In this document: piece after piece, positions 1 through 64,000 of the stretch | Layout: the number at the start of each line of letters is the position of its first letter | Position numbering within the stretch: position 1 is the first letter of the stretch | Assembly (NCBI GenBank): GCA_000004985.1 | Contig: GG738895.1 | DNA length: 64,000 nt | Strand: one strand, 5' to 3' | Origin: Naegleria gruberi | Taxonomy: Eukaryota | Notes under the pieces: generated by a model | Seen by the model: only the letters and a program-made list of their open reading frames with translations | Told to the model about the DNA's origin: nothing | Database searches by the model: none | Made by a program: the position numbers and the translations under genes

Positions 1-77
1 ACAGCTGTCCTGACCAATGGTTTAAAAAATCTCTTATTAACAAATCTTTCAGATTCCTATTGGTCATTGTAAAAAAA

Positions 78-1580
78 ATGTTTAAACAACTTGATCACGA
101 TTCCTTGGTCAATATTATTGGATTTCTTAACCTTTCTGATGTATTGGAAAATTTTGCCATCATCAATTCCGAAATAAATCAACTTTTTAATGATCGGTAT
201 GGATACTTGATCTCTTTGATCACAGATAGGATTTTATTCTCGGAAGAACATTTTCTAGCCTTGTTCAATTTTTTAGATAAGAATTTTCAAGTTGAATCAA
301 TACTAAATGAAGAGGAGAGGGAAGTTATTAATTGTACAGCTTTGAGTAGAATATGTGGGGAGGAAAATCATGATGAGAGGAAGGTGATTGAAAGAGTCTT
401 GTCAGAGCAGATTAATTGTGTCCAGATTGATAATTATTCCAAGATGAAAACATGTTGGAGTTGTTGTAAGAGGCTGAGCTATTTGAATATTCTGTTTATA
501 CCTAGGGATAGCGATAGAAACATTGAAGTGTGTTATTGCCCTGGTCATGAAAAATACATTCATTACAGTTTGGATAATTACGGAAAGATTATGAAATTGG
601 CTGACTCCTACGAATTTTCAAAGGATAGAATTTACAAATTTACTTTGCATTATAAGAATGGATTTAACGTAAAGAAAATATATTCGAAACCAAGAGAATC
701 ACATAGAAATCAAAAAGAAATAATTCTTAAAAACAAGGAATTGTATATTGAGCTTACAGGCCCGACTCTTTACGAGTATAATACTGTAACATTAATTCAT
801 CAAGAATCAATTAATAGTGACATTACCATTTCAATACCAAACATTCAAGATTCTGAACATTACAAGAACAGATGTTACTTGGTGAGGAGCGATTTATTTG
901 TCAGACCACTATATGACATTAATTCTTTCTTCCATGATATTTCAGCTCCCAACAAATGTGGAGATTTGAAAGTATCAAGAAAAGGAGATTCTATTTTATG
1001 GACAATCTCAAAGAAAAATATCAAACAATTAGTATTTCGTTTCATGATTACAAATGCTATGATTCTACCACTTTCGTTGCTCCTATTTGTATATTTAACG
1101 GATTATTCTATTGATTCTATATCAACTGATAATATTCAACTCCTTATGCTTTTTCTTGATTCAGTTTCATTAAGTTGCATTTCCCTTTTTGCTTCGGATT
1201 ATTTCACTAACAGATATCGTCGTGTATCAACGGAAAGCTTTAAATTTCTGGCCAAAATTGGTATTGGAAGTTTTTTCCTAAAACTAGTCATTTCATTCAT
1301 TTTTCCATTCCTTTCTCCAGTAGATACAGCAAGTCCATTTAGATTATCATTGCAATTCACAATCCCTTACATATTTTCTTTATTTACAACCATAGTCTCT
1401 TGTTCCTGTTTAGCTCAAACATCATTTTGGTACGCACGTTCCTGTGATTGGTTTTACAATTTGAGGAAGAAGGAATCAGCACTTGGTAGAGTTTTCAATA
1501 AGTGTCTATCTTGGATAACAAACCTCTCCTCCTTGAAAGGTGTAGACAATGACACAGAAGAACGTTGTGTAGTTAACTGA
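78..1580 (+). CDS. Hypothetical protein with an F-box-like N-terminus (LDHDSLVNIIGFLNLSDVLENF) and a C-terminal multi-pass hydrophobic region (about 4 TM helices). The ORF track starts at TTG 60; the first ATG is at 78.
   Basis: Continuous 500-aa ORF. The N-terminal hydrophobic-repeat pattern is typical of F-box proteins, and the C-terminal 150 aa contains several 20-aa hydrophobic stretches. No further similarity recognised. Confidence 0.45.
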   Translation: MFKQLDHDSLVNIIGFLNLSDVLENFAIINSEINQLFNDRYGYLISLITDRILFSEEHFLALFNFLDKNFQVESILNEEEREVINCTALSRICGEENHDERKVIERVLSEQINCVQIDNYSKMKTCWSCCKRLSYLNILFIPRDSDRNIEVCYCPGHEKYIHYSLDNYGKIMKLADSYEFSKDRIYKFTLHYKNGFNVKKIYSKPRESHRNQKEIILKNKELYIELTGPTLYEYNTVTLIHQESINSDITISIPNIQDSEHYKNRCYLVRSDLFVRPLYDINSFFHDISAPNKCGDLKVSRKGDSILWTISKKNIKQLVFRFMITNAMILPLSLLLFVYLTDYSIDSISTDNIQLLMLFLDSVSLSCISLFASDYFTNRYRRVSTESFKFLAKIGIGSFFLKLVISFIFPFLSPVDTASPFRLSLQFTIPYIFSLFTTIVSCSCLAQTSFWYARSCDWFYNLRKKESALGRVFNKCLSWITNLSSLKGVDNDTEERCVVN

Positions 1581-1611
1581 ACGAGTCAAGCTCAAATAAT
1601 AACTTAAAAAA

Positions 1612-2388
1612 ATGCAACAAGATCAAGAAGATGCCACAATAGTTTTCCTGCATGATTTCGCTTTCTATAACCAAAATTCTTCCTCGGAATACTTGGTCAA
1701 TCTCTTGAAGAAAAACCTGTCAAGGCCAAGGACAAGATTTAACATGAAAAAAGTTGACAGTTTCCAAGATTTGGAATTGAGAGAAGATTTACTACGAGGA
1801 GTGTATGGATATGGATTAAAACAATTATCAGAAATTCAAACTAAATGTATCATGCCAATAATATCATCCGAACCACCACTAGATGTTGTTTGCATTTCAA
1901 GCTCGGGGACTGGAAAGAAAACTGCATTCTCAATTGCTCTTCTCCAAAGAATAGACTTGGATCATCAAGCGTACTCTAAAGGAGCACCTCAAGCTCTAGT
2001 TATTACACCTACGAGAGAAATGAGTCAAGTCATTTCTAATCACATCAAGAAATTGGCTCATTATTTGGATGTCAAAGTATTACCTTTCCATGGAGGAGTT
2101 TCAACCAAAGAAACAATCCAAGCTCTAAATGAAATTCAACATGTAGTTGTTGGAACAAACAAATTGATGGACTTAATCAGGTTTAAAGTTTTGAATTTGA
2201 AATATTTGAAACTGATAATAATTGACAGAACAGGTTGTGATTGGCTCGACATGTATGATCAACAGATTTTGAGAATTATCAATGCATCAAACAAATTCAA
2301 CCTTCAAATATGTGTCTTTGGCGATTCGAGAAATATAGGATCGATTGAACAATATCTGAAAGATCCAATTTATTGTGAACTGGAGTAG
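1612..2388 (+). CDS. eIF4A-like DEAD-box helicase N-terminal (RecA1) domain-only protein with degenerate catalytic motifs. Probably a catalytically inactive pseudo-helicase.
   Basis: Clear colinearity with eIF4A domain 1. The phenylalanine upstream of the Q-motif, GVYGYG...IQ, the P-loop-like SSGTGKKTAF (in place of AQSGTGKT), an intact motif Ia PTREMS, GG and VVGT motifs are present. Motif II reads DRTG instead of DEAD and motif III reads FGDS instead of SAT. There is no RecA2 domain and no room for one before the next gene. A real ATG is at 1612. Confidence 0.6.
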   Translation: MQQDQEDATIVFLHDFAFYNQNSSSEYLVNLLKKNLSRPRTRFNMKKVDSFQDLELREDLLRGVYGYGLKQLSEIQTKCIMPIISSEPPLDVVCISSSGTGKKTAFSIALLQRIDLDHQAYSKGAPQALVITPTREMSQVISNHIKKLAHYLDVKVLPFHGGVSTKETIQALNEIQHVVVGTNKLMDLIRFKVLNLKYLKLIIIDRTGCDWLDMYDQQILRIINASNKFNLQICVFGDSRNIGSIEQYLKDPIYCELE

Positions 2389-2683
2389 AACTCGACAATC
2401 AGAGTATGTTGATTTGTATGCATCATGTCAACTCTGCTGCATATTCATTAAGCAATATTGGACCAAGTCAAGTGATATCTTCTCCAATTTTCAATTCCCT
2501 TGGTGAGTCTCAACTCTTCATTGATATTCAATGATTTTCCTTTTAATGGAAGATTATTTGAAGAGATTAATTACTAGAAATTAATTAGTCTGTTTGGAAA
2601 GTTAAGTTACAAAAATTACAGTAAATCTAGTTATTGGTTAAAGTTCTCAATAACGTATCATAATTAAATACTTTACAAAAAAA

Positions 2684-3775
2684 ATGGGAAACAATCAACA
2701 ACCCACATCCCAACCACCAGTTTTAAAAGATGGCGCTCTTCCGAGTGTTAGTACTCCATCATCAGCATGTTATGAACGCACATTAATGCAAGAATATTTT
2801 CCTAATAATTGTAAATTAATTCGAGTTTGTGATCATGATGAAGAAAATCGAAGGAAACAAGAGGAGAATTTGAAGAATTATCGGGAGAAATACTTGTCTC
2901 GATGTAATGGAATATTGGAGAAGATGTTACCTGAGGAAATTATTGTTGAAATTTTGTATTACTTGCCAATGAAGAGTTTGATCAAATTACAAATGGTTTC
3001 AAAGAATTTTCGCTTGTATTGGACTGAACTTCCTGGATTGTGGGATAAATTTTCAGATTATCCCAAAATGATGTATATTCCAATGGTATACGAAAGTATG
3101 AGAAGTAATTTTGGATATTATAATGAATTTAGACAAAAATTAATTAATTTACATGAAAAGCCAACACGAAATTTTGATTTTACTGGATATCAATACAAAG
3201 CCATCGTTTTGGGAGATAAAAAGTGTGGGAAAACCATTTTGCATAACAGAGTCTTCAAAGGCGAACCATTTTCTCAAGAATATGTCTATACGATCGGAGT
3301 AGATTTTTCTACCACAATTTCCAAACAAAACATATACATTCAATCTTGGGATACAGGTGGAGATGAAAGATTTAGAACAATTAATATCAATTTCTTTAGG
3401 GGTATGAAAGGCCACTTTTACTGCTTTGATTTGAATAATCACGAGTCATTTGAAGTAATGAAGGACATTTTTCAAGATTGGAAGAATGTATATCTCAAAG
3501 GTGAAGACCTTAGTTCATATTTTACTAAGATTTCATTCGCATTGGTGGGATTGAAATCAGATTTGGAACGCAAAGTATCAAGAGATGAAATTCATGAATT
3601 CTTGGAAAATATTGAACCACTGAAGGATAAGACTTTGCACACCAGTAGAGTCCAATACTTTGAGTTGAGTTCTAAAGAAGATTCAATTTCAGATTTACTT
3701 TTTCCATTTGTCTATAGTTATCATAATGTAATGGAAATACCAAGGCAATATTCAACAAGTATAAGTGAAATGTAA
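2684..3775 (+). CDS. F-box domain fused to a Ras/Rab-like small GTPase
   Basis: F-box consensus LPEEIIVEILYYLPMKSLIKLQMVSKNF at about aa 80-110. GTPase G1 P-loop GDKKCGKT, G3 WDTGGDERF (DTAGQE-like), G4 GLKSDL (NKxD-like) and G5 ELSSKE (ETSAK-like). Starts MGNNQ. A real ATG is at 2684. Confidence 0.65.
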   Translation: MGNNQQPTSQPPVLKDGALPSVSTPSSACYERTLMQEYFPNNCKLIRVCDHDEENRRKQEENLKNYREKYLSRCNGILEKMLPEEIIVEILYYLPMKSLIKLQMVSKNFRLYWTELPGLWDKFSDYPKMMYIPMVYESMRSNFGYYNEFRQKLINLHEKPTRNFDFTGYQYKAIVLGDKKCGKTILHNRVFKGEPFSQEYVYTIGVDFSTTISKQNIYIQSWDTGGDERFRTININFFRGMKGHFYCFDLNNHESFEVMKDIFQDWKNVYLKGEDLSSYFTKISFALVGLKSDLERKVSRDEIHEFLENIEPLKDKTLHTSRVQYFELSSKEDSISDLLFPFVYSYHNVMEIPRQYSTSISEM

Positions 3776-3924
3776 ACAAGATGAGATGTCAATAGTTTCG
3801 GTATTGAAATTATTTACAAATAAGAGAACTAAACCACAATACACTGAATAAGGAATATTCAAACACTTAGGGTCAAAAATCCGAGTTTTAATTAATATCA
3901 GCTTGAAAGATCATAATTGTTTTA

Positions 3925-6900
3925 TTAAATCATTAAGAACTGAACAAAGACCACTAAGCACAATACTTCAGTAACAAAATAGCTAGCATTAGCAACAGAA
4001 ACTCTATCCGATTTTCCAGGTGAACCCCTTCTTGATGGTTCTGGAATTGGTTGGGAAGTACTACTTTTTGGTTGTGGAATAGATGGTTGTGGATTAACAG
4101 GACTCTCTCCATTACAATTCATCTCATAAGCTCCAATATCTGGTGCCTTTCCATAATAAGGCATTCCAACATTAGTTCCCTTATCAATCAATGTAATGTT
4201 GCTGTCACATCTCAATCTAAAATCATTAGCCAAATAATCTTTGAAATAATTGGTGGCATTATTGTAATTATTTTCAAAAATGGTGTTTGGTCCAATAACT
4301 GGTTTCCAAATACCTTGGAAATAGCTCCCAACAATTGCAATATAATTGTAATCAGTTTCCCAATATGGAAGAAGATCAAACTTTGCACTAGAAGTTCCAA
4401 TATTCAAGTCAACCAACTGAATAGTATTGTCCAAGAAGGCATTATTCTTCATGGAAACACTTCTTGGATAGTAACTAATCATTGCCGAATCAAAAATTGC
4501 TTGGAATACCAATTCATCAAGAATGGATCTTGTCAACCCTCTTACTTCCTCAATAATTGAAAGACCAGCATTTGAATACGAGAAAGCACCTGTACTGGAG
4601 CTTAATAACCCTCTTTTTGTAACAGCAGTCCAATATGGATAAGCAAGACCATCTTGATCCAATTGAGGAAGAACATAATCTTTGTGAACTGACATGAAAT
4701 TAGTGTCATTAATCACATTGTTAATGAAATTGATAATTTCAGCCTTATCACCACTTGTTAAATCTGAAGCTGTAGAATAAGATCTAATTCTTGATACAAG
4801 AGTTTCATTTTTGGACCAAACTAATTTGTTTCCATTTTCGGTTGGGTTTACAATACTGTTAAAAAGAGTATTCCAATTTGAAGTGGTAGTACTATCTATC
4901 AAAGCACATCTGCTATTATCTGTCTTGACAGCAAATCTCAAAAATGATTGATAGAATTGATTATTATGCAGCACAACTCTAGCAGCATGATTGACACCAA
5001 CTGGACCTCCAATAAAGACATTTCGTCTGAAGATAACTAAACCATTTTGTTCCATCCACATGTTCTGATTACCAAGTTTGTTAATCAATACGTTATCTTC
5101 GAGAACAATGTTATTGATATTGGTAAATTGAATATTATCTGGATGTTGACGATATGAAGTTTGATGCTCAACTCGATTGTTTTTGATTAGAATATTCCAA
5201 TTACTATATGCCAATTGAGTTCCAGAACCAACCCAAATACCATTATTATAATTCTTGTAAATGTACATGTTCTTAATTTGTGAATCGTTCACCATACTTG
5301 CAAAGTTTACACCATTGTTGTGATTATAACTAATCTTGCCGCCATCAACATTAATATTAGTTGCATCTCTGAAACTAAATCCATTTTCACCATTTCCATA
5401 TGAAGAGCAGTTCAATAATTGAACACTATCAGTGAATTGACCAAAAAATCCCATTGAAGCATACTTTCTAAACATCATATCTTGAACAATTAAACCATCC
5501 CCGTAAACTATTGAAATGCCATTGGTCAAGGCAGATGCTTCAAGCATGACACCACTCACCTTAGGATCCTTATCAAGTGAAACTTGAATGATATTTCCTT
5601 CTGCGGTATATTGATTAGCACGAGAGAATGATCCAATATGATTGGCAATAGCATACGAATCTTTCAAGACTATTCCCATTGGAGTAGTAAGTCCTGGCGG
5701 AATGGCATTAATTCCAATAGTATTGGTAGTGGCATTGTAATAGATAATTGTTCGAGGTTGAATGGCATTTCCAAATTGATTGTAATGGTAGAAATCAGCA
5801 CCAACCCAGAAATTATCTGAAACAGGATTTCCTGCAGCATCATATTTGAACATGTCATCAACTTCCAAATAGACTATTCCATTTAAAGTGTATGAAACAT
5901 TCTTTGGAGTGAGATAATTAGTATGATCATATTCATCATCCAAATCATATGGAAGAGGTTTCATTGCCAAACTCAATTTCTCGCCATCTGCATAAATATA
6001 CGAAGTTGAAACTTGAAGTTGACCCTTATAGATGGAAATTGGTGTGGACATGACCTTTTCCAAATTTTTAGGATCAATAATTAATGAACCATCCAAAACT
6101 GCTGAATAAGTTTTGGAATTTCCAGAGGAAGGAGTTGGTGGATTCAAAGGTTTGATAGTAATTGGATGTTTGGAATGGGTTGGGCGATCAAAATAGATTG
6201 ATTCTCTATAGATACCATTTCCAACAATTAAGGTGTCATCTGGAAGTAACATGTATTGAGCTGCATTCAAAGTTGACCAAGCAGAAGATAGACCAAGACC
6301 ATCATTAGAATCGGATCCACTCAATTGATTAACATAGTAGGTCAATCCATTTCTGTTGTGCATTTGTTTACCTTGATAAACAGTAACAGATTGAGATCTC
6401 AAAGTTGCTCCTTTGGAATTTCCTGGATTTCTGTCATAAAAACCAAATTTCAAGATTTTAAACTTTTGAATAGCACTAGAATCGGTATCTGTTACAATGA
6501 CTTGATAATCATTAGCACTGGAACCCAATTTAGCCAACTGAATTGAAATTCCATTTGAAGACCATTCAGCATAAAGTTTGTAAGTGGAATAAAGCAATGG
6601 GACATGAATTAATGCTAATTTGGAGCTAGAATATAAGCGAACAGATTGACCATTCATAATTCTGGTAATGGACATGGTTGGATACAAACTAATCTTGTAA
6701 TAATTGTTTTGGTCAACCAGGAGAACAAAACCAAGATCATAGCTGGTAGATAGAAAACCAGTTTGCAAATTGCTTGAAAATGTAACACCATCAGTAGTGT
6801 CATACGGAGTGTCATAGGTGACAATCGAATCATTTTGATAAATTTGCAACAATTGACTAGCAATACCAACATTTCCTTTTTGGGTATTCCAACCAGCCAT

Positions 6901-7326
6901 GCCATTGCTAAAATTACTCTGCATCAACACCTTCAAACTATTTGGAGTAGGCAATGCAATAGATTGAATAGTAATCATGTGAGTAATGGTTATCTTTTTC
7001 CCATTCACATCATTATACGAAACGTTTCTCATCACCACAGTTTCGCCAATCGATTGTGTACTATAAACCAGAGCTGAATTATAATTATATAAACCAGTTT
7101 TCAATGGAGAACCATCTGCCATTGAATAAGCGATCTGAACTGAAGTTGAAGAATAGGAATCATTGAAATAGGTAATTCTTGGATTTAAAATTACTGAACC
7201 GAATTGATGCATGATAACTTTCTGGATGGGAGTAACGTAGAGTACATCCTGAACAGTTTGTGCATGTGTAACGGTATGAAAAACTGTCAGGAGGAGCAAA
7301 ATGACAAGTGGCAGTTTTGCTTTCAT
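3925..7326 (-). CDS. Large secreted or surface protein with a parallel beta-helix (pectin-lyase-fold-like) repeat region, a Pro/Ser-rich stalk and a hydrophobic GPI-anchor-like C-terminus
   Basis: 1133-aa uninterrupted ORF. N-terminal signal peptide MKAKLPLVILLLLTVFHTVTHA. Repeated Nxx(I/V)xxN/G-rich beta-helix-like units (e.g. NNGIWVGSGTQ, NIQFTNINNIVLEDNVLIN). Many NxS/T sites. C-terminus ...PQPKSSTSQPIPEPS...ASYFVTEVLCLVVFVQFLMI. Confidence 0.55.
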   Translation of the reverse strand: MKAKLPLVILLLLTVFHTVTHAQTVQDVLYVTPIQKVIMHQFGSVILNPRITYFNDSYSSTSVQIAYSMADGSPLKTGLYNYNSALVYSTQSIGETVVMRNVSYNDVNGKKITITHMITIQSIALPTPNSLKVLMQSNFSNGMAGWNTQKGNVGIASQLLQIYQNDSIVTYDTPYDTTDGVTFSSNLQTGFLSTSYDLGFVLLVDQNNYYKISLYPTMSITRIMNGQSVRLYSSSKLALIHVPLLYSTYKLYAEWSSNGISIQLAKLGSSANDYQVIVTDTDSSAIQKFKILKFGFYDRNPGNSKGATLRSQSVTVYQGKQMHNRNGLTYYVNQLSGSDSNDGLGLSSAWSTLNAAQYMLLPDDTLIVGNGIYRESIYFDRPTHSKHPITIKPLNPPTPSSGNSKTYSAVLDGSLIIDPKNLEKVMSTPISIYKGQLQVSTSYIYADGEKLSLAMKPLPYDLDDEYDHTNYLTPKNVSYTLNGIVYLEVDDMFKYDAAGNPVSDNFWVGADFYHYNQFGNAIQPRTIIYYNATTNTIGINAIPPGLTTPMGIVLKDSYAIANHIGSFSRANQYTAEGNIIQVSLDKDPKVSGVMLEASALTNGISIVYGDGLIVQDMMFRKYASMGFFGQFTDSVQLLNCSSYGNGENGFSFRDATNINVDGGKISYNHNNGVNFASMVNDSQIKNMYIYKNYNNGIWVGSGTQLAYSNWNILIKNNRVEHQTSYRQHPDNIQFTNINNIVLEDNVLINKLGNQNMWMEQNGLVIFRRNVFIGGPVGVNHAARVVLHNNQFYQSFLRFAVKTDNSRCALIDSTTTSNWNTLFNSIVNPTENGNKLVWSKNETLVSRIRSYSTASDLTSGDKAEIINFINNVINDTNFMSVHKDYVLPQLDQDGLAYPYWTAVTKRGLLSSSTGAFSYSNAGLSIIEEVRGLTRSILDELVFQAIFDSAMISYYPRSVSMKNNAFLDNTIQLVDLNIGTSSAKFDLLPYWETDYNYIAIVGSYFQGIWKPVIGPNTIFENNYNNATNYFKDYLANDFRLRCDSNITLIDKGTNVGMPYYGKAPDIGAYEMNCNGESPVNPQPSIPQPKSSTSQPIPEPSRRGSPGKSDRVSVANASYFVTEVLCLVVFVQFLMI

Positions 7327-7818
7327 TGTGTTTGTTTTTTTTTACTGTGGTGATTTCAATGATAGTTATCATAATTGACTATATTGATTGATTTGCGTAG
7401 TGAGTTTCGTAATTTGTGAACTAAAAGAGTCAACTCCTAGTCAACTGGCGTGTGAAAAGCTTAGAAATTTAAATCTCTCTAAAATTTTATTATTCTGCTG
7501 TCATTGCAATTGACTCTTTGATAAAGCAACAAAATTCAGATCTGGGCAATGGTTTTCCAGGAAAGGAACGGTGTGGCTGGGTTCGCAAAAATTATATCTC
7601 CATTCCATTGCGCCTCAATTACTTTTTTCCGAAAAAAGCGAAACACTGAACGCCACAATTTATACAAACAATTTCTTGAACATTCATTGGTCTCTTCATT
7701 GAATATTGTGAGAACAGTAATCTTAAAAACCTGTAAATGATTGAGGGAAGTAAGTGAATTGGCTTGAAAATGCAGAGATATGTCTATGTGAAAACTATTC
7801 TTTTAAGATAGATGTGAA

Positions 7819-7898
7819 GCAGGGGTTCCCGAGTGGTCAAAGGGGTAGACTCAAGTTCTACTGCGCAAGCTTCGTGGGTTCAAATCCCACCTTCTGCA
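7819..7898 (+). tRNA. tRNA-Leu (anticodon CAA) with long variable arm
   Basis: GCAGGGG acceptor stem, D-loop AGTGGTCAAA, anticodon loop CTCAAGT, long extra arm, T-loop GGTTCAAATCC. Followed by T-runs (ttttg, tttttcttt) consistent with Pol III termination. Confidence 0.85.
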
Positions 7899-8369
7899 AC
7901 TTTTGTTTCTTTTTCTTTAGTGATTATGACTTGAGCATAATATTGATATTAAATATTTGACATTGTATGTAGAATATAATATGAAAAGATGGTCGCTTTA
8001 TTTCAAGTATATAAAAAGTTAATCAGCAACGATTACAAGCACCTGAATCATCCTCCTTCCTAACAATCCTTGGAAACAGATAAGATGAGCTTAGAGATGA
8101 ACTCAATTTCCAAGTTCTTTAAATGGATGAGATTGAATCACTTATAACACAAATTTTATTAATTGTTGTTTCTTCACAAGTGTAACCTTTTGTTTGTTGA
8201 AACCTTTCTATTACAAATAGTTACTTTTGTCATTTAAGCAATGTAACATTTCAATTATTTCGAATAAATTAGTTTATTGTTATCTTTGACTTTCAACTCT
8301 TTACTTTTGAATAGCCAATCACTCGTATCTAAACATTCTCTTCTCAAAACTATATAGTACAAAACTCGT

Positions 8370-8855
8370 TTAAATCAAAAAGTCAAACTTTTGAAATACT
8401 GGATCAAAATTCGTTGAAAATGAAATACAACCATTAAAGTTTTCCTGTTTCGTACTCTTCACAACAGAGCAACACAAAATTTGGAAAGGTTTAGGTGAGC
8501 TCATATTTGAATCGTACAAGTTAGGAATGGAAGAAGTATCAATTTCAACAATTAGATTACTCGATTCTGGAATACAATGAAAACTCATCTTTTCCCACTG
8601 TGGAGTAAAGCTTGGAAATATGCTGTGTGTTCTACGTGATGAATCAATCACCATAATAATCATGTGTGTCTGTTGTGAGCTATTATTCTCAAAGAAGAGT
8701 CTCAGTTTTTCACCCCTCTTTAACAGATTACTCCTCTCACTTGATTCTCTCGACATTTTACAAGTGTGCATACATTGATAAGCTAGTGATTGTTCCATCG
8801 CCTCAGGTGAATATTGTCGGCTCAATAATTGATGTACTGTAACTTTAGTTGCCAT
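8370..8855 (-). CDS. Hypothetical protein (161 aa), no recognisable domain
   Basis: ORF with a real ATG at 8855. Lies in an otherwise gene-poor AT-rich stretch. Coding status uncertain. Confidence 0.3.
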   Translation of the reverse strand: MATKVTVHQLLSRQYSPEAMEQSLAYQCMHTCKMSRESSERSNLLKRGEKLRLFFENNSSQQTHMIIMVIDSSRRTHSIFPSFTPQWEKMSFHCIPESSNLIVEIDTSSIPNLYDSNMSSPKPFQILCCSVVKSTKQENFNGCISFSTNFDPVFQKFDFLI

Positions 8856-9735
8856 TCTTGTTGATGTTTTTATTGGTTGTGTGTTTTGTTCCTACTTCCC
8901 AATGAGATGTTGTTCTTTCTTTTTTTCCTAGATGTAAGTTGCGTCTTAAATGATTACGATGTGTGGTGGTTGCCAAACAACAATTAACATCAACAGTGAT
9001 GAAACTTGTACCAAGTTCATTGCTAATGGAAGTTCCTTGACTGTGCGAGAAGGAGTTCAGCATCATTTCAATGATGGGATGAAAATAATTTGGAGTGCTA
9101 CTTGCCGAAGTGATGTGACATGGATAGATGGTTCTGCCTTTGATGATGAACAACTCAATGTCGTTTAGTGTGTTTCAATCGTATTATGAAATGTTGTTTG
9201 GTTCATCATGCACACTGCAATCGATAAGGATTCACTGAATTGAAGAAAGGGTGAACCTTGATGAATTCAATGATAATCTAGATGAACATTTTCTGATGAA
9301 TTTTAAAATGATTATGAGATATTGACCTGTGTAACTTTACAGTACTTTATGTAACTTGACAAAGTTCATTAAATTTTTCAAATAAAACCTATATAATAAG
9401 AATGACAAGATTGATTTGGAAATGAATTTCTTCATTATTCCAAGTCATCTTATTCTTCATTAGTTCTTAATTGTTGATTCAAAGAAGTGAACTTGGTGAA
9501 ATAGAAAAATATTTTCAACAAATTTGTGAAATAAATTACAATTTCAATTTATCTTAGCTCTAATCTAGTTGGATTGTTGTTTGTATACTGTTAATAATAA
9601 TTATTTGAATAAATCTAAATATTTGTACAGAGGTATGTGGTGTGTTATGAATGATCATCATTAATATGGTCCAATTTGTTGTTGTATCATCCTCGTAATC
9701 CTTTCGGAAGAAGTGATCATCCACAATTTGTCCAA

Positions 9736-10140
9736 TTATTTCTTGTCATTCTTGAATCTGTGGTTACAACCCGTACAAATCAACCACAAATTCATACCAC
9801 CTTGATTTTCTTTAGTAATACCAAAACCTGTTTGTAGATAGACAACTTCACTGTGGCCACATTTTGGACAAGCACCAATACCAACAGTACCTCTTGGAAG
9901 AGTTGGATCTTTTGTTAATTCGTTCCAATCAATATTACTCCATTGAATATCCTTGGAAGCTTTAATATCGTTTTTATAAACAGTGTATTCATCTGTTGGA
10001 ACTCTTTCACTAAAATCGCAATGTCTACATTTATATTCGAGTGTTTTGAGTCTTCGGTTTTCTCTTGGATACAACATATTGTTGCATTCTGAGCAAAACT
10101 TCATACCCAATGATCTATCGTCTTCAAGATTGTCCTCCAT
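9736..10140 (-). CDS. RPB9: DNA-directed RNA polymerase II subunit RPB9 (two zinc ribbons)
   Basis: N-terminal Zn ribbon FCSECNNMLYPRE...CRHC. The conserved DPTLPR motif is followed by a C-terminal TFIIS-type Zn ribbon CPKCGH...CTGCNHRF. Size is about 134 aa. ATG at 10140. Confidence 0.8.
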   Translation of the reverse strand: MEDNLEDDRSLGMKFCSECNNMLYPRENRRLKTLEYKCRHCDFSERVPTDEYTVYKNDIKASKDIQWSNIDWNELTKDPTLPRGTVGIGACPKCGHSEVVYLQTGFGITKENQGGMNLWLICTGCNHRFKNDKK

Positions 10141-10541
10141 TTTTTTTTAATTAAAATTATTTTATTGTTGTGATAAAAATACACCTTGTTAATTAAACTG
10201 TCTTGTGAAAATAGTGAAGTAAAGGTTCAAGTTGTTGTGAAGGTGATGATCTACGAAACACAGAAGGTATTAATCATTCCGCTTGTTTGTTATTGATGGA
10301 GTCATGTTCTTATTGTTATGTGTTTGGTCCAAACATGAGATTCTTTCAGGCTGGCATTTTTTAGCTTGGGATTTGCCTGTAAAATATTCTTATTGTAAAA
10401 GAACCCTAGACTGGGTTGGCCAAAATTTGCGAAAGTTTGTCGAAAAAAAAATACAAAAAGTAAGTTAATGCCACACCTTCGTACTTATCGTTCTCCTTTC
10501 TACTTGTTTTAAAATGATAAAATTTATTGTTACACAACTAG

Positions 10542-10922
10542 ATGTCTCTTGTTTGGGAAATTACTAAGAACAACAGCTCTTTCTTGAAGAGAACCAAGCT
10601 CTATGATGGTGCTGCATTCAACACTGCTCCAACCAACCCATTGAACATTAACTCTGAAAAGTACACCAAGACTCAAGCTGTTTCCGTTGATGTTACTCCA
10701 AAGGGTAATTTGGTTATCAAGAAGTCCACTTTGGACTGTTCCGTCAGAAAGCCAAAGGAATTCGTCAAGAAGACCAAGGTCACCAAGGGACAAAAGTCAG
10801 TCACCAACTTTGCTAGAAACATTGTTGAAGCCACCGAATCTGAAGATTTCAGAGGTGACTTGAAGGCTGTTTTGGTTGCTCGTGCTGCCAAGTTGTTGAA
10901 GAACAGAAAGGCCAGAAAGTAA
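10542..10922 (+). CDS. RPL28: 60S ribosomal protein L28e
   Basis: MSLVWEITKNNSSFLKRTKLYDG...KGN..VIKKS...RKP... Basic C-terminus RAAKLLKNRKARK. Colinear with eukaryotic L28e. Divergently oriented to RPB9 with about 400 bp between the start codons. Confidence 0.85.
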   Translation: MSLVWEITKNNSSFLKRTKLYDGAAFNTAPTNPLNINSEKYTKTQAVSVDVTPKGNLVIKKSTLDCSVRKPKEFVKKTKVTKGQKSVTNFARNIVEATESEDFRGDLKAVLVARAAKLLKNRKARK

Positions 10923-11252
10923 ATTTGCTTTTTCCAATAAAAAAACATATAAATTATAACTGTCCAACATTCAACGATGATTCAGCAGAATATTTAAGCT
11001 TATCCATTCACTTTCTATTTCGGTAATCACACGTGTTAATCAAAATAAAAAATTGATTCTCCTTCCCAGGATTTTATTCAAATTGATTGTTAATAAATAA
11101 TTAATTATTTTCAAATTGATTGATTGAAATTGTTTTTCTATTTAAATCTGCAATCCATCATAGATACATTGTTCTTTTAATAAACCATTCAAAAAAAAAT
11201 AGTCCTTCTACTTTTGATCATCCTCTACATTCGTCATAATCCTAATAGTGCC

Positions 11253-13235
11253 ATGTCTGAATACATTGCTTCACTTGTTCAAAAGGGTTATGATCAAGGA
11301 AAAGCCCTCCTTGAAAATTATGGTGTAATCCAAAAACCTGTTCAACCAAATACTCATGATGCCATTCGTGACTTTATCACCAATCATCCATACATCACAA
11401 CAAGTATTGTTACCTCAACATTGTATAGCACTGCCAAGTTTGCGATCGGCCAATTAAAGAAGAGAGTTGCTGCTAATACCATCTTGGAAATTGATTTGGA
11501 AGATGTTGAATTTACTCCTCAACCTGTTGCACCATCATTGTCCCAAATTCTTTCTCCTGGTAAATTCAAGATGAATTATCTTACATTTATTCAAACTTTG
11601 AAAGCTGCCAATCAAAATCCAAAAATTTCTGGATTGATTTTATACTTACCAGGATCAAGTCATAATCCATTCGAAGGTTTAGCTTTGGCTCATATTTATG
11701 AAATGAGAAAGGCTTTATTCGAATTCAAAGGTCAAAAGATTGCTCATGCTGACATGTTCAATTCATCTATTTCTTATTATTTTGCTACTGCTTGTGATAA
11801 GATTTTCATGACTGATAATGGTCTTCTTATTTTGAATGGATTCCAATTACGTAATTTCTTCTTTAAACAATTGTTGGATAAGATTGAGGTCGAACCTTTT
11901 GTTGTAAAGAGAGCTGAATATAAATCAGCAATGAATCCATTCACCGAAGAAAAGTATACTGAACATCATCGTGAACAAGTGGAAACTCTTGCTAAGGAAT
12001 TATTCGATACCTTTGTCTCTGATATTGCTCAAACAAGAGAAAAGAATGCGGAAAGTGTTAGAGAATGGTTTGATATTGGAATTTTTGGACCTAAGGATTC
12101 CGTTGAACACAAAGTTATTGATGGTGTAAAATATAGAGATGAGTTGCTTGGTGTTATGGCACAATCCTTGTCAGTTGATTCTAAAAAGCTCAATTTGTTA
12201 TATCTTCAAAAGTATATTGAACAAAAGCTTGATGGTAGTCCTCTTGATAAAATCAATCCAAAGAAGAAGGATGACAATTTGGTTGCTGTCATTTATGCCA
12301 GTGGAGCTATTGTAAGAGGTAGACCATCCAACCCTAGAGATACCAACATGAATAGCAATGTCATTGTTGATGCAATCTATAAGGCCAGAAAGGATAAGGA
12401 AGTTAAGGTCATTCTCATCAGAGTTGACTCTCCTGGTGGTGAAGTCTCTGCTTCTGAAGTTATTAGAAGAGAAATTGAACTTGCTAGAACTGAAGATAAA
12501 AAGAAGGTAGTTATCTCTATGGGTGGTTTGGCTGCTAGTGGTGGTTATTGGATCAGTTTACCAGGTGATAAGATTGTTTGCAATCCTTTCACAATTACAG
12601 GTTCAATTGGTGTTATCATGGGTAAATTGTATTTGGGAGACTTTTTCTCAAAGAAACTTGGTGTTACCAATGATAGTGTATCAACAAGCAAGAATGCTGG
12701 TCTTTTATCACAATTTGAACGTGCTAATGATCAACAAATGGAAATATTTAATAATCTTGCTGATGATTTTTATGATTCATTCTTGGAAAAGGTTAGTGAA
12801 AGAAGAAATATTTCAAAGGATGATCTCAAGAATAATATTGCAAAGGGTAAAGTCTATCTTGGAAACTCTGCTAAGGCACTTAATTTGGTTGATAGTGTTG
12901 GCGATTTTTATGATGCCCTCCAAGTTGCTAAGGAACTTGCTGGTATGAAGAATGAACCTCACATTGTTGTCTTCCATCCAAAGAAGAAATCTGTAATAGA
13001 GTCCCTTCTCAACACTCAATCTCCATCTAATAGTAAGGAAAGAGCTCTCAAATCCAATGTTTCTATTTTCGAACCATTTACATCATTGTATCAATCAATT
13101 TGTGGATTCATGAAGCTCACTAATATTTTCATCAAGCACCAAAATATTATTGAAAAGTACGCAAAGGTTATTGAAAAGACCCAAGCAGTCAATGGACAAG
13201 TAAGATCAGAACTTGATATCAATGTGGAATTGTAA
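11253..13235 (+). CDS. sppA: Signal peptide peptidase A / protease IV (SppA, peptidase family S49), long two-domain form
   Basis: Tandem S49 domains. C-terminal domain signature VILIRVDSPGGEVSASEVIRREIE...VISMGGLAASGGYWISLPGDKIV...GSIGV. Intronless 660-aa ORF. The track starts at TTG 11214; the first ATG is at 11253. Confidence 0.75.
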   Translation: MSEYIASLVQKGYDQGKALLENYGVIQKPVQPNTHDAIRDFITNHPYITTSIVTSTLYSTAKFAIGQLKKRVAANTILEIDLEDVEFTPQPVAPSLSQILSPGKFKMNYLTFIQTLKAANQNPKISGLILYLPGSSHNPFEGLALAHIYEMRKALFEFKGQKIAHADMFNSSISYYFATACDKIFMTDNGLLILNGFQLRNFFFKQLLDKIEVEPFVVKRAEYKSAMNPFTEEKYTEHHREQVETLAKELFDTFVSDIAQTREKNAESVREWFDIGIFGPKDSVEHKVIDGVKYRDELLGVMAQSLSVDSKKLNLLYLQKYIEQKLDGSPLDKINPKKKDDNLVAVIYASGAIVRGRPSNPRDTNMNSNVIVDAIYKARKDKEVKVILIRVDSPGGEVSASEVIRREIELARTEDKKKVVISMGGLAASGGYWISLPGDKIVCNPFTITGSIGVIMGKLYLGDFFSKKLGVTNDSVSTSKNAGLLSQFERANDQQMEIFNNLADDFYDSFLEKVSERRNISKDDLKNNIAKGKVYLGNSAKALNLVDSVGDFYDALQVAKELAGMKNEPHIVVFHPKKKSVIESLLNTQSPSNSKERALKSNVSIFEPFTSLYQSICGFMKLTNIFIKHQNIIEKYAKVIEKTQAVNGQVRSELDINVEL

Positions 13236-13359
13236 ATAAATTTGCCAAAGAATACATAAGAAAAAAAGATGTTGTCAACACTCATTCTTAACTTAGCTGT
13301 TCATTGGTAAAGGAGGTCAACTAGAAATATAATAAGTATTGTTTCATAATGAATATGAA

Positions 13360-13430
13360 GCGTCGATGGTTTAGTGGTAGAATACGGCGTTGCCATCGCC
13401 GTGACCCGGGTTCAATTCCCGGTCGACGCA
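13360..13430 (+). tRNA. tRNA-Gly (anticodon GCC)
   Basis: GCGTCGA acceptor, TGGTTTAGTGGTAGAAT D-arm, anticodon loop TTGCCAT, T-arm GGGTTCAATTCCC. Downstream T-run ttttacttttttcc. Confidence 0.85.
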
Positions 13431-13765
13431 TCAGAAGATATCAATTTTTACTTTTTTCCCTTTGGATTCAAAATTTAAATTTTTTGCCGCGTGGGCTACC
13501 CATGTCTAGATAGTATATTCTCAAATATCACAGTTTCATCTATTATATTGGTCTAGATAATGCCCACAGTTTTGACCTCATTTTTTCCCTGAGGGTCCAA
13601 TTCTACTCAGACTAAATATAATCTAATATTCAAATAGACAATAGAGTTTAAGCAAAATTAACTTAGATCAACCCACACTTTACCATAAAAAATTGTAAAC
13701 AAAATTGGTAAATTAAAATTAATATTCTCTGGTGTTTGTTTTTGACCAAGTTGAAGATAAAGTTG

Positions 13766-14560
13766 TTACAAATCTTCTAATAATATTGGATCTCTCAAAT
13801 GTTTTTGAATGAACAATTTGGTATCTCGATTTCTTGCACATCCAAAAATACAAATCTGAAGATTTAACTTTTTGGCAATTTTCACAATTTCCTCAACATG
13901 AGCTTGAAAACCATAATTTTGTACATGACTCATCTCCTCAACAATTAACATTTTCAAATATTTCACATTCAGAATATTGCTCTCTATCAAATCTAACAAT
14001 TTCACTGGCGTTCCCACAACTACATGTTGAATTTCTTGCAGAGCTAGCTCTGCAGACCGCATTTGACCTCCATATATCCCAAATACTTTGACACTCATAA
14101 ATTTCGCAAAGGATGCTATAATATGAGAGAGACTTATCGCCATTTCCCTGGTCGGTACAATCACCAATGCTTGAGGGGCACCTTTCGAATATAAATCATG
14201 ATTCAGATCAATTCTTTCAAGAAGGGCAAGTGAAAACCCAACTGTTTTACCAGTTCCAATTTTAGATGTGGACACAACATCAACTGGTGGATAGGATGAA
14301 ATAATTGGCATGATCAACTTTTTTTGCAATTCTGTCATTTCTTTTTTACCATCACTATAAAAACCAGAAAGTAAATTCGCGCGTAAATTTAAATCTTCAA
14401 AAGTTTCAATCTTTTTCATGTTGAATTTTGGTCGTGGAATTGTGATTTGTTTTTTGAAAAGTTTGATCAAGTGTGAAAATTCCGAATTTATATTCGAATT
14501 GCTGTGTATGTCTGTTAGAAGGAGGCGTGTAACACTTTCGTATGTTTCTGCTTGGTTCAT
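13766..14560 (-). CDS. Paralog of the 1612-2388 gene: eIF4A-like DEAD-box RecA1-domain-only protein with degenerate motifs
   Basis: About 55% identity to the 1612-2388 product (shared RP..FNMKK, IMPIISS, GTGK, SKGAPQALVI, PTREM, LQEIQHVVVGT, KYLK, NLQIC). Motif II is VEEM instead of DEAD and motif III is FGCA instead of SAT. No C-terminal helicase domain. ATG at 14560. Confidence 0.6.
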   Translation of the reverse strand: MNQAETYESVTRLLLTDIHSNSNINSEFSHLIKLFKKQITIPRPKFNMKKIETFEDLNLRANLLSGFYSDGKKEMTELQKKLIMPIISSYPPVDVVSTSKIGTGKTVGFSLALLERIDLNHDLYSKGAPQALVIVPTREMAISLSHIIASFAKFMSVKVFGIYGGQMRSAELALQEIQHVVVGTPVKLLDLIESNILNVKYLKMLIVEEMSHVQNYGFQAHVEEIVKIAKKLNLQICIFGCARNRDTKLFIQKHLRDPILLEDL

Positions 14561-14596
14561 TTTTTTTTGAAAGATTTTGTTGAGGAAGAATCATTT

Positions 14597-15133
14597 ATGG
14601 AAATTTCTGCAGAATTAGTGCCAGGTATTTCACACAGTATCAAACTAAAGCTTGAGTATGCTAGCAATGCAGAAGATTTGAAAGATCTTTGGAGTTTCGT
14701 TAACAAGTTGATGAAACGAATTGATCAACTCGAGAAGAAACAACCACAACTTAAGAGAGTAAGAATTCCATTATTGGACAGGATTCAATTGAATAATTCA
14801 ACACCAACTTATCAAATTCCAATTCAAGTTCCCAAAAATTCTGTTTCTGTCATTTTGAGATGTAAAAGTTTTATTGGAAACTCTTCAGGACATTCGTATT
14901 TGACATTCGAAGCTCAACAACAAGCAAATTCCAATGGTATTCTCACCGTTGACAAATATCATTTCGATTGGTATTACAACAATACTGTGGAAGAATTTAT
15001 AATGCCTTGGAATGGTCAATCTGAGAATCAAACATTGGAAATTAGAGTTAAATCATCTCTCTCTGATGGGAATTACAATGGAGAAAATCAAAATTATTTT
15101 ACCATTTCCATTGAAGGTTTTATGGAATTTTAA
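14597..15133 (+). CDS. Hypothetical protein (about 179 aa)
   Basis: ORF with the first ATG at 14597 (the track starts at TTG 14552). No domain recognised. Confidence 0.3.
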   Translation: MEISAELVPGISHSIKLKLEYASNAEDLKDLWSFVNKLMKRIDQLEKKQPQLKRVRIPLLDRIQLNNSTPTYQIPIQVPKNSVSVILRCKSFIGNSSGHSYLTFEAQQQANSNGILTVDKYHFDWYYNNTVEEFIMPWNGQSENQTLEIRVKSSLSDGNYNGENQNYFTISIEGFMEF

Positions 15134-15460
15134 ATTAATAATGAAATTGAAAAAAGAAAAAGAGTGTTTCGAATGGAGAGAAATTGTATCTTTTTTCCAA
15201 CATTTAAATGAAATAGTCTCTTTATAATAATTGTTTGTAGATGTTGAATTGATTATTGTTACTGAGATTCCATTTGTGATGAAGAAAGATGTGCAGTTAC
15301 CTGTTAAAATACAATTGGAAACTAATTGAACTAAACGTGTTGAATAAGTCTTTCTTTTAATTATTCCATCAATCATCACAATGAAGAACATCCAATGACT
15401 CGTTCCACATCACATGGAAAGTGATCTATTAGATCTCGTTATTCGAAACGACAAAAAAAA

Positions 15461-17644
15461 ATGAAATCAACATCTCTATTGATATCTTTGGTTCTTTTTA
15501 TTTCCATCTGCATTTCCACACATGTCAATTGTGCATGGAACTTGCCACCACTCGGTTCTCCAAGAATACTCTTTGCAGATTCGTCCTACTTGACGAAACT
15601 AAAGTCTGACATGGCAAAGCCAACCAATTACGCCACTTCTTTCAAAAACTTTGTTAATAGTGGAATTTCTGGTGGCGGATCCGTCTATCTATTCGAAGCA
15701 TGGCACTCAGCTCTATTATTCATGGTCACAGGACAAGTTTCCTATTGTAACTATGCAGTTCAAAATATAGATTCCATTGTAGCTCAAGAAGAATCCATCA
15801 TTGCCAGTGGGAACATTCCATCCATTGCAGGAGATAGTTATCTTGATGTTGGATATGGTTTGCATAATATAATGACTGTCTATGATTGGTGTCGAGCACA
15901 AACAAGTCAATCTCAAAGAAATCGATGGACAAATTATGCCAATCAAGCAGTTTCTAATATTTGGAATTGCTCAACAGCGACATGGGGTGGTAAAGATGCT
16001 GCATGGTCATGTTGGTCGGTGGATAATCCAGGAAACAATTATTATTACTCCTTTTTGAGAGCAACCATGATGGTTGGGTTAGCCACATACGGAGAGAATG
16101 CAAGTGCTGATATGTGGTTGAGACAATTTAGAAATGTCAAGATTGGAAATCAATTAATTCCATATTTTAATGGAGAGCTCAAGACAGGTGGCAGTTTGGA
16201 AGGAACTGGGTATGGTATTTCACATAAGGAATTGTTTAATTTGTATATTTGGTGGCAATTGTCAACTGGTGAAAATATTGCTGACCTGACTTCACACACT
16301 TACAATTCGTTACAATGGATTTTGCATCAAATGGTTCCACAATTGGATGCATTGGCAAATATTGGCGATCAAGCACGTGATTCCTCTGCATCTTTCTATG
16401 ATTATCATCGTCATTACATTATTGCTCTTTGCTATTTATATCCAAAATCCAAATTAGCAAAATCAGCTAAAATTCTATTATCCAAATCGAGTGTTCCTCA
16501 AATGACAAGCGGTTTCAATACTTATATAGATTACATTTATGATATCAGTTCTATTGAAACAGTTCCACTCAATTCAACCTATATTACAACTTCATTCAGG
16601 GGAGATTCAACTGGAACTCTTGCCTTACGTTCAAGTTGGGATTCTGATGCAGTTTATGCTAATTTAGTTTGTGGACCACTTGTAGAATCTCATGCACATC
16701 AAGATCAGGGAAGTTTTATTCTATATCACAAGGGTTGGTTGGCATATGATCAGAATTTCAATAGTCATTCTGGAATTCAACAAATGAATCACTATCATAA
16801 TTTGGTTAGAATTGTTAGTGACAATGAGATTATTCTTCAATCTGGAGGATCTCCTTGTAATATGAGTGCACTTTCTGATAATTCTGTTTATTCCTATGCA
16901 CTTTCACTTGTTACTCCTCTATATGATAGTAATAATTACAATTCGAAAGGTTTAGTTACCAAAGTCGAAAGAGAATTTGTATTTATCAAACCAAGTACAT
17001 TTGTTGTTTTTGATAGAGTGGCAACAAAGACTAATTCCAAAGCTAAAAGAATACTTTCGCTTAATTTTATGGATAAACCAAGCTATTCCAATGGAAATTT
17101 GGTTTTTAATTCAAAGAGTTCCATTACTGTTAAAACTCTTTCTCCAACCTCAAATTTAAACGTTTCCATTATTGATTGGAAAACTGAAGATTCTGATAAC
17201 AATGCTGGATATAGAGTTGACTATTTGGATACTTCATCATTAGATTCCACTAACTTTTTACAAGTAATTTCAATCAACTCTTCTGTTGCCTCATCCATTA
17301 GGGATGATGTTAGTGGAAAAATAGGAGCAACAATTAGTTTGAATGATGGACGAAAGGTAACTGTTCGATTCAATACTGCCAGTACTGGTGGATCAATCGT
17401 GGTTATTTCCAATAAGCAAACAACATTGGTGAATGAGGATCTCACAACCAGTAAGCAAGCTCTTGGTGTGGGAGAGGTAATAGTTCCACTTTCATCACCT
17501 AAACCTGTTCCAATTTCTTCTGTGCAACCAGGTCAAAAATCAAGCAAAGCATTTACATCAACAAGAGTTAATTCTAGTCGGCCATCTCAAATGAGTAGTT
17601 TGTTCTTCATTATTGTAATAATTGGTTTCATTTTAATAAATTAA
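15461..17644 (+). CDS. Secreted polysaccharide-lyase-like protein (alginate lyase / heparinase II/III-like fold) with a Ser-rich stalk and a GPI-anchor-like hydrophobic C-terminus
   Basis: Signal peptide MKSTSLLISLVLFISICISTHVNC. The C-terminal half carries ESHAHQDQGSFILYHKGWLAYDQNF, which matches the H-x-H-x-D-x-GSF signature of the heparinase II/III-like domain. Intronless 727 aa. C-terminus SSRPSQMSSLFFIIVIIGFILIN. Confidence 0.5.
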   Translation: MKSTSLLISLVLFISICISTHVNCAWNLPPLGSPRILFADSSYLTKLKSDMAKPTNYATSFKNFVNSGISGGGSVYLFEAWHSALLFMVTGQVSYCNYAVQNIDSIVAQEESIIASGNIPSIAGDSYLDVGYGLHNIMTVYDWCRAQTSQSQRNRWTNYANQAVSNIWNCSTATWGGKDAAWSCWSVDNPGNNYYYSFLRATMMVGLATYGENASADMWLRQFRNVKIGNQLIPYFNGELKTGGSLEGTGYGISHKELFNLYIWWQLSTGENIADLTSHTYNSLQWILHQMVPQLDALANIGDQARDSSASFYDYHRHYIIALCYLYPKSKLAKSAKILLSKSSVPQMTSGFNTYIDYIYDISSIETVPLNSTYITTSFRGDSTGTLALRSSWDSDAVYANLVCGPLVESHAHQDQGSFILYHKGWLAYDQNFNSHSGIQQMNHYHNLVRIVSDNEIILQSGGSPCNMSALSDNSVYSYALSLVTPLYDSNNYNSKGLVTKVEREFVFIKPSTFVVFDRVATKTNSKAKRILSLNFMDKPSYSNGNLVFNSKSSITVKTLSPTSNLNVSIIDWKTEDSDNNAGYRVDYLDTSSLDSTNFLQVISINSSVASSIRDDVSGKIGATISLNDGRKVTVRFNTASTGGSIVVISNKQTTLVNEDLTTSKQALGVGEVIVPLSSPKPVPISSVQPGQKSSKAFTSTRVNSSRPSQMSSLFFIIVIIGFILIN

Positions 17645-17781
17645 CTATCATGATTGAATAATTTAGCTCAGTAGAGCTCACAGTTTTCAATTATTGCTTC
17701 AACAAGTAATAAAAAAATGAAAAACAAGAAAATTAGTATGTTCAAGTAGCTTTTATTGGTTTAATTAACATTAACACTTGA

Positions 17782-19883
17782 TTAATAGAGTCTGAGCTTA
17801 ATTTGAACAGATGTGCCTCCACCATTGTAATTCTTGACAACATTATGCTTGATTGAAGCATGTTGGCTCTTTGCTTTTTGACTCTTCTTTGCTTCTTCTT
17901 GTTGAACAAATTGCTTCAAATCTTGTTGAGTGACAGGTTTAACACCTTCAGCAATGTCACGTTCTTCCTCACGAGCCAATCTCTTCTTTTCACGTGCCAA
18001 TCTCAATGCTTCTCTTCTAACTTGCTTTTCAGTTGGAGCTTGAGAAGAATGGCTTTTAACTTCCTTCTGTCTTCTATTCTCTCTATCAATTCTCTTTTGA
18101 ACTCTTACGATTCTTCTTTCCTCTCTCAATAAGCTAATGTTATCTGCAGGTGTATTGTCAAGTACTTTAGCATCATCATCAATCAATGCTCTAGCACGAT
18201 GGATAGCAAGTGTTTTAGTACTGCTACCTCCACTTCCACCACTTGATCCACCACTAGATACAACACTGGATCCACCACCACTTGATCCACCACCGCTTGA
18301 TCCACCACTGGATGATTGAGATTCAGAATTTCTTCTGTTGTGTCTTTGAGCTACAATGTGTTGCTCCAAATCTCTTCTTTGATTTCTTGCAGCTGTCACT
18401 TTTTGTTGTTCACCTTGTGCAGTCATTGGTCCGGCTACTGCATTTCCATCATAAGCAACAAGCATGCCATTAGAAGAACACATCTTGAGGTTATAATCAA
18501 CTGCGTTTGGAGCTTGAGCACGGTTAATGGAACGACCAAGATTAAAGAGTGTTGGGAGAATGGTAGCGAATTGTTTCAATAACTCTGCATCACTAGAATC
18601 ATAATAAAATTGTGCCAAAGTTCTCAATTCAAAGATTACAAGTCTTTGACCACCAACAGTCAATGGGAATCTACCAAATGAATTGTCAAAAGTATCAGCA
18701 TTGACTTCAAATAAATCTCTTGGATTATTGTTGTCAAATAAATTAATCAAATAGTTAGTGGCAGAGAATGGGAATGGAGTTCCATTATCATATGTACGGG
18801 TAAAGTAAACATCTTGATCATTTTGTTTGGTACAAACTGTTGCTTGTGGTCCAATAGTTGCAGCAAGATATCTCTTATATGCGTTAATAACTAAATTGAC
18901 TGGGTTTTCAATTTTACCCAACTCAACTTGAGAAGAACCTTGTCCACCATCCTTTAAGAGTTGAACAATTTGAGTTCTCAAGAGAACTGGTCCAGTAATT
19001 GTCTTGGCAAAAGCACCCATTTCACAATTTTCTCTCTTACCAGAAATGAAATAGTTCAATAGGAAAAACATGACGAATTTGGAACGACCTGAAAGACCAC
19101 GTAATACATTATCCTGTTGATCAATAAATTTAACCAAATTATCCATTGATGCAGCAGAGTCTCTATTACCAAATTTATATCCTTGAGCTGCTTGTGATTT
19201 TGTGTTTAAGAAGGAAACAATTGCCTTAATTGAAGGCCATGCCTTATCAAGTGGGAATGAAAAGGTTGCCTGAAGATTTGGTCCAACACGAGTGAAAGCT
19301 GGTGGTGGTTGATTTGCATTTTGTGCTCCTTGTTTAACCTTTAGTTTAACTCCAAAAGCTTTGTAATATGGATGTACCATCTTATTTGGTTGATTTGTGG
19401 AAATCATATCAAGATATTCCTTGAATTTGCTTTGCATTTTACAAATTTCATTTCCATTATCGGCAAAACGAACTGGATCAGAAACAAATTCAACAATTGG
19501 AAATCTCACAAATTCATAGGTTGGATGGAGTTTTGGATTTTCCATGTCCATGCCTGGATATGGTGGTGGAACATCAAGCATGTTTCCCTATATAAAATAT
19601 ACAAGTTTAGAATAACATTAGTTTAACAATTATTAGAAAAATCATGCATGATCATCAAACATACCTTTGAAAATTCAACTCTTTGACCGTTTGCCTTTGT
19701 GTAACTAGCTTTATAATTGGCAATTGTGGCACCTTCGAATTCACAGGCACCAACTTCACTTTCAAAACCCACAGCTTGGGCGTTTACAATGGAAGTACTG
19801 GATAACATCAAACATGTCAGTGCCAGGATAGTCAATACAAGAGAGATGCTCTTGCATGTTGTAGGGAGAGCAAGTGTTGTCAT
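17782..19883 (-). CDS. Secreted hypothetical protein, two exons (19665-19883 and 17782-19587; 77-nt intron 19588-19664 GTATGT...TATAG). Contains a Gly/Ser linker and a highly basic coiled C-terminus.
   Basis: Exon 1 encodes signal peptide MTTLALPTTCKSISLVLTILALTCLMLSSTSIVNA and ends ...EFSK with a GTATGT donor. Exon 2 continues in frame (GNMLDVPPPYPG...). Internal SSGGSSGGGSSGGGSS tract followed by an Arg/Lys/Glu-rich tail. Confidence 0.55.
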
Positions 19884-20313
19884 TGTACTGAACGAAACAA
19901 TCAACTCTAATTTTTTTTTGATGTGAGTTTTTGCTTGTTGACATGTTTGACATTTATTGGAGCTGACCATAAAAACGGATAATGAATGCGATGTCATTGC
20001 ATGAACTACTAACATGTGCTGTCAGTGAAGAGAGTGTTTCCAATTCCCAGAACAAGGTTCATCCAATGTATTCTTTGCAATCATGTGCTTACAAACCCTC
20101 AACATCATTCATTAGATTACCTTCCTTTTACACAAAGATATATGTGTTATCAGATTGTTTATCAACAAGCTAAACTAATAGAAAAGCAAAAACCAACAAC
20201 ACACGATTGGAGATAATGCCTTAGGCTGAAATTTTCCGCGCAGATTCTTGATGAACAGACGCTAAATGAGCAAAGGATGCTGGTTCAGAAGAGAGGCAAA
20301 TTGTTCACCGTAA

Positions 20314-20386
20314 TCCCCCTTAGCTCAGTCGGTAGAGCGTCAGACTGTTAATCTGCAGGTCGGTGGTTCGAGCCCACCAGGGGGAG
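20314..20386 (+). tRNA. tRNA-Asn (anticodon GTT)
   Basis: Acceptor TCCCCCT/AGGGGGA, D-arm GCTCAGTCGGTAGAGC, anticodon loop CTGTTAA, T-arm GGTGGTTCGAGCCCACC. Followed by TTTTTT at 20391-20396. Confidence 0.85.
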
Positions 20387-20390
20387 ATCC

Positions 20391-20396
20391 TTTTTT
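20391..20396 (+). terminator. Pol III oligo-T terminator of tRNA-Asn
   Basis: TTTTTT run 4 nt after the tRNA 3' end. Confidence 0.6.
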
Positions 20397-20501
20397 GAAT
20401 TATGGTACAGTTGATTAGGATTTGGAAAAGCAAATCTTAATAACCATGAAACTAGATAAGGATATTTTTAGATAAGGATCGAATACGGGGTTTAATTACT
20501 A

Positions 20502-21413
20502 TCATTCTTCTGCTGTACAAATCTTTGTTGCACATTCTCCAAAGGATTTCAGGCTTTCCACATGTCCATCCCACGGAAGTAATGAAAGTAATTGGAGTGA
20601 TTGAGAGTCTACCAGAGATACCATTGGTACTATATTACTATTAACATATTCGAATTGAAAAGTCTGATGGTTCCTCGAAGGGGAGTAAACATTGAAATAG
20701 ACTGTTTTGTTTTGGATATAACATTCAATTCCAATGACATCTCCTTCAGTATTCACACTGTGCTCTGAGTATAATTTATAACTACTTGTAACTGTTGCAT
20801 TCGATTTGATACAATAGCCATATAGAATCCATTTATCATATAGTGATGAGACAGCATCCTCTTCAGCAAAACCTACAATTATTGCCCAGCCATTTGATAT
20901 CTTCCAATCATAAGCTGTAAGTACTATGGACCAATAATATATAGTATTCTCTTTTGAGATTTTAAAATCAACACTATGAGAATTCCAAAATCCTGTTGAA
21001 CCTGAAAAAACACTCCTATTACAGTGTGGTGATAATTTGTTAGAATTCTTGAAAACATATCTCTTTAAAAGAGTATATTGAGATTTCAATTTTCCATAAC
21101 ATTGTGCCTCATCCACTTTAACTGTTCCTATCAATTGCTTTTCTGTTTGGAACATTCCTTCTCTAAAATTCAAATATGCTAATCTAAATATTTCATTAAT
21201 TCTATTCACTTGGATTGGACTTTGTTCCAACTCATTGAATTTCTGACTCAAAATTTCTTCATCCATTATTTTCAATTTTGTTTCGATATAGTCCGGAATA
21301 GAAATTACCTGATGGACAATTTTACATGTCGATAGGAGTGAAATAACGGATCGATCATCGAGATGAGGTAAAATTTCAAATTGCACAACATTCGGATCCA
21401 AGAATTGAATCAT
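20502..21413 (-). CDS. F-box protein with a C-terminal SPRY/B30.2-like domain
   Basis: N-terminal F-box-like LDPNVVQFEILPHLDDRSVISLLSTCKIVHQVI. The C-terminal region (YYWSIVLTAYDWKISNGWAIIVGFAEEDAVS...YGY) resembles SPRY beta-sandwich spacing. The first ATG at 21413 is in frame with the TTG at 21446 reported by the track. Confidence 0.45.
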   Translation of the reverse strand: MIQFLDPNVVQFEILPHLDDRSVISLLSTCKIVHQVISIPDYIETKLKIMDEEILSQKFNELEQSPIQVNRINEIFRLAYLNFREGMFQTEKQLIGTVKVDEAQCYGKLKSQYTLLKRYVFKNSNKLSPHCNRSVFSGSTGFWNSHSVDFKISKENTIYYWSIVLTAYDWKISNGWAIIVGFAEEDAVSSLYDKWILYGYCIKSNATVTSSYKLYSEHSVNTEGDVIGIECYIQNKTVYFNVYSPSRNHQTFQFEYVNSNIVPMVSLVDSQSLQLLSLLPWDGHVESLKSFGECATKICTAEE

Positions 21414-21581
21414 TTTTTTTTTGAAAATTGTTTTTTCATAGATCAAAGTTCGTTTTTTGTTTTTTACAATGAACAGTTTTTTGTTATAATTTTTAAATAG
21501 TGAATGGAAAAATTACAACAATTTAAGGAGCTAGCCCAAATGTTTACAACATAACACAATAATTTGAAAGTTTTTAAAAAA

Positions 21582-23018
21582 ATGAAAAAAGTTAAAAAAG
21601 TTAAAAAAGTTAAAAAATCGAAAACTGTCAAGTCATTGGCAGTTGAAGATCAAGTGGTCATACAGGCTGGCCTGTTAGCACCGTTATCATCATCGGATGT
21701 TTTGTTTTATCAAATATTACCATGCTTTCCATTAAAATTGTTATTCGAAACAGCAAGATTAGTTTGTAAAGAATGGAATTTATTTATTGTGGGAAATCAT
21801 AATGATGCTGGTCATGTAAAAGAATATTTTACAGGTCGGTACTCTCTGATCATTCCCCGTGAAAAAGAAGAATCTCTGATGACTTGTATTCGTGCTGGAT
21901 ATTTCCGAAATATAATTCAAAAATTACATTTCAAAGCTTTTGATTCATTTTGTAATCCTTCTATTGTTAGAAACTCAGGAGTGATTGAAATGGTTCCACA
22001 AATTAGTTCAACTTTATTGGATGATTCTTTTCCAAATGTTGAGGAAATTATTATTGGAACTGTCAATTCAGATTCTTGTATTATAAGAGAGGGATTTTGT
22101 AAAAACAAACTGGAAAAGTTGAAATTGTTGAAGATGACCATGCAAAGGGACGTGTCAATTTCTGATATATTTTCATGTGATTTTATGCAAAATTTGACAT
22201 GCTTGAATTTGGATAACTGCTTTATTGATTATACAACAGTTTTACAAATTAGTGAATGTCCACTGAAGAACTTGGAGAAATTGTGCTTAGGATATAATTC
22301 AATAACTCAATTGGGAGCTCTTACATTGTCCAAAAGCAAACATCTTTCAAAATTAACATATTTAGATTTGACTTATAATGACATTGGTGATGAAGGGCTT
22401 AGACATCTTTGTGAAAGTGAAACACTGTGTAATATTTCAAATCTATTATTGGAATTTAATGTAATTTCAGAATTGGAGCCTCTTTTACAAAGCTCCAATA
22501 TGAAAAATCTAGCACATTTGAATTTGTATAGATGTAGTTTGAATTTAAAAAGCTTTATGTCATTGATATCTTGCCCTAATTTACCAAAACTTTCAGAAAT
22601 TAGTCTATACCATGCAGGTTTAACAGGAATGCAAGAATTAGAAACTTCTCACATCATAGTATCCAACTCAATCAATCGACTTGATCTATCCTCTTGCAGT
22701 TTAGATGATTTGGGATTTAGGTGTTTGTTAAATTCCCTCAAATACGACTCCATTACTGAACTAAATCTTAGGTACAATGAAATTGGAAATGAAGGATTGT
22801 TGTGCCTAGCTGAATGTCCCTTCCTGACCAATTTGAGGATACTCGACCTATCTGGAAATCCAATAGATGATGAAGGTGCCCTCTACCTGGCACAAAACGT
22901 TCAATTTCCAAATATTAAGGAATTAATTTTAGAGTTTACCAAAATGACCAAAAATGGCAGTGAAAAATTTTCAGAAATTATTTTACAACGATTCCCAAAT
23001 GTTAATTTAACTATTTAA
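21582..23018 (+). CDS. F-box / leucine-rich-repeat protein (ribonuclease-inhibitor-type LRRs)
   Basis: Lys-rich N-terminus (KKVKKVKKVKK). F-box-like LAPLSSSDVLFYQILPCFPLKLLFETARLVCKEWNLFIV, followed by RNI-like LRRs (LDLTYNDIGDEGLRHL, LNLRYNEIGNEGLLCL, LDLSGNPIDDEGALYL). ATG at 21582. Confidence 0.6.
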   Translation: MKKVKKVKKVKKSKTVKSLAVEDQVVIQAGLLAPLSSSDVLFYQILPCFPLKLLFETARLVCKEWNLFIVGNHNDAGHVKEYFTGRYSLIIPREKEESLMTCIRAGYFRNIIQKLHFKAFDSFCNPSIVRNSGVIEMVPQISSTLLDDSFPNVEEIIIGTVNSDSCIIREGFCKNKLEKLKLLKMTMQRDVSISDIFSCDFMQNLTCLNLDNCFIDYTTVLQISECPLKNLEKLCLGYNSITQLGALTLSKSKHLSKLTYLDLTYNDIGDEGLRHLCESETLCNISNLLLEFNVISELEPLLQSSNMKNLAHLNLYRCSLNLKSFMSLISCPNLPKLSEISLYHAGLTGMQELETSHIIVSNSINRLDLSSCSLDDLGFRCLLNSLKYDSITELNLRYNEIGNEGLLCLAECPFLTNLRILDLSGNPIDDEGALYLAQNVQFPNIKELILEFTKMTKNGSEKFSEIILQRFPNVNLTI

Positions 23019-23099
23019 AAATTTAGTGAGCTCATCTAAATGGAATTTATTTGTGCAAGCAATTCCATTCATTGGAAATCAAGTCAATTTTTCAAAGTT

Positions 23100-24207
23100 T
23101 CATTTTATTCTTGGTAATATTGTTAAAATTATATTTAAAAAGCCTTCAGTTTCAATATTGTTTGCATTGATATTGAGATCTGTTAACTGAGATAAGTGAC
23201 TCAATGATTTGGCACCTTCAGCACCAATATTATTTGTACTGATATTCAAAGTGGTCAATTTGCCTAGTTGACTGATATACATTGCTCCAGTGTTTCCAAT
23301 TTTAGAATAACTAATATTCAAGTCTGTTAATTGTGACATTTCGGATATAATTTTTGCCCCTTCATCTCCAATATAATTACAACTAATATTCAAATTATTT
23401 AAATTTTCCATTTGACTAATGAACTTGACTCCAACTACAGACAAATTTGGACAATTCGAAACATCAAGCTTTGTTAACTGTTTAATTTCACTAATTTTCT
23501 CTACAGATCTATCATTAAGATCAGAATATCTTACACGAAGTGATTTCAAAGTTTTTGATTGTGAAATAACATTCATCTGAAATGTTTCATCATTTTCTAA
23601 TGAAAATGCTGAATAACTCAAATCGAGTGAAATCAAATTTTTCATTCCAAATACAGAAAAAGATCCTGAATATCCAATACGATTGCTACATATATTCAAA
23701 CTAGTCAAGTTTGCCATTGTACTGATATGTTTAGCTCCTTCATCTCCAATTGAATTATAACTCAGATCAAGATTGGTCAATTGAGTCAAATTTTGAGAAA
23801 TTAATTGAGCTCCTTTCGTCCTAATTCTACAAACACTATTCCCAACAAGTTTCAATTCAACAATATTCCCAATAATTCCAGATTTAACAATATTTTCCAC
23901 AATTTTATCCTCAACCTCCAAATCAACAGAAAGTTTTGCCCTATTTTTGATTACTTCATGCCAATTACGAGAAATTAATAAACAACTTTGTATAATCATT
24001 GAAGAATCCAAAAAGGTAAGAATTTCATAACAAATATCATCAGGAAATACTTGATTTCGAAATTATTATATAAAAAATTACATAATTTTAGCAATTACAC
24101 TCACAATCAGGATTGGATTTCATTCCGATAGGTGCATCAATGGATTGTTTCATCTTTTTCCTATTAGAAAAATTATCATCATTTTCCCTTCTTTTTGTTT
24201 TTGACAT
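23100..24207 (-). CDS. F-box / RNI-type LRR protein, two exons (24105-24207 and 23100-24049; 55-nt intron 24050-24104 GTGAGT...AAG)
   Basis: The long ORF has no in-frame ATG before stop codons, yet it encodes a complete F-box (FPDDICYEILTFLDSSMIIQSCLLISRNWHEVI) only if extended upstream. An upstream mini-exon ATG(24207)...NPD with a GTGAGT donor restores the frame (phase 1). Downstream LRRs: LDLSYNSIGDEGAKHIS, LNISCNYIGDEGAKIIS, etc. The AAG acceptor is atypical, so the model is tentative. Confidence 0.45.
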
Positions 24208-24411
24208 TTTTTTAAATTTCAAATTAATTTGAAAATTGGAAAATCAAAACATTGTAAACGATTTAATTGGCGGACCATCTCACTTAATAATCAACTCAAA
24301 ACATCCACCTCCCCGACTGCTAATAAGCAGGGATGTTTAAGCGGACTATTGGTCCACCATTCGAATAGACATCAACAAGAATCGAATTTATGTAAACTCA
24401 TCAAAAAAAAA

Positions 24412-25143
24412 ATGCACGACTGTTGTAAGCAAGGACACATTCACACAGGTACTCCAACAGGTACACTCACTCAAATTTCCGGAAGAGAAACCTATGTGAA
24501 AAAACATTCGAATAGTAATGGAAAGGCCATTTTATTTATTCATGATGCTTTCGGATTGCCATTCATTAATAATCAACTCTTGGTTGATACCTTCTCTGAA
24601 GAAGCACAAGCTGATGTTTATTTACCTGATTTTTTCAATGGTGATGGTGTTCCAATTCAAGTCCTGTCAAACATGTCAAGTTTTGATTTTAATCCTTGGA
24701 GAGCTAGAAATGGACGTGATAAATTCCCAATTATTGAAAGTTATACAAGAGCACTGAAAGAACAGGAAGGAATTAAAAAACTTGTAGTAATTGGATTTTG
24801 TTGGGGTGGTTGGGGTTCCATTCAATTAGGTCAATTGGATGATTTGGTGGATGGAGTTGTTTTGGCTCATCCATCAATGCTTGAAATTCCATCTGATATT
24901 GAGGCATTGAAAAAGCCAAGTTTATTCATTTGTGCTGAGGTTGACCATGCATTCTCAGAGGAAGCACGTTTATTATCTCAATCAATTTTGGAAAATAAGG
25001 AAATGGATGCAACATTTAAATTGTGGAATGGAGTGAGACATGGATTTGCAGTTCGTTTTGATACGGAGGATAAGATTGCTGCTCAAGCTGCTGAACAAGC
25101 AAAGGATGAGGCAGTTAAATTCTTTAAGAGAATACTTCAATAA
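24412..25143 (+). CDS. Dienelactone hydrolase family protein (carboxymethylenebutenolidase-like alpha/beta hydrolase)
   Basis: Colinear with DLH: AILFIHDAFG, nucleophile motif GFCWGGWG (G-x-C-x-G-G), catalytic His in RHGFAVR. First ATG at 24412 (the track starts at TTG 24229). About 243 aa, intronless. Confidence 0.7.
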   Translation: MHDCCKQGHIHTGTPTGTLTQISGRETYVKKHSNSNGKAILFIHDAFGLPFINNQLLVDTFSEEAQADVYLPDFFNGDGVPIQVLSNMSSFDFNPWRARNGRDKFPIIESYTRALKEQEGIKKLVVIGFCWGGWGSIQLGQLDDLVDGVVLAHPSMLEIPSDIEALKKPSLFICAEVDHAFSEEARLLSQSILENKEMDATFKLWNGVRHGFAVRFDTEDKIAAQAAEQAKDEAVKFFKRILQ

Positions 25144-25322
25144 TTATTTAATACTTATTAGAAATTTATTATATGTAAAGTAACCATTGATATTTAAGTA
25201 TTTACGGAAATGCTTAATATTTGGACCCTTAACTACGGCATTGACAATAAATCAAAAACAAGATGAAATCATCATTGGTTGTGAAACACTTTATTAAGGG
25301 TAATTAAGCAAACGTTAACGTA

Positions 25323-25395
25323 GCCCGTCTAGCTCAGTCGGTAGAGCGCAAGGCTCTTAACCTTGTGGTCGTGGGTTCGACCCCCACGGTGGGCG
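25323..25395 (+). tRNA. tRNA-Lys (anticodon CTT)
   Basis: Acceptor GCCCGTC/GGTGGGC, D-arm AGCTCAGTCGGTAGAGC, anticodon loop CTCTTAA, T-arm GTGGGTTCGACCCCCAC. Followed by TTT..TTTT. Confidence 0.85.
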
Positions 25396-25695
25396 TTTCC
25401 TTTTAATTTTATTATCTTTGATTTTAGCCAATCAACTGAGGAAAAATCAACTCTTCATAAGGCCATCCTAATTCGAATCAGGTACATAGTTTGCACAAGA
25501 GAAAAAAGTATTATTTTAGAACATGACGGAACATCAAGAATTGTTGTAACACAACATATTAATTGTTTCCTGTTGGTATGGCTTGTCTGGTATCGTTTCT
25601 TGTGTCATATTAATCAGAAAAAACTACCAATATTTTCAGCATCAAATAATCAATTATCATCATCATGATGGAGGTAAAACAAGAAGAAGGTTGGT

Positions 25696-27141
25696 ATGTT
25701 CTCGAGAACAAGGGTTATTTTCAAAATAATAATAATAATAATAATTAATGAATTGCTAATAGAGAATATTATATTTTCGGATGATGTTTGTTTTGAAATT
25801 ATTTCCATGATTGATGATTCGTGGTTTATTTTGAATAATTGTTCTTTAATTTCAAAACAATGGTTTAATGTGATCAAGGATCGTTCAAAACTTGTTATTC
25901 AATTTAAAAAAAAATTAACAGAAAAAAGAGTTGAATTATTAATGAAAAGTCAATTCATGAACAGTATTGTAAATGTTAAGTTTTCTTTTGGGTTGCTTAA
26001 CTCTTCAGATAAACTTAAATTCATAAGTGAAATGAAACATTTAACATCACTTGATATTGCTGACAATCAAATTGGTGATGAGGGATCTAAATTCATAAGT
26101 GGAATGAAACATTTAACATCACTTAATATAGATCGCAATCAAATTGGTGTAGAAGGAGCCAAACTCATAAGTGGAATGAAATCATTAATATCACTTAGTA
26201 TTGGTGATAATCAAATTGGTGTAGAAGGAGCCAAACTCATAAGTGGAATGAAACATTTAACATCACTTGATATAAATCGCAATCAAATTGGTGTAGAAGG
26301 AGCCAAATCAATAAGTAGAATGAAACAATTAACATCACTTAATATATATTACAATCAAATTGGTGCTGAGGGAGCCAAATCAATAAGTGGAATGAAACAA
26401 TTAACATCACTTGATATTGGTGGAAATCAAATTGGTGTAGAAGAATCCAAATACATAAGTGAAATGAAACAATTAACATCACTTGATATATATAACAATC
26501 AAATTGGTGTAGAAGGAGCCAAATCAATAAGTGGAATGAAACAATTAACATCACTTAATATTGGTTTCAATCGAATTGGTGTAGAAGGATCCAAACTCAT
26601 AAGTGAAATGAAACAATTAACATCACTTAATATTGGTTCCAATGAAATTGGTGTAGAAGGGTCCAAATTCATACCTGAAATGAAACATTTAACATCACTT
26701 AATATATATTACAATGAAATTGGTGATGAAGGATCCAAATACATAAGTGAAATGAAACAATTAACATCACTTGATATATATTACAATGAAATTGGTGTGG
26801 AAGGAGCCAAATACATAAGTGAAATGAAACAATTAACATCACTTGGTATTAGTGATAATCAAATTGGTGTAGAAGGAGCCAAATTCATAAGTGAAATGAA
26901 ATTATTAACATCACTTGATATTGCTGACAATCAAATTGGTGATGAGGGATCTAAATTCATAAGTGAAATGAAATCATTAACATCGCTTAATGTTAATTCC
27001 AATCAAATTGGTGATGAGGGAGCCAAACTTATAAGTGGAATGAAACAATTAACATCACTTAAAATATATTACAATCAAATTGGTGAAACTTTATTAATGT
27101 CTGTTATATCAATAACAGCTGAGACCAAATCTTTAGACTAA
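25696..27141 (+). CDS. F-box / RNI-type LRR protein composed of about 15 tandem 24-aa repeats (LTSLDIxxNQIGVEGAKxISxMKQ)
   Basis: ATG at 25696. N-terminal F-box-like FSDDVCFEIISMIDDSWFILNNCSLISKQWFNVI. The remainder is a perfectly periodic 24-aa LRR array; adjacent units are nearly identical at the nucleotide level. Confidence 0.65.
   Translation: MFSRTRVIFKIIIIIIINELLIENIIFSDDVCFEIISMIDDSWFILNNCSLISKQWFNVIKDRSKLVIQFKKKLTEKRVELLMKSQFMNSIVNVKFSFGLLNSSDKLKFISEMKHLTSLDIADNQIGDEGSKFISGMKHLTSLNIDRNQIGVEGAKLISGMKSLISLSIGDNQIGVEGAKLISGMKHLTSLDINRNQIGVEGAKSISRMKQLTSLNIYYNQIGAEGAKSISGMKQLTSLDIGGNQIGVEESKYISEMKQLTSLDIYNNQIGVEGAKSISGMKQLTSLNIGFNRIGVEGSKLISEMKQLTSLNIGSNEIGVEGSKFIPEMKHLTSLNIYYNEIGDEGSKYISEMKQLTSLDIYYNEIGVEGAKYISEMKQLTSLGISDNQIGVEGAKFISEMKLLTSLDIADNQIGDEGSKFISEMKSLTSLNVNSNQIGDEGAKLISGMKQLTSLKIYYNQIGETLLMSVISITAETKSLD
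26030..27090 (+). repeat. Tandem array of about 15 copies of a 72-bp unit (coding LRR repeats), near-identical at the DNA level
   Basis: Unit ...aatgaaacaattaacatcacttgatat(a/t)..aatcaaattggtgtagaaggagccaaa(t/c)(c/t)(a/c)ataagtg(g/a)... repeated head-to-tail. Only a few substitutions per unit. Confidence 0.75.
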
Positions 27142-27287
27142 CTAAGATTCTTTGTAGGGATTTGGGTTTGTTGATATTAGGCACCGTACATTGTGTAAAG
27201 CTTCATTTATTTAACTACCTCAATATCTTAAAGTGTGGAGTATTGTGATTGAAACGTTGAAAGATGAGTTTACATAATTCAAACAAT

Positions 27288-28100
27288 TCACTTACAGATA
27301 TCTTCAAGATGGGATCTTGGAGAGAAGATCAGTGGATGCTTTTGCATGTCAATGTAGAGTAAGGAACGATTGGTGCTCATTTCTGGGAATTCCTTTTCCT
27401 CTAAGGAAAGTTTGAAATGTCTGACAGTGTTGACAATTGACATGCAAAGTTCTAAGGTTGCAATTCTACTACCTGGGCATTTTCTTGCCTTAATTCGCAA
27501 GTTATTTGAAGTAATTGATAGAAAACTTACACCAACACCAAATGGACTGTTTACAAATGAACTCTTCATTGCCAATGGTGAATTTCTTTCATGTCTTTCT
27601 GGAATGAATTCTTGAGCTCGTGGCACAAACTCTTCACTCAAACAAGCACGTCTTTGGAGTGCAATAACTGTTGTACCCTTTGGAATATTTTATCCTCCCA
27701 GTTCTGTATCGTTATTGAGTATTCTTGCCAAAATCCAAAGGGATTGAGGCGTAAAACTTCTTCCACAAAGTTTTTAGTGAGCTTTAGTTTCTTGAATTGC
27801 TCTGCATTTACTAATAGACCGTTCTCTGAAGTAACCTCGTCTAAATTTGGCTCTCCAAATACCTCTAATAGTAGTAAAGTTTTTTTTGGTAATCTGGATG
27901 ATGAGCTAATCTGTACATGACATGACTCATCATTGTCATTGTAATGTCCATTGCAGCTTGAAGGAATGAATTCATAACTGTTCATTCTTTGAACGTTCCA
28001 TTAGCAGTTCATACAATCTTGGCTTTTCGCTTGGGTTGACCTTAAACCTGTTCATTACATAATTTGTACATATTCGAATGATTTTTCACAGGTAAATTCC
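27288..28100 (-). pseudogene. Cytochrome P450 C-terminal relic (probable pseudogene or gene fragment)
   Basis: With a 42-nt intron (27489-27530, GTAAGT...AAG) the last exon gives a perfect heme loop PFGVG|ARKCPGSRIATLEL preceded by FIPERH and IPKGTTVI. The upstream K-helix EEVLRLNP lies in a different frame, and a 1-nt deletion in an A-run at about 27690 separates it from IPKGT. A J-helix-like NPSEKPRLYELLMERS sits in a third frame. No I-helix AGxDTT is found, and only about 330 nt remain before the next gene, too little for a full P450. Confidence 0.45.
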
Positions 28101-28320
28101 ATTCTCTTGTATTCTTTTGTTTTAAAATATTGATACATGGATGGTTTTGTCAATAATCTGGATCTTGTGTTGGTTCTAAGTATTTAATTAATCTTCTTAC
28201 ATTCAATTGACTCAGGAGTTACGACTTGATCTTGGAATTCTGGTTTCATGGCAATGTTAAACAATTGCCTCGTCTCTTGCCATGGTTCCTCATATAGCAT
28301 TTTGCAAAGCAAATGGATGT

Positions 28321-29418
28321 TTATAGCATGGTTTTTAGAGTGGCAACAGCATAGAGGAATGGAAAGAGAAGGTCATCATCAGAGCACTCTTCTTTGGAGC
28401 TTAATTCAAAATATTGAACTTTGGTTGTGTGAATTGTTTTTTGTTGAGGCTCTGGCTCGACCATTTTTAGAAAATTGTAAATTTCAAGTCTTGTTACTTG
28501 ATGATCGAGATCTGATTTCAATCCGAGTAAGAGGAAACATCTATCATTGATATTGTAATCTGAAATATCTTTGACTGTCATTTCGTGATAAATTTCAATC
28601 ATTTCCTCAAATGATTTATGACTATTCAAATCAAAACAATACACAAAAACATTAGCTCTCGAATAAACAGATTTGAATAGCGATAGATATGTTTGATTTC
28701 CACATGTATCCCAAATCTTGAATGCAAATTCCGTCCCACTTCCATAAAGGTAATGCTTGTCAATTACTGGGAAAGTTATTGAGGGTGTATAATTTTCCGA
28801 AAATGGTAATTGATTAAAAGCTCTATCAATCAAAGTGGATTTACCACACCCTGATGACCCAACAAATATGTATTGGGCACATTGAGGCAATTCAACATCC
28901 TCATCTATTACAAATCTCTTCAGCAAGACATTTTTAACATTTTCATAACTTTCCATATCAGAAAACATGTACAACATTGGACTTTTTCTCCTCAAATCCT
29001 TCCACAGAACTTCAAATCTGGTCCAATACATTAAAAATCTCTTTGAAACTCGTTGCATTCTCCCTATACTTTCCATATCCAAAAATTGTAAAATGTGTAA
29101 AATTATTTCATGAGGAAAATTCGTCAACCAACCATCCTTCTCCTCACCCTGATTGAAATACTCATCATTGCCTCCATATCCTCTCCTAATTCCATTAAAA
29201 ATTCCTATCGGAAGCAATTCTACATCCGAAACAATAGTAGAAAGAATAGATTTCCTCTTGAATCCTCTTGGTAATTCCAACACGGGAAAATGTAGGGATT
29301 TTCCTGTAGAATAAAGTAAATTTTCAGATTGTTCACGGGAGGGGATTTTATTTTCATCTCTTGCTTGGTGATTCAGAGATGATGATGAGGGCGTCTCTGT
29401 TGATGTTTGTTGTCCCAT
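28321..29418 (-). CDS. F-box domain fused to a Ras/Rab-like small GTPase (paralog of the 2684-3775 gene)
   Basis: F-box FPHEIILHILQFLDMESIGRMQRVSKRF. GTPase P-loop GSSGCGKST, G3 WDTCGNQTY, G4 GLKSDL, G5 ELSSKE. N-terminus MGQQTS fits an N-myristoylation pattern. Shares the C-terminal LLFPF(V/L)Y motif with the paralog. ATG at 29418. Confidence 0.65.
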   Translation of the reverse strand: MGQQTSTETPSSSSLNHQARDENKIPSREQSENLLYSTGKSLHFPVLELPRGFKRKSILSTIVSDVELLPIGIFNGIRRGYGGNDEYFNQGEEKDGWLTNFPHEIILHILQFLDMESIGRMQRVSKRFLMYWTRFEVLWKDLRRKSPMLYMFSDMESYENVKNVLLKRFVIDEDVELPQCAQYIFVGSSGCGKSTLIDRAFNQLPFSENYTPSITFPVIDKHYLYGSGTEFAFKIWDTCGNQTYLSLFKSVYSRANVFVYCFDLNSHKSFEEMIEIYHEMTVKDISDYNINDRCFLLLGLKSDLDHQVTRLEIYNFLKMVEPEPQQKTIHTTKVQYFELSSKEECSDDDLLFPFLYAVATLKTML

Positions 29419-29521
29419 TTTTTTATGTTGATTGGTTTACAAAATATGAAATAGTTATGATTGTAATAGTCCAGAAAAGATTTTCAATCACAATATCGAT
29501 TATTGAATTTATTGGTACAAT

Positions 29522-30382
29522 TTATCGTTGATCTACAGTTGCTCTTTGAATCAACATGATATCATCCTCATCATCTTCCATTCCTTCATCATCCAAATCC
29601 TGATTACTAATCAATACATATTTTGATTCAACAATAGGTGTTGCACCAATATGAGCTTCATGAGATTTACCCTCAATTGATGTGGAACTTTCTTCCTTAT
29701 TTCTGAAAATGTGAATCAAATAACTACCAATAATATACATTGGAATGCAACCTAAAATACATAATCCACACGAAACACCCAAGAATGCAGCTCCCATTTG
29801 CAATAATCCACTCTTTGTTGCATCATTTTGGTCATTAACACTTGATTTAATGGTTGGATTTGAAATTTGAACAATTAATGCAAGACTCACTGAACCCAAT
29901 CCAATCAATAACAAACTACTCAATCCAATCCAAAAACACAAATGCAATGAACAATACAAATTATAAGTTCTCTGTTTTTGAAACCAGTGACGAAGTAAAA
30001 TGTGTTGATCTTCATTCATTTGTGGATTGCTCTTCAACATTTCACGTCTCTGTTTCAAAGTTCTTTCCTGTGAGAAGAGCATGAGAGAAAATACGAAACA
30101 AGCAATTCCACAAAAAGTTAGAGAACCAGCTGTAGATGTTACATCATTTTGATTCGGAGAAGAAACGGGACGAAATAGTTTGTGATTCTAATAAAAATAA
30201 TTGATCATCTACGAACCTGTTAAATGTTGAGTAACGACAAACGCAAGCGGTCCACTTCTTGTTATTGAATAATTCTCCAAAGTCATTTCCAATGCAAAGT
30301 TCGTCACTCCGATACCAAACATTAATAAACCAGCCAACAACAAGAAGATTTTGGTTGCTAAAAACAAGTATCGTCTTCTCAT
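29522..30382 (-). CDS. Small four-TM membrane protein, two exons (30217-30382 and 29522-30129; 87-nt intron 30130-30216)
   Basis: Exon 1 MRRRYLFLATKIFLLLAGLLMFGIGVTNFALE...QHLT ends with a GTTCGT donor (phase 1). The acceptor ...CATCTACAG joins in frame to AGSLTFCGIACFVF... Four hydrophobic helices and an acidic C-tail (DDEGMEDDEDD). Confidence 0.5.
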
Positions 30383-31092
30383 TTTTTCTTATGTAATTAT
30401 TGAAATTGGTTTGACAAGTGATGCCTCCACTGAAATCCCAACTCAACTGTAGTGTGTCATTATTCTTAATATTTTGAACATATTTCAAGCGCCAAAATCG
30501 AACCATTAAGCAATTAAAAAGTTCATCAACGCGCTAAGGAATCTTCGCAAACCGCAGATAAAAAATTATCCAAACACATTTTCTCTCAAATAAGGAATTT
30601 TTTCGAGTTTTTGCCAAACAAGTAGAGTTTGATTCAAGTTGGAAGTTGTGATAACCTGTAGTCTAACATTCATTTCCCGCATTTTTTCAACTCGACAGAA
30701 GAACAGTGTTGTTCCTTTCATGACTTTGTTACTCACACAATTTTCCTTCTGAAAAAGTTCAAATTATTAATGCTAGGAGTAACGACACTCAACCTAGATA
30801 ACAAATAACCTTCTCCTTTATATATTATCCAATATGCTCAATGACCTTTTTCCAAGCCAATATTGTTGTCGTTGGAAGATGAGACAAATACCAGTGCGCT
30901 TTGCGAAAAAGTCATCACACAGTGGTTTTGAAAATCGAATCTTTTTCCACTCACAAAAAAAACAACACAAACCCGAAAATACCACTTGGTTGCTTCATAC
31001 AATATTCATTGCTGCTGCTTCAGTTTTGTTGATATTTGAATCAATCACTCTTTGTTGTTTATTTTAATAACTATACTATTGTACTATAAACT

Positions 31093-32251
31093 ATGGCCCC
31101 TACAAAGGAAAATAATTGGGCAGGCGTTGATCCAAGCCTTCTCAACCAAAAAGATTACTTGTGGACCAAGACTGATGAACCTCATTGGAATAGAAAGAAG
31201 GAATTGTTGAAGAAGTATCCACAAATCAAGGAACTCTACAGTATTGATCCAATGACCAAGTGGAAGATTCTCCTCCTTGTTCTTATCCAATTTGCCACTT
31301 GTTATTATGTAGTAACTGCTAAACCTGCTTGGTACATTGTCCTTGCTTGTATGTGGGTTATTGGTGGTACTTGTAACACTAGTTTGACTGTTGGTATCCA
31401 CGAATTGACTCATGGTATGTTTGATCATTATTCTTTATTGTTAAATTTTAAAAATCATATGCATAATTATTCAATTTAATTATCTAATCTTTCAGGTGTT
31501 GGATTTGAAACTTTGGAATACAATTACATGATGGCAATTTTTGGTAACCTTCCACTTGCTGTTCCTTTTGCCATGTCCTTCAAACGTTACCATCATGAAC
31601 ACCACGTTTATCAAGGAGTTTTGGGTCTTGATACCGACATCGGAACCCCTATAGAAGCAAAATTCTTCAACACTCGTTACACTAAATTCCTCCACGTTCT
31701 CTTCATGGTCTTTTTCTATGCTTTGAGACCATTGTTCCTCCTCCCAAAAATTCCAAACAAGTGGGAATTAATTAACCAAGCTGTTATTTTCTCATTCGTC
31801 GGTGTTGTAACCTATTTCTTCGGTTGGATGTCTATCATCTATTTCTTGGGCTCTGACTTTTTCGGATTGGGTTTGCACCCATTGGCTGGTCACTTTATTT
31901 CTGAAGTAAGTTTTTCATCATGATGATAGTAATATTTACAACAATTATTAGCACTTTGTGACAAGACCAGGACAAGAAACATACAGTTATTATGGTATTG
32001 GTAACTTGTTCATGTTCAATGTTGGTTATCACAATGAACATCACGATTTCCCAAAGATTCCAGGTTGCAATCTTCCAAAGTTGAAGGAAATTGCTCCTGA
32101 ATATTATAACAATTTGAAGGTTACTGAATCTTGGACTTATGCTCTCTGGGAATATATTACAACTGATGGTTATACTCCATTCAACAGAGTTGCCAGAACC
32201 CACGAAGATCACAAGAATGCTAGAAAGAATGACTCCAAGAAGGATCAATAA
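31093..32251 (+). CDS. DEGS1: Sphingolipid delta4-desaturase (dihydroceramide desaturase, DEGS/DES1 family), three exons: 31093-31414, 31496-31905, 31952-32251
   Basis: Histidine boxes HELTHG (exon 1/2 junction), HHEHH and HNEHHDFP. Characteristic ETYSYYG, FNVGYHNEHHDFP, IPGxxLP and EYY motifs. Introns: 31415-31495 (GTATGT...TTTCAG) and 31906-31951 (GTAAGT...ATTAG), both restoring a colinear DEGS reading frame. Confidence 0.85.
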
Positions 32252-32390
32252 TTTAATTCATCACACAGTTTTATTGTCACATTTTGAGAGGGTTGAATAA
32301 AACTTGCAGCCAATTTACTTTTTAACCATATAGTACTTCTCGTTATCTTTAAATAAAGAAATAATGTACCTATTTTGATAACTCAAAAAA

Positions 32391-33842
32391 ATGCACAATA
32401 GAAAACAAGGAGAATCACATGATATCTTTCATGACAATCTCTCATCCTCTTCACCACCAACAAATATTAGTAAATCTGCTCATCCCTCCGAAATATTAGA
32501 GAATCAAGTAGACAATTCATCAGCTAAATTTAATTTACATGGCGAAACTGATTTGAATACAACAAGCAAAACAACTAGTTGCTGCTTTTGTTGTTCGTGT
32601 TCTCCCTTCGGGATGAGAATGATTCGAGCGGCTTCATTGATGGGATTACTTTTACTAATAATTGCCTTCTTTGTGTGGGCTTTACCCTTGTTGCGATTGG
32701 TTTATTGGAATTCGAAACACTTCTCTCAGACTGGATTGAGAATATTAGAGGCAAATTCAAAAATTAGTCCTCTGGAGGAACGAAATCTTGTAGAAAAAGT
32801 GGAAAAGGAGAGTGGAATTCATTTAATTAATAGGAAAGGATTGGAATTATTTGGATTGGAATCATCTGAAATTCTGAAAGATTTCTCAGTATTGTATCAA
32901 TTGAAAATTGTCATGCAAGAGAGAAGGATTGGGGATAAGCTATTTCCAATTATTGATGACATTATTGAGAATTTCTATAAAAAATTATTGATTAGACCAA
33001 GTACCATCACCAGATCCATTCATCAAACTTACAAGACAAAGGATTTAAATTTAATGCCAGAGCACTGGAAGGATTCTCCAGAAAGGTGGGTCCAATACAA
33101 AGACTTGTATGTCAATGATTATTTGGATGATAAGATTGATCCAGATTTGAGAAGGGAGGTTTCTGTTACATATAATTACAATTTATGGATTGATGAGGAG
33201 ATGGATCAATTTGTTCAATCAAGTGATTGGAAGTCAGTCTCAGAATTTAATGAGAATTATTATGACTCATTCTTTAAGAGCATTCCAATGAAAATTCAAA
33301 AGATTGATGCTATTAGATATTGTTGGCTTTCTAGAATTGGAGGTATATACAGTGATTTAGATGTTAGACCGATAAGGGATATTGAAGAGCTATTAAGATA
33401 TTTGGAACTCTACCATATCATTGAAGCATTCAAACAAAAGAATTCTAATCAAGTTTTAACATTGAAGGAAAAGTTCCACAAAATGGTTCAATACCTCAAA
33501 GATTCATTAGAAACAGGATCCAATGAATCAAAATTTGAGCCAGAATGGCAGAGTATTCAGATAGAGTTTCAGAGAATTGCAAAAATGAAACCAAAATTTT
33601 CAGCAGTAGTTCCAAAAACATATCCATTCGGAATTTCTAATGATTTTTTGATTGGGGCACGCAATTCTGAATTCTTCCAATTTGTGGTTCAGAGATCAGT
33701 GGCTGAGTTTTCTAGATGGAAGTTATTAAGCTACATTCCAATAGCTAGATATGCCTATGTTATGTTAACAGGAGGTCCACTTTTCCTCTCAGAATGTTAC
33801 AGACAGTTCACGTTAGAAAAGGCAAAGAAATGTAAGTATTGA
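32391..33842 (+). CDS. Type II membrane glycosyltransferase, GT32-like (DXD sugar-binding region; OCH1 / inositol-phosphoceramide mannosyltransferase-like)
   Basis: N-terminal signal-anchor LMGLLLLIIAFFVWALPLL. Motif KIDAIRYCWLSRIGGIYSDLDV matches the GT32 'Gly_transf_sug' region (SDxxRxxxLxxxGGxYxDxD). ATG at 32391. Only 139 bp downstream of the desaturase, same strand. Confidence 0.5.
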   Translation: MHNRKQGESHDIFHDNLSSSSPPTNISKSAHPSEILENQVDNSSAKFNLHGETDLNTTSKTTSCCFCCSCSPFGMRMIRAASLMGLLLLIIAFFVWALPLLRLVYWNSKHFSQTGLRILEANSKISPLEERNLVEKVEKESGIHLINRKGLELFGLESSEILKDFSVLYQLKIVMQERRIGDKLFPIIDDIIENFYKKLLIRPSTITRSIHQTYKTKDLNLMPEHWKDSPERWVQYKDLYVNDYLDDKIDPDLRREVSVTYNYNLWIDEEMDQFVQSSDWKSVSEFNENYYDSFFKSIPMKIQKIDAIRYCWLSRIGGIYSDLDVRPIRDIEELLRYLELYHIIEAFKQKNSNQVLTLKEKFHKMVQYLKDSLETGSNESKFEPEWQSIQIEFQRIAKMKPKFSAVVPKTYPFGISNDFLIGARNSEFFQFVVQRSVAEFSRWKLLSYIPIARYAYVMLTGGPLFLSECYRQFTLEKAKKCKY

Positions 33843-34454
33843 AATGATTGCTGCAACCTCATATTTGAATAATTAAATAATAGATCAAAGAGACGGAATT
33901 GAGATAACTGGAAATGTTGCACTTATGGATTTATCAATTTATGGATCGCAACAATCATCATTTCTTGCCCATACTAAAGGCAATTCATGGCATACTTTTG
34001 AGGCACAATTTATTCTTGATTTTTGGCAGCAATTAAAGGGAACAAGCTATTCAAAATTGGGATTATATACATTAACATTAATTTTCTCAGTTATTGGACT
34101 CATTTTATTAATTAAATATATTTTCATGAGGGCAAGACAAATGAAGAGGAATGAGGAAAACGTTTGATTTATTTAATGGATGATAGTTATAGGTTTTCGT
34201 ATGAGGTCATAAGCTGTTGATGGTTTTAAGAACAACGTTCTCTTAATGAACAAGATCAAGGTTACAAATGATACACCCAAGCACAGCTCAATAATGAAAA
34301 ATTACAGAAAATACAATCCTTTAGATTCACCACTACCACTCAATTGATAAAATCCGATTTTAAGATCCTTAATTGAAATTAAACCAATAATAACGATCAG
34401 TAGAGTATGTTGAGGCATTACGCCCTATAACCATGATATTTCTCAAATTCAGAT

Positions 34455-34572
34455 GGCTACGGCCATATCACGATGAGTGCACCTCATCCCGTCCGATTTG
34501 AGAAGTTAAGCATCGTCGAGCCACATCAGTACTGAGGTTGGAGACAACTTGGGAACCTGTGGTGCTGTAGTC
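34455..34572 (+). rRNA. 5S ribosomal RNA gene
   Basis: GGCTACGGCCATATCAC...CCCGTCCGATTTGAGAAGTTAAGC...GTCGAGCC...AGTACTGAGGTTGGAGACAACTTGGGAACCTGTGGTGCTGTAGTC is colinear with eukaryotic 5S consensus (box A/IE/C regions). Terminal helix pairs. Followed by TTTTT at 34573-34577. Confidence 0.85.
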
Positions 34573-34577
34573 TTTTT
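34573..34577 (+). terminator. Pol III oligo-T terminator of the 5S rRNA gene
   Basis: TTTTT immediately after the 5S 3' end. Confidence 0.6.
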
Positions 34578-35448
34578 GTTTTAATTAGTTGTTCACGTAA
34601 TTTTCTATTACTAACATCGAGAAGTCATACCAGATGAGCAAGGCAATTTCCAGATTCAAATTGATTTCTTGATCACTGAATTGTCCTTCAAGGTAAGTTT
34701 GAAGAAAGCAAAGTGTGCAATTTCAAACAAATCTTAAAATATTTCTAGATGTATGGCTTTTGAAACCTGAATTATAATCGTTGTTTGTTTTTTTATGATA
34801 CAGTTGTACAGGAACCAAAACACAAATCGAAAAAAATGTTATATTTCAACTTTTAAATAATTCAGAATTGAAATAGATGAAGTTTCAATTTCGATTTGAT
34901 TAAGAAAATATCAAACCAAAATTTAGATCAAGCAATTCAACATGGCAAATGTTCAATAAATACGAGGTTGATCAACCGAATCAGTTTCTTCAAACAAAAC
35001 CTGAACCAACAAGATTCTGTCTTCGTTGCCTTCACTGTTCATACAGTCAAAGACTGTAGCGGGATTGTCGCCATATTCCTGGCAGGCTTCCCGTCTAATC
35101 TACCAATTGAAATATTACTTTGATTTGAACATCATTTCGTATGAAAAAATTATACAGACATTGATTAAGAAATAAAGTTAAAGTAAACTCACAATCAAAA
35201 CCCAATCTTTGCAATGAATCCTCGATCCATGGGAAGTCAGATTTTGTTCATTGGTGGGAGATTTGAAGAGGCAATTCAATATTGAACAATATTTTTAAGG
35301 AAAATGGGAGTGTCAAATCTTTGATTATTTTCTCGGTGGTTTTAAGATATGAAACTTTGAAAATTGCTATTTAGCTAGATTACATATCATTGCTCCAAGT
35401 GATGAAAAAAAGTAAAACTCAAATGTTGGAGATAGAGGCAAAATTAAT

Positions 35449-35519
35449 CTCGAGTGCCGGGAATTGAACCCGGGTCGCCAGAGTGACAGTCTGGAATGCT
35501 ACCACTATACCACACCCGA
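35449..35519 (-). tRNA. tRNA-Asp (anticodon GTC)
   Basis: Reverse complement reads TCGGGTGTGGTATAGTGGTAGCATTCCAGACTGTCACTCTGGCGACCCGGGTTCAATTCCCGGCACTCGAG. Acceptor pairs, anticodon loop CTGTCAC. T-run (AATTTTG) downstream on the minus strand. Confidence 0.85.
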
Positions 35520-35636
35520 TTACATTAGAAATCTTATGATCCCTTAACTCGCCTTAGTATAACGTCCTCACGGGCATTGGTTGATAAAGCATAACAATTA
35601 GATGTCAGGCAGAAAATTGTGGTTTATTCTAATGAG

Positions 35637-37322
35637 TTATTTCCAAGTCAATTTTTGATATTTAAGGGATAATTGTTCAATTCTCTGTTCTAACTGAGTG
35701 ATTTGTGACCAGTAGATGTATGGATTTGACTCTGGATTGTCAGTAATCCAATCTAACAAGCTTTGATACTCTAGCATACAAATGTCAAAAGCTGCTTTCT
35801 TATTTTCAGATTGTTCGATTAGAGATTCATGAGCTAACAACCATGCATATCTCAAATCTATATCAGAATTAGGTTCCTTAACATATGGTTCCATTCTTCT
35901 TATGGCCTCTTGTGCTTTTCCTGAGAGTCTTAGAGAATTGGCCATTACAATGATGCATTCCCTTAATTGGTATTCTGTCAAAACAAAGTTGACAGCCAAT
36001 AATTTTTCAATATTGAATAATGCAGTGCCATAATCTTCCAACAAGATGTGAACTTTTGCCTTATTGATCAAATTAACAATATTGTGTTGGGGAATTTTGC
36101 TGCCCTTTTCAGATAATTCTAAATATTTCTTCGATTCCTCAATGAATTCAACAAATTCGGAGCTCGAATTTCTAGTACTTTGAACAAGAGAAGCAGCATG
36201 CAACAACACACTACCTTTCAAAATAAAATAATCAGAAAAACAAAGTGGAAAGTTATCACTGTTCCTATTTCTCAGATTATCAAAAATTTCAGTAATTCTT
36301 TCGATATTCCTCTTGGTTTCCTCCATATTGTCGGGATACAAGTTATGGGTGCACTCTTTCAATATGAAACCTTTCGCATACACGTTGTTTTGGTCTAGCT
36401 CAATTGCCTTTTTGAGCAGAGTTTCGGCTTGTGTGTAATTACCTTCAACAATATCAATGACAGCCCTTACTAGTTCAATACATGAATTAATCTTGATATC
36501 CATTCCAGTCTCCAAATCAAACAGAGTATCATCCTTATTCAATAAACTCCATTCATTATGCTTTTGACAAATATTCTTCATGAGAATGGTCTCTTCCCTG
36601 CTTAATAGCTTCATTGCAAGTCCATAATTTGCAAAATAGAAAACTGATTCGAACAATTCTTTTTCCAAAGTCTCATCAACTGCATTATCAATTTCTTTCT
36701 TAAATTCAATAATTTCTAAATTCAATGAAACATATTCAGTCAAATATTTCTTTAACAAGTGACAAGAATAGAGATTGGAAGCATATTCTTTCAGAAGTGG
36801 ATTAGTTTTAAACGCATTAAATACATAATCAAACAACCATTCTTCATTATCTTTCAAAATATCACTTTTCAATTGTTTTTTAATCGTATCAATCAGGAAA
36901 CTTGGAATTCCATAAAAAATTCCCTCTTTTGTTTCCTTATTTTTAATTAATAATGATAAAAATTCATCTGTTGCATTGTTAGTTTGTTTTCCTTTCACAA
37001 TATTTTCAATTTCCAATTTGATTTGTTTTTTGTAATCTAATAAAGACTTGGTTGACTTGAACGGATTTTCATTTTGATTGAATTCTTGTCCAATTAAACC
37101 TCCATTAATTTGCTTGTCTTTGATATTTTCTAAACCACCCGAACAAATACGAAACCTATTTTCCAACTCCAACTTATTCGAATCTTCATTTCTATGAAAA
37201 AGTGCAATGTGAAATTGCTCATTGTAACATCCCAGTTTTGCCAATGCTACAAAATAGTTAACTCGTGTTGATTGCACTTTAAATAAGTTTCGTCTCTGAA
37301 GGAGCGTTCTTCTAATGAACAT
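35637..37322 (-). CDS. Hypothetical alpha-helical repeat (TPR-like) protein, 561 aa
   Basis: Intronless ORF with ATG at 37322. Helical-repeat composition (e.g. AETLLKKAIELDQNNVYAKGFIL). No specific family recognised. Confidence 0.45.
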   Translation of the reverse strand: MFIRRTLLQRRNLFKVQSTRVNYFVALAKLGCYNEQFHIALFHRNEDSNKLELENRFRICSGGLENIKDKQINGGLIGQEFNQNENPFKSTKSLLDYKKQIKLEIENIVKGKQTNNATDEFLSLLIKNKETKEGIFYGIPSFLIDTIKKQLKSDILKDNEEWLFDYVFNAFKTNPLLKEYASNLYSCHLLKKYLTEYVSLNLEIIEFKKEIDNAVDETLEKELFESVFYFANYGLAMKLLSREETILMKNICQKHNEWSLLNKDDTLFDLETGMDIKINSCIELVRAVIDIVEGNYTQAETLLKKAIELDQNNVYAKGFILKECTHNLYPDNMEETKRNIERITEIFDNLRNRNSDNFPLCFSDYFILKGSVLLHAASLVQSTRNSSSEFVEFIEESKKYLELSEKGSKIPQHNIVNLINKAKVHILLEDYGTALFNIEKLLAVNFVLTEYQLRECIIVMANSLRLSGKAQEAIRRMEPYVKEPNSDIDLRYAWLLAHESLIEQSENKKAAFDICMLEYQSLLDWITDNPESNPYIYWSQITQLEQRIEQLSLKYQKLTWK

Positions 37323-37732
37323 TTTTTTTTCTGTTTATTTTTCAATTCTCTAGTTCCACACAACTTCCAAACTTTCTTTACAAAAAATCAATCCACTATT
37401 AACCAACTAAATTTTTGTTAAAAATGGAAATTAGACCTATGCAGGCGTCTGAAGATTAACTTCACACATGATTTTAAGCAATTTGGAAACAACTTTTGTT
37501 TTAAAGTGAAACAATACAAGAATAAATCTTAAAACAAATCTTTTGATAATTTGGAAGCTGAAGATTAAGCCAACTTTGAAATCTTTTCAAATAACATCAA
37601 GTCTTTATTCAATAATTACCTGAGCCTTAAAATTTTCATCTCACCATCTATCAAACCAAACCCTAATTTCCATAATAGTCCAATCAACATGCCAAATTTC
37701 ATTTAAAAAAAAATACCCTGACAACCATTTTA

Positions 37733-39370
37733 ATGTCTTTGCTATCATCATATGAAACATCACCAAACATCACTACAGGTCAATCAATTTGTGATAAAAG
37801 ATTGCTAGAATTAGGTCAACTGAGCAGAGAAGGATACAATGCCACAATTACTAACAATATTTGTCCAGATAGTATTTTCACTCCGATATTTGCAAGTGGA
37901 ATTTTGATATTTTATATTGTTCTGGTTTGTTTTGGGGTGTTTGGAGTTTATTGGAAGAGAAATAGTGGACATGTCAAGGCACGTCATGCGACATTTATGA
38001 TTTTGACAATTGTTGCTAGTTTTATGTGTGTTTTGTTGACGTGTTTGAGATATATTGTGGGGAGGAAGGTGATGCCTTGTTTTTTGTATAGTATCTCTAT
38101 ATTTATTACGCCACCTGCCATTTGTCTGCCAACTGTTTTGAGATATGTCAGAACTTTCTTCTTGTATCGATTGAATTTGAAGAAAGCAGCAAATGTGAGA
38201 GCTAGCAAAGAGTTTTATATTCAAAAGAATACTGAACTAGAGAAGGAAGAAGTCAAAAGTCCAACTCGAGATGTCCAAGTTGATTTGACATTTAACAATG
38301 AAGAAAATAATAAGGAAAATAATGAATTGAATAAGGCTCAATCAGAACAAGAATTGAATATTACATCGAATAGTTCTGTGGAAAAGAGTGATATTGATTC
38401 GAATTCGGAAGGTTTAGACCAAGCTTACTTGGACTATTCTGAATCGGCCATGTTTTCCAAAAGTTTCAAAATTCTTAACTTTATTTTGAGTAACAAGTTT
38501 ATTGTACTGGTTTATATTCTCGCATTTGGATTTCATTTGGCTGTTTGGGCTATCTTTGGAGGTGTGGATGAGATTTTATGGAACACTTCAGGGAAACGAA
38601 TCTTCCTGTGGAGTGTGAGCATGTTTCAGTTTGATACTGGATGTGTAACAACTACGAATGGAGTAATTTTGATGGTTAGTGAGGCAGCTTTCTACATCAT
38701 TCTAGAGTTTGTCTTTTTTATTTTATTGTTTTTTGTGGATAGAGATACGTGGTCAATTAAGATTGAAGCAATTGTGATGATTATCATTCAGATTATATTG
38801 GCAGCTTCATTTCTTATAAGTGGACAAATTGAAGTGATTAGATTTTTCACAGATTACATAGTTCCATATGGATTTGCTGCATTATTGTATCCAATTTTGG
38901 AAATTTTAATTTCAGTCATTCTTCCAGTAATTTATGCCATCAGACAAGATAGAAAATCAATCACTCATGAAGGAAATCAAATGGAAATCCTCCTCAGAAA
39001 TAGAGAGACATTCTGGCTCATATTGGACTATGCAAGACGAAGTTATTGCCCCGAGAATATTCTTGCATATAAGGATATTGAGAATTTCAAAAAAATTTCA
39101 AAAAAGAATAGAAAGCAAGTTGCCCTCAAGATTATCAACACCTACTTGGTGCATGACTCTCCTCTGGAGCTTAACATTCCAAATGCCTCGACGAGATATC
39201 ATGAAATTAATACGTTTCTTACAGGACTAGTTGATGACAATGTGCCTTTAGATCTCTTTGATGATATCAAACTAGCTTGTCTGACAAATATGACAGACAT
39301 CTTTGAACGATTGAAATCTAGTAATTTGGAATTCAAACAAAAAGTTGAATCATTGAACAAAGGACAATAA
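37733..39370 (+). CDS. Seven-transmembrane protein with a C-terminal RGS (regulator of G-protein signalling) domain
   Basis: About 7 hydrophobic helices between aa 50 and 400. The C-terminal approximately 120 aa (FWLILDYARRSYCPENILAYKDIENFKKIS...ALKIINTYLVHDSPLELNIP...TRYHEINTFL...DLFDDIKLACLTNMTDIFERLKSS) follows the RGS helical pattern (FxxFLxxExxxENLxFWxxxxxFK...A..IYxxYL...SxxEVNI...). ATG at 37733. Confidence 0.6.
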   Translation: MSLLSSYETSPNITTGQSICDKRLLELGQLSREGYNATITNNICPDSIFTPIFASGILIFYIVLVCFGVFGVYWKRNSGHVKARHATFMILTIVASFMCVLLTCLRYIVGRKVMPCFLYSISIFITPPAICLPTVLRYVRTFFLYRLNLKKAANVRASKEFYIQKNTELEKEEVKSPTRDVQVDLTFNNEENNKENNELNKAQSEQELNITSNSSVEKSDIDSNSEGLDQAYLDYSESAMFSKSFKILNFILSNKFIVLVYILAFGFHLAVWAIFGGVDEILWNTSGKRIFLWSVSMFQFDTGCVTTTNGVILMVSEAAFYIILEFVFFILLFFVDRDTWSIKIEAIVMIIIQIILAASFLISGQIEVIRFFTDYIVPYGFAALLYPILEILISVILPVIYAIRQDRKSITHEGNQMEILLRNRETFWLILDYARRSYCPENILAYKDIENFKKISKKNRKQVALKIINTYLVHDSPLELNIPNASTRYHEINTFLTGLVDDNVPLDLFDDIKLACLTNMTDIFERLKSSNLEFKQKVESLNKGQ

Positions 39371-40032
39371 TCCTTTTGTTTTAAAATTAGTTGAATAATC
39401 TTTCGATATGTCATTGAAACTTACATGGATATTAATTGATAATGCGATGAATTTCCCGATCTCAATAGATTATTCAAACAATAATTTTAAAAAGAAAAGT
39501 TGGTTATTATTTACATTACACAATCTTGAGATATCTATAAACAACTGTCACGGTTGAGAAAATACCCATTCCAATAACGGCAATTTCAAATGGAGTTAAA
39601 ATTTTCTTAATATTTCTCAAATTATTGCAAGCAATCAAAAAGAGAGCTCTAAAGCTTCCATCATCAACTAGTTTAGGCTTTCTCCTTTCCTTTCCCCATT
39701 GGGAGTTTGTTGTTTCCACTGGCAAATTGTCTGCCTTCTTTTTAAAGAAAAATGTTCGTTTCTGTGGTTGTTGAATTGTGTTGTGTCTTGTGGTTGCAGC
39801 CAACTTGGAACTGTTTCTACTCTTCAGAGGACTATGTAATACTCCATGTATGAATGATGGGTGGGTAAATTTATGGGTGATTAAGGAAGAAGTAACAGCA
39901 GTGCACATTGTGTTTGGTCGTTTGATCATTTTTTTGTGTTTGACTTGTGTGGTTTTTTACTAAGTTTCGGCGAATCATGCACAAACATCCTTATTTGGGC
40001 TGGAAACAAGTTGAAAAGTGGCATAATAATAT

Positions 40033-40891
40033 TTATTGAATCCAGACAGAAGCAAGATATTGGAGAATGTCTAAAAATTCCTTATCACAACTGATAATGA
40101 TTGAAAGTGCCTTATCACTGTGGATGTGAAGTCTGGAAGCCATTTTCATTGCTCGGACTTCAAGTTTTTCTCTTTGTTGCTCATCAAGTTTGATTCCGAC
40201 AATTTGAGTATTCTTCTTTAAAGCTTCAGTGTATTGGTTACTGATTTCTATTAATTGTGAATAAAGGAAAAGTAAATAGTCACGAAGTAAAGTGGCCACA
40301 TGTTTAGCATCCTTAGAGTTTGAATCAGTATCTTTCCATTGAATTGGAAGAATTCCAGAATTATTAGAATCCATCAAGTGTTTAGAAAGGATCAAGATCT
40401 AGTGTTGTGTTACTACATTTCACAAAGATGAAATAATACATACATGATTAGAAGCCAGTGAGGCCAATTTAGCAAGAGATCTATAACATTCTGCCTTGCT
40501 CTTTTCCAATAAAATTGTTGAGGTTTGAAGCATTTCACTCACCTCTGTTGTAGAAGCAAGAACATCTTCCAAATTATTGTAGGCATTCTTAGAAAGCTCC
40601 ACAGAACTATTTGTCATTTCTATAACTTCCTTTCCAACTGGAAGATTAGCAATATATTGATAACTTGATTTCTTTTCTTCAACTTCCTTTGTACTAAATT
40701 GGGTTGATTCTATCATAATTTCTCTCAATTCTCTTAAAATTTCTAATAAAATTATTTTGATACTGTTCTAAACATAATAAAAACATACTTTCAATCTTTT
40801 CACGTTCTTGGTCAGTTCTTTCTTCCATATATTTCTCTAATTCTTGATTACAATTCTTGGCAAGAGCAGCAATTTCTTGAAGATGTTTCAA
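40033..40891 (-). other. Three short same-strand ORFs (40694-40891, 40420-40728, 40033-40395) encoding helical, charged peptides. Possibly unresolved exons of the 40964-41536 gene or of a separate gene.
   Basis: All three have TTG pseudo-starts in the ORF track and no in-frame ATG at their 5' ends. Their frames differ by 1 nt at the overlaps and no convincing short intron was found. Confidence 0.2.
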
Positions 40892-40963
40892 ACCTTCATA
40901 TTCAATAAATAATTCTTTAAAATTGACAAAAATGTGAATTCCATCATCAGACTACCAAATACA

Positions 40964-41536
40964 TTAGAATATTAAAATCGCACAAAAACCCACCTCCTCA
41001 GCATCATATAAAATCTTGCTAGCCTCTTCCAAAGTGTTTAGCACAGTTTTTCCGAATTGAGTTGCCAAGCCTTTCACAAATTTTAATTCAACAGTCTCAT
41101 CAACCAATTGTGATGTTTCTGCATAGACTGTACTTGTCACCCCTGAAATTGTACTAAAGAATGATTTGATTGTGCTTTCGGCATTCTTGAAAGAAGTTTC
41201 AATGGTTTTTTCTGTTTGTTCAATGAGAGAGGAAGTATTAGCCTCACCTCCATTATCATTAATTTCACCATTTTCTTCTTCAACTTGTTTTTCTTCGGTT
41301 GTTGTAGGAGTTGTTGATTCATCACCTTCTTCTTCTTCTACGAGCTTTTGTAATTGTTGTCCAAATTGATTGGTCTGTTGATTCATCACTCTCACAACAT
41401 TTCCTATTGTTGAACTCCACGATCCCCACCATGAGCCTTGATCCGATGATGATGATGCTTCTTCTTGTTGATCAGCTTCGACGGTGTTATCAGCTACTTG
41501 TTGATCAGTTGATTCATTGTTTGGTTGTTGACTCAT
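40964..41536 (-). CDS. Hypothetical acidic Ser/Thr/Glu-rich protein (190 aa) with a hydrophobic C-terminal tail. May continue into downstream exons.
   Basis: ATG at 41536 (MSQQPNNESTDQQ...). Low-complexity acidic N-terminus, a predicted helical middle and C-terminus ...EEVGFCAILIF. A GTGGGT donor near the 3' end could splice to the 40694-40891 ORF (phase 1), but the junction is weak. Confidence 0.4.
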   Translation of the reverse strand: MSQQPNNESTDQQVADNTVEADQQEEASSSSDQGSWWGSWSSTIGNVVRVMNQQTNQFGQQLQKLVEEEEGDESTTPTTTEEKQVEEENGEINDNGGEANTSSLIEQTEKTIETSFKNAESTIKSFFSTISGVTSTVYAETSQLVDETVELKFVKGLATQFGKTVLNTLEEASKILYDAEEVGFCAILIF

Positions 41537-41665
41537 TTTTTCTTTATGGATTTTGTGAGCAGGTTTAAATTGAGTTTATTTGAGGTTGGTTTGGTAACTT
41601 TAATGGAAAAAAAGCCTTCCGATTAATTATATTATTGAAATATGATGATACGTTAATATTTACAT

Positions 41666-43233
41666 TTATTTTCTGTTTCGCAAAATTCTTGAGGCTTTTG
41701 GCATTTCTCTAAGATCTAATTGATTATTGATTGTATCTTGGAAAGAGGAATACTTTTCAAGAATTAAAGAAATGAATTTGGTAATGTTTGATTCATCAGA
41801 TTCAGAACACTTTTGTGCAATATCAATAATTGTAACAGCTGTATGCTTCTTACATTTCTCTGACATGTCTATGAAATCCAAGAATATTTGGAGAATATCT
41901 GACTTGACAGTAGCACTCAAATGAGAGTCATTATAGAGAGCATATAATGCCTTCAAGTTTTGTTGTTCCTTAGAAAGGAGTTCAATCATGCATGATTCAT
42001 TAATAAATGTTAAAATACAACTGACTGCTCTAGTAATCACTGGTAAAGTTCTATTGGATTCTGAGGCTTGCAATCCTTCATAAACAATTGATTCAATTAT
42101 TGCAGACAAAAAGTAAATATCAGCACCTTCGTTTGAATTAAGTGAATAATCTGGATTACCAGTCAAATAACGATAACATCTCATATATGGATGTTTGTAA
42201 AGATTATTGGCAGTAATTCTAAGATCTGGATCTGGTTCTACCATCTTTCTAATAAGATCCTTCAATGAAGAAAGTTTGATACGTTCAAACATTCCAGGAA
42301 TTTTGTCTCTTTCTCTCAAAACAGCTCTATAGAAAGCTTCATGTTGTTGTTGGCAAGTTAATTCAAAAACACACAAGCCCATACTATAAATATCACAACT
42401 GTAGGCATATGGTCTTTGAAGAGCAATTTCTGGAGCAACATAGAGTGGTGTTCCGCAAATTGTGTATGTTACAGCTCCCTTACTATTGAGCATTTTGGCA
42501 AGACCAAAATCACATAATCTCAATGTATCATCCTCTCCGAGAAGCATATTAGATGGCTATATTGTTATTATTATTATTGGGTGTGTAAATTATCATATTT
42601 ACATAATAGCAAACATACCTTAATATCTCTGTGAATAATACCTTCTTCATGACAATACATCAAAGCACTACAAAGTTGAGTGTACCACGAAAGAACTCTC
42701 CAAACATTAATATTAACATGTTGATCCTTTTCAATAATATCTCCAATAGTACCTTTTTGGCAGTATTCTGTTACTACACCAACACAACTCTTATCCATTT
42801 GATCTTTGAGAGGAAATTCCTCGATGAAAAGCATAATATTTGGATGTTTCAAGTTTTTAAGTATCTTAATTTCTCTATCGATAGCTTCTGCGGCTTCTCT
42901 ATCTGTAGTTTTTGGAAGCTCTAACACTTTCAATGCAAGATTATTGCTTCCCTTTTTAACAAGATAGACTTCACCATAACTACCCTTTCCGATTAAGTTC
43001 AAAATTTGATAGCCATGATATACACTATCTATCGATAACATTACACCCAAGTCCACAAATGGATCTCCAACCTTGGGACTTCTTTGTGGCTTTGTTATTG
43101 GTTGTTTTTGATTTGCTGTTGTTGTTGTTGTTGGAGCGCTATTATTTTGTGGACGTTCATAGGCATCATCATCTTCGTCTTCACGCAAGAGAAATTTAGT
43201 GATTGAATTTTCTGAACGGGAGGCATTACCCAT
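41666..43233 (-). CDS. Ser/Thr protein kinase (NEK/CAMK-like catalytic domain) with a long C-terminal regulatory region, two exons (42619-43233 and 41666-42556; 62-nt intron GTATGT...ATATAG)
   Basis: N-terminus MGNASRS. Kinase motifs GKGSYGEVYLVKK, ALKVL, HRDIK|PSNMLL (the intron splits HRDIK / PSN), DFGLAK, GTPLYVAPE. Intron boundaries are anchored on the ORF-track coordinates (my hand count in this stretch differs by 1 nt). Confidence 0.75.
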
Positions 43234-43746
43234 TTTCTTTGATGAATATGAATATTATTATTAATATAAAATTATTATAATTATCAATATTTGGAATTGA
43301 TGATGAATGTGTATTGATGATGAGAAAATATTTAATTATTCTCAGAATATTAATTCTCAGAGTACAAAATTGTTAAAATGTAATTTAACTCGTGTATTAT
43401 ATGTACAGCAGACTCTCTTTTTTACAATGTTATTTCCTTGTGTTTTCAAAAGACGATAACACGAAGAAGTGTTAGAAGGTTACAATAAAAGCGAAAATGC
43501 TAAAAATACAATGTTGAAAATTTTTTTGAGATTGATGATCATGATTTGTTGTGCTTTTTCAAATGTTCTCCATTCCGTGTGAATTTGATTTGTTTTGGAA
43601 GGCTGGAATGTGGGGTGGTCTTTGTCATCGTATTAAAATAAATTTCTTATTGGAAGGTAATGTGATGAGCTAGAGTTAGAATGGTTGTGTGGAATCTTGA
43701 AATATCTACCGTAGTTTTTTTTAATTCTCCAAAATATTTTATTGAT

Positions 43747-45986
43747 CTATTTCTTGACCTTAACGGAAGAACTTTGAGTGATGCTATCAAATGTTGGAAT
43801 GTTTCCTTGAAGACCAAACATTTGCAAAGGCAAACAACCCATATTTGCATCACTTGGAAGGTAAACAACTTGAGAAACACTCTTCATGGCTTGAATAACC
43901 ATGTCATGGTGTTTTGTCAAGAGAGCTTCTTGTTTACCAAATTCAGTGGAGCTCAAATATTCAGCTCTCTTCTTTTCAGCAAGGGCTTTAATTTCAATAG
44001 CTTTGGCTTCAGCTTCTGCTTCAATGGTGAGAGCTTCAGCTTTGGCTTTGGCAAGAGTCTTGATTTCAATAGCCTTGGTTTCAGCTAGAATGATAGTGGC
44101 ACTATTCTTGGCTTCAGTTTCAGTCTTTAATTTGAAAGCTTCGGCTGTAGCTTTGATAGAGTTGATGGAATTCAATCTTTCTTGACCAGCCAATTCAATT
44201 TCTCTTTGAGCCTCCAAGTTTGCAAGTTTAGTAGATGTTTCTGCGGTAATAATAGCTTGCTTGGAAATATTGTTGGCCAGCTCTTGATTCATAATTTGGA
44301 AGTCTTCAATACGAATATTATCAATCAAAATACCGTATTGCTTTTTGAATGAATCATGAATCTTGGAAAGAAATTCATCATGCAAGTTCTCAAAGAATTG
44401 AGGAGCAGAGGGAGGTCCATTTTCATTATGTGTTTGTTGTGTATCACCTTTGAGATCGCTTGCTGAAATAGTCTTGCTTTGAGCTAATTGATTCAATGCA
44501 GTGGATCTAACAATGGATTGGAGGGCAGCAATTGAGTTATCCTTGATAAGCTTAATTGTAGCACTTTCATTTCCGATAGTGAGCAAAGTTAACTTTGGAT
44601 CAGCAATTCTAAATGAAACAGCAGCTCTAATACCAACTTCAACAAAGTCACGGGTATCACATCTTAAGAATGGTTCCTTTGACTTGACATCTTCGATCAA
44701 TGGAATAGACATCAATTTAGTTGACATGTAGGACTCAAAAACTCTATCCAACTCATCAAAAACAAAGGTTCCAGGTCCAAGAATGTCCAGCTTACCTGCT
44801 TTGTAGGTTACACCAACTTCACCTTCATAGACAACAATACGCATTGTACTACCCAATACAATCAATTTGGTTTTGACAGGGACACATTTCTCAAAGTTAA
44901 AATCTATGCTATCAATTTCATAAACTCCTGGCTCTTGAATCAAGATTGGAGATTGTTTCCACCAACCTAATCCAATCTCACCAAGGTTAACTCTAAATCT
45001 TGTGATTGGTGGATGTGAAATCAAATTGTCAGTGGCAGATTTCAATCCAGAGAAGGTAACATTTTGATCATTGAATGTGTATAAACCTTCAGGCAAAAGA
45101 CATTGCTTGGTTCCAATAGAAGTAAGACCAATTTGACCCTTTCCTACTCTAATAATCTTAATGGTTTCATGTTGAATGAATGGTTCGTTCATTGCACACA
45201 ATCCAGAGTATGTGAACAAGGCAGAGTCAATGACATAATTACCAGGTGTCAAAAGCTTTGGAACGTTTGCTTCAATGACCTTAGCATAGTGACCTTGTGG
45301 AATTCTCAGAATGTTAATAGTTCCATGCTTGATATTTTCCTTATTCATTTCAATAGAACCACCATAATGGAATAATCTAGTATTTCTAACATGCAAGCCT
45401 TCAGCAAGAAGTAATGGTTTACCATTCAATGTAGCAAGTCCAAAATAACCTTTTTTAACTCTAATAATTTTAAGAGTTTCGTGTTCAATTTCATCACTAT
45501 TATAAATTTATAGTAAGAGAATGATAATTCAAATACTTACCTTGCAATATTATATGTAGTAGACCAGTGAGCACGAGGATTAATATTAAGATAACGACCT
45601 GGTCCAACAATTTCAACACAACCATTGTGCATAACCACTCTAATGTTACCTTGATCAATAACCTTATTACCAAGAGTTGATTTGATCACAGAAACACCCT
45701 TTTCATTAACCAAATTACAAATTTGATTAATAATCTCATCATTACTTGTTCCATTAACATTGGGTTTGACAAGTAAATTTTCCAATGATTCACAACCCAA
45801 CTCTAAACGGTTGGTAATTATGTTTCCATTTGCATGATCAAATTTGTATGGAGAAAGATCAATCTTTTCTCTGTACAAGCTTTTAGCAAGTTCATTCAAT
45901 GTTTCGTTTTTCGGATTTAGATTTACAATTGTTGCTTCTACGTTATTAACCAAATTATTATCACTGTTAGGAGAGTTTGGAATCAT
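43747..45986 (-). CDS. MVP: Major vault protein (MVP), two exons (45541-45986 and 43747-45496; 44-nt intron 45497-45540 GTAAGT...AATAG)
   Basis: Repeated MVP N-terminal repeat units (INILRIPQGHYAKVIEANVPKLLTPGNYVI; IKIIRVGKGQIGL...; ITRFRVNLGEIGL...; compare mammalian IRIPPYHYIHVLD...VEVGPKTYI). SPFH/band-7-like shoulder domain (DFVEVGIRAAVSFRIADPKLTLL). Long cap-helix coiled coil with EA-rich heptads (TIEAEAEAKAIEIKALAEKKRAEY). Exon 1 ends ...NIA with a GTAAGT donor (phase 2) and rejoins in frame. ATG at 45986. Confidence 0.75.
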
Positions 45987-46794
45987 CAAACAGGAGTGTA
46001 GGTGCTAACAAAGATGAGGCTTTTACGAGAGAGAAGGAAGGTGCTTTAGAGGCTTTTTGTTTTGATGAGCAAGATTGTTGGCTTGTCTCTTTATGGTATC
46101 GGATGGTACTGGCTTGGTAGAATGTTTAATAATAAAACTTTTGGTTCTATGAATGATCTTCTAATTGGGATTTACAATGTTGTGATGAATCAGTAAAGAG
46201 TGATTAAATGAACAATTTTGGTGATGGTAGTGGGAACTCGTAATTACATTTTTTTTAAAAAAATGTAATTTTAAAAGTAAAATTAGAATTTGCTATTATT
46301 AAGGAGACAAGCTCATTTAGAGTTTGTAGTAGATTCCTGATCAAATTGATTGATCAAAAATTAGTGGGGAAAGATTTTCTGACGATTGCTTGGTGCCATT
46401 TCTTGAAATATTGGAAAAACAAGAAAATGAATCTTTATGTTTGTACTCATCAACTCTCACGTTGGAGGAGGAGGATCTGAAATGGACTCTACAGCTGACG
46501 TCTTAATACTTATTATTAAACTTCAACTATTGGACAAGGAGTGACACAAAGGAACAATCACAAAAAATTGTTTTTATTTAAGGGAACAGGAGGTTCAATC
46601 CGAGGATCCTTAGCGGAATAATTAAGGAGTAGCAACAATTTCCACAACTTTCCGCTGCGCCTACTATAATTACAAGAATTAAAAAAACAACCTTAATAAA
46701 CCATTTATCAACTCAAAGAGAAACCGTTTGCATCAGAGGATGGAGGAAGGTCGTTTATTTTGTGCCAACTCTAAATGAGTGAGTATTCTTCAGA

Positions 46795-47796
46795 ATGTTT
46801 CTCGCTGTGATGATACTTCTCTCCATATCGATAGCCATTGAAGGAGACACTAGTGTTCACGATAATAAGGAAATTGTGTTCTATCCATTGAGAACCCATC
46901 AACAATTTGATATCCAGAATATTCCGACCTATTTTCTGGAATCTGCCTATTTTAAGGCCTATTTTGAACTCTATTATAGTGAGGATGATTTTGATTTAAT
47001 AGGAACTCATCAATTCCTTTCTGAACAAACACAAGTGAGTGAATATCCTTCCATTATTAAGAAAAACAAGCTGTTATTTCAATATGGTCTAACATGGGAT
47101 TTGACTAAGGCTCACATGAAACCAAACACTCAAAAGAATCAAACAGTTACTCTCAAATTCTATCCTCAATTCAAGTACAACATTGATCCTTACTCTGTTA
47201 GAGCCTTTTTGATAAAGCAAAGTGAAAATTTGGGAATTCAGACTCAATTCACTCCACTCTTTCCCGCTTCAGATGTTGAATCACCAACATTAGGTCCTTG
47301 GGAATGTACTTTATCTCTTCGAAATTATAACTTTGATTTGCCATTGCAATTGACAATATTTGCTTACTCAGCAGCGAGTATTGGTTATGTACCTGGAGAG
47401 GTTGTGCCAATTTACTATCCAAGGGGTGTTTCATTCTTCATGAAAGGTACATCAAATCTCAGATTAGATGTCATGTATGCTAATGCAACTGTGATAGATC
47501 CGTATGAAAGAGAGAGAGCTCCCACACTTAGTGTTAGTAGCTACAGAAAAACAGTTAACGCCCCAAGTGGTTATTTAGTGTTTACACAATTCTTTGTAAA
47601 GGAAGATTCGAATAATATCCTTGATATGGAAGAAACAAGATTATTTACCTTCAATTCAGCTCTATATGTTGGTAGTTTTACTATTGACCCCTTTTCTTTG
47701 AAGTGTGCATACGCAACCAAAGATTCAAACTTCCAAACTCTAGTTATTGATCCAACATCCTCTGTTACAATTGGCTGCCTATTCACTCACTTGTAA
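46795..47796 (+). CDS. First domain (with signal peptide) of a secreted/membrane protein built from three homologous 300-330-aa domains
   Basis: ATG at 46795, signal peptide MFLAVMILLSISIAIEG. Shares the conserved (D)PYS(V/L/Y)R.F motif and overall pattern with the 47747-48706 and 49342-50433 ORFs. Confidence 0.5.
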   Translation: MFLAVMILLSISIAIEGDTSVHDNKEIVFYPLRTHQQFDIQNIPTYFLESAYFKAYFELYYSEDDFDLIGTHQFLSEQTQVSEYPSIIKKNKLLFQYGLTWDLTKAHMKPNTQKNQTVTLKFYPQFKYNIDPYSVRAFLIKQSENLGIQTQFTPLFPASDVESPTLGPWECTLSLRNYNFDLPLQLTIFAYSAASIGYVPGEVVPIYYPRGVSFFMKGTSNLRLDVMYANATVIDPYERERAPTLSVSSYRKTVNAPSGYLVFTQFFVKEDSNNILDMEETRLFTFNSALYVGSFTIDPFSLKCAYATKDSNFQTLVIDPTSSVTIGCLFTHL

Positions 47797-48706
47797 TCAA
47801 GTAATACCAGATTCAGAATACGTTTTTGCACTTGTTGGTAGTGATGTGCCAAGAGATGAATGTCAGCTCTCTAGCTCATGTCCAATTCGTTCCTCCAGAA
47901 TTCAATCATATTCTGCATGGAAGATGCAATTACTTGTTTCCTTTGATAAAAACACCCAACTTCAAGGATCTATTTCAGTAAGCACTGGATCTTTAATAGA
48001 TTTCCCAGGCGCAACATTCTCTCCTACCAATCAGGGACCACTTACTCTTCTTGGTATTGTTTATTTCAATTTACAAAAAACAACCATCAAGAAACAACTA
48101 AATAATACAGACGAATTAAGGAATTCAATTATTGTAAGGGCTTTTACAAATCTAAGGGCACAACAAATGGAAGATGCCATGGTTCCTTATTCTCTTAGAT
48201 TATTCAAGTACAATTCGACCCAAAATTTGTTTGAATTAATTTCACAAGATGTTCCATTGGACTCTATTTCGAGTTTTTCTTTCGATTTGGAACAATTATT
48301 GGCCTCAAAAAGTCAGAAATTCACAATAGGATTGTGTACTTATAAGGGTACAAAAGGTGTAGTTGGAGATTTGGTTTATGCTCACTACCCGAGAATTGTT
48401 AATTTTTACCTTAACAACTTTGTAATCTTGTCAATTTACTTTAAAGCAGTTTTCACAACAGCAATCATGTACGAAAAGAGACCTTACTTTACAATTAATA
48501 ATTATGTTCCAAAAAATGTCAAGGGATTGAATGATTTTGTAATTTTACACAGTTTCATGCAACAAAATGGAAATGGATTGGAAACGATTGGATACGATGA
48601 TGGAAGAAAGTTTACCTTTCCAATAGATTCAATCTCAGGAGCATTTGTAGATACATCTGGTAGATCAGTAACTTTTAAATTTGAACATGTCAGATGTGTC
48701 TATTGA
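47747..48706 (+). CDS. Second homologous domain. Overlaps the end of domain 1 in the +1 frame (apparent frameshift) and has no start codon of its own.
   Basis: PYSLRLFKYNSTQNLFELISQDVPL aligns with PYSVRAFLIKQSENLGIQTQFTPL of domain 1. The frame opens only 6 nt before the domain 1 stop. No intron of plausible length explains the frame change. Confidence 0.4.
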   Translation: MIQHPLLQLAAYSLTCNQVIPDSEYVFALVGSDVPRDECQLSSSCPIRSSRIQSYSAWKMQLLVSFDKNTQLQGSISVSTGSLIDFPGATFSPTNQGPLTLLGIVYFNLQKTTIKKQLNNTDELRNSIIVRAFTNLRAQQMEDAMVPYSLRLFKYNSTQNLFELISQDVPLDSISSFSFDLEQLLASKSQKFTIGLCTYKGTKGVVGDLVYAHYPRIVNFYLNNFVILSIYFKAVFTTAIMYEKRPYFTINNYVPKNVKGLNDFVILHSFMQQNGNGLETIGYDDGRKFTFPIDSISGAFVDTSGRSVTFKFEHVRCVY

Positions 48707-49341
48707 GCCTTGTCCGAAAACGCTTTTTTTTCGAATTTTTGAAAAAGTAAACACTCACGCTTCTTTTTCGCTTTCTCTCATCACATTTTGTTTTTTGTGT
48801 GAGCGCTGAAACAAGAGGGATTCTTTTTTGTGCGAAAGCGATTTGGATATTCTTGCCAAAACAATGGCGAGTGTTTCTTCCTTTCAACTGCAAGAAGTAA
48901 AATATTTTTATGAGAAGAGAATTTCTTTCTGGTTGGTTTCGAAAGCACTTTCGAAATTAAAAAGTCTCCATCTTAAACAAACTAGTTTTCAACAACCACA
49001 ATAACACTGATCCTAAAACTTTAGGATTAAGTAGAAGGATGTATAGAGGTTACATCCATGGAATATTTCTTCTCTGGTCTCATTATCCATCAAGTATTAA
49101 TATGTTTTCGATTTAAAATTACAATAACAATTTTCGAATTCACCTTTCTTTAACTCATAAACAACAAACAGGCCATAAATAAATGTGAGAGCTTGTTTAA
49201 CCACTTTAACTTGTTTGCGTTTCATCGTGAACATGTCCACTCACACTTGTCATTTCGATTTAAAAATTACACAACAAAAGGAGAAAAGAATCCCGGCACA
49301 AGTTTTCGAGGAGCGAAAGAAGAAAAGGCTTTTGTGAACGT

Positions 49342-50433
49342 GTGCGTTTGTTTTCGATTTTCGGGCTTTCTCACATTTTCGAAAAAAAACAGGGTTTCGA
49401 CAAGGCTCATTTATTCAAAGAAACAAACTTTGAAAAATTGGAAATTAGTCAAGGTATCACTACGCTTGACAAAAACCAATTTGTAATTGATTGCTTTGAG
49501 GATGTAAGAGATGAAACTTTTGTTTTCATGTTAATTGCCAAACCATTTATTGGAATAGTTCAAAATAATACCGCATTTGGTAATGAATATCCTGTGACAA
49601 GCACGAACACTGATTCATTCACAAGCAATATTCTCCCTTCAGATTCAATCAAGATATCTTTCAATCCGAATGGTAAATCAACAGGTAGTTATGTTTTCAA
49701 ATCAGATAAGAGAAAATATTCAGATTATCAACTTCCAACACTTCAACAGCAGCCACTCTCATTACTTGGTATGTTTATTCTAAATGGGACGAACGTAAAG
49801 CTTGGTGCCAATTATTTGGATCGCCAAGTTGACATTGTTTATGAGAAGAAGACAATGGAAAGAAACTTTGATCCATATTCGTATAGATTCTTCTCTGTTG
49901 ATGATGAAAATCAAGAATTTAAGTTATTGAATTGTGAAGATGTTCCCTCTCAAGATGAATGGAAATATTCGATTGATTTGAGCAAACAACAAAATAGACA
50001 AGTTAAATTTGCAGTATTTGGATTTAATAATATAATTGGTGAAATGAATCGTGAATATTCTATTCATTACAATAGAATGCTAAAGTTTGCTCTCTCTGAT
50101 TTGAATAGTGGACTGGAAATTTCATTTTCATCTGAATTATTTCCACAAATCAATAATGGAGTGAAATTCATTTTGAAAGAGAAACAAGATGCAACTCAAT
50201 TTAATAATTTCATGAATGTGATGAGATTTACAATTGTTCAAACAGTTAGATCAGATATATTGAGTGAAAGAAAATTCCAATACAATAACAAATTGAGTGA
50301 TATGGAAGGAAATAAGATTTCAAATTTAACAAGATTACAATGTGTTTACATTACCAACTCAGGAATAATTTATGGAACAAGTTTAGTTACCATTGAATCA
50401 AATAATCAATATACTTTACATGTAATGAAATAA
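49342..50433 (+). CDS. Third homologous domain (PYSYRFFSVDDENQEF...). Probably an exon joined to domain 2 across a spacer of about 690 nt.
   Basis: No in-frame ATG at its 5' end. A CAG acceptor at about 49396-49398 would join in frame to a GT site at the end of domain 2 (…KFEH|GFDKAHLF…). Confidence 0.4.
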   Translation: MRLFSIFGLSHIFEKKQGFDKAHLFKETNFEKLEISQGITTLDKNQFVIDCFEDVRDETFVFMLIAKPFIGIVQNNTAFGNEYPVTSTNTDSFTSNILPSDSIKISFNPNGKSTGSYVFKSDKRKYSDYQLPTLQQQPLSLLGMFILNGTNVKLGANYLDRQVDIVYEKKTMERNFDPYSYRFFSVDDENQEFKLLNCEDVPSQDEWKYSIDLSKQQNRQVKFAVFGFNNIIGEMNREYSIHYNRMLKFALSDLNSGLEISFSSELFPQINNGVKFILKEKQDATQFNNFMNVMRFTIVQTVRSDILSERKFQYNNKLSDMEGNKISNLTRLQCVYITNSGIIYGTSLVTIESNNQYTLHVMK

Positions 50434-50439
50434 TATTAC

Positions 50440-50795
50440 ATGAAGAATATGATTTACAAATTGTTGAACCATCTCCAATCATTCCTCCTTCACCTCCTCA
50501 ACCAGAACACTCAATCAAACCAGATCACTCAATTAGTCCACAACCGAAACCACAACCATCACTTATTGATCCAAAACCACAAGAATCAATTAAATTGCAA
50601 CCTGTATCTTCTATAAAACCATCTCAAAGTTCAGGTATAACAAAGGATGATATTGGAAATGGATCAAAAAAAGATGAAGCAATACTCATTCTTGGTATTT
50701 GTCTTGCAATAATTACCTTATTAGCAATAGGTTCCTTACTTGTGGCCATTGTACAGTCAATGAGGTTGAAAGGCAAGTTTGCAGTCATCCTATAA
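50440..50795 (+). CDS. Probable terminal exon encoding a Pro-rich stalk, a single TM helix and a short basic tail (type I membrane anchor)
   Basis: An open frame without ATG encodes EPSPIIPPSPPQPEHSIKPDHSISPQPKPQPSLIDPKPQES...AILILGICLAIITLLAIGSLLVAIVQSMRLKGKF. Its frame differs from domain 3, so the connection is unresolved. Confidence 0.35.
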
Positions 50796-51049
50796 ATCAT
50801 CTAAAAATCAAGAAATGAAAGATCCAATGTTATGGAATATAAGTTGAATAAATTATATTAGTTGATAATGTCAATTCATCAACAGATTTTGTTTATCAAG
50901 ATTTTAAATGTTGAATTGAAAATTACAATGAAATATATTCACTATTAATAGTTGATAAATGGAGGTTCAAATAGTATTTGAAGATAATTCACAACCCAAT
51001 TTGTCCAAGTAATGGGATATGTTAGCAACACCGAAACTAGACGAAAAAA

Positions 51050-52699
51050 ATGTTAAAAAGTGGATTGTTACTTTTCACTTGTTTGTTTGTGGTTATCACT
51101 AGAGTTGAGCAAGTGTTAGCATCGACCAATGTTCAAATTGCCCACTCCCTGAACATTCCTTCAGTTTGGCAACAATTACCACTTTCCGATAATTTATCTG
51201 AAAGGGTTGTTTTAACATTTGCATTAAAAAATAGAAATGTTGAATGGTTGCAAAGAATATTCGAAAATGTGAATAATCCAATGCATAGAGATTATGAAAA
51301 ATACCTCACCATGAAACAAGTTTCCGATATAACTTCTCCTCAACAAACTAATCTCGTCATTGAATACTTGAACTCAATTCCTGACTGTTCTATATTGAAC
51401 ATTTCCAAACACGGCAATTTAATAACAGTGAAAATAAGTTTACAATCTGTAAATTTACATTTAAATGCCAAAATGAAACCATTCGTCCACAAGGAAACCA
51501 AAGAAATAATTTTCCGCTCCCTGAATGGTTTCTCTCTTCCATTGGAAATTAGTAAGATTGTGAAAACTGTTTTTGGAATTCATCATTTTCCACATGGAAA
51601 TGCAAAAAAGAAATTCACTGCTGCTCAATCTTCACATCCAATAACTCCGAAGGAAATTTGGAATAGATACAATGTCAGTTTACCAACAAGTATCAATGGA
51701 CAAAGTTCTCAGGCGATTGCTTCTCTTTTGGGACAGTTCTATAATTCAAATGATTTGAGTCAATTCCAACACATGTACAACTTGACACAAATGCAACCAA
51801 TTGTAAATGGAGATAATAATAATGGAAAACCAGGAATGGAAGCTTCTTTAGATATTCAATATATTATGGGAATTGCACAGGGAATTAATACTACAATTAA
51901 TAGTATTGCATCCAATAATATTGAAGATCCATTTGTGCAGTGGATTTCAGTAATTCAATCACAAGGAGATTCAAGTGCATGGATTCATTCAATTTCGTAT
52001 GGAGCTGTCGAGAAGGATATTCCAGCAGATGTAAAGGAAACTGTCGATCAGGAATTCCAAAAAATTGGATCAACAGGAAGAACTATATTTGTTAGTTCTG
52101 GAGATAATGGAGTCAGATGCAGTGATTATGGTGATAGATTTGAACCAGAATGGCCAACTAGTAGTCCTTTTGTTGTCTCTGTTGGAGCTACAGAATTTAA
52201 AATTAAGGGAGGAAAAATCTCAGAAATTGGAGCTGATTTCACGGGAGGTGGATTTTCAGATGCCTACAAAAGACCAAGTTATCAAGATGAAGCAGTTACT
52301 AATTATTTGAATCAAGAATCATTCCCAGATAGATCGTATTTCAATCAGAATGGTAGAATGTTTCCAGATATGACCTTAATTGGAAAAGGTTTTCAAGTAA
52401 TTCTTTCAGGAAAGGTTCAATCAGTTGATGGAACAAGTGCCAGTACACCAAGTGTAGCTGCTCTATTTTCTCTTCTCAATAATATTCGTTTCCTACAAAA
52501 TAAGAAACCAATCGGATTCCTTAATCCATGGCTCTATCAAATAGCTCCAAAAACACCAAATGCTTTCTATGATATCACAGAGGGTTATAATTCATTCGAT
52601 CCATGTCCTGGATTCTTTGCAACCAAATCATTTGATCCAGTGAGTGGTATTGGCGTACCAAACTTTGCAATTCTAAAGGATTTAATCTTGACAAAATAG
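51050..52699 (+). CDS. Sedolisin / tripeptidyl-peptidase I-like serine-carboxyl peptidase (family S53) with N-terminal propeptide and signal peptide
   Basis: Signal peptide MLKSGLLLFTCLFVVITRVEQVLA. Pro-kumamolisin-like activation domain, then catalytic domain with SGDNG and the catalytic Ser motif GTSASTPSVAALFSLLN. Intronless 549 aa. ATG at 51050. Confidence 0.75.
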   Translation: MLKSGLLLFTCLFVVITRVEQVLASTNVQIAHSLNIPSVWQQLPLSDNLSERVVLTFALKNRNVEWLQRIFENVNNPMHRDYEKYLTMKQVSDITSPQQTNLVIEYLNSIPDCSILNISKHGNLITVKISLQSVNLHLNAKMKPFVHKETKEIIFRSLNGFSLPLEISKIVKTVFGIHHFPHGNAKKKFTAAQSSHPITPKEIWNRYNVSLPTSINGQSSQAIASLLGQFYNSNDLSQFQHMYNLTQMQPIVNGDNNNGKPGMEASLDIQYIMGIAQGINTTINSIASNNIEDPFVQWISVIQSQGDSSAWIHSISYGAVEKDIPADVKETVDQEFQKIGSTGRTIFVSSGDNGVRCSDYGDRFEPEWPTSSPFVVSVGATEFKIKGGKISEIGADFTGGGFSDAYKRPSYQDEAVTNYLNQESFPDRSYFNQNGRMFPDMTLIGKGFQVILSGKVQSVDGTSASTPSVAALFSLLNNIRFLQNKKPIGFLNPWLYQIAPKTPNAFYDITEGYNSFDPCPGFFATKSFDPVSGIGVPNFAILKDLILTK

Positions 52700-53113
52700 A
52701 GAATTCCACTACTGTAGGGTCCTGAAGAAATAAAAAGAATTACACCAGCTCATCAACTGACATGGGAATTCCACATCAACACATTACCTGCAACATGCCC
52801 TAATATCTTTGGAAACATCCTCAGAAAATTGGAAGGGCTATGCATTAGGTCTGAATAATTTTGGTAGAAACCAACGTAATTCCAATAGATAGGTTGTATT
52901 TCCAAAGCAATAGCAACAATCTCTAAAAGAATGAATATTGAATTGTGGTTAAGAAAGTTTTAAATTTAATAACCAGCCAAGACCAAGTTTCAATCCTAGA
53001 AATGCTCTGTTCAAAAAAACCTCCATCATTTTAAGAACTAGGAATATGGCAAGATACTGAGAAAATATTTAGGTTTTGTATCAGTTTTTGGTTAGTCAAT
53101 AAACTGCATCCAT

Positions 53114-53665
53114 CTACAGCCAAGTTCTTTCACCCTTAGAAGTCAACAAATTCATTCTATTTCTGTAACCAGTCTCTGGTTTTGGAGGTTTATAAATTGG
53201 TTGAGGAATGCCATTATTGTAGTTGGCACAATTATTGAAAATATTTTTCTTCGTTTTAAATTCGTGGAGGGATTTCATTTGAGCTCTGTATAATTGTTTT
53301 TGAATGGAATTTGGAGAAGTATTCACAGAAGGAGCTTCAACAATCGAATAATTATTTTCCACTCTAATTTTAGGATAATTCATAGAGAAGTCCATTCTAT
53401 CGATCGGTAAATTATTTTCCACATTGTGCACATCCTTTTTCTTATTGAATTGACTTTTTCTTCTTAATCTCCCACATTTCTTCTTTTCTCTATTTTCTTG
53501 ATTCGGATAGATTCTCCAATCTAACCGAGAAAAATACATGGGTGGTTCATCTGGATCAGAATTTAATTTAATTTTAATTTTAATATCGGCGTAAGAAATA
53601 TTTGATGACGGAACAAAGGTGGTTTGTTGTCTAACCTTGCCAGCTCTACTAATGTTGGTTGCCAT
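53114..53665 (-). CDS. Hypothetical basic protein (183 aa)
   Basis: ATG at 53665. Lys/Arg/Asn-rich, no domain recognised. Only about 55 bp from the stop of the upstream same-strand gene. Confidence 0.35.
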   Translation of the reverse strand: MATNISRAGKVRQQTTFVPSSNISYADIKIKIKLNSDPDEPPMYFSRLDWRIYPNQENREKKKCGRLRRKSQFNKKKDVHNVENNLPIDRMDFSMNYPKIRVENNYSIVEAPSVNTSPNSIQKQLYRAQMKSLHEFKTKKNIFNNCANYNNGIPQPIYKPPKPETGYRNRMNLLTSKGERTWL

Positions 53666-53719
53666 TTTTTTTTAAATTTGTTGTAAACTTATGTTTTGGT
53701 AAAAAGCATGGATATTGAA

Positions 53720-55576
53720 CTAGTGCATGCTAGAGGTGAATATAAAATGTCCATTGGCATGGTAGATGAAATTTGAGTGATTTTTCATTTCTTGGAACGA
53801 AACTTGTTGAGTTTGAATGAAATCTGAAGGGAGGAGTATTTTGGAGCATAGTTGAGGAAGAATTGGAGTGAAGAGAGTTTGAATTTGGTTTGGAGTGCGG
53901 AATTTGAAAGCAATCAAATCACAACAGCTAATTAAAATCAAGTCATCGTTCAAGATCTTGAAGGAATAGGTGTAATCCTTCACGTTGAGATATTCGTGGA
54001 CCAGTTGTCCATCATTGAGAGTCTGATGCATAAAGTTTTGAATCTTTAGATAAAGGTGCTGAGATGAGGTTGAATCTTGTTCATTCATCTTCAAGACACC
54101 AATATCTGAAGAGTTCCAATATGACGATCCAATCAAGTCTTTCGAATAATCAAAGAATAATTTTCTGTGCTCTTCAGATGAAAATTCCAATTTTTCAATT
54201 GTTGAGTGTTGAAGGGATTCTAAAGAAAGTGAGGAATCCAGATGAGTTTTGAGGAATATTGGTGGACAACAAGCTACTCTTTCTCTCTTCATATCTATGA
54301 GCATTGAGTTGCATTGTTGGTGAAATGAGCTCATCTCCTTTGAGATGTCAATTGTCTTGAAAATATTGTAAGTATTCTCAATAATTTCTACATTTAGATT
54401 GGTCAAGAGTTTGTTCGAAATCATGTCTCTGTATTCATTGAGAACTTTGAAACAGGTTTCCAGGTTAGAAAGCATATTTTCCATCTCTCTATACATTAAA
54501 GGTTGTGTTCGATTGTCCCTATCAACTACCATTCGTTTAGAATATAATTCTATATTCTCCAGTTGTGCATCTGTTTGCACCATTTGGAATGCAATAGATT
54601 TTACAATGTGGAGAAAATCTCCTTCCTCGCCTGCTGTTTTAAAATCTTGTTCAGAGTTGCTTGATTTCTTGTTTGTGGACCCTGCCTTGAAATGTGATTC
54701 GAACATGTTTTGAATTAATTGAGGTAAATCCACATTTCTTTGCTTTTTTCTAAGCATTTTGTAATTTTGCATTAAATTATCCCATTTAAGGTTTTTCACT
54801 TCAAACCATTTCCTGAATAGCTCCTCATTAAAGTCCTTCTCCAATAATTTCTTTTCTCTAAATTCTCTTTCCCATAAAATACATTGTTTACAAATTTTTG
54901 AATAATCAATTAGTTTCACACTTTCAACTCGTTTTCTAAAATCCAAAGATTTCAAATTTGATTTCATATCGTCATGATACAAATCAGTTAAATCCTCATC
55001 CATACACCCATGAACAATTCCAAAATTATCCAACAGCTCACTAACCAATTCATGATCCTCAACTCCCAAAAACTCAATCAACACAGCTCTTTGTCTAATC
55101 TTTGCCTTGTGAATTCTCATCACTCGTCCAACCATTGACAATATCTGTCTGACACCTCTCACCATCTTTAACACAATATTTCTCTGAACAAAATCCTTCA
55201 CAGGACACTCATATTTTTGTTCATGATATCCATACGTTAATTTAATTTGATTATTGATGGCATCAGCAGTTCCTTTAAAACAATCAATGACAATTCCCTT
55301 CTCACTATCAATGACTATTAAATTCCGATTCTCTTCCAATTTATTCTCCACACAGAAATCGAAACAAACTTTCTGTGAGGGAAGTTTTCTCTTGTAGGCT
55401 GGTGTTGTTTTATTGGTGGTGGTGATTGGAATCCAGTAGATTACATCTCTATCGATAGAATCAGTGGAGCCATGAACAACCCATGGAAGCTTTCTCAACT
55501 CTTCCAGTGTCCAATCATTGGTTGTGAGTGAATCTTCAACTACTGGTCCGATATCATTCAATTGATTTTCCATCAT
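53720..55576 (-). CDS. Hypothetical 618-aa protein
   Basis: First ATG at 55576 (the track starts at TTG 55666). Contains VVHGSTDSIDRDVIYWIP followed by hydrophobic-acidic strands (LIVIDSE, IVIDCF), which loosely recalls a GS...DxD nucleotidyltransferase-type signature, but the spacing is atypical. Function unknown. Confidence 0.4.
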   Translation of the reverse strand: MMENQLNDIGPVVEDSLTTNDWTLEELRKLPWVVHGSTDSIDRDVIYWIPITTTNKTTPAYKRKLPSQKVCFDFCVENKLEENRNLIVIDSEKGIVIDCFKGTADAINNQIKLTYGYHEQKYECPVKDFVQRNIVLKMVRGVRQILSMVGRVMRIHKAKIRQRAVLIEFLGVEDHELVSELLDNFGIVHGCMDEDLTDLYHDDMKSNLKSLDFRKRVESVKLIDYSKICKQCILWEREFREKKLLEKDFNEELFRKWFEVKNLKWDNLMQNYKMLRKKQRNVDLPQLIQNMFESHFKAGSTNKKSSNSEQDFKTAGEEGDFLHIVKSIAFQMVQTDAQLENIELYSKRMVVDRDNRTQPLMYREMENMLSNLETCFKVLNEYRDMISNKLLTNLNVEIIENTYNIFKTIDISKEMSSFHQQCNSMLIDMKRERVACCPPIFLKTHLDSSLSLESLQHSTIEKLEFSSEEHRKLFFDYSKDLIGSSYWNSSDIGVLKMNEQDSTSSQHLYLKIQNFMHQTLNDGQLVHEYLNVKDYTYSFKILNDDLILISCCDLIAFKFRTPNQIQTLFTPILPQLCSKILLPSDFIQTQQVSFQEMKNHSNFIYHANGHFIFTSSMH

Positions 55577-55902
55577 TTTGTTTACCAAAGTGTAATGTGA
55601 TGGTAATTTTTTGTGTTTGGTGAATTTATAAAATTGCACCCAAAGTTCATGCTGAATTTGTTTCAAATTTGCATTTACTTAACAATTTTACAATCAGCAT
55701 TTTGTTATTAAATTAATAATTATAAGAATATTACTCCGAATCATAAATTAATAATAATAGTAAATTTAATTATTAAAAAAAATCATCAAAAATCCCAAAG
55801 AACACATTTTCATCATCTGTTATAATCAAAATAATCAAATTGCAAATATATTAAATTAATAACTTAACGGAATACAAAGTAGTAGCAATATTAGATAAGA
55901 AA

Positions 55903-58818
55903 ATGGGAGCAAAAGTTAAAATTCAAGTAAAAAGCTGTAGAAATTTACCAATCATGGATAGGAGTAGTGGATTAACAGATGCCTATGTTGTTGTTAAATG
56001 TGGTAGTGAATATCAATTTAAAACACCTGTCTGTAGGAAAACTTTAAATCCATCATGGAATATTGACGCTTTTAGATTTGAAGTGCCGAATAATGATTAT
56101 TTACAGGAAAATGTAATTGAATTTAAAATTATTGATTATGATGTAGTTACACAGGATGATGTAATCGGAACAGTTATTGTTGATACTAATTTATTAGCCT
56201 TGAATCAGGTAAATCAATTTAGTGGTTGGTTGCCAATTTTTGACTCATTTAGAGGAGTTTGTGGAGAATTGAATATTCATATCAAGATTGATTTCATTCA
56301 AAATATTAATCCATACCGAGACAGTTGTCCAGAAGTTCAATTCTTTTCATGTCCAAGTATTTATCCACTCATGGAATATACTCAATATTCTATAAGAATT
56401 AGTGATTTTGTTGAGGAATTATTAATCGATGACGATCCAGAATATGATTCGTTCAAGGATTTATTGAGAAGCAGTCGAAGTTCAAACGATCAGAGACAAT
56501 TACTTCTCTATCAATTATCTGGTAGATTAAAAAGAAGAATGGGAAAGAAAGTCCAAGAAGCTAATGACAACATTATATTTGGATATGAGGAATGTTTTGA
56601 TTTGGAAAATGATATTATTATTGTGAGAGGTTTGGGAACTAGATGCAAATTATCAACAAAAAGACTAGTTGAAGAAATTCCACAAATAGCTCTACCAGGC
56701 ACACCTCCAATGAATATCATTCCACTCACTGATTTTGCATCTTCGCCACTGGCTGCTGCTTCTGTTGATTCTCCAACCAATACATTCAATGGACAAAGTG
56801 ATGTGAAATTAATTACCATCAAGACACTTGACTCACAACATATCAAATACATGGCAGGTATTGTTCAAGCAAGATCTGTCAAATTACTCTCACCAGATAT
56901 GAAACTAAGTGATATGCAAAAAGAAAGAGACGGATGGTGGAATGAATTAAGAGCAGAAATCAAGGAAAATGCCAGATCACTCGGTTGTACTCATGTGATT
57001 GGCTATTCTGAACAATATGAATTATTTTCCAAGGGATCAGTTTGTATCCTTTGTGCAGAAGGAACAGCAGCTGTGCTCAATCCTCAATTTGAGAATTACA
57101 ATATTAGAAACTTGTCTGATGATCAAGAAGAAAAGGAAGTTGACAAGCATATTGAAGATAGATACTGTAGAATGTTCCACCTTCCTAAGAATAGTCCATT
57201 CTTTAGAGCTGGTGCTTCTGTGTGTCCATTACGTGGTGATGGTTATGTTCCAAATATGTTTATTTCAACTTGTGAAATTCCAAACATTATAGAACAAAGA
57301 TTTTCATTACAACAAAAGCACTTTATTGAAGCCAGAATTTGTAGAACCAAGAAGAAGAAATTTGGAGAAAGCAATGCTTATAGTATTAGTAATGTTCTAC
57401 CTTTCGTGGTTCACGATCTTCACAAGCAATTTGTGCACAAAATGAATTTGTGTCACTGTAATGCTGCTTTCAGTGTTTCCTATAATCTTGCTATTAATGA
57501 CAATTTCATTATTTTAACATGTAGAGGAACTGGTCTGTGCATTGATGCCCTCCCAAGAAATGAAAAGATGAGCTTTATTCTCCCAGATGAGAAAGACAAT
57601 ACTGACCAAATAAGACTCTTGACAGATTATAGTGATTACTATGTAAGTTGAATATTATACCAGTGTATCTAATTTTCAAAGTCTATATTATTGGACAATT
57701 CTATTGAAGAAAGACATGAAGAAGCCGAAACTGAAGAAAATGTAGATTCTCCAAGAGGAAAGGATTTGAATGATAGTATATCTTCTGGTTCTGAAAATGA
57801 GGAACTTATTGAAAGTGGAAGTGCTGGATTTGCTCTTGAAATGGCAGATGAACAGGATGAAGATTTCATCAACTCACTTGTGGAACCTCTTTTACCTTGT
57901 GGAATTCATTTTACAACATTGAAACATATTTCAGAACTTGCATCCAAATCAATGTCTCATCTTCAGTACATCTTCTTAGAAAAGTCATTCCCTCTCAAGA
58001 CTGATAATGTTAAAAAGCAACAACAGTACATTGCTTCACTTTTCAGAGAGTTGTACATTACCCTGTCTTTCAAATTATTACTGCTTTCCAATGAAGAATT
58101 GAATCAAAGTGTTTATGTGATGGGTATTTCTGAAAAACTCAGATTGGAAGATTCAAACGATTTGATTATTACCTTGCAAGCTATGCCAGCTTTGGTCACT
58201 TCACACCAACTCAAAGCCAATCCACAACTTGAACAAATGAAGGCCAATCTACCACAACTCCTTCCACCACTACCACACCCACAGTCCATTACCACTAATA
58301 TTGATATTGGAAGTCCAAGAAAGAGAGACACTTCACCACTCAATAGAGGCACTTCACAAAATCTCACTTCAAGCTTTGAAACTCCTGAAATGCTTTTCAA
58401 TATGGATATTGACCAAAAATCAGAAACACCTTCGGTAATACCTGAAGAACGTGATATCGATAAGGAATGGATGGAAGAGCAGTATGTTGTCATTACACCA
58501 ATGTACTTTATTCCTGGAGCCAAAATTGAAAAGGTAGTCGGTGCTATTACACAACACCTTGTTAGAGAGTCCACCAATGTAGTCCAATTCAGTTCCTTCC
58601 AACAGGAATGCATCATGGAAGCAACTTCCATCATTAGAGCACACACTAAGGCCATCGACTGCAATGCCCTCATTAATTATTCTGTCAAATTCCATGCTGT
58701 GTTAGATAATCCATCTAAGAAGCAAGCTTACATCATGCTGACAATTTCTGGTGATGCTTGTAAGGTTTCCTACTCTTCCTCCTCAGGCCTTCAAAGATTA
58801 ACAGAATTATCCAAATAA
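55903..58818 (+). CDS. C2-domain protein (C2CD5-like architecture), two exons (55903-57642 and 57682-58818; 39-nt intron GTAAGT...CAAAG)
   Basis: N-terminal C2 domain (KVKIQVKSCRNLPIMDRSSGLTDAYVVVKCG...TLNPSWN...FEV...IEFKIIDYDV..DDVIGTV). Exon 1 ends ...DYY with a GTAAGT donor; exon 2 begins in frame SILLDNSIEERHEE. The C-terminal region (VITPMYFIPGAKIEKVVGAITQHLV...; also GCTHVIGYSEQ in exon 1) resembles YbjQ/DUF74-like modules. Confidence 0.6.
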
Positions 58819-58990
58819 TAATATTATCATAATACTGTATAGACCATTCCCACAAATTATCCAAAGTGTGCGCCTCAGAGAACTCTCCAAGAATATATAG
58901 AGATAGGTGCTGCACTGTGCAAAACACGGAACAATTTATTTGCCTCCACAACGTTCATGAAAAACAAATAAAAACGCACAAACACAATCA

Positions 58991-60058
58991 ATGAACAGTC
59001 ATCATCATCATAATCACCAACACAAACCATTTAATGGTGCAATATTAATCTTCTTCATCACCACATTGTTCAGCTTAATAGCATTCGGATACTGTTCAAC
59101 CTTAATAGAAAACTCAGCAAGGGATGTAAACATTGCCTCGGCAATATCCATTGATGTAAAGAAGGAAACACGGGACAAGTTATATGGAAAGAATCACATC
59201 CTCTACATTGCCTCATTCAATGTGAGTTCCAACAACAATGATCAGGTAACAGTGACTACATCCTTGATATCCACCAATGGAGACACTTCACTTCCGATCC
59301 AAATTGAAGTTTGGCAAATTGATGATACCTATGGCTACATTTCCAACATTACACTGGTGTCAACAATGAAGGAACAAATTCTGCTCGAATATAACGGAAA
59401 ATCAGTTCAGCAATATTATGTGAGAGTGAGATCGTTCTATGTGAAATCGACTTCCTTTGGAGAATTTTCAATCTCTTTCACAATGGAAAAGAAATTAGAT
59501 TATGGATTGATTTTTGGATTGGCAATTGGTATTCCATGTGGAATTTTATTACTTTTTATTGTGTTGGGAGCTGTTGGACATGTTAAAATTCAGAAAATGA
59601 GATTGGAAAATTATGATAGGGAACGTCAAGCTAGTGCACCAAAAAACGTAAAACTCAAACCAAATGTCAAAAGTAATTTTGAACAACCTGAATATGAAGT
59701 TGAACCTTTACCAATTTTATCAAATTTACCTCAATTTCCAAAAGTTAAAGAAGAACCACCAAAACATCAAACAATTTCCTCAGAGGATCTCATTAAATTT
59801 GAAGGACAATCCATGGTCGGAGATGAAGCAATTTCTGAAATTTCAGTGGTTGATGAAGAAGATGTCAGAGTTTCCATGCCTAGAGTTCCCCTTCCTAAAT
59901 ATATTGAACCACGAGATGCTGTTTCAGATAAGATTCCTCAAGTAGAACCAACTCCATCTTCCACTCCTCCACCTTGTGTCGAAAGTGAAATTCAACCAGT
60001 TCCTTCTGAAGACGAAGTGAATTTTGATATTTCAGTTCCACTTCCAGATAAAATTTAG
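58991..60058 (+). CDS. Hypothetical type I membrane protein (His-rich N-terminus, signal/anchor, extracellular domain, single TM, Pro/Glu-rich cytoplasmic tail)
   Basis: ATG at 58991. Hydrophobic helices at aa 17-37 and 170-195. Tail rich in P/E/K/V. Confidence 0.5.
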   Translation: MNSHHHHNHQHKPFNGAILIFFITTLFSLIAFGYCSTLIENSARDVNIASAISIDVKKETRDKLYGKNHILYIASFNVSSNNNDQVTVTTSLISTNGDTSLPIQIEVWQIDDTYGYISNITLVSTMKEQILLEYNGKSVQQYYVRVRSFYVKSTSFGEFSISFTMEKKLDYGLIFGLAIGIPCGILLLFIVLGAVGHVKIQKMRLENYDRERQASAPKNVKLKPNVKSNFEQPEYEVEPLPILSNLPQFPKVKEEPPKHQTISSEDLIKFEGQSMVGDEAISEISVVDEEDVRVSMPRVPLPKYIEPRDAVSDKIPQVEPTPSSTPPPCVESEIQPVPSEDEVNFDISVPLPDKI

Positions 60059-60082
60059 TGAGATTTGTAAATTTAAATTGAG

Positions 60083-61908
60083 CTAATTGAGTTTCTTTAA
60101 TTTCAAATAAATATCCCTGCTTGGTTTCATTGTCACATCGGCTACTTCTCCAATTTCTCCCTCAGTTGCACATTCCAATTCAAAACTAGTGATTACTTGA
60201 TGTAAGATGCTTAATATTTCAATTTCTGCAAATCTCTTTCCAATGCATTGTCTCTTACCAGCAGAGAATGGACAAAAGATAAATTTGTTTTCCTTTAACA
60301 TGTCAATAACCTCTGGTCTGTCAAAACGTTCAGGAACAAATTCCATTGAATCATTTCCCCAATAATCTGGATCAGTTTGTGAAATGCAAAACTTCATTTC
60401 TATAGTGACTCCTTTTGGAACCATTTTACCAGCAATTTCAACTTTTTGCATGGAAAATCTGCTATTGGTTGGAGCAGGTCCTTTCAATCTCAAAGTTTCA
60501 GAGACAACATTTCTGGCATATGTCAACTTGTCCATATCCATATAAAGTGAAAAATCAATTCCTGATTCTCCAACTTGTTCTCTAAATTCATTTCTGAGTT
60601 TTTCTTGTCTTTCTTTATCCTTTGATAAAAGATAAAACATCCAAATTTGTACATTTTGTGACGTATCCCAACCTGCTAGCAAAAAGGCATGAGAATTGGC
60701 TAAATAATTCCATTAGAAAATTGACAATTTCCTCAATAACTTACCAACAATTTCATCCTTTGTGAATCCATATTTCGTATAAGTGTCATCAGTTTGTCTA
60801 TCATCCTCTCTCTTTGAAAGTAACATTTGTGAAATCAAATTGCTCTTGAAAATTTCACCGCTTTCACTTTCCAATTTAATTTCATTTTCTCTTTTCTCAA
60901 CAATGTTAAACAAGATATTTGGCCATTCCTTGAAAACCATCTTGTACTTTTCTGGGAAGAAGATTTTAGTGAATGCCTCAATGTGTTTCCTCTTGAATAA
61001 TAATCCAGCAGATAGTACTTGAAAGATTGTTTTTGTAATGAGTGGCATTCTTTCATTTTCATTTCCAATTGCATCCAAATCTGCCATTCCAAATCCAGCT
61101 CTTCCAATAACATCCTATTATCATTTCGAATATTTTTAAATAATGGTCAACTCTGTTTTTCATTGTAAACTTGAAAACTTACAATGGCGACTCTATTAAT
61201 CCAATTATTAATAATGATAGTATCACTTTTATCCCTATTCTCCCACATCTTCTCAACCAATCTCTTGGCAATATATGAAATATGATCTCTCAATACAAGT
61301 GACAGAACTTCATCAGAGAAACTTGGCTTGGTCAATTGACGATGTCTCTTCCATCCATCTCCATAATCAGTAAATAAATTCTTTACATGATGAGGAATAT
61401 TCATATTATTAAACAATGGATGTTTACGGAAATATTTATCTTTTGTAACCAAAATCTCTTTATAATTATCAGGATGACTATTCTCAAACGAAAATTATCA
61501 AATTTTGTGCAAAATTGTAAAATATATGAAATTATTTTCCTCCTTGACTCATTCCACAATCAAAAACACTTACACTGCAAAACAAACAGTATTAGTTCCA
61601 ATAGTAATTCTCCAAATATTTTCCTTTCCAAACTTTTTAGCATTCCTAGCTTGTAAACGAGGTGAAAATAAAAAGTCCTGCTCTGGATTGAATAATCGGA
61701 GGGTAAAGTAAGAGTAGAATGAATAGCCAGGGATGTGTTTTACTCGTTGAATTTCTTTAAAGTGTTGGTAATAGGCATAGAGATGATAGATCACAAATAA
61801 TATTAAAAGTACATAAATAAAATTCCATAACCACGCATGAGATGAAGCAGTAGTGTGGTTGATGTTAGACAGTAAACCATCAATTGTGTTGTGCTGGCTT
61901 ATGGACAT
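60083..61908 (-). CDS. Cytochrome P450 monooxygenase, four exons: 61574-61908, 61183-61477, 60745-61114, 60083-60675
   Basis: Exon 1: N-terminal membrane anchor plus Pro hinge (KHIPGYSF) and FGKENIWRITIGTNTV. Exon 3/4 junction gives I-helix ...DEIVAGWDTS. Exon 4 carries ExxR (ETLRL), FVPERF and the heme loop FCPFSAGKRQCIGKRFA. Introns 61478-61573 (GTAAGT...AATAG), 61115-61182 (GTAAGT...AATAG) and 60676-60744 (GTAAGT...GCTAG). Summed CDS is 1593 nt (530 aa). Confidence 0.8.
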
Positions 61909-62134
61909 TTTTTATGACTGTTTGAATTTAAAGGTCGGTGGCATTGGAAACATGCAAGTTTAATAAAGAAAATAATTGATTGTCCTATAGAAAAACATGT
62001 CCCCTCTCCTCTGATTGCCCTCTTTCAAGCCACTTTCCAACAAAATTCTTCACCAATAAATAATTCTTCACAAGTGCAAAATCAATTTTTCTTCAAAAAT
62101 TCGTTTTCAAAATTAAAAATAAAATTGAAAAAAA

Positions 62135-64000
62135 ATGTTGAACAATAATAATGGAGAGGGTGATAGTTCCATGCCTAATGTAACATCATCATCATCGGAT
62201 TCGAGAGCTGATATGATGATGACACAGGAGGATGAAGGTGTTGATATTGGAGAAATTGCAAAGAAATTTAATCCAGCACAGGATGGTGATGTAGAAATGG
62301 GAGAAGCCTCTTCGTCATCTTCCGATGGTGATGAAGTTGTAAAGAGATTTGAAGTTTATTTATCACATAAATTGTCTGATAAACTTTACTTGCTACAATA
62401 TCCACTTCGTCCAAAGAATAATAATTATAATTTTCAACAATTGAAGGAAGTTAGATTTAAACCGAATCACAACAAGATGGAAATGGATTTTGAAGTGAAT
62501 ACAAGAAGCGAACATTATAATACAGATTCTGGTCAAGAATATTCTACATTTTCCCTTTCATCAACTAGTGTTCCTGTCAAGGCAAATTATGCTGTTGGTA
62601 TTCTTAGAGGAAATCAATTGCATCTTACTCCTTTGTGGAACATGTTACAATTACGTCCTGGTTTCCAACATATTAATGATGGTTATTCAACTGGAAAGAG
62701 TAAAGTTGTAAGAAAAAAGAAGGGAGAAGAAGGAGAGGAAAATGGTGATAAAAAGAATGAAGCTGTACCAAATGCTTCTCAAGGAGGTGGTATGAACTTT
62801 AGATTACAATCGGATAGAAAGGCATTGGAAAGATCATATCAATTTATGAAGGATCAAGAAAATAATGAAAAATCCATTAACTTGGCTCTCTATTCACCTC
62901 AAGACTCTAGACAACATATTGAATCACTCTTTGAACAAAGAGATGATCCTGTTAGATTTAATGTACCACCAACTGCCTATCTTAAACAATTGGTTCAATA
63001 TAGAGAAGAAGATCAATCAGCTATGGCTCAAGGTTCTTTGGGAGCAATCAAGAAAATCAAATTGGGAGAAAGACAAGTTTACTATGCCTTGTATCTTGCT
63101 AAAATTCTTCCATTCTCAAAGATTAGAGAGCTTTCAACACGTATAAAGAGTGATGAAGAAATGCTCAATGCTCTCCAGCGATATGGTGTATTTGTGGATG
63201 GTAGATGGGTTCTCAAATCAGAATTCAATGAAAAGATTATCAAATTGAAAGACTTGGATAAGAATCCTTGGACTTGTCTTAAATATCCAAAAACAGCAGC
63301 CTTTAGAGAATATTTACTTTACCTCTTCCAAACAGAAAAGAAAGTTATCAGAAAAAAGTTTGTTGAAAAGACTGGCATTGAAGCTGATAGGGCCAAACAA
63401 TTACTCGAAGAAGTTGCTGTATTAAAGAAGGTATCTCAAGACGCAGATGAAGATGATGAATTGGCTGCCTACTGGGTTCTTAAATATGACGTGGATCAAG
63501 AATTCATTGACGAGTTTAGATCATTTGCTGGTTTGACAGTCAAGCAAATGTGGACAAAGAGAGAATTGGAAATTAATAACTTGACTAATTCTAACTTTAG
63601 AGATTTATCAATTCTCTTACATGATGTTCCAAAATCAAATGCAAGAGGTGTGGGAGGTGCTACACCAAACAGATTTGTTGCTTCTGTGGAAAGTGAATTG
63701 AAATTGTTCATTACCAATACCCTTCTTGAAAATGGTGTCTGTAGTGATGTCTTACTCAAGAAGAAGAAGAATGAAAACCCATCTAAGTACATTAATAATG
63801 CTAAGGAAGAAGATTTCTTAAAAATTTTGGATGAAGTTTCTATTGAATTTAATAATGCTAGAATTATGAAGTACAGATCTGATTACTCAGAGAAGGAAAA
63901 CAAATATAGAGAGGCCATTGTAAAGGCATTTAAAGAGAACAAATATTGTCTTTCAAAGCCAAACGTTAAGGAGGTCATTAAGAATGCTTTCAATGAAGAT
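62135..64000 (+). CDS. RPC5: DNA-directed RNA polymerase III subunit RPC5 (Rpc37/POLR3E-like), 5' part; the gene runs off the window end
   Basis: ATG at 62135, open to position 64000 (622 codons, absent from the ORF track because no stop lies within the window). Contains the RPC5 hallmark ...VYLSHKLSDKLYLLQYPLRP... and the downstream LHLTPLWNMLQLRPGF motif colinear with POLR3E (LYLFQYPVRP...LHLTPLHGILQLRPSF). Confidence 0.65.
   Translation, partial: MLNNNNGEGDSSMPNVTSSSSDSRADMMMTQEDEGVDIGEIAKKFNPAQDGDVEMGEASSSSSDGDEVVKRFEVYLSHKLSDKLYLLQYPLRPKNNNYNFQQLKEVRFKPNHNKMEMDFEVNTRSEHYNTDSGQEYSTFSLSSTSVPVKANYAVGILRGNQLHLTPLWNMLQLRPGFQHINDGYSTGKSKVVRKKKGEEGEENGDKKNEAVPNASQGGGMNFRLQSDRKALERSYQFMKDQENNEKSINLALYSPQDSRQHIESLFEQRDDPVRFNVPPTAYLKQLVQYREEDQSAMAQGSLGAIKKIKLGERQVYYALYLAKILPFSKIRELSTRIKSDEEMLNALQRYGVFVDGRWVLKSEFNEKIIKLKDLDKNPWTCLKYPKTAAFREYLLYLFQTEKKVIRKKFVEKTGIEADRAKQLLEEVAVLKKVSQDADEDDELAAYWVLKYDVDQEFIDEFRSFAGLTVKQMWTKRELEINNLTNSNFRDLSILLHDVPKSNARGVGGATPNRFVASVESELKLFITNTLLENGVCSDVLLKKKKNENPSKYINNAKEEDFLKILDEVSIEFNNARIMKYRSDYSEKENKYREAIVKAFKENKYCLSKPNVKEVIKNAFNED

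What the first reader, a model, noticed from the sequence alone, without database searches (positions are those of the whole stretch)
1612..2388. Pair of paralogous single-domain, motif-degenerate eIF4A-like 'pseudo-helicases' (second copy at 13766-14560, opposite strand)
Both genes encode only the N-terminal RecA-like domain of an eIF4A-type DEAD-box helicase. They keep the helicase scaffold (GTGK P-loop remnant, PTREM motif Ia, GG, VVGT) but have lost the catalytic DEAD box (DRTG / VEEM) and the SAT motif (FGDS / FGCA). The whole C-terminal domain is missing; this is not because of introns, as no coding space remains. Two diverged copies (about 55% identity) kept in frame and intact argue for selection on a non-catalytic function, for example an RNA- or partner-binding decoy or a regulator of eIF4A/eIF4G-type complexes. 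Such half-helicases are not a standard annotated family.
Basis: partly seen in the sequence, partly recalled or inferred. Interest (0 to 1): 0.65.

Follow-up and report, generated by a model that had tools for sequence, protein, structure and literature searches.

The report
Half-helicase eIF4A relatives in Naegleria
Two genes in this Naegleria gruberi window belong to a small amoeba-specific family of proteins that keep only the first half of the translation helicase eIF4A and have lost its catalytic residues, yet are still kept intact by selection, so they probably work by binding rather than as enzymes.

Summary
The window is Naegleria gruberi. ORF A (1612-2388 +, 258 aa) and ORF B (13766-14560 -, 264 aa) are 49% identical, not about 55%. 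Both match only the N-terminal RecA domain of eIF4A. DEAD is replaced by DRTG/EEMS and SAT by GDS/GCA. No Helicase_C coding sequence exists anywhere in the 64 kb, and there are no assembly gaps.

New findings:
- They are part of a family: a third N. gruberi paralog on the same scaffold, a possible fourth locus, and Willaertia magna homologs that also end at the domain 1/linker boundary.
- Members share two derived loop insertions. One of these also occurs in a canonical full-length environmental eIF4A.
- Each member has lost a different subset of ATPase residues, which suggests truncation came first and the motifs decayed independently afterwards.
- Purifying selection is relaxed but real: paralog dN/dS is 0.32, and recent pN/pS is 0.26 (P=0.008).
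- The NCBI gene models appear to start about 45 codons too late.

Function is untested. The best inference is a non-catalytic binding module. No expression data or partner evidence could be obtained. I rate it a new variant of a known kind (DEAD-box pseudo-helicase), of moderate interest.

The parts
1612..2388 (+). Half-helicase gene A (NAEGRDRAFT_72139 / XP_002672749 / D2VT16). Full ORF 258 aa plus stop.
   Evidence: ORF list. 100% identical to P0001 over the annotated part. Pfam DEAD only. eIF4A-I N-domain 4e-29. AF2 pLDDT 85.7; Foldseek top hit is the human eIF4A1 DEAD domain, TM 0.85-0.89.
1612..1743 (+). N-terminal extension of A (residues 1-44), missing from the NCBI model, which starts at Met45 (1744).
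   Evidence: Conserved at protein level between A, B and C: 'ATIVFLHDF/VTRLLLTDI/NVIVSLIDF', 'L[VI]xLxKK', 'PRxKFNMKK'. dN/dS 0.31. Start context aaaaaaATG, as in neighbouring genes.
1864..1884 (+). Family-specific loop insertion SSEPPLD before motif I.
   Evidence: Alignment against 72 eIF4A-like proteins. Shared with B, C, Willaertia, L006 and the canonical full-length eIF4A in L088.
1897..1920 (+). Motif I remnant SSSGTGKK (canonical AQSGTGKT; the Mg-binding Thr is replaced by Lys).
1963..1989 (+). Second family-specific insertion HQAYSKGAP before the motif Ia strand.
   Evidence: Y..P is shared with B and C (YSKGAP / YSKGCP) and Willaertia (KYASTTP).
2008..2025 (+). Motif Ia PTREMS (retained).
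2092..2097 (+). GG doublet (retained).
2224..2235 (+). Motif II position reads D-R-T-G instead of D-E-A-D (catalytic Glu lost).
   Evidence: read directly from the sequence.
2320..2328 (+). Motif III position reads G-D-S instead of S-A-T.
2389..2683 (.). 295-bp spacer between A's stop codon and the next gene (F-box/Ras-like, ATG at 2684). Too short for a Helicase_C domain and has no similarity to one.
13766..14560 (-). Half-helicase gene B (NAEGRDRAFT_72146 / XP_002672815 / D2VT22). Full ORF 264 aa plus stop.
   Evidence: The same 264-aa ORF is called in another strain's assembly (P0295, L004/L005).
14420..14560 (-). N-terminal extension of B (residues 1-47), missing from the NCBI model, which starts at Met48 (14419).
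14279..14299 (-). Insertion SSYPPVD before motif I.
14243..14266 (-). Motif I SKIGTGKT (GTGKT intact).
14138..14155 (-). Motif Ia PTREMA.
13928..13939 (-). Motif II position reads E-E-M-S instead of D-E-A-D.
13835..13843 (-). Motif III position reads G-C-A instead of S-A-T.
13236..13765 (.). Spacer downstream of B. It contains tRNA-Gly(GCC) at 13360-13430 (+) and abuts the end of the SppA-like gene. No Helicase_C coding sequence.
   Evidence: It diverges 4.8%/site between strains, against 1.3% in the B coding sequence.

Best explanation
A and B are real, intact genes of a small family found so far in the heterolobosean amoebae Naegleria gruberi and Willaertia magna. The family descends from eIF4A and keeps only the first RecA-like domain. 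The parent was an eIF4A that already carried a short 'TS-x-PP' loop insertion before the P-loop. A duplicate lost everything after the domain 1/linker boundary ('DPI...'). Without domain 2 there is no arginine finger and there are no RNA-binding motifs IV-VI, so RNA-dependent ATP hydrolysis became impossible. The ATPase residues were then free to decay, and they decayed differently in each copy. The fold and the family-specific loops stayed under relaxed but real purifying selection, as did the Naegleria-specific N-terminal extension of about 45 residues. The gene then duplicated within the Naegleria lineage to give A, B and C. SHOWN: architecture, ancestry, motif states, family membership, absence of domain 2, and selection. 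INFERRED: the proteins act without catalysis, as binding modules. The most likely mode is that they occupy a protein partner that normally recognises the N-terminal domain of an eIF4A-type helicase, or act as an adaptor through the new loops and N-terminal extension. This inference rests only on what a lone, motif-dead RecA1 domain can and cannot do.
For: Architecture: Pfam DEAD only. No Helicase_C by tblastn in the 64-kb window or in the 12.7-kb Willaertia locus. No assembly gaps.
Ancestry: the family profile scores eIF4A-I 229 bits, eIF4A-III 216, DDX6 183, DDX19 145. The AF2 model superposes on the human eIF4A1 DEAD domain at about 2 A rmsd.
Family: NgC (XP_002672773) lies on the same scaffold. 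Willaertia KAL9649299 and KAL9657223 also belong. All stop within a few residues after 'DPI/NPV'.
Shared derived characters: the PP insertion, the Y..P insertion, and 'QIC'. The PP insertion also occurs in a canonical full-length eIF4A, L088.
Independent decay of motifs in NgA/NgB/NgC/Wm: motif II is DRTG/EEMS/DEFE/DQLD; motif III is GDS/GCA/SQD/SLQ; the P-loop is GTGKK/GTGKT/GTSKT/GTGKT; the Q of the Q motif is kept/kept/His/kept.
Phylogeny: A+B+C are monophyletic (100% NJ bootstrap); adding Willaertia and P0061 gives 63%.
Selection: dN/dS is 0.32 with saturated dS. The strain pair for B has 4 synonymous and 6 nonsynonymous changes, and the Willaertia pair has 4 and 2; pooled pN/pS is 0.26, P=0.008. 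The coding sequences diverge 2-4 times more slowly than adjacent intergenic DNA.
Against: There is no expression, proteomic or interaction evidence. Searches of papers and supplements for the gene IDs found nothing. Constraint is weak compared with neighbouring genes: SppA has 7 synonymous and 1 nonsynonymous change, and L28e has no changes. In another strain B carries G165A in the GG doublet. No orthologs turned up from N. fowleri or N. lovaniensis, though the searches used are lossy or collapse relatives above 50% identity. B and the Willaertia protein keep the Q motif and GTGKT, so a nucleotide-binding role is not excluded. Conservation of partner-interface residues could not be tested. There is no consistent charge shift that would point to nucleic-acid binding.
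Confidence: 0.6

Rival explanations
1. The genes are decaying relics. They are non-functional leftovers of partial eIF4A duplications, and the open frames are just not yet broken.
For: Catalytic motifs are lost. They evolve about twice as fast as canonical eIF4A N-domains. Constraint is weaker than in neighbouring genes, and there is a GG-to-GA polymorphism. No expression evidence was found. An environmental relative (L006) carries a frameshift and a partly truncated C-domain, which shows that erosion does happen in this clade.
Against: Five distinct sequences remain open at 40-50% amino-acid divergence with saturated dS (1.4). These are A, B, C and two Willaertia loci, plus strain variants of B and C. 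The chance of 258 stop-free codons at this composition is about 3e-9. dN/dS is 0.32, and pooled recent pN/pS is 0.26 (P=0.008). The coding sequences diverge more slowly than flanking DNA. The truncation point is the same in Naegleria and Willaertia.
Confidence: 0.1
2. The proteins form a split helicase. The N-domain proteins pair non-covalently with a separately encoded C-terminal RecA domain, or with domain 2 of a full-length helicase, to form a two-domain RNA clamp.
For: The RNA-contacting motifs of domain 1 (Ia PTRE, GG, the Thr of Ib) are the best-kept motifs across the family. B and Willaertia keep Q and GTGKT.
Against: There is no Helicase_C-only gene in the 64-kb window or next to the Willaertia gene. 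DEAD and SAT are lost in every Naegleria/Willaertia member, so a reconstituted enzyme could not hydrolyse ATP or couple hydrolysis to RNA binding. The rest of the N. gruberi genome could not be searched here.
Confidence: 0.07
3. The proteins are nucleotide-binding switches. At least B and the Willaertia protein still bind ATP/ADP through the Q motif and P-loop, and use nucleotide state rather than hydrolysis to gate partner binding.
For: B has F..GxxxxTELQ plus GTGKT, and Willaertia has SPLQ plus GTGKT and D-Q-L-D. From established knowledge, E-to-Q in DEAD (DQAD in eIF4A) blocks hydrolysis but not ATP binding, and isolated eIF4A domain 1 can bind adenine nucleotide.
Against: A (GKK) and C (Q-to-H, GTSKT) have lost key contacts, so nucleotide binding cannot be the function conserved across the family. 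No biochemical data exist.
Confidence: 0.15
4. The finding is an annotation or assembly artefact. These are first exons of normal eIF4A genes whose downstream exons were missed, or the motif changes are sequencing errors.
For: N. gruberi genes do have introns. The environmental members P0051 and P0055 sit at contig ends or are interrupted.
Against: No Helicase_C coding potential exists in any frame across 64 kb. Neighbouring genes and a tRNA occupy the downstream space. There are no Ns. An independent assembly of another strain reproduces locus B, its stop codon and its degenerate motifs. The Willaertia gene is followed by 1.1 kb without helicase similarity.
Confidence: 0.02

Closest known systems
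eIF4A (eIF4A-I/II/III) N-terminal RecA domain of DEAD-box helicases
   Same: It has the same fold and is the closest sequence relative: 33% identity to human eIF4A1 residues about 30-235; Foldseek TM 0.85-0.89, rmsd about 2 A; family profile 229 bits. The Q-motif region, P-loop scaffold, PTRE, GG and VGT are recognisable.
   Different: There is no second RecA domain. DEAD and SAT are lost. Two loop insertions and, in Naegleria, an N-terminal extension of about 45 residues are present. It evolves about twice as fast. It cannot be an RNA-dependent ATPase or helicase.
CMS1/CMSS1 (Pfam PF14617), a conserved eukaryotic protein built on a single degenerate DEAD-like domain (from my own knowledge of the family)
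   Same: The concept is the same: a stand-alone, motif-degenerate RecA1-like module derived from DEAD-box helicases. Both window proteins give weak cross-hits to the CMS1 model (E 0.011 and 0.0032).
   Different: Scores of 15.6 and 17.3 bits are far below the 35-bit gathering cutoff. The window proteins are much closer to eIF4A (105 bits). They are restricted to Naegleria and Willaertia rather than pan-eukaryotic. They are not members of CMS1.
Utp25/Def, a DEAD-box 'pseudohelicase' of the SSU processome (PMC9539457)
   Same: It is a DEAD-box-derived protein whose catalytic motifs are degenerate, described as a pseudohelicase.
   Different: From my own knowledge, Utp25 keeps a two-domain helicase-like core and is a conserved ribosome-biogenesis factor. 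The proteins here have one domain and are lineage-specific. No UTP25 Pfam hit appeared at E<=1.
Dominant-negative eIF4A mutants such as DQAD (from my own knowledge of the eIF4A literature)
   Same: These are catalytically dead eIF4A variants that interfere by occupying partners. The Willaertia member has exactly D-Q-x-D at motif II.
   Different: The mutants are full-length and depend on the C-terminal domain for tight eIF4G binding. The natural half-helicases lack that domain, so the same mechanism cannot simply be assumed.
Tandem degenerate eIF4A N-domain arrays in animals (Stomoxys calcitrans LOC106083760; Calicophoron daubneyi CAL8078821), uncharacterised
   Same: These are independent cases in which eIF4A-like N-domains with a lost DEAD motif persist without a matching number of C-domains.
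   Different: They are multi-domain arrays (7 N-domains, or 4 N-domains plus 1 C-domain) in metazoans. They lack the Naegleria/Willaertia insertions. I did not analyse them beyond reading the sequences.

Membership tests
DEAD-box RNA helicase (SF2) | N-terminal RecA-like domain (Pfam DEAD PF00270) | tested here: met
   72.4 and 80.9 bits against a cutoff of 26. The AF2 model matches eIF4A domain 1.
DEAD-box RNA helicase (SF2) | C-terminal RecA-like domain (Helicase_C PF00271, motifs IV-VI) | tested here: not met
   Only a sub-threshold hit of 16.5 bits (cutoff 23.5), and it lies inside domain 1. No tblastn hit in the 64 kb. Both proteins end at the interdomain linker.
DEAD-box RNA helicase (SF2) | Motif II D-E-A-D (Walker B with catalytic Glu) | tested here: not met
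   D-R-T-G in A and E-E-M-S in B; also D-E-F-E in C and D-Q-L-D in Willaertia.
DEAD-box RNA helicase (SF2) | Motif III S-A-T | tested here: not met
   G-D-S in A and G-C-A in B.
DEAD-box RNA helicase (SF2) | Motif I AxxGxGKT and the Q motif | tested here: inconclusive
   B has SKIGTGKT and keeps the Q. A has SSSGTGKK (Thr lost) and keeps the Q. C has GTSKT and His in place of the Q. Actual nucleotide binding was not measured.
eIF4A subfamily | Closest sequence and structure relative is eIF4A rather than another DEAD-box subfamily | tested here: met
   eIF4A-I/II/III score 216-229 bits, against DDX6 183, DDX39B 153 and DDX19/Dbp5 141-146. Foldseek top hits are 2g9n, 5zbz and 7ddx.
eIF4A subfamily | Full two-domain helicase able to bind eIF4G mainly through its C-terminal domain and to hydrolyse ATP | tested here: not met
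   The C-terminal domain is absent and the catalytic motifs are lost. Binding to eIF4G itself is not testable with these tools.
CMS1 (PF14617) | Score at or above the Pfam gathering threshold for CMS1 | tested here: not met
   15.6 and 17.3 bits against a cutoff of 35.
Naegleria/Willaertia half-helicase family (defined here) | An eIF4A-like domain 1 ending within about 10 residues after the 'DPI' linker motif, the S-S-x-P-P insertion before motif I, the Y-x-x-x-x-P insertion before motif Ia, and 'QIC' before motif III | tested here: met
   All of these are present in A, B and C and, with small variations, in the Willaertia proteins.

The most novel reading that the evidence does not exclude
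Naegleria and its relatives have evolved a dedicated class of single-RecA, catalytically dead eIF4A paralogs. These would regulate translation initiation or another eIF4A-family pathway by competing for partners of the helicase's N-terminal domain, or by recruiting them through the new PP/YSKGAP loops and the N-terminal extension. Together with the independent N-domain arrays in a fly and a fluke, this would point to a recurrent, unrecognised route by which eIF4A N-domains become stand-alone regulatory modules.
Probability: 0.2. Interest if true: 0.65.

Novelty: new variant of a known kind. Interest (0 to 1): 0.42.

Why it matters
Catalytically dead enzyme relatives are a recognised class. For DEAD-box helicases, the described examples I know of keep both RecA domains (Utp25) or are ancient and pan-eukaryotic (CMS1). 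Here the whole second domain was discarded, and the remaining half then survived duplication and tens of percent of sequence divergence under selection. Each copy lost different ATPase residues. That gives a natural experiment on what an isolated eIF4A N-domain is good for. If these proteins modulate eIF4F or an eIF4A-III-type complex, they would be a new kind of translation or RNP regulator in a deep-branching eukaryote. Practically, three N. gruberi gene models appear to need N-terminal extension, and the automatic name 'ATP-dependent RNA helicase' is misleading.

Tried and rejected
1. A hidden C-terminal domain. tblastn with three eIF4A C-domains at E<=10 across the window and across the Willaertia and strain loci found nothing credible. 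Read-through of the stop codons adds only 7 codons (A) or 35 codons (B) of non-helicase sequence.

2. Dbp5/DDX19 ancestry. The 'EPP' insertion before motif I resembles Dbp5/DDX19 (a resemblance recalled from memory). I rejected this origin because the family profile scores eIF4A 229 bits against DDX19 about 145. In addition, relatives with the insertion carry eIF4A-type sequence after domain 1 ('QFYI..EKEEWKLETL', L006/L088).

3. Orthologs in other Naegleria species. None appeared in three word-index searches or in the exhaustive representative search. This is not conclusive. The word index missed known family members, and the representative library collapses relatives above 50% identity.

4. 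Metagenome scan with the family's N-terminal profile. It returned only generic DEAD-box genes at 29-39% identity, a dead end.

5. Expression and literature. There is no mention of the gene, protein or UniProt IDs in the searched full texts or in the held supplements of three Naegleria/Acrasis papers; a fourth paper had no supplements held. No paper on single-domain eIF4A paralogs was found.

6. Charge/pI as a hint of RNA binding. pI ranges from 5.3 to 9.0 with no consistent shift.

7. Partner-interface conservation (eIF4G, PDCD4).

8. Foldseek against AFDB50 was unavailable.

9. Segmental duplication of flanks. Only the coding sequences of A and B are similar (66% nucleotide identity). The neighbouring genes are unrelated.
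Full report
**Source and observation.** The window is from Naegleria gruberi. The product of 1744-2388 is 100% identical to XP_002672749 (NAEGRDRAFT_72139), and the product of 13766-14419 corresponds to XP_002672815 (NAEGRDRAFT_72146). Both lie on a 333,733-bp scaffold. ORF A (1612..2388 +, 258 aa) and ORF B (13766..14560 -, 264 aa) are present as described. Pfam detects only the DEAD domain PF00270, at 72 and 81 bits. The one Helicase_C hit is sub-threshold and lies inside domain 1. The nearest solved structures are eIF4A-I N-domains (4e-29), followed by yeast eIF4A, eIF4A-III, and then DDX39B, DDX6 and Dbp5. An AlphaFold2 model of A has mean pLDDT 85.7 and pTM 0.82. Residues 1-15 are disordered, and there is a lower-confidence helix at residues 25-36. 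The model superposes on the human eIF4A1 DEAD domain with TM 0.85-0.89 and rmsd about 2 A.

**Motifs.** I aligned the proteins against 72 full-length eIF4A-like proteins. The states, each given as A / B:

| Motif | A | B | Canonical |
|---|---|---|---|
| Q | GLKQLSEIQ | GKKEMTELQ | Q kept in both |
| I | SSSGTGKK | SKIGTGKT | AQSGTGKT |
| Ia | PTREMS | PTREMA | PTRELA |
| GG | kept | kept | GG |
| Ib | GT-NK | GTPVK | GTPGR |
| II | D-R-T-G | E-E-M-S | D-E-A-D |
| III | G-D-S | G-C-A | S-A-T |

**The C-terminal domain is really absent.**
- tblastn with three full-length eIF4A-like proteins, and separately with their C-terminal domains, at E<=10 against the whole window finds only the two N-domain loci.
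- A's stop codon is followed by 295 bp and then an F-box/Ras-like gene.
- B's stop is followed by 530 bp that include tRNA-Gly(GCC) at 13360-13430, and then the 3' end of an SppA-type peptidase gene.
- The window contains no Ns.
- An independent metagenome-derived assembly of another N. gruberi strain (L004, 98.2% identical over 4.4 kb) shows the same B / spacer / SppA / L28e arrangement, with an intact 264-aa ORF B.

**A family, not just a pair.** An exhaustive HMMER search of 1.84 billion representative proteins with the A+B profile, followed by cluster look-ups, gave several further members.
- A third N. gruberi paralog, C (XP_002672773, NAEGRDRAFT_72190), lies on the same scaffold but outside the window. 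It is 233 aa as annotated and 270 aa in a strain assembly (P0159).
- Willaertia magna has two near-identical 235-aa proteins (KAL9649299, KAL9657223) at syntenic loci.
- Two unidentified protist sequences, P0051 and P0061, also end at the linker.
- A 74-aa partial N. gruberi protein on another scaffold (P0299) carries the same 'ILPIISSEPPVDV' signature and may be a fourth locus. Its DNA could not be retrieved.

All full members stop within a few residues of the 'DPI/NPV' linker motif. The 12.7-kb Willaertia locus has no Helicase_C either. Naegleria and Willaertia members share three derived characters that canonical eIF4A lacks:
- an S-S-x-P-P insertion before motif I;
- a Y-x-x-x-x-P insertion before the motif Ia strand;
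- 'QIC' in place of 'QVxL' before motif III.

The PP insertion also occurs in a canonical, full-length environmental eIF4A with DEAD, SAT and HRIGRSGR (L088). It occurs as well in an eroding relative with DEID, a frameshift, and a C-domain cut after the motif V region (L006). The insertion therefore predates the truncation, and C-terminal erosion is seen at more than one stage.

In a neighbour-joining analysis of 205 N-domain columns, A+B+C form a clade in 100% of bootstraps. Adding Willaertia and P0061 gives a clade in 63%.

**Order of events.** Each member has lost a different subset of ATPase residues, given as NgA/NgB/NgC/Wm:
- motif II: DRTG / EEMS / DEFE / DQLD;
- motif III: GDS / GCA / SQD / SLQ;
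- P-loop: GTGKK / GTGKT / GTSKT / GTGKT;
- the Q of the Q motif: kept in A, B and Willaertia; His in C.

The shared truncation point with unshared motif losses is most simply explained if the truncation came first and the motifs decayed independently afterwards. This is an inference.

**Selection.**
- Nei-Gojobori dN/dS between A and B is 0.32 (dN 0.445; dS 1.38, saturated). Codon-position identities are 0.60, 0.74 and 0.48.
- At short range, B differs from its strain variant by 4 synonymous and 6 nonsynonymous changes. The neighbouring SppA gene shows 7 and 1.
- The two Willaertia loci differ by 4 synonymous and 2 nonsynonymous changes.
- Pooled, pN/pS is 0.26, with binomial P=0.008 against neutrality.
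- The coding sequences diverge at 1.1-1.3% per site, against 2.5-4.8% in adjacent intergenic DNA.
- The probability of 258 stop-free codons at this base composition is about 3e-9.

Constraint is therefore real but relaxed. One strain carries G165A in B's GG doublet.

**Gene models.** The NCBI models start at an internal Met (residue 45 in A, residue 48 in B). Four lines of evidence favour the longer ORFs.
- The upstream 44-47 codons are conserved at protein level among A, B and C.
- Those codons have dN/dS of about 0.31.
- The upstream start has an 'aaaaaaATG' context, like three of six neighbouring genes. The internal Met has '(t)tcaacATG'/'tttaacATG'.
- The long forms are called at 264 and 270 aa in independent assemblies.

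The Willaertia proteins lack this extension. Only about 80 bp separate the gene from its upstream neighbour.

**Mechanism.** What is shown is a stably folded eIF4A-type RecA1 domain with no RecA2, no DEAD and no SAT, kept by selection. From established DEAD-box enzymology, ATP hydrolysis and RNA clamping need both domains. Motif VI supplies the arginine finger. Motifs IV and V supply half of the RNA site. The Glu of motif II is the catalytic base. These proteins therefore cannot be RNA-dependent ATPases or helicases. My best inference (confidence about 0.6 for the whole statement) is a non-catalytic binding module. The family-specific features under constraint are the two inserted loops and, in Naegleria, the N-terminal extension, so these are the likeliest functional surfaces. 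The partner is unknown. It is weakened by the fact (from my own knowledge) that eIF4G-type MIF4G domains anchor mainly on the missing C-domain. B and the Willaertia protein could still bind adenine nucleotide, while A and C probably cannot, so nucleotide binding is not the conserved property of the family.

**Rivals.**
- Neutral relics: about 0.1. The ORF persistence and the selection statistics argue against this.
- A split helicase with a trans-encoded C-domain: about 0.07. None lies nearby and catalysis would be impossible anyway, but the rest of the genome was not searched.
- A nucleotide-gated switch for a subset of members: about 0.15. This does not exclude the main explanation.
- An annotation or assembly artefact: about 0.02.

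**Comparison with known families.** These are not DEAD-box helicases in the functional sense, because three defining features were tested and not met. They are not CMS1: scores are 15.6 and 17.3 bits against a cutoff of 35. They do not resemble Utp25. No paper or curated family describing single-domain eIF4A paralogs was found. They are best filed as a new, lineage-restricted variant of the DEAD-box pseudo-helicase theme.

**Limits.**
- No expression, localisation or interaction data could be obtained.
- Presence or absence in N. fowleri and N. lovaniensis is unresolved.
- The metagenome scan was uninformative.
- AFDB50 was unavailable.
- Interface-residue conservation was not tested.

Noticed in passing
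window 2684-3775 (+): A 363-aa protein fuses an F-box (residues 82-115) to a Ras/Rab-like GTPase domain (residues 170-332). This is an unusual domain combination.
   Followed up: partly
window 1612-1743 (+) and 14420-14560 (-): The NCBI gene models for A, B and the third paralog C appear N-terminally truncated by about 45 codons. The longer ORFs are conserved between paralogs, have the A-rich start context of neighbouring genes, and are called in independent strain assemblies.
   Followed up: yes
outside the window: same N. gruberi scaffold (XP_002672773) and another scaffold (P0299, 74-aa partial): There is a third half-helicase paralog, and a possible fourth locus carrying the same 'ILPIISSEPPVDV' signature. 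DNA for the fourth could not be fetched.
   Followed up: partly
L006 6001-7006 (ENA ERZ27315067 k141_1449595): An environmental eIF4A-like gene has the TSEPP insertion, DEID instead of DEAD, a 1-nt frameshift at GMHI|IGTPGR, and a C-domain that stops after 'ILITNDLNI' (no motif VI). It looks like an intermediate stage of erosion.
   Followed up: partly
L088 43-1246 (JGI 3300002220): A canonical full-length eIF4A (DEAD, SAT, HRIGRSGR) carries the same TSDPP insertion before motif I. The contig also shows a duplicated 'HRIGRSGRYGRKG' stretch, possibly an assembly glitch.
   Followed up: partly
proteins P0013 (Stomoxys calcitrans LOC106083760) and P0010 (Calicophoron daubneyi CAL8078821): Animal proteins made of tandem degenerate eIF4A-like N-domains: seven N-domains with no C-domain in the fly, and four N-domains plus one C-domain in the fluke. 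P-loops are mostly kept and DEAD is lost. These are independent parallels to the Naegleria half-helicases.
   Followed up: no
window 14066-14071 (-), residue G165 of B: Another N. gruberi strain (L004) has Ala in place of the second Gly of the GG doublet, a motif that is otherwise invariant in DEAD-box N-domains.
   Followed up: partly
window 3925-7326 (-) and 15461-17644 (+): Two large proteins (1133 and 727 aa) have a signal-peptide-like N-terminus, a Ser/Pro-rich C-terminal stalk and a hydrophobic tail. Their only Pfam hits are weak (Beta_helix, heparinase II/III-like), so they may be surface glycoproteins or polysaccharide-acting enzymes.
   Followed up: no
window 13360-13430 (+): tRNA-Gly(GCC) sits in the spacer downstream of B. 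The alignment to the other strain shows 3 substitutions in 71 nt, which is high for a tRNA. This may be an alignment effect near indels.
   Followed up: no

What the first reader, a model, noticed from the sequence alone, without database searches (positions are those of the whole stretch)
2684..3775. F-box fused to a Rab/Ras-like GTPase, present as two paralogs (second at 28321-29418)
Each protein combines an N-terminal F-box (SCF ubiquitin-ligase adaptor) with a complete small-GTPase fold. The G motifs are partly non-canonical: G3 is DTGGDE or DTCGNQ instead of DTAGQE, and G4 is LKSD instead of NKxD. Both share a conserved C-terminal LLFPFxY tail; the 28321 copy begins MGQQTS, a myristoylation-type N-terminus. 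A nucleotide-switch-controlled SCF substrate receptor is an unusual architecture. The altered G3/G4 motifs suggest changed GTP hydrolysis or nucleotide specificity.
Basis: partly seen in the sequence, partly recalled or inferred. Interest (0 to 1): 0.6.

Follow-up and report, generated by a model that had tools for sequence, protein, structure and literature searches.

The report
Naegleria F-box Rab-like GTPase paralogs
Two genes of the amoeba Naegleria gruberi really do encode an F-box (ubiquitin-ligase adaptor) fused to a divergent Rab-like GTPase, but both are already listed as such in a 2021 paper, so the finding is correct and not new.

Summary
ORFs 2684-3775(+) and 28321-29418(-) are intact single-exon genes of 363 and 365 aa. 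Each has a Pfam F-box above the gathering score, followed by a Ras/Rab domain (E about 1e-23). The two proteins are 36% identical. The window is Naegleria gruberi. The proteins are XP_002672750.1 and XP_002672819.1, and both appear as "Rab / F-box" in Table S8 of Herman et al. 2021 (PMC8296547). That paper describes Naegleria-specific F-box Rab-like clades and proposes GTPase-dependent ubiquitination, so the finding is already known.

Added here: named relatives come only from Naegleria spp. and Willaertia magna. In 23 members the nucleotide-contact residues are conserved, the catalytic Gln is never present, and the Asn of NKxD is always L/M/T/F. None of the 23 has a CC, CxC or CaaX prenylation motif. 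All 19 models with an intact N-terminus have Met-Gly, 17 at residue 1. "LLFPFxY" is the start of helix alpha5, not a separate tail.

The most likely function is a membrane-anchored SCF receptor whose slowly hydrolysing Rab-like domain binds substrates, by analogy with Rab40-Cullin5. This is inference only. Common origin with the euglenozoan FYVE-F-box-GTPase FRP was tested and not supported.

The parts
2684..3775 (+). Gene 1, complete CDS with stop codon: 363-aa F-box Rab-like GTPase (N. gruberi XP_002672750.1)
   Evidence: ORF. 100% identical to P0001. Accession. Listed 'Rab / F-box' in Table S8 of PMC8296547.
2684..2920 (+). Gene 1 N-terminal region (aa 1-79): Met-Gly start followed by a poorly conserved, mostly low-confidence segment
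   Evidence: MGNNQQ. pLDDT is below 50 for residues 6-29. Mean column entropy is 2.48 bits.
2927..3043 (+). Gene 1 F-box (aa 82-120, LPEEIIVEILYYLPMKSLIKLQMVSKNFRLYWTELPGLW)
   Evidence: PF00646, 29.0 bits against a cut-off of 20.5. Short helices at 77-111 in the model.
3044..3187 (+). Gene 1 linker (aa 121-168), predicted to contain a strand at 131-134 and a long helix at 139-158
   Evidence: No Pfam match.
3188..3730 (+). Gene 1 Rab-like G domain (aa 169-349). G1 GDKKCGKT at 3212-3235, G2 YTIGVDF at 3287-3307, G3 WDTGGDE at 3347-3367, G4 GLKSD at 3548-3562, G5 ELSSK at 3662-3676, LLFPFVY (start of alpha5) at 3695-3715
   Evidence: PF00071, E 2e-23. Motif coordinates. Foldseek matches to Rab9/11/1.
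28321..29418 (-). Gene 2, complete CDS with stop codon: 365-aa F-box Rab-like GTPase (N. gruberi XP_002672819.1)
   Evidence: ORF. 100% identical to P0003. Accession. Listed 'Rab / F-box' in Table S8.
29401..29418 (-). Gene 2 N-terminus MGQQTS, with a good N-myristoylation context (Gly2, Ser6)
29002..29118 (-). Gene 2 F-box (aa 101-139, FPHEIILHILQFLDMESIGRMQRVSKRFLMYWTRFEVLW)
   Evidence: PF00646 27.6 bits and PF12937 29.0 bits. Coordinates.
28345..28884 (-). Gene 2 Rab-like G domain (aa 179-358). G1 GSSGCGKS at 28837-28860, G3 WDTCGNQ at 28693-28713, G4 GLKSD at 28510-28524, G5 ELSSK at 28393-28407, LLFPFLY at 28351-28371
   Evidence: PF00071, E 1e-22. Domain limits. Motif coordinates.

Best explanation
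Identity (close to certain): these are two diverged paralogs of a lineage-specific, rapidly evolving family of F-box-containing Rab-like GTPases. The named members come from vahlkampfiid heteroloboseans (Naegleria spp. and Willaertia). The family was catalogued by Herman et al. 2021.

Mechanism (inferred): the protein is tethered to a membrane by its N-terminus, probably through N-myristoylation of Gly2, instead of the C-terminal prenyl group of true Rabs. The F-box docks it onto Skp1-Cul1-Rbx1. The Rab-like G domain sits where WD40 or LRR domains sit in ordinary F-box proteins, and acts as the substrate-recognition module. It would bind effector-like partners through its switch surfaces and present them for local ubiquitylation.

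The nucleotide-contact residues are conserved, but the catalytic Gln is missing and the NKxD Asn is replaced by a hydrophobic residue. The domain therefore probably binds guanine nucleotide but hydrolyses it slowly and may exchange it quickly. That would make it a mostly GTP-loaded module, or one regulated in an unconventional way, rather than a classical GEF/GAP-cycled switch. Diversification of the paralogs would give different substrate specificities.
For: Shown here:
- Both domains are in one uninterrupted ORF.
- Across the family, Ras is found in 23/23 members and F-box in 22/23.
- The order F-box, structured linker, G domain gives a single confident model with pTM 0.73.
- The G domain is closest to Rabs by sequence and by fold.
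- Nucleotide-contact residues are conserved: P-loop G/G/K 23/23, switch I Thr 21/23, DxxG Asp 19/23 and Gly 20/23, G4 Lys 23/23 and Asp 20/23, G5 Ser 21/23.
- The Gln position is S/D/E/N/K/H and never Q. The G4 Asn position is L12/M6/T4/F1.
- None of the 23 C-termini shows a CC, CxC or CaaX prenylation motif; three members have a lone Cys in the last six residues. All 19 models with an intact N-terminus carry MG[QN], 17 at residue 1 and 2 downstream of an apparently over-extended start. 13 of the 19 have S/T/A at position 6.
- Among G-domain segments, switch II is one of the more variable (2.55 bits), while the beta4, G4 and G5 segments are conserved (1.0-1.7 bits).

From the literature:
- Herman et al. 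propose 'GTPase-dependent ubiquitination' for these fusions.
- Rab40 with its SOCS box forms a Cullin5 ligase that ubiquitylates Rab40-bound proteins (PMC8129794, PMC10509765).
- ARF-family GTPases have repeatedly been fused to F-box, BTB or RING domains (PMC8358228).
- From my own knowledge: Asn-to-Ile mutants of NKxD (Ras N116I, Rab1 N121I) lower nucleotide affinity. The best-scoring PDB sequence, 2wwx_A, is a Rab1 chain that reads GIKCD at this motif.
Against: - There is no experimental data on Skp1 binding, nucleotide binding, lipidation or substrates.
- The F-box scores are modest (27-29 bits), and a single-sequence search of the F-box plus linker found no solved relative.
- Gene 1 has a poor myristoylation context (Gln6, Pro7).
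- Some family members have degenerate G1 or G3 motifs (XP_002680417; gaps), so nucleotide binding is not universal.
- Without the catalytic Gln and the G4 Asn, the domain may not behave as a switch at all.
- The interdomain arrangement rests on one AlphaFold model built from a 23-sequence alignment.
Confidence: 0.5

Rival explanations
1. Self-regulation. The F-box does not recruit substrates. It couples the GTPase itself to SCF or the proteasome, so that the Rab-like protein turns over rapidly. The real output would be conventional Rab-like effector signalling on membranes.
For: This role was proposed for the F-box of the trypanosome FYVE-F-box-GTPase TbFRP, which is rapidly processed and whose level depends on cell density (PMC3593210). 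F-box proteins are commonly auto-ubiquitylated (my own knowledge).
Against: The F-box is the adaptor side of SCF, not a degron. The G domain sits exactly where substrate-binding domains sit in other F-box proteins, behind a structured linker. A GTPase that lacks the catalytic Gln is a poor timer.
Confidence: 0.2
2. Non-SCF Skp1 complex. The F-box binds Skp1 without Cul1 and the complex acts directly in membrane recycling. This would resemble the yeast F-box protein Rcy1, which works with Ypt31/32 and Ypt6 (my own knowledge).
For: The protein is Rab-like and probably membrane-anchored. There is a precedent for an F-box protein acting in Rab-dependent recycling without ligase activity (my own knowledge, not checked here).
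Against: Nothing in the sequence distinguishes SCF from non-SCF use. There is no similarity to Rcy1 beyond the F-box.
Confidence: 0.1
3. Pseudo-GTPase scaffold. The G domain no longer binds nucleotide and is a static interaction module. Some copies may be decaying genes in a birth-and-death family.
For: The G4 Asn is lost in all members and the catalytic Gln in all. Some paralogs lack the P-loop or DxxG. Herman et al. note disrupted copies and birth-and-death evolution.
Against: The P-loop G/G/K, switch I Thr, DxxG, G4 Lys/Asp and G5 Ser are conserved in sequences only 25-40% identical. That indicates purifying selection on nucleotide contacts. Both window copies have intact ORFs and all of these residues.
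Confidence: 0.12
4. Distant orthologs of the euglenozoan FRP (FYVE-F-box-GTPase). This would mean one ancient F-box-Rab-like gene in Discoba, with the N-terminal membrane anchor swapped between FYVE and myristoyl-Gly.
For: The module order is the same: N-terminal membrane targeting, F-box, then a G domain with no prenylation motif. A profile-profile alignment is collinear from the F-box to the end of the G domain, at 98.7% probability. Euglena FRP reads GLKGD at G4 and DASGD at G3, the same kinds of substitution.
Against: Taking the G domain alone, FRP scores higher against canonical Rabs (139.5) than against the Naegleria family (86.9). The Naegleria family is far closer to canonical Rabs (309). 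N-terminal similarity is limited to the 43 F-box columns. There is no FYVE domain. The FRP authors found no N. gruberi ortholog. The FRP sequences were rebuilt from machine-read PDF text and contain errors.
Confidence: 0.08

Closest known systems
Naegleria-specific F-box Rab-like clades (Herman et al. 2021, BMC Biol, PMC8296547, Additional file 4 and Table S8)
   Same: These are the same proteins. XP_002672750.1 and XP_002672819.1 are listed as 'Rab' with additional domain 'F-box'. The paper describes three divergent Rab-like subgroups with an N-terminal F-box extension, birth-and-death evolution, and the idea of GTPase-dependent ubiquitination.
   Different: Nothing differs in identity. The following are not stated in the texts I could read: the Met-Gly start in every model with an intact N-terminus, the family-wide loss of the catalytic Gln and of the NKxD Asn alongside conserved nucleotide contacts, and the Willaertia members. 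The paper says close relatives are lacking outside Naegleria.
Rab40 (Rab GTPase with SOCS box; Cullin5 ligase receptor)
   Same: A Rab-type G domain is fused to a cullin-RING-ligase adaptor motif. The GTPase binds proteins that are then ubiquitylated (PMC8129794, PMC10509765). This is the best functional analogy.
   Different: In Rab40 the adaptor is a C-terminal SOCS box (Elongin B/C-Cul5), not an N-terminal F-box (Skp1-Cul1). From my own knowledge, Rab40 keeps canonical G motifs and C-terminal prenylation. No SOCS box is detected here. The two fusions arose independently.
TbFRP / euglenozoan FRP (FYVE-F-box-Ras-like GTPase, PMC3593210)
   Same: It has an F-box directly upstream of a divergent Rab-derived G domain, no C-terminal prenylation motif, and membrane targeting supplied from the N-terminus. 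The catalytic Gln is absent, and Euglena FRP has LKGD at G4.
   Different: FRP has a FYVE domain and no Met-Gly start. Its G domain shows no specific affinity to the Naegleria family. Kinetoplastid FRPs have lost G4 entirely.
RhoBTB, and BTB- or F-box-containing ARF-family proteins
   Same: These are Ras-superfamily G domains fused to cullin-adaptor domains. Such fusions have arisen repeatedly in eukaryotes.
   Different: They involve a different GTPase family and a different adaptor (BTB with Cul3). No BTB domain is present here.
Canonical Rab1/Rab8/Rab3/Rab9/Rab11 GTPases
   Same: These are the best sequence and fold matches for the G domain. Gene 1 keeps the RabF1-like IGVDF motif.
   Different: Canonical Rabs have no F-box, have DTAGQE and NKxD, and have C-terminal Cys prenylation. 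All three features differ here.

Membership tests
F-box proteins (SCF substrate receptors) | An F-box motif of about 40-50 aa recognised by the family profile above its curated threshold | tested here: met
   PF00646 scores 29.0 and 27.6 bits against a cut-off of 20.5. PF12937 scores 29.0 bits against 24.3 for gene 2 and 24.0 bits (just below) for gene 1. 22 of 23 family members match.
F-box proteins (SCF substrate receptors) | Helical F-box fold followed by a linker and a C-terminal protein-interaction domain | tested here: met
   The AlphaFold model has helices at 77-81, 84-91, 96-105 and 107-111. These are followed by a strand, a long helix at 139-158, and the G domain at 170-349. pLDDT is about 75 over the F-box and pTM is 0.73.
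F-box proteins (SCF substrate receptors) | Binds Skp1 and assembles with Cul1-Rbx1 | not testable with these tools
   This needs a pull-down or a complex prediction with N. gruberi Skp1.
Rab family small GTPases | Ras-like G domain whose closest relatives are Rabs | tested here: met
   PF00071, E 2e-23 and 1e-22. The top 60 PDB sequence hits are all Rab/Ypt/Sec4. Foldseek top hits are Rab9/11/1 with target TM about 0.8.
Rab family small GTPases | Canonical G3 DTAGQE with the catalytic Gln | tested here: not met
   DTGGDE and DTCGNQ. The Gln position is never Q in 23 members.
Rab family small GTPases | Canonical G4 [NT]KxD | tested here: not met
   LKSD in both genes. Across the family the first position is L12/M6/T4/F1, with Lys invariant and Asp in 20/23.
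Rab family small GTPases | C-terminal Cys prenylation motif (CC, CxC or CaaX) | tested here: not met
   The C-termini are ...STSISEM and ...ATLKTML. None of the 23 members shows a CC, CxC or CaaX motif, although three have a lone Cys in the last six residues.
Naegleria F-box Rab-like clades of Herman et al. 2021 | Listed by accession, with a conserved N-terminal extension containing an F-box upstream of a divergent Rab-like domain | tested here: met
   Both appear in Table S8 as 'Rab ... F-box'. The family is described.
Euglenozoan FRP (FYVE-F-box-GTPase) | N-terminal FYVE domain | tested here: not met
   No FYVE match in Pfam at E up to 1.
Euglenozoan FRP (FYVE-F-box-GTPase) | G domain specifically related to FRP rather than to Rabs in general | tested here: not met
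   hhalign scores: FRP against the Naegleria family 86.9, FRP against canonical Rabs 139.5, Naegleria family against Rabs 309.
Rab40 / SOCS-box GTPases | C-terminal SOCS box | tested here: not met
   No SOCS-box match. The sequence after alpha5 is only 14 and 7 residues long.
N-myristoylated proteins | Gly at position 2 with a small or hydroxyl residue at position 6 | tested here: inconclusive
   Gly2 is present in both genes and in all 19 models with an intact N-terminus. Gene 2 has Ser6. Gene 1 has Gln6 and Pro7, which is unfavourable. 13 of 19 members are favourable. Actual lipidation cannot be tested here.

The most novel reading that the evidence does not exclude
The family may be an amoebal 'integrated decoy' defence. 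In this reading the proteins are rapidly diversifying Rab look-alikes, locked in a GTP-like state and tethered to membranes. They would bait pathogen effectors that target host Rabs, such as those of Legionella and other amoeba-resisting bacteria, and hand them to SCF for ubiquitylation. The observations that fit are lineage-specific birth-and-death expansion, variable switch regions on a conserved nucleotide-binding core, and closest similarity to Rab1/8-type GTPases. From my own knowledge, Rab1/8-type GTPases are favourite effector targets. This is pure speculation and nothing here tests it.
Probability: 0.06. Interest if true: 0.85.

Novelty: already known. Interest (0 to 1): 0.25.

Why it matters
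The architecture places a GTPase where an SCF ligase normally carries its substrate-binding domain. That suggests nucleotide-dependent, membrane-localised ubiquitylation. [quoted passage not shown] This adds a third independent route, alongside Rab40-Cul5 and RhoBTB-Cul3, by which eukaryotes have wired small GTPases to cullin ligases.

The fusion itself has been catalogued for these very genes, so this finding adds only detail: likely N-terminal acylation, loss of the catalytic Gln, a hydrophobic residue at G4, and a Willaertia extension of the family. No function is known, and genetic tools for Naegleria are limited.

Tried and rejected
1. Common origin with euglenozoan FRP. I rebuilt five FRP sequences from the machine-read supplementary alignment. 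The full-length profile alignment is collinear. G-domain-only comparisons show no specific affinity. I rejected the idea as unsupported, with the caveats of text-recognition errors and long branches.

2. The word-indexed protein search found only 2, 1 and 5 relatives and missed the in-window paralog. The exhaustive representative search was needed to see the family.

3. The first AlphaFold run, with 3 sequences, was useless (pLDDT 35). The 23-sequence run worked.

5. A single-sequence search of the F-box plus linker against PDB gave only chance hits.

6. I looked for a third copy or a pseudogene in the window and found none.

7. A literature search for F-box + Ras superfamily + Heterolobosea gave no papers.

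8. Most multi-stretch hits of the representative search turned out to be tandem-GTPase proteins, not F-box fusions.

Full report
**1. Observation**

ORF 2684-3775(+) encodes 363 aa and ORF 28321-29418(-) encodes 365 aa. In-frame stop codons lie 11 and 7 codons upstream of the two ATGs, so each protein starts at Met-Gly unless an intron intervenes.

Pfam finds an F-box and a Ras-family domain in each protein:
- Gene 1: F-box PF00646 at aa 82-115, 29.0 bits against a gathering score of 20.5.
- Gene 2: F-box PF00646 at aa 98-137, 27.6 bits, and F-box-like PF12937 at 29.0 bits against 24.3.
- Ras PF00071: 83.2 and 80.9 bits, E 2e-23 and 1e-22.

The proteins are 36% identical over 274 aa, from the F-box to the C-terminus (E 1e-44). 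tblastn finds no further copy in the window.

**2. Source and prior description**

Both proteins are 100% identical over their full length to Naegleria gruberi NEG-M proteins. These are annotated 'rab family small GTPase' (XP_002672750.1) and 'small GTPase' (XP_002672819.1), on a 333,733-bp contig. The public single-exon gene models therefore equal the ORFs, and the two halves are not separate genes.

Herman et al. 2021 (BMC Biol 19:142, PMC8296547) re-annotated the Ras superfamily of Naegleria.
- Their Table S8 lists both accessions as 'Rab' with additional domain 'F-box'.
[quoted passage not shown] These have a conserved N-terminal extension identifiable as an F-box and show birth-and-death evolution.
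- It notes that the F-box is the most frequent extra domain on Naegleria GTPases (Rab, Rho, Ran, G-alpha). [quoted passage not shown]
- It adds that no specific functional prediction is possible.

The finding and its interpretation are therefore already in the literature, at the level of sequence analysis.

**3. The family**

An exhaustive profile search of 1.84 billion representative proteins gave 30 hits below 1e-30. A family-specific F-box profile marks about 28 representative clusters as F-box plus G-domain proteins.
- The named ones are from N. gruberi, N. lovaniensis, N. fowleri and Willaertia magna. The rest are short metagenomic contigs. Willaertia slightly extends the published range.
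- Of 23 aligned members, 23 match Pfam Ras and 22 match the F-box.
- Gene 1's closest relative is the N. gruberi paralog XP_002677491 (49% identity). The N. lovaniensis relatives are 39-41% identical to gene 1 and 66% identical to each other. Gene 2 is at most 37% identical to anything. This fits rapid lineage-specific turnover.
- Long forms of 765-954 aa carry the same F-box plus G-domain module behind an N-terminal extension of about 380-570 aa with no Pfam domain.

**4. Anatomy**

*Nucleotide-binding residues (23 members).*
- P-loop Gly, Gly and Lys are invariant, followed by Ser or Thr in 22.
- The switch I Thr is present in 21.
- In DxxG, Asp is present in 19 and Gly in 20.
- In G4, Lys is invariant and Asp is present in 20, with Glu in the other 3.
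- In G5, Ser is present in 21 and Lys in 19.
- The position of the catalytic Gln (DTAGQE) is S, D, E, N, K, H, I or G, and never Q.
- The Asn of NKxD is always replaced: L 12, M 6, T 4, F 1.

Conservation of the contact residues in sequences only 25-40% identical argues that nucleotide binding is under selection. Loss of the Gln argues for very slow intrinsic and GAP-stimulated hydrolysis. From my own knowledge, Asn-to-Ile mutants of NKxD (Ras N116I, Rab1 N121I) have lowered nucleotide affinity and fast exchange. The top PDB sequence hit, 2wwx_A, is a Rab1 chain that reads GIKCD at this motif.

*Membrane anchoring.*
- None of the 23 members has a CC, CxC or CaaX prenylation motif at the C-terminus. 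Three have a lone Cys in the last six residues.
- All 19 models with an intact N-terminus carry MG[QN]. In 17 it is at residue 1, and in 2 it lies downstream of an apparently over-extended start. 13 of the 19 have S/T/A at position 6.
- Gene 2 (MGQQTS) fits the N-myristoylation consensus. Gene 1 (MGNNQQP) fits it poorly.
- Myristoylation is not mentioned in the supplements of Herman et al..

*Structure.*
- An AlphaFold model of gene 1 from the 23-sequence alignment has mean pLDDT 76 and pTM 0.73.
- Its elements in order are: a disordered N-terminus, F-box helices (77-111), a strand (131-134), a long helix (139-158), and a Rab fold (170-349, pLDDT mostly above 90).
- The 'LLFPFxY tail' is the beginning of the last G-domain helix (335-349).
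- Foldseek against PDB returns Rab9, Rab11, Rab1, Rab8 and others at target TM about 0.8. No full-length match was found.

*Conservation by segment.*
- Most conserved: beta6/G5 (0.99 bits), beta5/G4 (1.65 bits), beta4 with the start of alpha3 (1.69 bits) and the F-box (1.86 bits).
- More variable: switch II (2.55 bits), the linker (2.87 bits) and the alpha3 insert (2.82 bits).

**5. Mechanism**

The best-supported reading, which is inferred, is a membrane-tethered SCF substrate receptor. The F-box would bind Skp1-Cul1. The G domain occupies the place of the usual WD40 or LRR substrate-binding domain and would recruit effector-like partners for local ubiquitylation. It is likely to be slow in hydrolysis, and perhaps fast in exchange and therefore mostly GTP-loaded.

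The closest working analogy is Rab40. Its SOCS box recruits Cullin5 to ubiquitylate Rab40-bound proteins such as EPLIN and ANKRD28 (PMC8129794, PMC9070665, PMC10509765). RhoBTB and the BTB- or F-box-containing ARF-family proteins show the same theme.

The rivals are:
- F-box-driven turnover of the GTPase itself, as suggested for TbFRP.
- A non-SCF Skp1 complex acting in trafficking, like yeast Rcy1 (my own knowledge).
- A nucleotide-free pseudo-GTPase scaffold.

None of these can be excluded without experiments. The conserved nucleotide contacts weigh against the third.

**6. Relation to euglenozoan FRP**

TbFRP is a FYVE-F-box-Ras-like GTPase restricted to Euglenozoa. Its authors found no N. 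gruberi ortholog (PMC3593210). Naegleria also belongs to Discoba, and FRP likewise lacks prenylation, so I tested for common origin.
- From the supplementary alignment, FRP G3 is DxSG[H/E/A/D]. Euglena FRP G4 is GLKGD, which resembles the Naegleria family.
- The two profiles align collinearly from the F-box to the end of the G domain (98.7% probability).
- The FRP G domain nevertheless scores better against canonical Rabs (139.5) than against the Naegleria family (86.9). The Naegleria family is much closer to canonical Rabs (309).
- The N-terminal match is confined to the F-box.

Common origin is therefore not supported. Independent fusion is the simpler reading. The test is weak, because the sequences came from machine-read PDF text and both groups are long branches.

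**7. Verdict**

Its novelty is 'already known', because these exact accessions are published as F-box Rab proteins with the same functional suggestion.

The residual value lies in details that may not have been stated before:
- a Met-Gly start in every model with an intact N-terminus;
- family-wide loss of the catalytic Gln and the G4 Asn, with the nucleotide contacts preserved;
- the tail motif being the start of alpha5;
- family members in Willaertia.

The function of a large, fast-evolving family remains untested.

Noticed in passing
window 3925-7326 (-): Directly downstream of gene 1 lies a 1133-aa ORF. It has a hydrophobic N-terminus (MKAKLPLVILLLLTVFHTVTHA), a weak right-handed beta-helix match (PF13229, E 2.6e-4, below threshold), a Pro/Ser-rich stalk and a hydrophobic C-terminal segment. 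It looks like a secreted or surface-anchored beta-helix protein.
   Followed up: partly
window 60-1580 (+) and 1612-2388 (+): The 258-aa ORF holds only the N-terminal part of a DEAD-box helicase domain (PF00270, E 4.8e-20). It is preceded by a 506-aa ORF with no Pfam match on the same strand. This could be an intron-split or truncated gene model.
   Followed up: no
window 21564-23018 (+) and 25696-27141 (+): Two LRR_6/LRR_8-rich ORFs (E 2e-22 and 2e-72) lie between the two F-box Rab-like paralogs. I did not check whether they carry an F-box in an upstream exon.
   Followed up: no
window 37733-39370 (+); 55903-57651 (+); 51050-52699 (+); 11214-13235 (+): Other ordinary eukaryotic genes are present: an RGS-domain protein, a C2 plus YbjQ-like (C2CD5-like) protein, a sedolisin/kumamolisin-type peptidase and an S49 peptidase.
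   Followed up: no
Table S8 of PMC8296547, corrected model XP_002677491.1* (not in the window): The published corrected model starts MFSKIWKASLTCHDLNIKITKK and only then MGNKQPS. Every other complete family member starts at MG[QN], so the internal Met-Gly is probably the true start.
   Followed up: partly
PDB chain 2wwx_A: The best-scoring solved sequence for the family profile is a Rab1 chain that reads GIKCD instead of GNKCD at G4. It carries the same kind of Asn-to-hydrophobic change that is fixed in this family.
   Followed up: partly
Supplement of PMC3593210: Euglena gracilis FRP has G4 'ICGLKGD' and G3 'DASGD', whereas kinetoplastid FRPs have lost G4 altogether ('VCGLIPP'). The same Asn-to-Leu change seems to have arisen in two F-box-GTPase lineages.
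   Followed up: yes
P0002 and P0007 (N. lovaniensis C9374_009435 and C9374_009431, same 835,982-bp contig): The two N. lovaniensis relatives are 66% identical to each other and lie four locus tags apart. This looks like a recent local duplication and fits birth-and-death evolution.
   Followed up: partly
P0096, P0100 (N. gruberi XP_002676828.1), P0103 (N. fowleri): Long family members of 765-954 aa also start MGQ. They carry about 380-570 aa of sequence with no Pfam domain ahead of the F-box plus G-domain module. The P-loop part of the G domain is not matched by the profiles.
   Followed up: partly

Follow-up and report, generated by a model that had tools for sequence, protein, structure and literature searches.

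A heparinase II-related gene of bacterial origin in the genome of Naegleria gruberi

Heparinase II (HepII, HepB) of Pedobacter heparinus is a PL21 enzyme with structures in the PDB (2fuq, 3e7j). Its catalytic residues are His202, Tyr257 and His406, and its zinc site is formed by His408, Asp425 and His451. His202 is the second base and allows HepII to act on both uronate epimers. A toroid plus beta-sandwich fold is shared by the PL15 enzymes Atu3025 and exoHep (PDB 3a0o, 6lja), PL39 Dp0100, PL17 Alg17c, PL12 HepIII and the PL35 and PL33 GAG lyases. This lyase-derived fold also occurs in a eukaryotic protein, human dermatan-sulfate epimerase 1 (DSE, PDB 6hzn). Lateral gene transfer (LGT) of carbohydrate-active enzymes (CAZymes) into protists is already established, and the gene described here opens no long-standing question. 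CAZyme expansion by LGT is described in Diplonema papillatum (PMC10161547), and parts of the Naegleria pangenome paper describe LGT in that genus generally (PMC9928731).

The subject of this report is a lyase-like gene of N. gruberi. A literature search found nothing on this gene, on its bacterial family or on heparinase-like genes in amoebae. The best explanation for the evidence as a whole, with a probability of about 0.6, is that an old bacterial gene has become a host-integrated, surface-tethered beta-elimination lyase used in grazing.

Integration in the host genome

One complete coding sequence was examined in the window, the whole 64,000-nucleotide stretch of N. gruberi DNA that was analysed.

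15461..17644, + strand: coding sequence of NAEGRDRAFT_72148 (N. gruberi), single exon, ATG to TAA, 727 aa plus stop, complete

The 727-aa ORF is 100% identical to an N. gruberi "predicted protein" (XP_002672754.1 / EFC40010.1 / D2VT24). The scaffold is 333,733 bp long and the gene lies in its middle part, where the neighbours include genes for an F-box/Ras, a DEAD-box and an LRR protein as well as tRNA genes. Its GC content is 0.355 and its GC3 0.25, and its RSCU correlates with that of neighbouring ORFs at r=0.94, whereas the loci of bacterial homologues have GC contents of 0.56-0.74. The amino acid composition of the protein is the most AT-biased among 294 family members. Comparison of codon usage and GC with flanking genes, proposed in a sequence-only reading of this DNA as a check for foreign origin, therefore did not flag the gene. 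Compositional deviation was rejected as a signal of horizontal transfer, the gene being indistinguishable from its neighbours, and the host-like composition instead suggests that the gene has resided in Naegleria for a long time. The same reading had set an intronless gene against intron-bearing neighbours. The ORF does lack introns, but this is a weak argument for transfer: the first 32 kb of the window contain at least six other uninterrupted ORFs, of 480-1133 aa.

The orthologue in Naegleria lovaniensis has two GT-AG introns (GTATGT..AG), and their removal gives the annotated protein exactly. In the 5' third of this copy, however, a TGA stands in frame at the Trp156 codon and there are two frameshifts. 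Either the copy is a pseudogene and selection to keep the gene may not be genus-wide, or the assembly may contain PacBio errors. The N. gruberi and N. lovaniensis loci share no synteny besides the gene itself and a tRNA-Asp, which fits the low synteny that has been reported (PMC8040595). No Naegleria fowleri orthologue was found among the top protein-search matches.

Bacterial contamination or mis-assembly would account for an intronless ORF whose nearest non-Naegleria relatives are all bacterial. It does not account for the position of the gene among eukaryotic-type genes and tRNAs in mid-scaffold, for its host-like GC and codon usage, for an identity of only 43-53% to any bacterial protein, or for an orthologue with two spliceosomal introns in the independent N. 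lovaniensis assembly. Contamination is effectively refuted. The lyase-like gene is physically integrated in the host genome.

Bacterial relatives and direction of transfer

A protein search returned more than 1000 matches, and the best 120 are all bacterial except for Naegleria. The bacterial relatives are 40-50% identical to the N. gruberi protein, and the named matches of this search 43-50% over ~88% of the length. They occur in 307 bacterial species genomes from at least five phyla, mainly Burkholderiales, Sphingomonadales, Myxococcota and Anaerolineales from freshwater, soil and sludge. Clustered at 50% identity, the family comprises ~1000 clusters, compared with the one eukaryotic genus found.

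In neighbor-joining trees N. gruberi and N. lovaniensis form a clade (bootstrap 100) whose sister is a high-GC groundwater sequence, P0003 (bootstrap 97-99). All other named relatives are bacterial. P0003 is considered bacterial-like because of its GC of 0.56, its GC3 of 0.67 and a PAPAPA linker upstream. A composition screen of AT-rich family members revealed none with eukaryote-type termini, and one such member (P0097) lies on a compact bacterial-style contig. By this method, then, the Naegleria pair lies among bacterial sequences and not within vertically inherited eukaryotic ones.

Could the gene instead be ancient in eukaryotes, passed down vertically but lost almost everywhere else, or could it have moved from eukaryotes to bacteria? 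Nodes deeper than the P0003 sister have bootstrap values of 15-54%, and names were assigned to the best 120 matches only, so that lower-ranked eukaryotic homologues could escape. Both possibilities are nevertheless very improbable given the breadth of the family among bacterial species and phyla, the ~1000 clusters set against a single eukaryotic genus, the position of Naegleria as a single pair of tips with a bacterial-like sister, and a eukaryote-type C-terminal extension seen in no other family member examined. The horizontal acquisition proposed from the sequence is upheld by the bacterial relatives, the nested Naegleria clade and the physical integration of the gene. The lyase-like gene is an old bacterium-to-Naegleria transfer.

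Gene neighborhoods were examined in the bacterial genomes. At three of eight bacterial loci with gene tables, the gene lies in or beside an exopolysaccharide (EPS) biosynthesis cluster; the other loci were uninformative. A recurrent neighbor family was sought among the four nearest ORFs at 40 further loci and none was found, the commonest being Polysacc_deac_1 (3/74) followed by PEP-CTERM (2/74). The idea of a conserved operon from which the substrate could be read was rejected, as the commonest neighbor family accounts for only 3/74 ORFs. This result suggests that the gene stands alone in bacteria, and genomic context was not used as strong evidence.

Kinship with heparinase II and the active site

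The sequence-only reading had assigned the protein to the heparinase II/III and alginate lyase superfamily. As single-sequence Pfam matches the assignment did not hold. PF07940 (Hepar_II_III_C) scored 19.5 bits against a gathering threshold of 24 and spanned aa 379-425 only, and PF05426 (Alginate_lyase) had no match to the Naegleria protein at E<=1. The NCBIfam equivalog HepB scored 24 bits against a cut-off of 600. Across 56 homologues PF07940 matches 28 (best E=2.8e-5) and PF05426 weakly matches 9 (best E=3e-4). Profile methods do give significant homology to heparinase II. When the PDB was searched by hmmsearch with a profile built from the family, HepII was the nearest chain (E=1.1e-18), followed by GAGase II (1e-10), HepIII (4e-6) and Atu3025 (8e-4). 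A profile-profile alignment (hhalign) between the family and 18 sequences of PL21 gave a probability of 99.9 and E=3.3e-34 over 573 columns, covering HepII 41-738. The full-length PL21 sequences for this alignment were taken as ORFs from a scan of metagenome contigs; a 106-aa HepII fragment used as query gave only fragments of 83-177 aa. The N. gruberi protein is related, though distantly, to heparinase II (PL21). Judged by its sequence, it appears to fall outside PL21 and PL12 proper, in a separate family for which no Pfam or NCBIfam model, solved structure or characterised member was found.

An AlphaFold (AF2) model of the protein (pLDDT 85.8, pTM 0.84) contains 16 helices, with helices within aa 41-359 and strands within aa 378-661. 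The domains and putative active-site features are as follows.

15536..16555, + strand: predicted (alpha/alpha) toroid domain, aa ~26-365, from AF2 helices, alignment to HepII 41-356 and fold matches
16019..16054, + strand: VDNPGNNYYYSF, aa 187-198, an insertion specific to the family, where it is almost invariant, and lacking in HepII
16211..16213, + strand: Tyr251 codon, invariant, equivalent to HepII catalytic Tyr257
16556..17455, + strand: predicted beta-sandwich domains, aa ~366-665, from the AF2 model, fold matches and hhalign
16691..16717, + strand: HAHQDQGSF motif, aa 411-419, in which His411 corresponds to HepII His406 (catalytic) and His413 to HepII His408 (Zn ligand)
16748..16750, + strand: Asp430 codon, invariant, equivalent to HepII Asp425 (Zn ligand)
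16796..16798, + strand: His446 codon, invariant, equivalent to HepII His451 (Zn ligand)

Foldseek matched the model best to PL15 Atu3025 (5e-23, TM 0.67), followed by exoHep, HepII (1e-21), PL39, PL35, DS-epimerase, PL17, PL33 and PL12; TM is 0.6-0.7 for the matches between 5e-23 and about 1e-21. All 37 PDB matches with E<=1.4e-14 have the toroid plus beta-sandwich fold, and 37 of the 39 matches at E<=2e-6 are lyases, the exception being DS-epimerase. At the level of fold, the model places the N. gruberi protein in the heparinase II/III-like lyase superfamily.

The H-x-H-x-D-x-GSF motif on which the original assignment was based is no chance match. HAHQDQGSF aligns residue by residue with HepII 406-HQHQDAGAF, and among the 56 homologues H411, D415, G417 and S418 are invariant while H413 and F419 are conserved in at least 90%. 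HepII residue numbering was confirmed on a 772-aa orthologue. One catalytic residue differs. HepII His202 aligns with Lys178, a variable column of the family in a gapped part of the alignment where confidence is lower, and the VDNPGNNYYYSF insertion (NNYYY) adjoins this position. Because His202 is not conserved, the HepII mechanism is not transferable wholesale. The missing second base suggests that Tyr251 may act as both base and acid, as in single-tyrosine lyases of the same fold. Together with the fold, the conserved Tyr251, His411 and zinc site (His413/Asp430/His446) make beta-elimination the most likely activity.

The lyase fold might also support another chemistry, making the protein a uronate C5-epimerase, a hydrolase or a non-catalytic glycan-binding surface protein. 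The structural match to DSE is strong (E=7e-19), HepII has three catalytic residues of which one is not conserved here, and several bacterial copies lie in EPS biosynthesis clusters, a common setting for modifying enzymes. However, a two-base epimerase mechanism presumably needs the very histidine that the N. gruberi protein lacks; we take the catalytic trio of DS-epimerase to be His205/Tyr261/His450. Conservation of Tyr251, His411 and the zinc site across the family argues against a non-catalytic role, and nearly all of the close structural matches are lyases. We consider a different chemistry unlikely, and beta-elimination is the reading carried forward.

Added termini, proposed function and comparison with known systems

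The N. gruberi protein has three terminal features in addition to the domains described above.

15461..15535, + strand: predicted N-terminal signal peptide, aa 1-25, MKSTSLLISLVLFISICISTHVNCA, from hydropathy, low pLDDT and its position upstream of bacterial homology
17486..17596, + strand: Ser/Pro/Thr-rich disordered stalk, aa 676-712, Naegleria-specific, with a counterpart in N. lovaniensis
17597..17641, + strand: C-terminal hydrophobic tail, aa 713-727, SLFFIIVIIGFILIN, hydropathy 2.83, extending to the final residue

Only two stretches of the protein are strongly hydrophobic, aa 4-20 and aa 711-727. The first belongs to a predicted cleavable signal peptide with a basic n-region, a 15-residue hydrophobic core and small residues ahead of Ala25/Trp26. 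Mean hydropathy is 2.6 for aa 5-19, pLDDT is below 50 for aa 1-22, and homology to bacterial proteins begins at about aa 27 (alignments start at aa 27-34). In the AF2 model aa 1-22 and 672-727 are disordered. Ser, Thr and Pro make up 51% of the stalk compared with 24% of the whole protein. The residues ahead of the tail are small (NSS..SS), the sequence reading ...VNSSRPSQMS-SLFFIIVIIGFILIN and then directly the stop codon. An equivalent hydrophobic tail is present in the N. lovaniensis protein. Bacterial homologues stop at the equivalent of about aa 675 and have their own Sec or lipoprotein signals, with neither stalk nor hydrophobic tail. The eukaryotic signal peptide, Ser-rich stalk and GPI-like tail noted earlier are thus all real by hydropathy, composition and comparison with bacterial homologues.

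With small omega-site residues, a short polar spacer and a terminal hydrophobic stretch, the tail looks like a GPI-attachment signal. GPI anchoring is the most likely fate of the protein on these features, and a tail-anchored membrane topology may be the alternative. Evidence for GPI-anchored proteins in Naegleria appears in parts of the pangenome paper (PMC9928731).

In the history that we propose, a gene encoding a bacterial enzyme, either secreted or a lipoprotein, reached the nuclear genome of Naegleria before the split between N. gruberi and N. lovaniensis. It has since become an ordinary host gene, with host codon usage, a eukaryotic signal peptide, the added Ser/Pro-rich stalk and the C-terminal hydrophobic signal, and in N. 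lovaniensis it has also gained two spliceosomal introns. The mature domain would cleave a uronic-acid-containing polysaccharide by beta-elimination. The enzyme would be tethered to the outside of the plasma membrane, and hence also be present on the phagosome membrane, where it would break down the acidic polysaccharide of bacterial capsules or biofilms as the amoeba grazes.

A surface-tethered enzyme could equally act on Naegleria's own glycans, in glycocalyx turnover or in remodelling of the cyst wall or during the flagellate transition, and the sequence specifies no substrate. We give this reading little credence. We know of no uronic-acid polymer in Naegleria, and the bacterial donors share freshwater, soil and sludge habitats and produce EPS, which fits a prey-directed role. 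Furthermore, the N. lovaniensis copy appears to be decaying, which suggests that the function is dispensable and depends on the niche and does not belong to core cell biology. A prey-directed enzyme that probably cuts acidic polysaccharides is preferred.

A more far-reaching proposal is that the protein and its ~1000 bacterial clusters constitute an unclassified CAZy PL family, marked by a single Tyr base, the lack of His202 and the NNYYY insertion, acting on a bacterial exopolysaccharide that known lyases leave intact and represented in Naegleria by a GPI-anchored grazing enzyme. Taken together these points are somewhat doubtful, and the proposal is offered tentatively. If the GPI-anchored grazing lyase is real, it would be an unusual lipid-anchored polysaccharide lyase on a protist surface. 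If the substrate is a biofilm exopolysaccharide, the enzyme would be relevant to biofilm grazing by protists and might serve as a biofilm-degrading reagent. The analysis also brings to light a large bacterial family related to heparinase II, with many members among the Burkholderiales, Sphingomonadales and Myxococcota of freshwater and sludge.

Among known systems HepII is the closest in design. It has the same three-part architecture as the N. gruberi protein and is colinear with it throughout the profile alignment, and HepII Tyr257, His406 and zinc ligands His408/Asp425/His451 are kept as Y251, H411, H413, D430 and H446. The two proteins are only ~16-21% identical, and the N. gruberi protein is ~100 residues shorter, and has a variable Lys in place of His202 followed by the 12-residue insertion. 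It also differs in belonging to a eukaryote and in its termini, with a signal peptide of eukaryotic type, a stalk and a hydrophobic tail. In structure, the model is matched best by the PL15, PL39, PL17, PL12, PL35 and PL33 lyases (E=5e-23 to 1e-14, TM 0.5-0.69), all of which have the toroid plus beta-sandwich fold. Their identity to the N. gruberi protein is 11-16% and their sequence profile matches are weak, as with Atu3025. Human DSE, at 11% identity, belongs to the animal lineage and has epimerase chemistry; there is no sign of specific kinship, the nearest relatives of the N. gruberi protein being bacterial.

The CAZymes acquired by LGT in protists offer the nearest parallel in history. 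There too, a discobid that lives by bacterivory or osmotrophy has a bacterial polysaccharide-degrading gene fixed in its nuclear genome, and the structure of the gene is of the host type. The N. gruberi gene is a clear, though not unprecedented, case of a grazing protist acquiring a bacterial sugar-degrading tool. In this case the whole eukaryotic refit is visible, from signal peptide, stalk and anchor signal to intron gain in the sister species and full codon amelioration. Unlike the other protist CAZymes, the N. gruberi gene has an added lipid-anchor-type C-terminal signal and belongs to a family that is uncharacterised even in bacteria.

The lyase-like gene and the two ends of its protein

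The lyase-like ORF cannot be told from its surroundings by GC content, which is ~33% across the whole window. N. gruberi is a heterolobosean amoeboflagellate with a 41-Mb genome of 33% GC (PMC8040595). The translation is 100% identical to the N. gruberi 'predicted protein' EFC40010.1 (XP_002672754.1, NAEGRDRAFT_72148, UniProt D2VT24), whose coding scaffold is 333,733 bp.

Features of the lyase-like gene and tRNA genes of the window
15461-17644, +, lyase-like ORF, 727 codons, single ORF from ATG to TAA (translation)
aa 1-25, +, predicted signal peptide of its own (hydrophobicity, comparison with bacterial homologues)
16691-16717, +, HAHQDQGSF motif, aa 411-419 (sequence)
aa 676-712, +, predicted disordered stalk, Ser/Thr/Pro 51% versus 24% in the whole protein
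7819-7898, tRNA-Leu-CAA
13360-13430, tRNA-Gly-GCC, 2 kb upstream of the lyase-like gene
20314-20386, tRNA-Asn-GTT
25323-25395, tRNA-Lys-CTT
35449-35519, tRNA-Asp-GTC, shared with the N. lovaniensis locus

The sequence-only reading had described a candidate horizontally acquired gene with a heparinase II/III motif, a signal peptide, a Ser-rich stalk and a GPI-like tail. The motif is present, and the other three elements are seen in the sequence as additions relative to the bacterial homologues. Those homologues carry Sec signal peptides or lipoprotein lipoboxes (e.g. ...LAACGGG) at the N terminus and end in a conserved ...ALPTTVQxPPxxAN, equivalent to ~aa 675 of the Naegleria protein. The Naegleria protein extends 52 residues beyond this end, as the disordered stalk and a 15-residue hydrophobic tail that follows small residues (NSS...SS) and reaches the very end of the protein. 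The tail and the signal-peptide core are its only strongly hydrophobic segments. In sequence this arrangement matches a classic GPI-attachment signal, though a membrane-spanning tail that lacks a cytoplasmic domain would look alike. Evidence for GPI-anchored proteins in Naegleria has been mentioned (PMC9928731).

An uninterrupted 1133-aa ORF at 3925-7326 (-) has a similar overall layout. A signal peptide (MKAKLPLVILLLLTVFHTVTHA) is followed by a right-handed beta-helix region (Pfam Beta_helix, 21 bits, sub-threshold), a Pro/Ser-rich stalk and a hydrophobic tail ending ...VLCLVVFVQFLMI at the stop codon. Strong homology is limited to two paralogues in N. gruberi, at 46% and 41% identity; one beta-helix protein matched weakly, and the database search did not find the exact protein. 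Lying only 8 kb from the lyase-like gene, it may be a second glycan-active protein anchored at the surface. The 264-aa ORF at 13766-14560 (-) has a DEAD-box domain without a helicase C-terminal domain in the same ORF; the next 530 bp downstream contain tRNA-Gly and no obvious second exon. The helicase gene may be truncated or split. A 481-aa ORF at 25696-27141 (+) has unusual codon usage (RSCU r=0.48 versus 0.76-0.94 in other ORFs), and its GC3 is as low as 0.18, which could reflect low complexity, repeats or a non-coding ORF.

Fold and active site

Single-sequence searches placed the protein weakly. The only Pfam match was PF07940 (Hepar_II_III_C) at aa 379-425, with 19.5 bits against a gathering score of 24. 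NCBIfam HepB scored 24 bits against a cut-off of 600 bits, and phmmer against the PDB found heparinase II at E=3e-5. Kinship with heparinase II is unambiguous from profile comparisons. A profile of the 56-sequence family alignment matched heparinase II in the PDB at E=1.1e-18 in three colinear stretches, followed by GAG lyase (8khv 1e-10, 8khw 2e-8), heparinase III (4e-6) and oligoalginate lyase Atu3025 (8e-4). To represent PL21, the family of Pedobacter heparinus heparinase II (HepII), 18 full-length orthologues were taken from metagenome contigs. One of these, a 772-aa ORF, is 98% identical to a HepII fragment and has H202, Y257, H406, H408, D425 and H451 at the published HepII positions. 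Global hhalign of a 194-sequence family alignment with the 18 PL21 sequences gave a probability of 99.9 and E=3.3e-34 over 573 columns (HepII 41-738).

An AlphaFold2 model was built on the 56-sequence alignment (mean pLDDT 85.8, pTM 0.84). The N-terminal half is entirely helical (aa 41-359) and the C-terminal half entirely beta (aa 378-661), while both ends are disordered (aa 1-22 and 672-727). Foldseek matched the model in the PDB to PL15 Atu3025 (E 5e-23, TM 0.67), PL15 exoHep (7e-23), PL21 HepII (1e-21), PL39 Dp0100 (5e-21), GAGase II (8khv, 7e-20), human DS-epimerase 1 (7e-19) and PL17, PL33 and PL12 (5e-18 to 1e-14), at 11-16% identity. Profiles and predicted structure together establish membership of the heparinase II/III-like superfamily. 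Placement stops at the superfamily and fold level, and is not established for any named family, because 0/56 homologues reach a Pfam threshold (weak PF07940 in 28/56, weak PF05426 in 9/56), bacterial members are called 'hypothetical protein' where a source gives a name, and the profile search found no PDB structure nearer to the family than HepII. The proposed heparinase II/III kinship thus holds for superfamily and fold and falls short of the Pfam family.

Residues were mapped by hhalign of the family against PL21 and by conservation in the 56-sequence alignment; N. gruberi numbering is domain numbering + 25. We take the roles of the HepII residues to be those established in the literature on structures 2fuq and 3e7j.

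Active-site positions (N. gruberi residue, state in the family, HepII counterpart)
Tyr251 (in EGTGYG), invariant, catalytic Tyr257
His411, invariant, His406
His413, at least 90%, zinc ligand His408
Asp430, invariant, zinc ligand Asp425
His446, invariant, zinc ligand His451
Lys178, variable column, aligned to His202
aa 187-198, insertion VDNPGNNYYYSF, nearly invariant, absent from HepII, directly after the His202-equivalent site

The family-PL21 alignment has no equivalent of HepII His202, only the variable Lys178, in a gapped stretch of lower confidence. The N. lovaniensis copy retains the same active-site residues. We read the cleft as probably catalytically competent; by analogy with single-epimer lyases of the same fold, the mechanism would be a single-tyrosine variant.

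Bacterial origin and residence in the amoeba genome

The N. gruberi and N. lovaniensis proteins are 58% identical. Among the best 120 matches, all named relatives outside these two species are bacterial (43-50% identity, ~88% of length, E down to 1e-208). The top match, P0002, lies within a bacterial EPS cluster on a contig of 66% GC. The family comprises ~1000 clusters at 50% identity, 250 of them with E<1e-30. When bacterial genomes were scanned, one for each species, 307 carried the family. Burkholderiales (Rhizobacter, Ideonella, Aquabacterium, Piscinibacter, Rhodoferax), Sphingomonadales, Myxococcota and Anaerolineales make up most of them. Many come from freshwater, groundwater, soil or activated sludge, settings in which Naegleria lives too.

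Neighbour-joining trees (Kimura distances, 628-635 columns) place the two Naegleria sequences together with bootstrap 100. Their sister, at 97-99, is P0003 from a Hainich groundwater metagenome, the closest non-Naegleria relative (53% identity). Its 2-kb contig (L010 1-2018; GC 0.56, GC3 0.67) looks bacterial in style. The phylogeny bears out the proposed transfer and makes a vertically inherited eukaryotic gene very improbable. Judging by matches and trees, the Naegleria gene came from bacteria, from freshwater lineages that produce EPS. Nodes deeper than Naegleria and P0003 have bootstraps of 15-54%, too low to name a donor lineage. The P0003 frame leaves the 5' end of its contig through an Ala-Pro repeat linker (PAPAPAPA), so a donor-like protein was probably multi-domain; the linker, too, is bacterial in style.

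Several bacterial genomes have 2-3 paralogues (loci among L012-L089, e.g. L022, L037, L045; L024, L049), for example on three contigs of Aquabacterium F1F2.bin.134 and in Pseudomonadota ADI_H2L1, where 11 kb separate the two copies. The gene tree also disagrees with taxonomy, placing Anaeromyxobacteraceae with Rhizobacter and Acidobacteriota with Burkholderiales. Such a pattern suggests frequent transfer among bacteria as well.

Contamination is excluded as the source of the gene. It lies mid-scaffold among genes for an F-box/Ras protein, an S49 peptidase, a DEAD-box protein, an LRR protein and several tRNAs. Compared with 13 neighbouring ORFs, its relative codon usage gives a correlation of r=0.94, the top of the set (GC3 0.25), and its amino-acid composition is the most AT-driven among 294 family members retrieved. 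Composition (GC and codon usage), proposed earlier as a check for foreign origin, turned the other way: nothing in it marks the gene as foreign. The N. lovaniensis orthologue, on an 835-kb contig (L004), has two introns (10163-10369 and 10809-10961), both GTATGT...AG and rich in stop codons, whose excision gives the annotated 530-aa protein exactly. The N. gruberi gene has neither. Its ORF is uninterrupted, as claimed, but this is not diagnostic: the first 32 kb contain at least six more unbroken ORFs, 480-1133 aa long.

The two Naegleria loci are not syntenic, sharing only the lyase-like gene and tRNA-Asp, which fits the low synteny reported for the genus (PMC8040595). With an orthologue in a second species, the transfer predates the gruberi/lovaniensis split, and the host-like composition indicates residence long enough for full amelioration.

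The N. lovaniensis copy (PYSW02000003.1, L004 9300-11953) has a matching stalk and tail layout of diverged sequence. Its 5' third looks damaged: two frameshifts put a signal-peptide-like segment, a WNLPPLGSPRIIF segment and the remainder of the gene in three different frames, ~25 codons are deleted and the Trp156 codon is TGA. The annotation splits the locus into genes of 109 aa and 530 aa, the second product starting at Met203. The indels may be assembly errors, as the assembly is PacBio RSII (PMC8040595); the TGG-to-TGA change is less easily dismissed. The copy is either a decaying pseudogene or a product of such errors. No N. fowleri orthologue was among the best 120 named matches, and the thermophilic lineage may be able to do without the gene.

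Likely function and known transfers

The analysis shows a heparinase-II-like fold, an intact Tyr/His/zinc site and secretory targeting. The protein would probably cleave a uronate-containing polysaccharide by beta-elimination at the cell or phagosome surface, helping a bacterivore cope with capsule or biofilm matrix. Bacterial gene context lends this reading no more than modest support. Of 8 loci that have gene tables, 3 lie within or next to clusters for EPS biosynthesis, with Poly_export, Bac_transf, Polysacc_synt, GNVR, GT4, Polysacc_deac_1 or PEP-CTERM genes; across 40 further genomes no family recurs among the nearest neighbours. Tentatively, with a probability of about 0.3, we suggest that the family is a lyase family yet to be classified, whose active site is a variant and whose EPS substrate is new; the amoeba would display its member on the cell surface by a GPI anchor. 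It is unlikely that the fold, which human DS-epimerase 1 shares, serves other chemistry (e.g. an epimerase) or a non-catalytic role here. A part in remodelling Naegleria's own glycans is likewise doubtful.

Among searchable papers we found none on this gene or on heparinase-like genes in amoebae. Homology to bacterial genes has been reported for about 2.7% of N. gruberi genes (PMC9928731), and another discobid, Diplonema, has laterally acquired carbohydrate-active enzymes, lyases included (PMC10161547). Transfer of this kind is already well known, and this particular gene is an added case.

What the first reader, a model, noticed from the sequence alone, without database searches (positions are those of the whole stretch)
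37733..39370. 7TM receptor-like protein with an intrinsic C-terminal RGS domain
A 7TM-RGS architecture is known from plant AtRGS1-type proteins and a few protists, but is rare overall. It implies a receptor-regulated GAP rather than a classical GPCR-GEF and G-protein signalling mode. A clear instance here helps define how this organism wires heterotrimeric G-protein signalling.
Basis: partly seen in the sequence, partly recalled or inferred. Interest (0 to 1): 0.5.

Follow-up and report, generated by a model that had tools for sequence, protein, structure and literature searches.

The report
Naegleria seven-helix receptor-RGS fusion protein
This is a real, intact Naegleria gruberi gene for a seven-helix membrane protein with a built-in switch-off (RGS) domain for G proteins, one more member of a large family already described in this genus, so it is sound but ordinary.

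Summary

The most likely function is a plasma-membrane, receptor-like GTPase-activating protein for Naegleria G-alpha subunits, working like plant AtRGS1.

This is not new in kind. N. fowleri has 28 published 7TM-RGS proteins, and three of four tested RGS domains showed GAP activity (Bosch et al. 2022). N. gruberi has 229 RGS proteins. A link between RGS-fused receptors and class C was proposed in 2011.

This protein belongs to a short-N-terminus subfamily with at least 11 N. gruberi paralogues. The subfamily also occurs in Willaertia, Pharyngomonas and Anaeramoeba, and none of its members has been studied biochemically. Ligand, G-alpha partner and regulation remain inferred.

The parts
37733..39370 (+). 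Complete single-exon coding sequence, 545 aa plus stop (NAEGRDRAFT_72159 / XP_002672759.1)
   Evidence: ORF list. It is 100% identical over its full length to the NCBI and UniProt entry. An allele on metagenome contig L001 is 99.1% identical in the CDS against 93% in the upstream intergenic DNA.
37733..37876 (+). Short predicted extracellular N-terminus (aa 1-48). It carries two N-x-S/T sequons (N12, N36) and two conserved cysteines (C20 in 'ICD', C44 in 'ICPD').
   Evidence: Sequence and sequon scan. C20 is present in 40 of 49 and C44 in 41 of 58 aligned family members. The motif ICDxxLFxLG..SRE..ICPD appears in the alignment consensus. AF2 pLDDT is 75-79 for aa 21-50. The extracellular placement is inferred from the positive-inside rule.
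37877..38146 (+). Transmembrane helices 1-3 (aa 49-138). Includes the conserved ICL1 (KRNSGHxKAR), the motif LRFIxGRKxFPC with C116 at the top of TM3, and R137/R140 at the cytoplasmic end of TM3.
   Evidence: Hydropathy and AF2 helices 49-74, 86-109 and 116-173. In the 77-member family alignment C116 is present in 67/68, R137 in 65/73 and R140 in 62/73.
38147..38491 (+). Long predicted cytoplasmic loop between TM3 and TM4 (ICL2, aa 139-253). It is rich in N, S, E and K, predicted disordered, and variable in length and sequence among paralogues.
   Evidence: Hydrophilic trough. AF2 pLDDT is below 50 for aa 172-236. Composition: 19 S/T in 115 residues. The region is unalignable among paralogues. 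Six of the 7 amino-acid differences from the natural allele fall here.
38492..38941 (+). Transmembrane helices 4-7 (aa 254-403). Includes ECL2 with invariant C304, the DRDTWxIKxE motif at the ICL3/TM6 boundary, and P398-x-x-Y401 near the cytoplasmic end of TM7.
38978..39364 (+). Cytoplasmic RGS domain (aa 416-544). The G-alpha-contact residues are E441, N442, N481, D522 and R526.

Best explanation
The gene encodes a plasma-membrane 7TM-RGS protein. It has a short, probably glycosylated and disulfide-bonded extracellular N-terminus, a seven-helix bundle with a class-C-like GPCR fold, a long disordered cytoplasmic loop between TM3 and TM4, and an RGS box directly after TM7 on the cytoplasmic face.

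The most likely mechanism is as follows. The membrane-tethered RGS box binds the switch regions of one or more of Naegleria's many G-alpha subunits in the transition state and accelerates GTP hydrolysis, holding them in the GDP (off) state. An extracellular cue sensed by the 7TM bundle, and/or phosphorylation of the cytoplasmic loop or tail followed by internalisation, changes the access of the RGS box to G-alpha and so sets the level of active G protein. This is the AtRGS1-type receptor-GAP mode.

Shown here: the ORF, seven helices, the GPCR-like fold, a bona fide RGS fold with conserved G-alpha-contact residues, family-wide conservation, and a substitution pattern between two alleles that fits purifying selection.

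Shown by others for paralogues in a sister species: GAP activity and transition-state-selective G-alpha binding.

Inferred: plasma-membrane location, N-out topology, GAP activity of this protein, its G-alpha partner, any ligand, and the way it is regulated.
For: (1) Intact 545-aa ORF identical to the annotated N. gruberi protein.

(2) Seven helices by hydropathy and by AF2.

(3) Charge distribution fits an N-out, C-in topology. K+R counts are 4 of 12 residues in ICL1, 7 in the first 23 residues of ICL2, and 3 in the first 6 residues after TM7. They are 2 of 33 in ECL2 and 1 of 16 in ECL3. Sequons sit at N12, N36 and N284 on the predicted outside.

(5) The bundle is conserved in ways expected of a working receptor rather than a greasy anchor: C116 (top of TM3, 67/68) and C304 (ECL2, 77/77), basic residues at the cytoplasmic end of TM3, E345 at the start of TM6 (70/76), and P398-x-x-Y in TM7.

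(6) The RGS domain passes Pfam's threshold, has an RGS4-like fold, and keeps E441, N442, N481, D522 and R526, which map to RGS4 E87, N88, N128, D163 and R167. These are nearly invariant across 64-66 family members, except position 442, which is Ser in most. From established knowledge of the RGS4-Gi-alpha1-AlF4 structure (1AGR, Tesmer et al. 1997), these are the G-alpha-contact residues, and N128 is the key transition-state-stabilising residue.

(7) Of 77 long relatives of the 7TM module alone, 58 also carry an RGS domain, so the fusion is ancestral to the family.

(8) A natural allele differs by 7 synonymous and 7 non-synonymous codons. Six of the non-synonymous changes are in the disordered loop. 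Outside the loop the count is 5 synonymous to 1 conservative M-to-V change.

(9) Same-genus biochemistry: RGS domains of Nf 7TM RGS2-4 are GAPs for Nf G-alpha2/3/5/7, binding is selective for the GDP-AlF4 state, and the switch-1 G-to-S 'RGS-insensitive' mutation abolishes it (PMC9283941).

(10) N. gruberi has 30 to 44 G-alpha genes as possible substrates (PMC8584482; PMC5784254).
Against: Nothing about this particular protein has been tested. No GAP assay, localisation, ligand or expression data were found.

The biochemically characterised N. fowleri proteins are a different subtype. They have more than 1,200 residues and carry EGF, lectin or GPS ectodomains, so transferring their activity to this protein is an inference.

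The AF2 model is of moderate confidence (pLDDT 71.3, pTM 0.55, built from only 14 sequences). The orientation of the RGS box relative to the bundle cannot be trusted.

RGS4 position N88 is Ser in most family members, although it is Asn in this protein.

ECL1 carries the conserved basic pair R111-K112 on the predicted outside, which is mildly at odds with the positive-inside rule.

No G-alpha, G-beta or other RGS gene lies in the 64-kb window, so genomic context gives no partner.
Confidence: 0.75

Rival explanations
1. It is a dual-function receptor. The class-C-like bundle is a genuine GPCR that activates a slow-exchanging Naegleria G-alpha (GEF activity). The RGS box in the same chain sharpens and terminates that signal, acting as a kinetic scaffold, much as class C GPR158 recruits RGS7-Gbeta5 in trans.
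For: The fold is closest to G-protein-coupling class C receptors, including GPR158, which was solved with RGS7-Gbeta5. Conserved basic residues at the TM3 cytoplasmic end, E345 at the TM6 start and PxxY in TM7 resemble GPCR activation microswitches (the comparison with microswitches is from my own knowledge). Naegleria has slow-exchanging G-alpha subunits that also engage 7TM-RGS proteins.
Against: No 7TM-RGS protein has been shown to have GEF activity in the papers read here. ICL2, a main G-protein-coupling loop in class C receptors (my own knowledge), is here a 115-residue disordered, non-conserved insert. The query and its family profiles have no detectable sequence match to any solved GPCR.
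Confidence: 0.12
2. It is a constitutive, ligand-independent membrane-anchored GAP. The seven helices serve only to place the RGS box at a membrane and perhaps to allow trafficking, with no sensing function.
For: The N-terminus is only about 48 residues and has no recognisable ligand-binding domain. This contrasts with the EGF, lectin and GPS ectodomains of Nf 7TM RGS1-4. Whether any Naegleria 7TM-RGS responds to an extracellular cue is explicitly unknown (PMC9283941 discussion).
Against: A pure anchor would not need the family-wide conservation seen at extracellular and core positions: C116 and C304 are near-invariant, as are the GRKxFPC motif, the TM6/TM7 polar residues D374 and E390, and P398. 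Class C receptors without a Venus-flytrap domain (GPR156, GPRC5D) are among the best fold matches.
Confidence: 0.15
3. The RGS domain is a non-catalytic G-alpha-binding or scaffolding module, as in GRKs, axin or sorting nexins. On this reading the protein is an effector or adaptor rather than a GAP.
Against: The equivalents of RGS4 E87, N88, N128, D163 and R167 are all present and are conserved family-wide, apart from the N88 position, which is Ser in most members. The best sequence and fold matches are catalytic RGS proteins such as RGS10, RGS2, RGS16, RGS4, RGS1 and RGS3. Three of the four Naegleria 7TM-RGS domains tested so far are active GAPs; the fourth could not be assayed.
Confidence: 0.06

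Closest known systems
Naegleria fowleri 7TM RGS proteins (28 genes; Nf 7TM RGS1-4 studied; Bosch, Jeck & Siderovski 2022, PMC9283941)
   Same: Same genus and same architecture: a predicted seven-helix bundle followed by a C-terminal RGS box. The RGS box is canonical. For RGS2-4, GAP activity on Naegleria G-alpha subunits has been demonstrated.
   Different: The four characterised proteins have more than 1,200 residues (RGS boxes at aa 1036-1215, 1262-1419 and 1539-1678 for RGS1-3) and large EGF, lectin or GPS ectodomains. This protein has 545 aa, a 48-residue N-terminus and no such domains.
Arabidopsis AtRGS1 and plant RGS1 orthologues
   Same: Both have 7 TM helices plus a C-terminal RGS box, are about 460-550 aa long, and have a short N-terminus. 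Both bundles are class-C-like. Some plant RGS1 orthologues carry a precomputed Pfam 7tm_3 hit, and the AtRGS1 model is reported to resemble mGlu1 4OR2 (bioRxiv 10.1101/2025.09.10.672744). The expected mode of action is the same: a GAP that restrains self-activating G-alpha.
   Different: No significant direct sequence similarity between the two 7TM modules was found (hhalign probability 0.7%, E 0.08). Plants have one copy, while N. gruberi has at least 11 of this subfamily. The long disordered TM3-TM4 loop is specific to the Naegleria family. AtRGS1's regulatory phosphorylated tail after the RGS box (my own knowledge) has no counterpart here, since only about 20 residues follow the last core helix.
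Class C GPCR transmembrane domains (Pfam 7tm_3), especially those lacking a Venus-flytrap domain (GPR158, GPR156, GPRC5D)
   Different: The query itself has no 7tm_3 hit. It has no Venus-flytrap or cysteine-rich ectodomain. The RGS box is part of the same chain. Nothing tested here shows dimerisation or GEF activity.
Canonical RGS-box proteins (RGS4, RGS10, RGS16, RGS2)
   Same: Same nine-helix RGS fold (rmsd 1.9-2.1 A) and the same G-alpha-contact residues.
   Different: Sequence identity is only about 19-22%. Those proteins are small and soluble or lipid-anchored, not fused to a 7TM bundle.
Trichomonas vaginalis 7TM-RGS proteins (Urano, Fu & Jones 2013, PMC3865004)
   Same: A protist 7TM-RGS that enhances GTP hydrolysis by self-activating G-alpha subunits. 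A relative of the query's 7TM module occurs in Anaeramoeba flamelloides (P0151). From my own knowledge, not checked with the taxonomy tool, Anaeramoeba is a metamonad like Trichomonas.
   Different: No Trichomonas sequence was compared here, so homology of the 7TM modules is untested.

Membership tests
7TM-RGS architecture class (AtRGS1-type receptor-GAPs) | Seven transmembrane helices N-terminal to the RGS box | tested here: met
   There are seven hydropathy peaks and seven AF2 helices. About 250 residues superpose on solved GPCR bundles.
7TM-RGS architecture class (AtRGS1-type receptor-GAPs) | C-terminal RGS domain on the cytoplasmic side | tested here: met
7TM-RGS architecture class (AtRGS1-type receptor-GAPs) | RGS box retains the residues needed for G-alpha binding and GAP activity | tested here: met
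   E441, N442, N481, D522 and R526 map to RGS4 E87, N88, N128, D163 and R167. All but position 442 are conserved across the family.
7TM-RGS architecture class (AtRGS1-type receptor-GAPs) | Measured GAP activity on a cognate, typically self-activating, G-alpha | not testable with these tools
   This has been shown only for N. fowleri paralogues of another subtype.
Plant RGS1 family (orthology or direct homology of the 7TM module) | Significant sequence similarity of the 7TM region to plant RGS1 | tested here: inconclusive
   hhalign of the family 7TM profile A5 against a 12-species plant RGS1 alignment A6 gave probability 0.7%, E 0.08, over 40 columns. The plant alignment has low diversity (Neff below 2). 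Both groups have separate weak-to-moderate links to Pfam 7tm_3.
Naegleria 7TM RGS family (Bosch et al. 2022) | Encoded by a Naegleria genome, with a predicted 7TM bundle plus a C-terminal RGS domain | tested here: met
   The protein is identical to the N. gruberi entry. Architecture as in the rows above. Paralogues and orthologues occur in N. gruberi and N. lovaniensis.
Naegleria 7TM RGS family (Bosch et al. 2022) | Adhesion-GPCR-like ectodomain (EGF, lectin, GPS), as in the characterised Nf 7TM RGS1-4 | tested here: not met
   No Pfam domain other than RGS is found, and the N-terminus is 48 aa. This feature defines a subtype, not the whole family, since only 'a number of' the 28 proteins have it.
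Class C GPCRs (Pfam 7tm_3) | Match to the 7tm_3 profile | tested here: not met
   The query has no hit at E<=1. Family profiles find no GPCR among PDB sequences. The link is only indirect: P0155 hits 7tm_3 at E=2.2e-10 (41.1 bits, cut-off 33.5), and hhalign of A2 against P0155 gives probability 97.9%, E 5.8e-13. Sub-threshold hits occur in P0134 and P0149.
Class C GPCRs (Pfam 7tm_3) | Class C-type transmembrane fold | tested here: met
Class C GPCRs (Pfam 7tm_3) | Large extracellular Venus-flytrap and/or cysteine-rich domain | tested here: not met
   The N-terminus is 48 residues with no domain hit. Some accepted class C members also lack this domain, for example GPR158 (PMC8611064 abstract).
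Class C GPCRs (Pfam 7tm_3) | G-protein activation (GEF) and obligate dimerisation | not testable with these tools

The most novel reading that the evidence does not exclude
This short-N-terminus subfamily, found in Heterolobosea and at least one other excavate-type amoeba (Anaeramoeba), could be a little-changed descendant of the ancestral eukaryotic RGS-fused receptor from which class C GPCRs were proposed to derive. Its conserved TM3/TM6/TM7 residues could mean that the bundle is a conformationally active sensor. That sensor might switch its own RGS box or even also act as an exchange factor. If so, it would be a compact single-chain model for how GAP-type and GEF-type receptors diverged.
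Probability: 0.12. Interest if true: 0.5.

Novelty: new member of a known kind. Interest (0 to 1): 0.2.

Why it matters
The finding adds a cleanly delimited example to a known class, and little more. It confirms that N. gruberi, like N. fowleri, uses 7TM-RGS receptor-GAPs.

It also shows that one compact subfamily pairs a class-C-like bundle with a canonical RGS box and a hypervariable cytoplasmic loop. That subfamily has at least 11 N. gruberi paralogues, and its 7TM module has 231 cluster representatives in 1.84 billion proteins.

At 545 aa, with no introns and no large ectodomain, this protein would be an easier object for expression, structure determination or ligand screening than the N. 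fowleri proteins of more than 1,200 residues studied so far.

It does not change the current picture of G-protein signalling in Naegleria or in eukaryotes.

Tried and rejected
(1) NCBIfam scan of the protein found nothing. This is expected, because that library covers prokaryotes.

(2) Direct sequence evidence for a GPCR family was sought. The query had no Pfam 7TM hit. The 7TM-only profiles A2 and A5 found no GPCR among PDB sequences. The class C link therefore rests on fold and on one bridging homologue.

(3) Foldseek against AFDB50, which might have returned AtRGS1 and protist models directly, was not available.

(4) Word-indexed homologue searches were insensitive for this family, giving 14 and 9 hits. 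The exhaustive HMMER search was needed.

(5) Direct homology to plant RGS1 was tested. I recalled the AtRGS1 sequence from memory and validated it through the database: 93% identity to the Camelina cluster representative and 100% to an A. thaliana fragment. I then aligned 12 plant orthologues and compared profiles. There was no significant 7TM match. Only the RGS boxes align, with weak support (P0155 against the plant profile: probability 64%, E 6.5e-5).

(6) Genomic context gave no lead. No G-alpha, G-beta, RGS or GPCR gene was found among the 30 other window ORFs scanned with Pfam (29 of the 33 other ORFs of at least 180 aa, plus one 137-aa ORF). Eukaryotic neighbours are not expected to be functionally linked in any case.

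(7) The antisense ORFs inside the gene (137 aa and 74 aa on the minus strand) were judged to be by-products of the long sense ORF and were not pursued.

(8) Anantharaman et al. 2011 and Bradford et al. 2013 could not be read. Their content is cited only through papers that quote them.

(9) An exact-sequence lookup of the window protein in the contig collection failed. The allele P0015 was found instead.

Full report
**What is there.** Window 37733-39370 (+) is a single 545-codon ORF in DNA of about 33% G+C. Its translation is 100% identical, end to end, to the Naegleria gruberi entry XP_002672759.1 / EFC40015.1 / UniProt D2VT35 / NAEGRDRAFT_72159. That entry is named only 'predicted protein' or 'uncharacterized protein' and carries a precomputed Pfam RGS hit. 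The window is therefore N. gruberi nuclear DNA, and the finding's coordinates are exactly the annotated single-exon gene.

**RGS domain.**
- Pfam PF00615 matches aa 418-521 at E=4.5e-8 (33.9 bits against a cut-off of 23.9).
- A profile of this region from 12 family members finds RGS10, RGS2, RGS16 and RGS3 among solved structures, best 5e-7.
I then aligned it to the family by hhalign and MAFFT.
- RGS4 E87, N88, N128, D163 and R167 correspond to E441, N442, N481, D522 and R526.
- In a 77-sequence family alignment these positions are E 64/64, N 62/66, D 54/65 and R 58/66. Position 442 is more often Ser.
- From established knowledge of the 1AGR structure (Tesmer et al. 1997), these residues contact the G-alpha switch regions, and N128 is the key residue for stabilising the transition state. 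The box therefore looks catalytically competent. This is inference from conservation, not a measurement.

**Seven helices and topology.**
- Kyte-Doolittle hydropathy gives seven peaks.
- AlphaFold2, run with the 14-sequence alignment A1, gives helices at 49-74, 86-109, 116-173, 254-286, 308-333, 337-363 and 380-411, followed by the RGS helices 416-544. Mean pLDDT is 71.3 and pTM 0.55. The TM blocks mostly score 72-93. The N-terminal 18 residues and aa 172-236 score below 50.
- Basic residues cluster in ICL1 (4 of 12), the start of the TM3-TM4 loop (7 of 23) and just after TM7 (3 of 6).
- The N-terminus and ECL2 carry N-x-S/T sequons (N12, N36, N284) and conserved cysteines.
- This fits an N-out, C-in topology with the RGS box in the cytoplasm.
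- The one mild oddity is a conserved R111-K112 pair in the short predicted ECL1.

**What kind of seven-helix bundle.**
- At sequence level the query and its family profiles match no GPCR.
- An exhaustive HMMER search with a 7TM-only profile (alignment A2) over 1.84 billion cluster representatives found 231 relatives at E<=1e-3, of which 150 are at E<=1e-10.
- Of 77 long relatives, 58 also have an RGS domain and two hit Pfam 7tm_3.
- One of those two is P0155 from Pharyngomonas kirbyi. It passes the 7tm_3 gathering threshold (E=2.2e-10, 41.1 bits against 33.5, aa 32-273) and has an RGS box at aa 325-439. The other was not identified.
- The query-subfamily profile aligns to the same part of P0155, aa 17-272, with hhalign probability 97.9% and E 5.8e-13.
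- Two further members have sub-threshold but full-length 7tm_3 matches.
- The bundle is therefore a divergent class-C-like 7TM.
- Family-wide conservation points to a structured, probably conformationally active receptor core rather than a passive anchor. The conserved positions are C116 at the top of TM3 (67/68) and C304 in ECL2 (77/77), which sit where the classic GPCR TM3-ECL2 disulfide lies. Also conserved are R137/R140 at the cytoplasmic end of TM3, E345 at the cytoplasmic start of TM6 (70/76) and P398-x-x-Y401 in TM7. The disulfide and microswitch analogies are my inference.

**The loop.**
- Between TM3 and TM4 lies a 115-residue segment rich in N, S, E and K, with 19 S/T.
- It is predicted disordered and differs in length and sequence in every paralogue.
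- A natural allele on an environmental contig with the same upstream neighbour (L001) is 99.1% identical in the coding region, against 93% in the upstream intergenic DNA.
- Of its 7 amino-acid changes, 6 lie in this loop. Outside the loop there are 5 synonymous changes and one conservative M-to-V change.
- The numbers are small. They fit purifying selection on the bundle and the RGS box and relaxed constraint on the loop.
- The loop is a plausible site for phosphorylation or adaptor binding. This is inferred.

**Distribution.**
- Named members of this 7TM family come from N. gruberi, N. lovaniensis, Willaertia magna, Pharyngomonas kirbyi and Anaeramoeba flamelloides.
- N. gruberi has at least 11 paralogues: P0001, P0005-7, P0011, P0013, P0016, P0020, P0031, P0073 and P0131.
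- The rest are unnamed metagenome or transcriptome sequences.
- No G-alpha, G-beta, RGS or GPCR gene is among the other ORFs of the window that were scanned.

**How it compares with what is known.**
- The architecture is established. AtRGS1 in plants and 7TM-RGS proteins in Trichomonas restrain self-activating G-alpha subunits (PMC3865004).
- Many 'bikonts' and some opisthokonts have 7TM-RGS proteins, and N. gruberi has 229 RGS proteins (PMC3971589).
- Most directly, Bosch, Jeck and Siderovski (2022, PMC9283941) reported 28 7TM-RGS genes in N. fowleri. They showed that the RGS boxes of Nf 7TM RGS2-4 bind G-alpha in the transition state and accelerate GTP hydrolysis on Nf G-alpha2/3/5/7. This activity is sensitive to the switch-1 G-to-S mutation.
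- Those four proteins have more than 1,200 residues and EGF, lectin or GPS ectodomains. The present 545-aa protein is a different, uncharacterised subtype.
- The class-C-like nature of RGS-fused receptors is also not new. Anantharaman et al. 2011, as quoted in PMC4608122, noted a distant relationship between RGS-fused 7TMs and metabotropic-glutamate-like receptors.
- The AtRGS1 7TM model is reported to resemble mGlu1 4OR2.
- Here, several plant RGS1 orthologues carry precomputed 7tm_3 hits.
- A direct profile-profile comparison of the Naegleria-family bundle with plant RGS1 was not significant (probability 0.7%). Common descent of the two 7TM modules is plausible through class C but was not demonstrated here.

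**Verdict.** Two claims are not carried by the evidence. The architecture is not rare in this organism. One such gene does not show 'GAP instead of GEF' wiring, because Naegleria has both fast- and slow-exchanging G-alpha subunits. The best explanation is a membrane receptor-like GAP for Naegleria G-alpha (confidence about 0.75). GAP activity, partner, ligand and regulation are all still inferred for this protein. It is a new member of a known kind, and interest is low (0.2).

Noticed in passing
window 2684-3775 (+) and 28321-29418 (-): Two paralogous ORFs (363 and 365 aa) combine an N-terminal F-box with a C-terminal Ras/Roc-like small GTPase domain. This is an unusual domain pairing.
   Followed up: no
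window 21564-23018 (+), 23100-24011 (-), 25696-27141 (+): Three ORFs rich in LRR_6-type (ribonuclease-inhibitor-like) leucine-rich repeats lie within 6 kb of each other. This looks like a local cluster of LRR genes.
   Followed up: no
window 41666-43233 (-): A protein kinase domain is split across two ORFs: N-lobe at 42574-43233 and C-lobe at 41666-42547. The gap contains a short GT...AG stretch of about 45-50 nt that looks like an intron.
   Followed up: partly
window 11214-13235 (+): A 673-aa ORF has a strong Peptidase_S49 match (SppA-type signal-peptide peptidase, E=5.6e-65). From my own knowledge this family is mostly bacterial and plastid-associated.
   Followed up: no
window 55903-57651 (+) and 57691-58818 (+): Adjacent ORFs carry C2 plus YbjQ-like domains, resembling C2CD5. 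They are probably one gene interrupted by an intron or a frameshift.
   Followed up: no
window 51050-52699 (+): A 549-aa ORF combines a pro-kumamolisin activation domain with a subtilase-type domain, as in sedolisin/S53-like peptidases.
   Followed up: no
L001 1-4220 (ENA metagenome ERZ929261 contig), corresponding to window ~35440-39650: An environmental metagenome contig carries the same gene pair (a TPR-like gene on the minus strand followed by the 7TM-RGS gene). Coding identity is 99.1% and intergenic identity 93%, so it comes from a closely related N. gruberi-like strain in that sample.
   Followed up: partly
window 35637-37322 (-): The upstream neighbour is a 561-aa ORF with only a faint TPR_2 match and no other recognisable domain. 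It is conserved in synteny on L001.
   Followed up: no
P0119 (unnamed relative of the 7TM module, 736 aa): One family member has the usual TM4-7 region and RGS box followed by eleven DUF4116 repeats (E=3.7e-97). This C-terminal extension was not seen in the other members scanned.
   Followed up: no
window 1612-2388 (+), 13766-14560 (-), 60083-60682 (-): These are partial-domain ORFs: two DEAD-box helicase N-terminal halves and the C-terminal 40% of a cytochrome P450. They are evidently exons of intron-containing genes.
   Followed up: no
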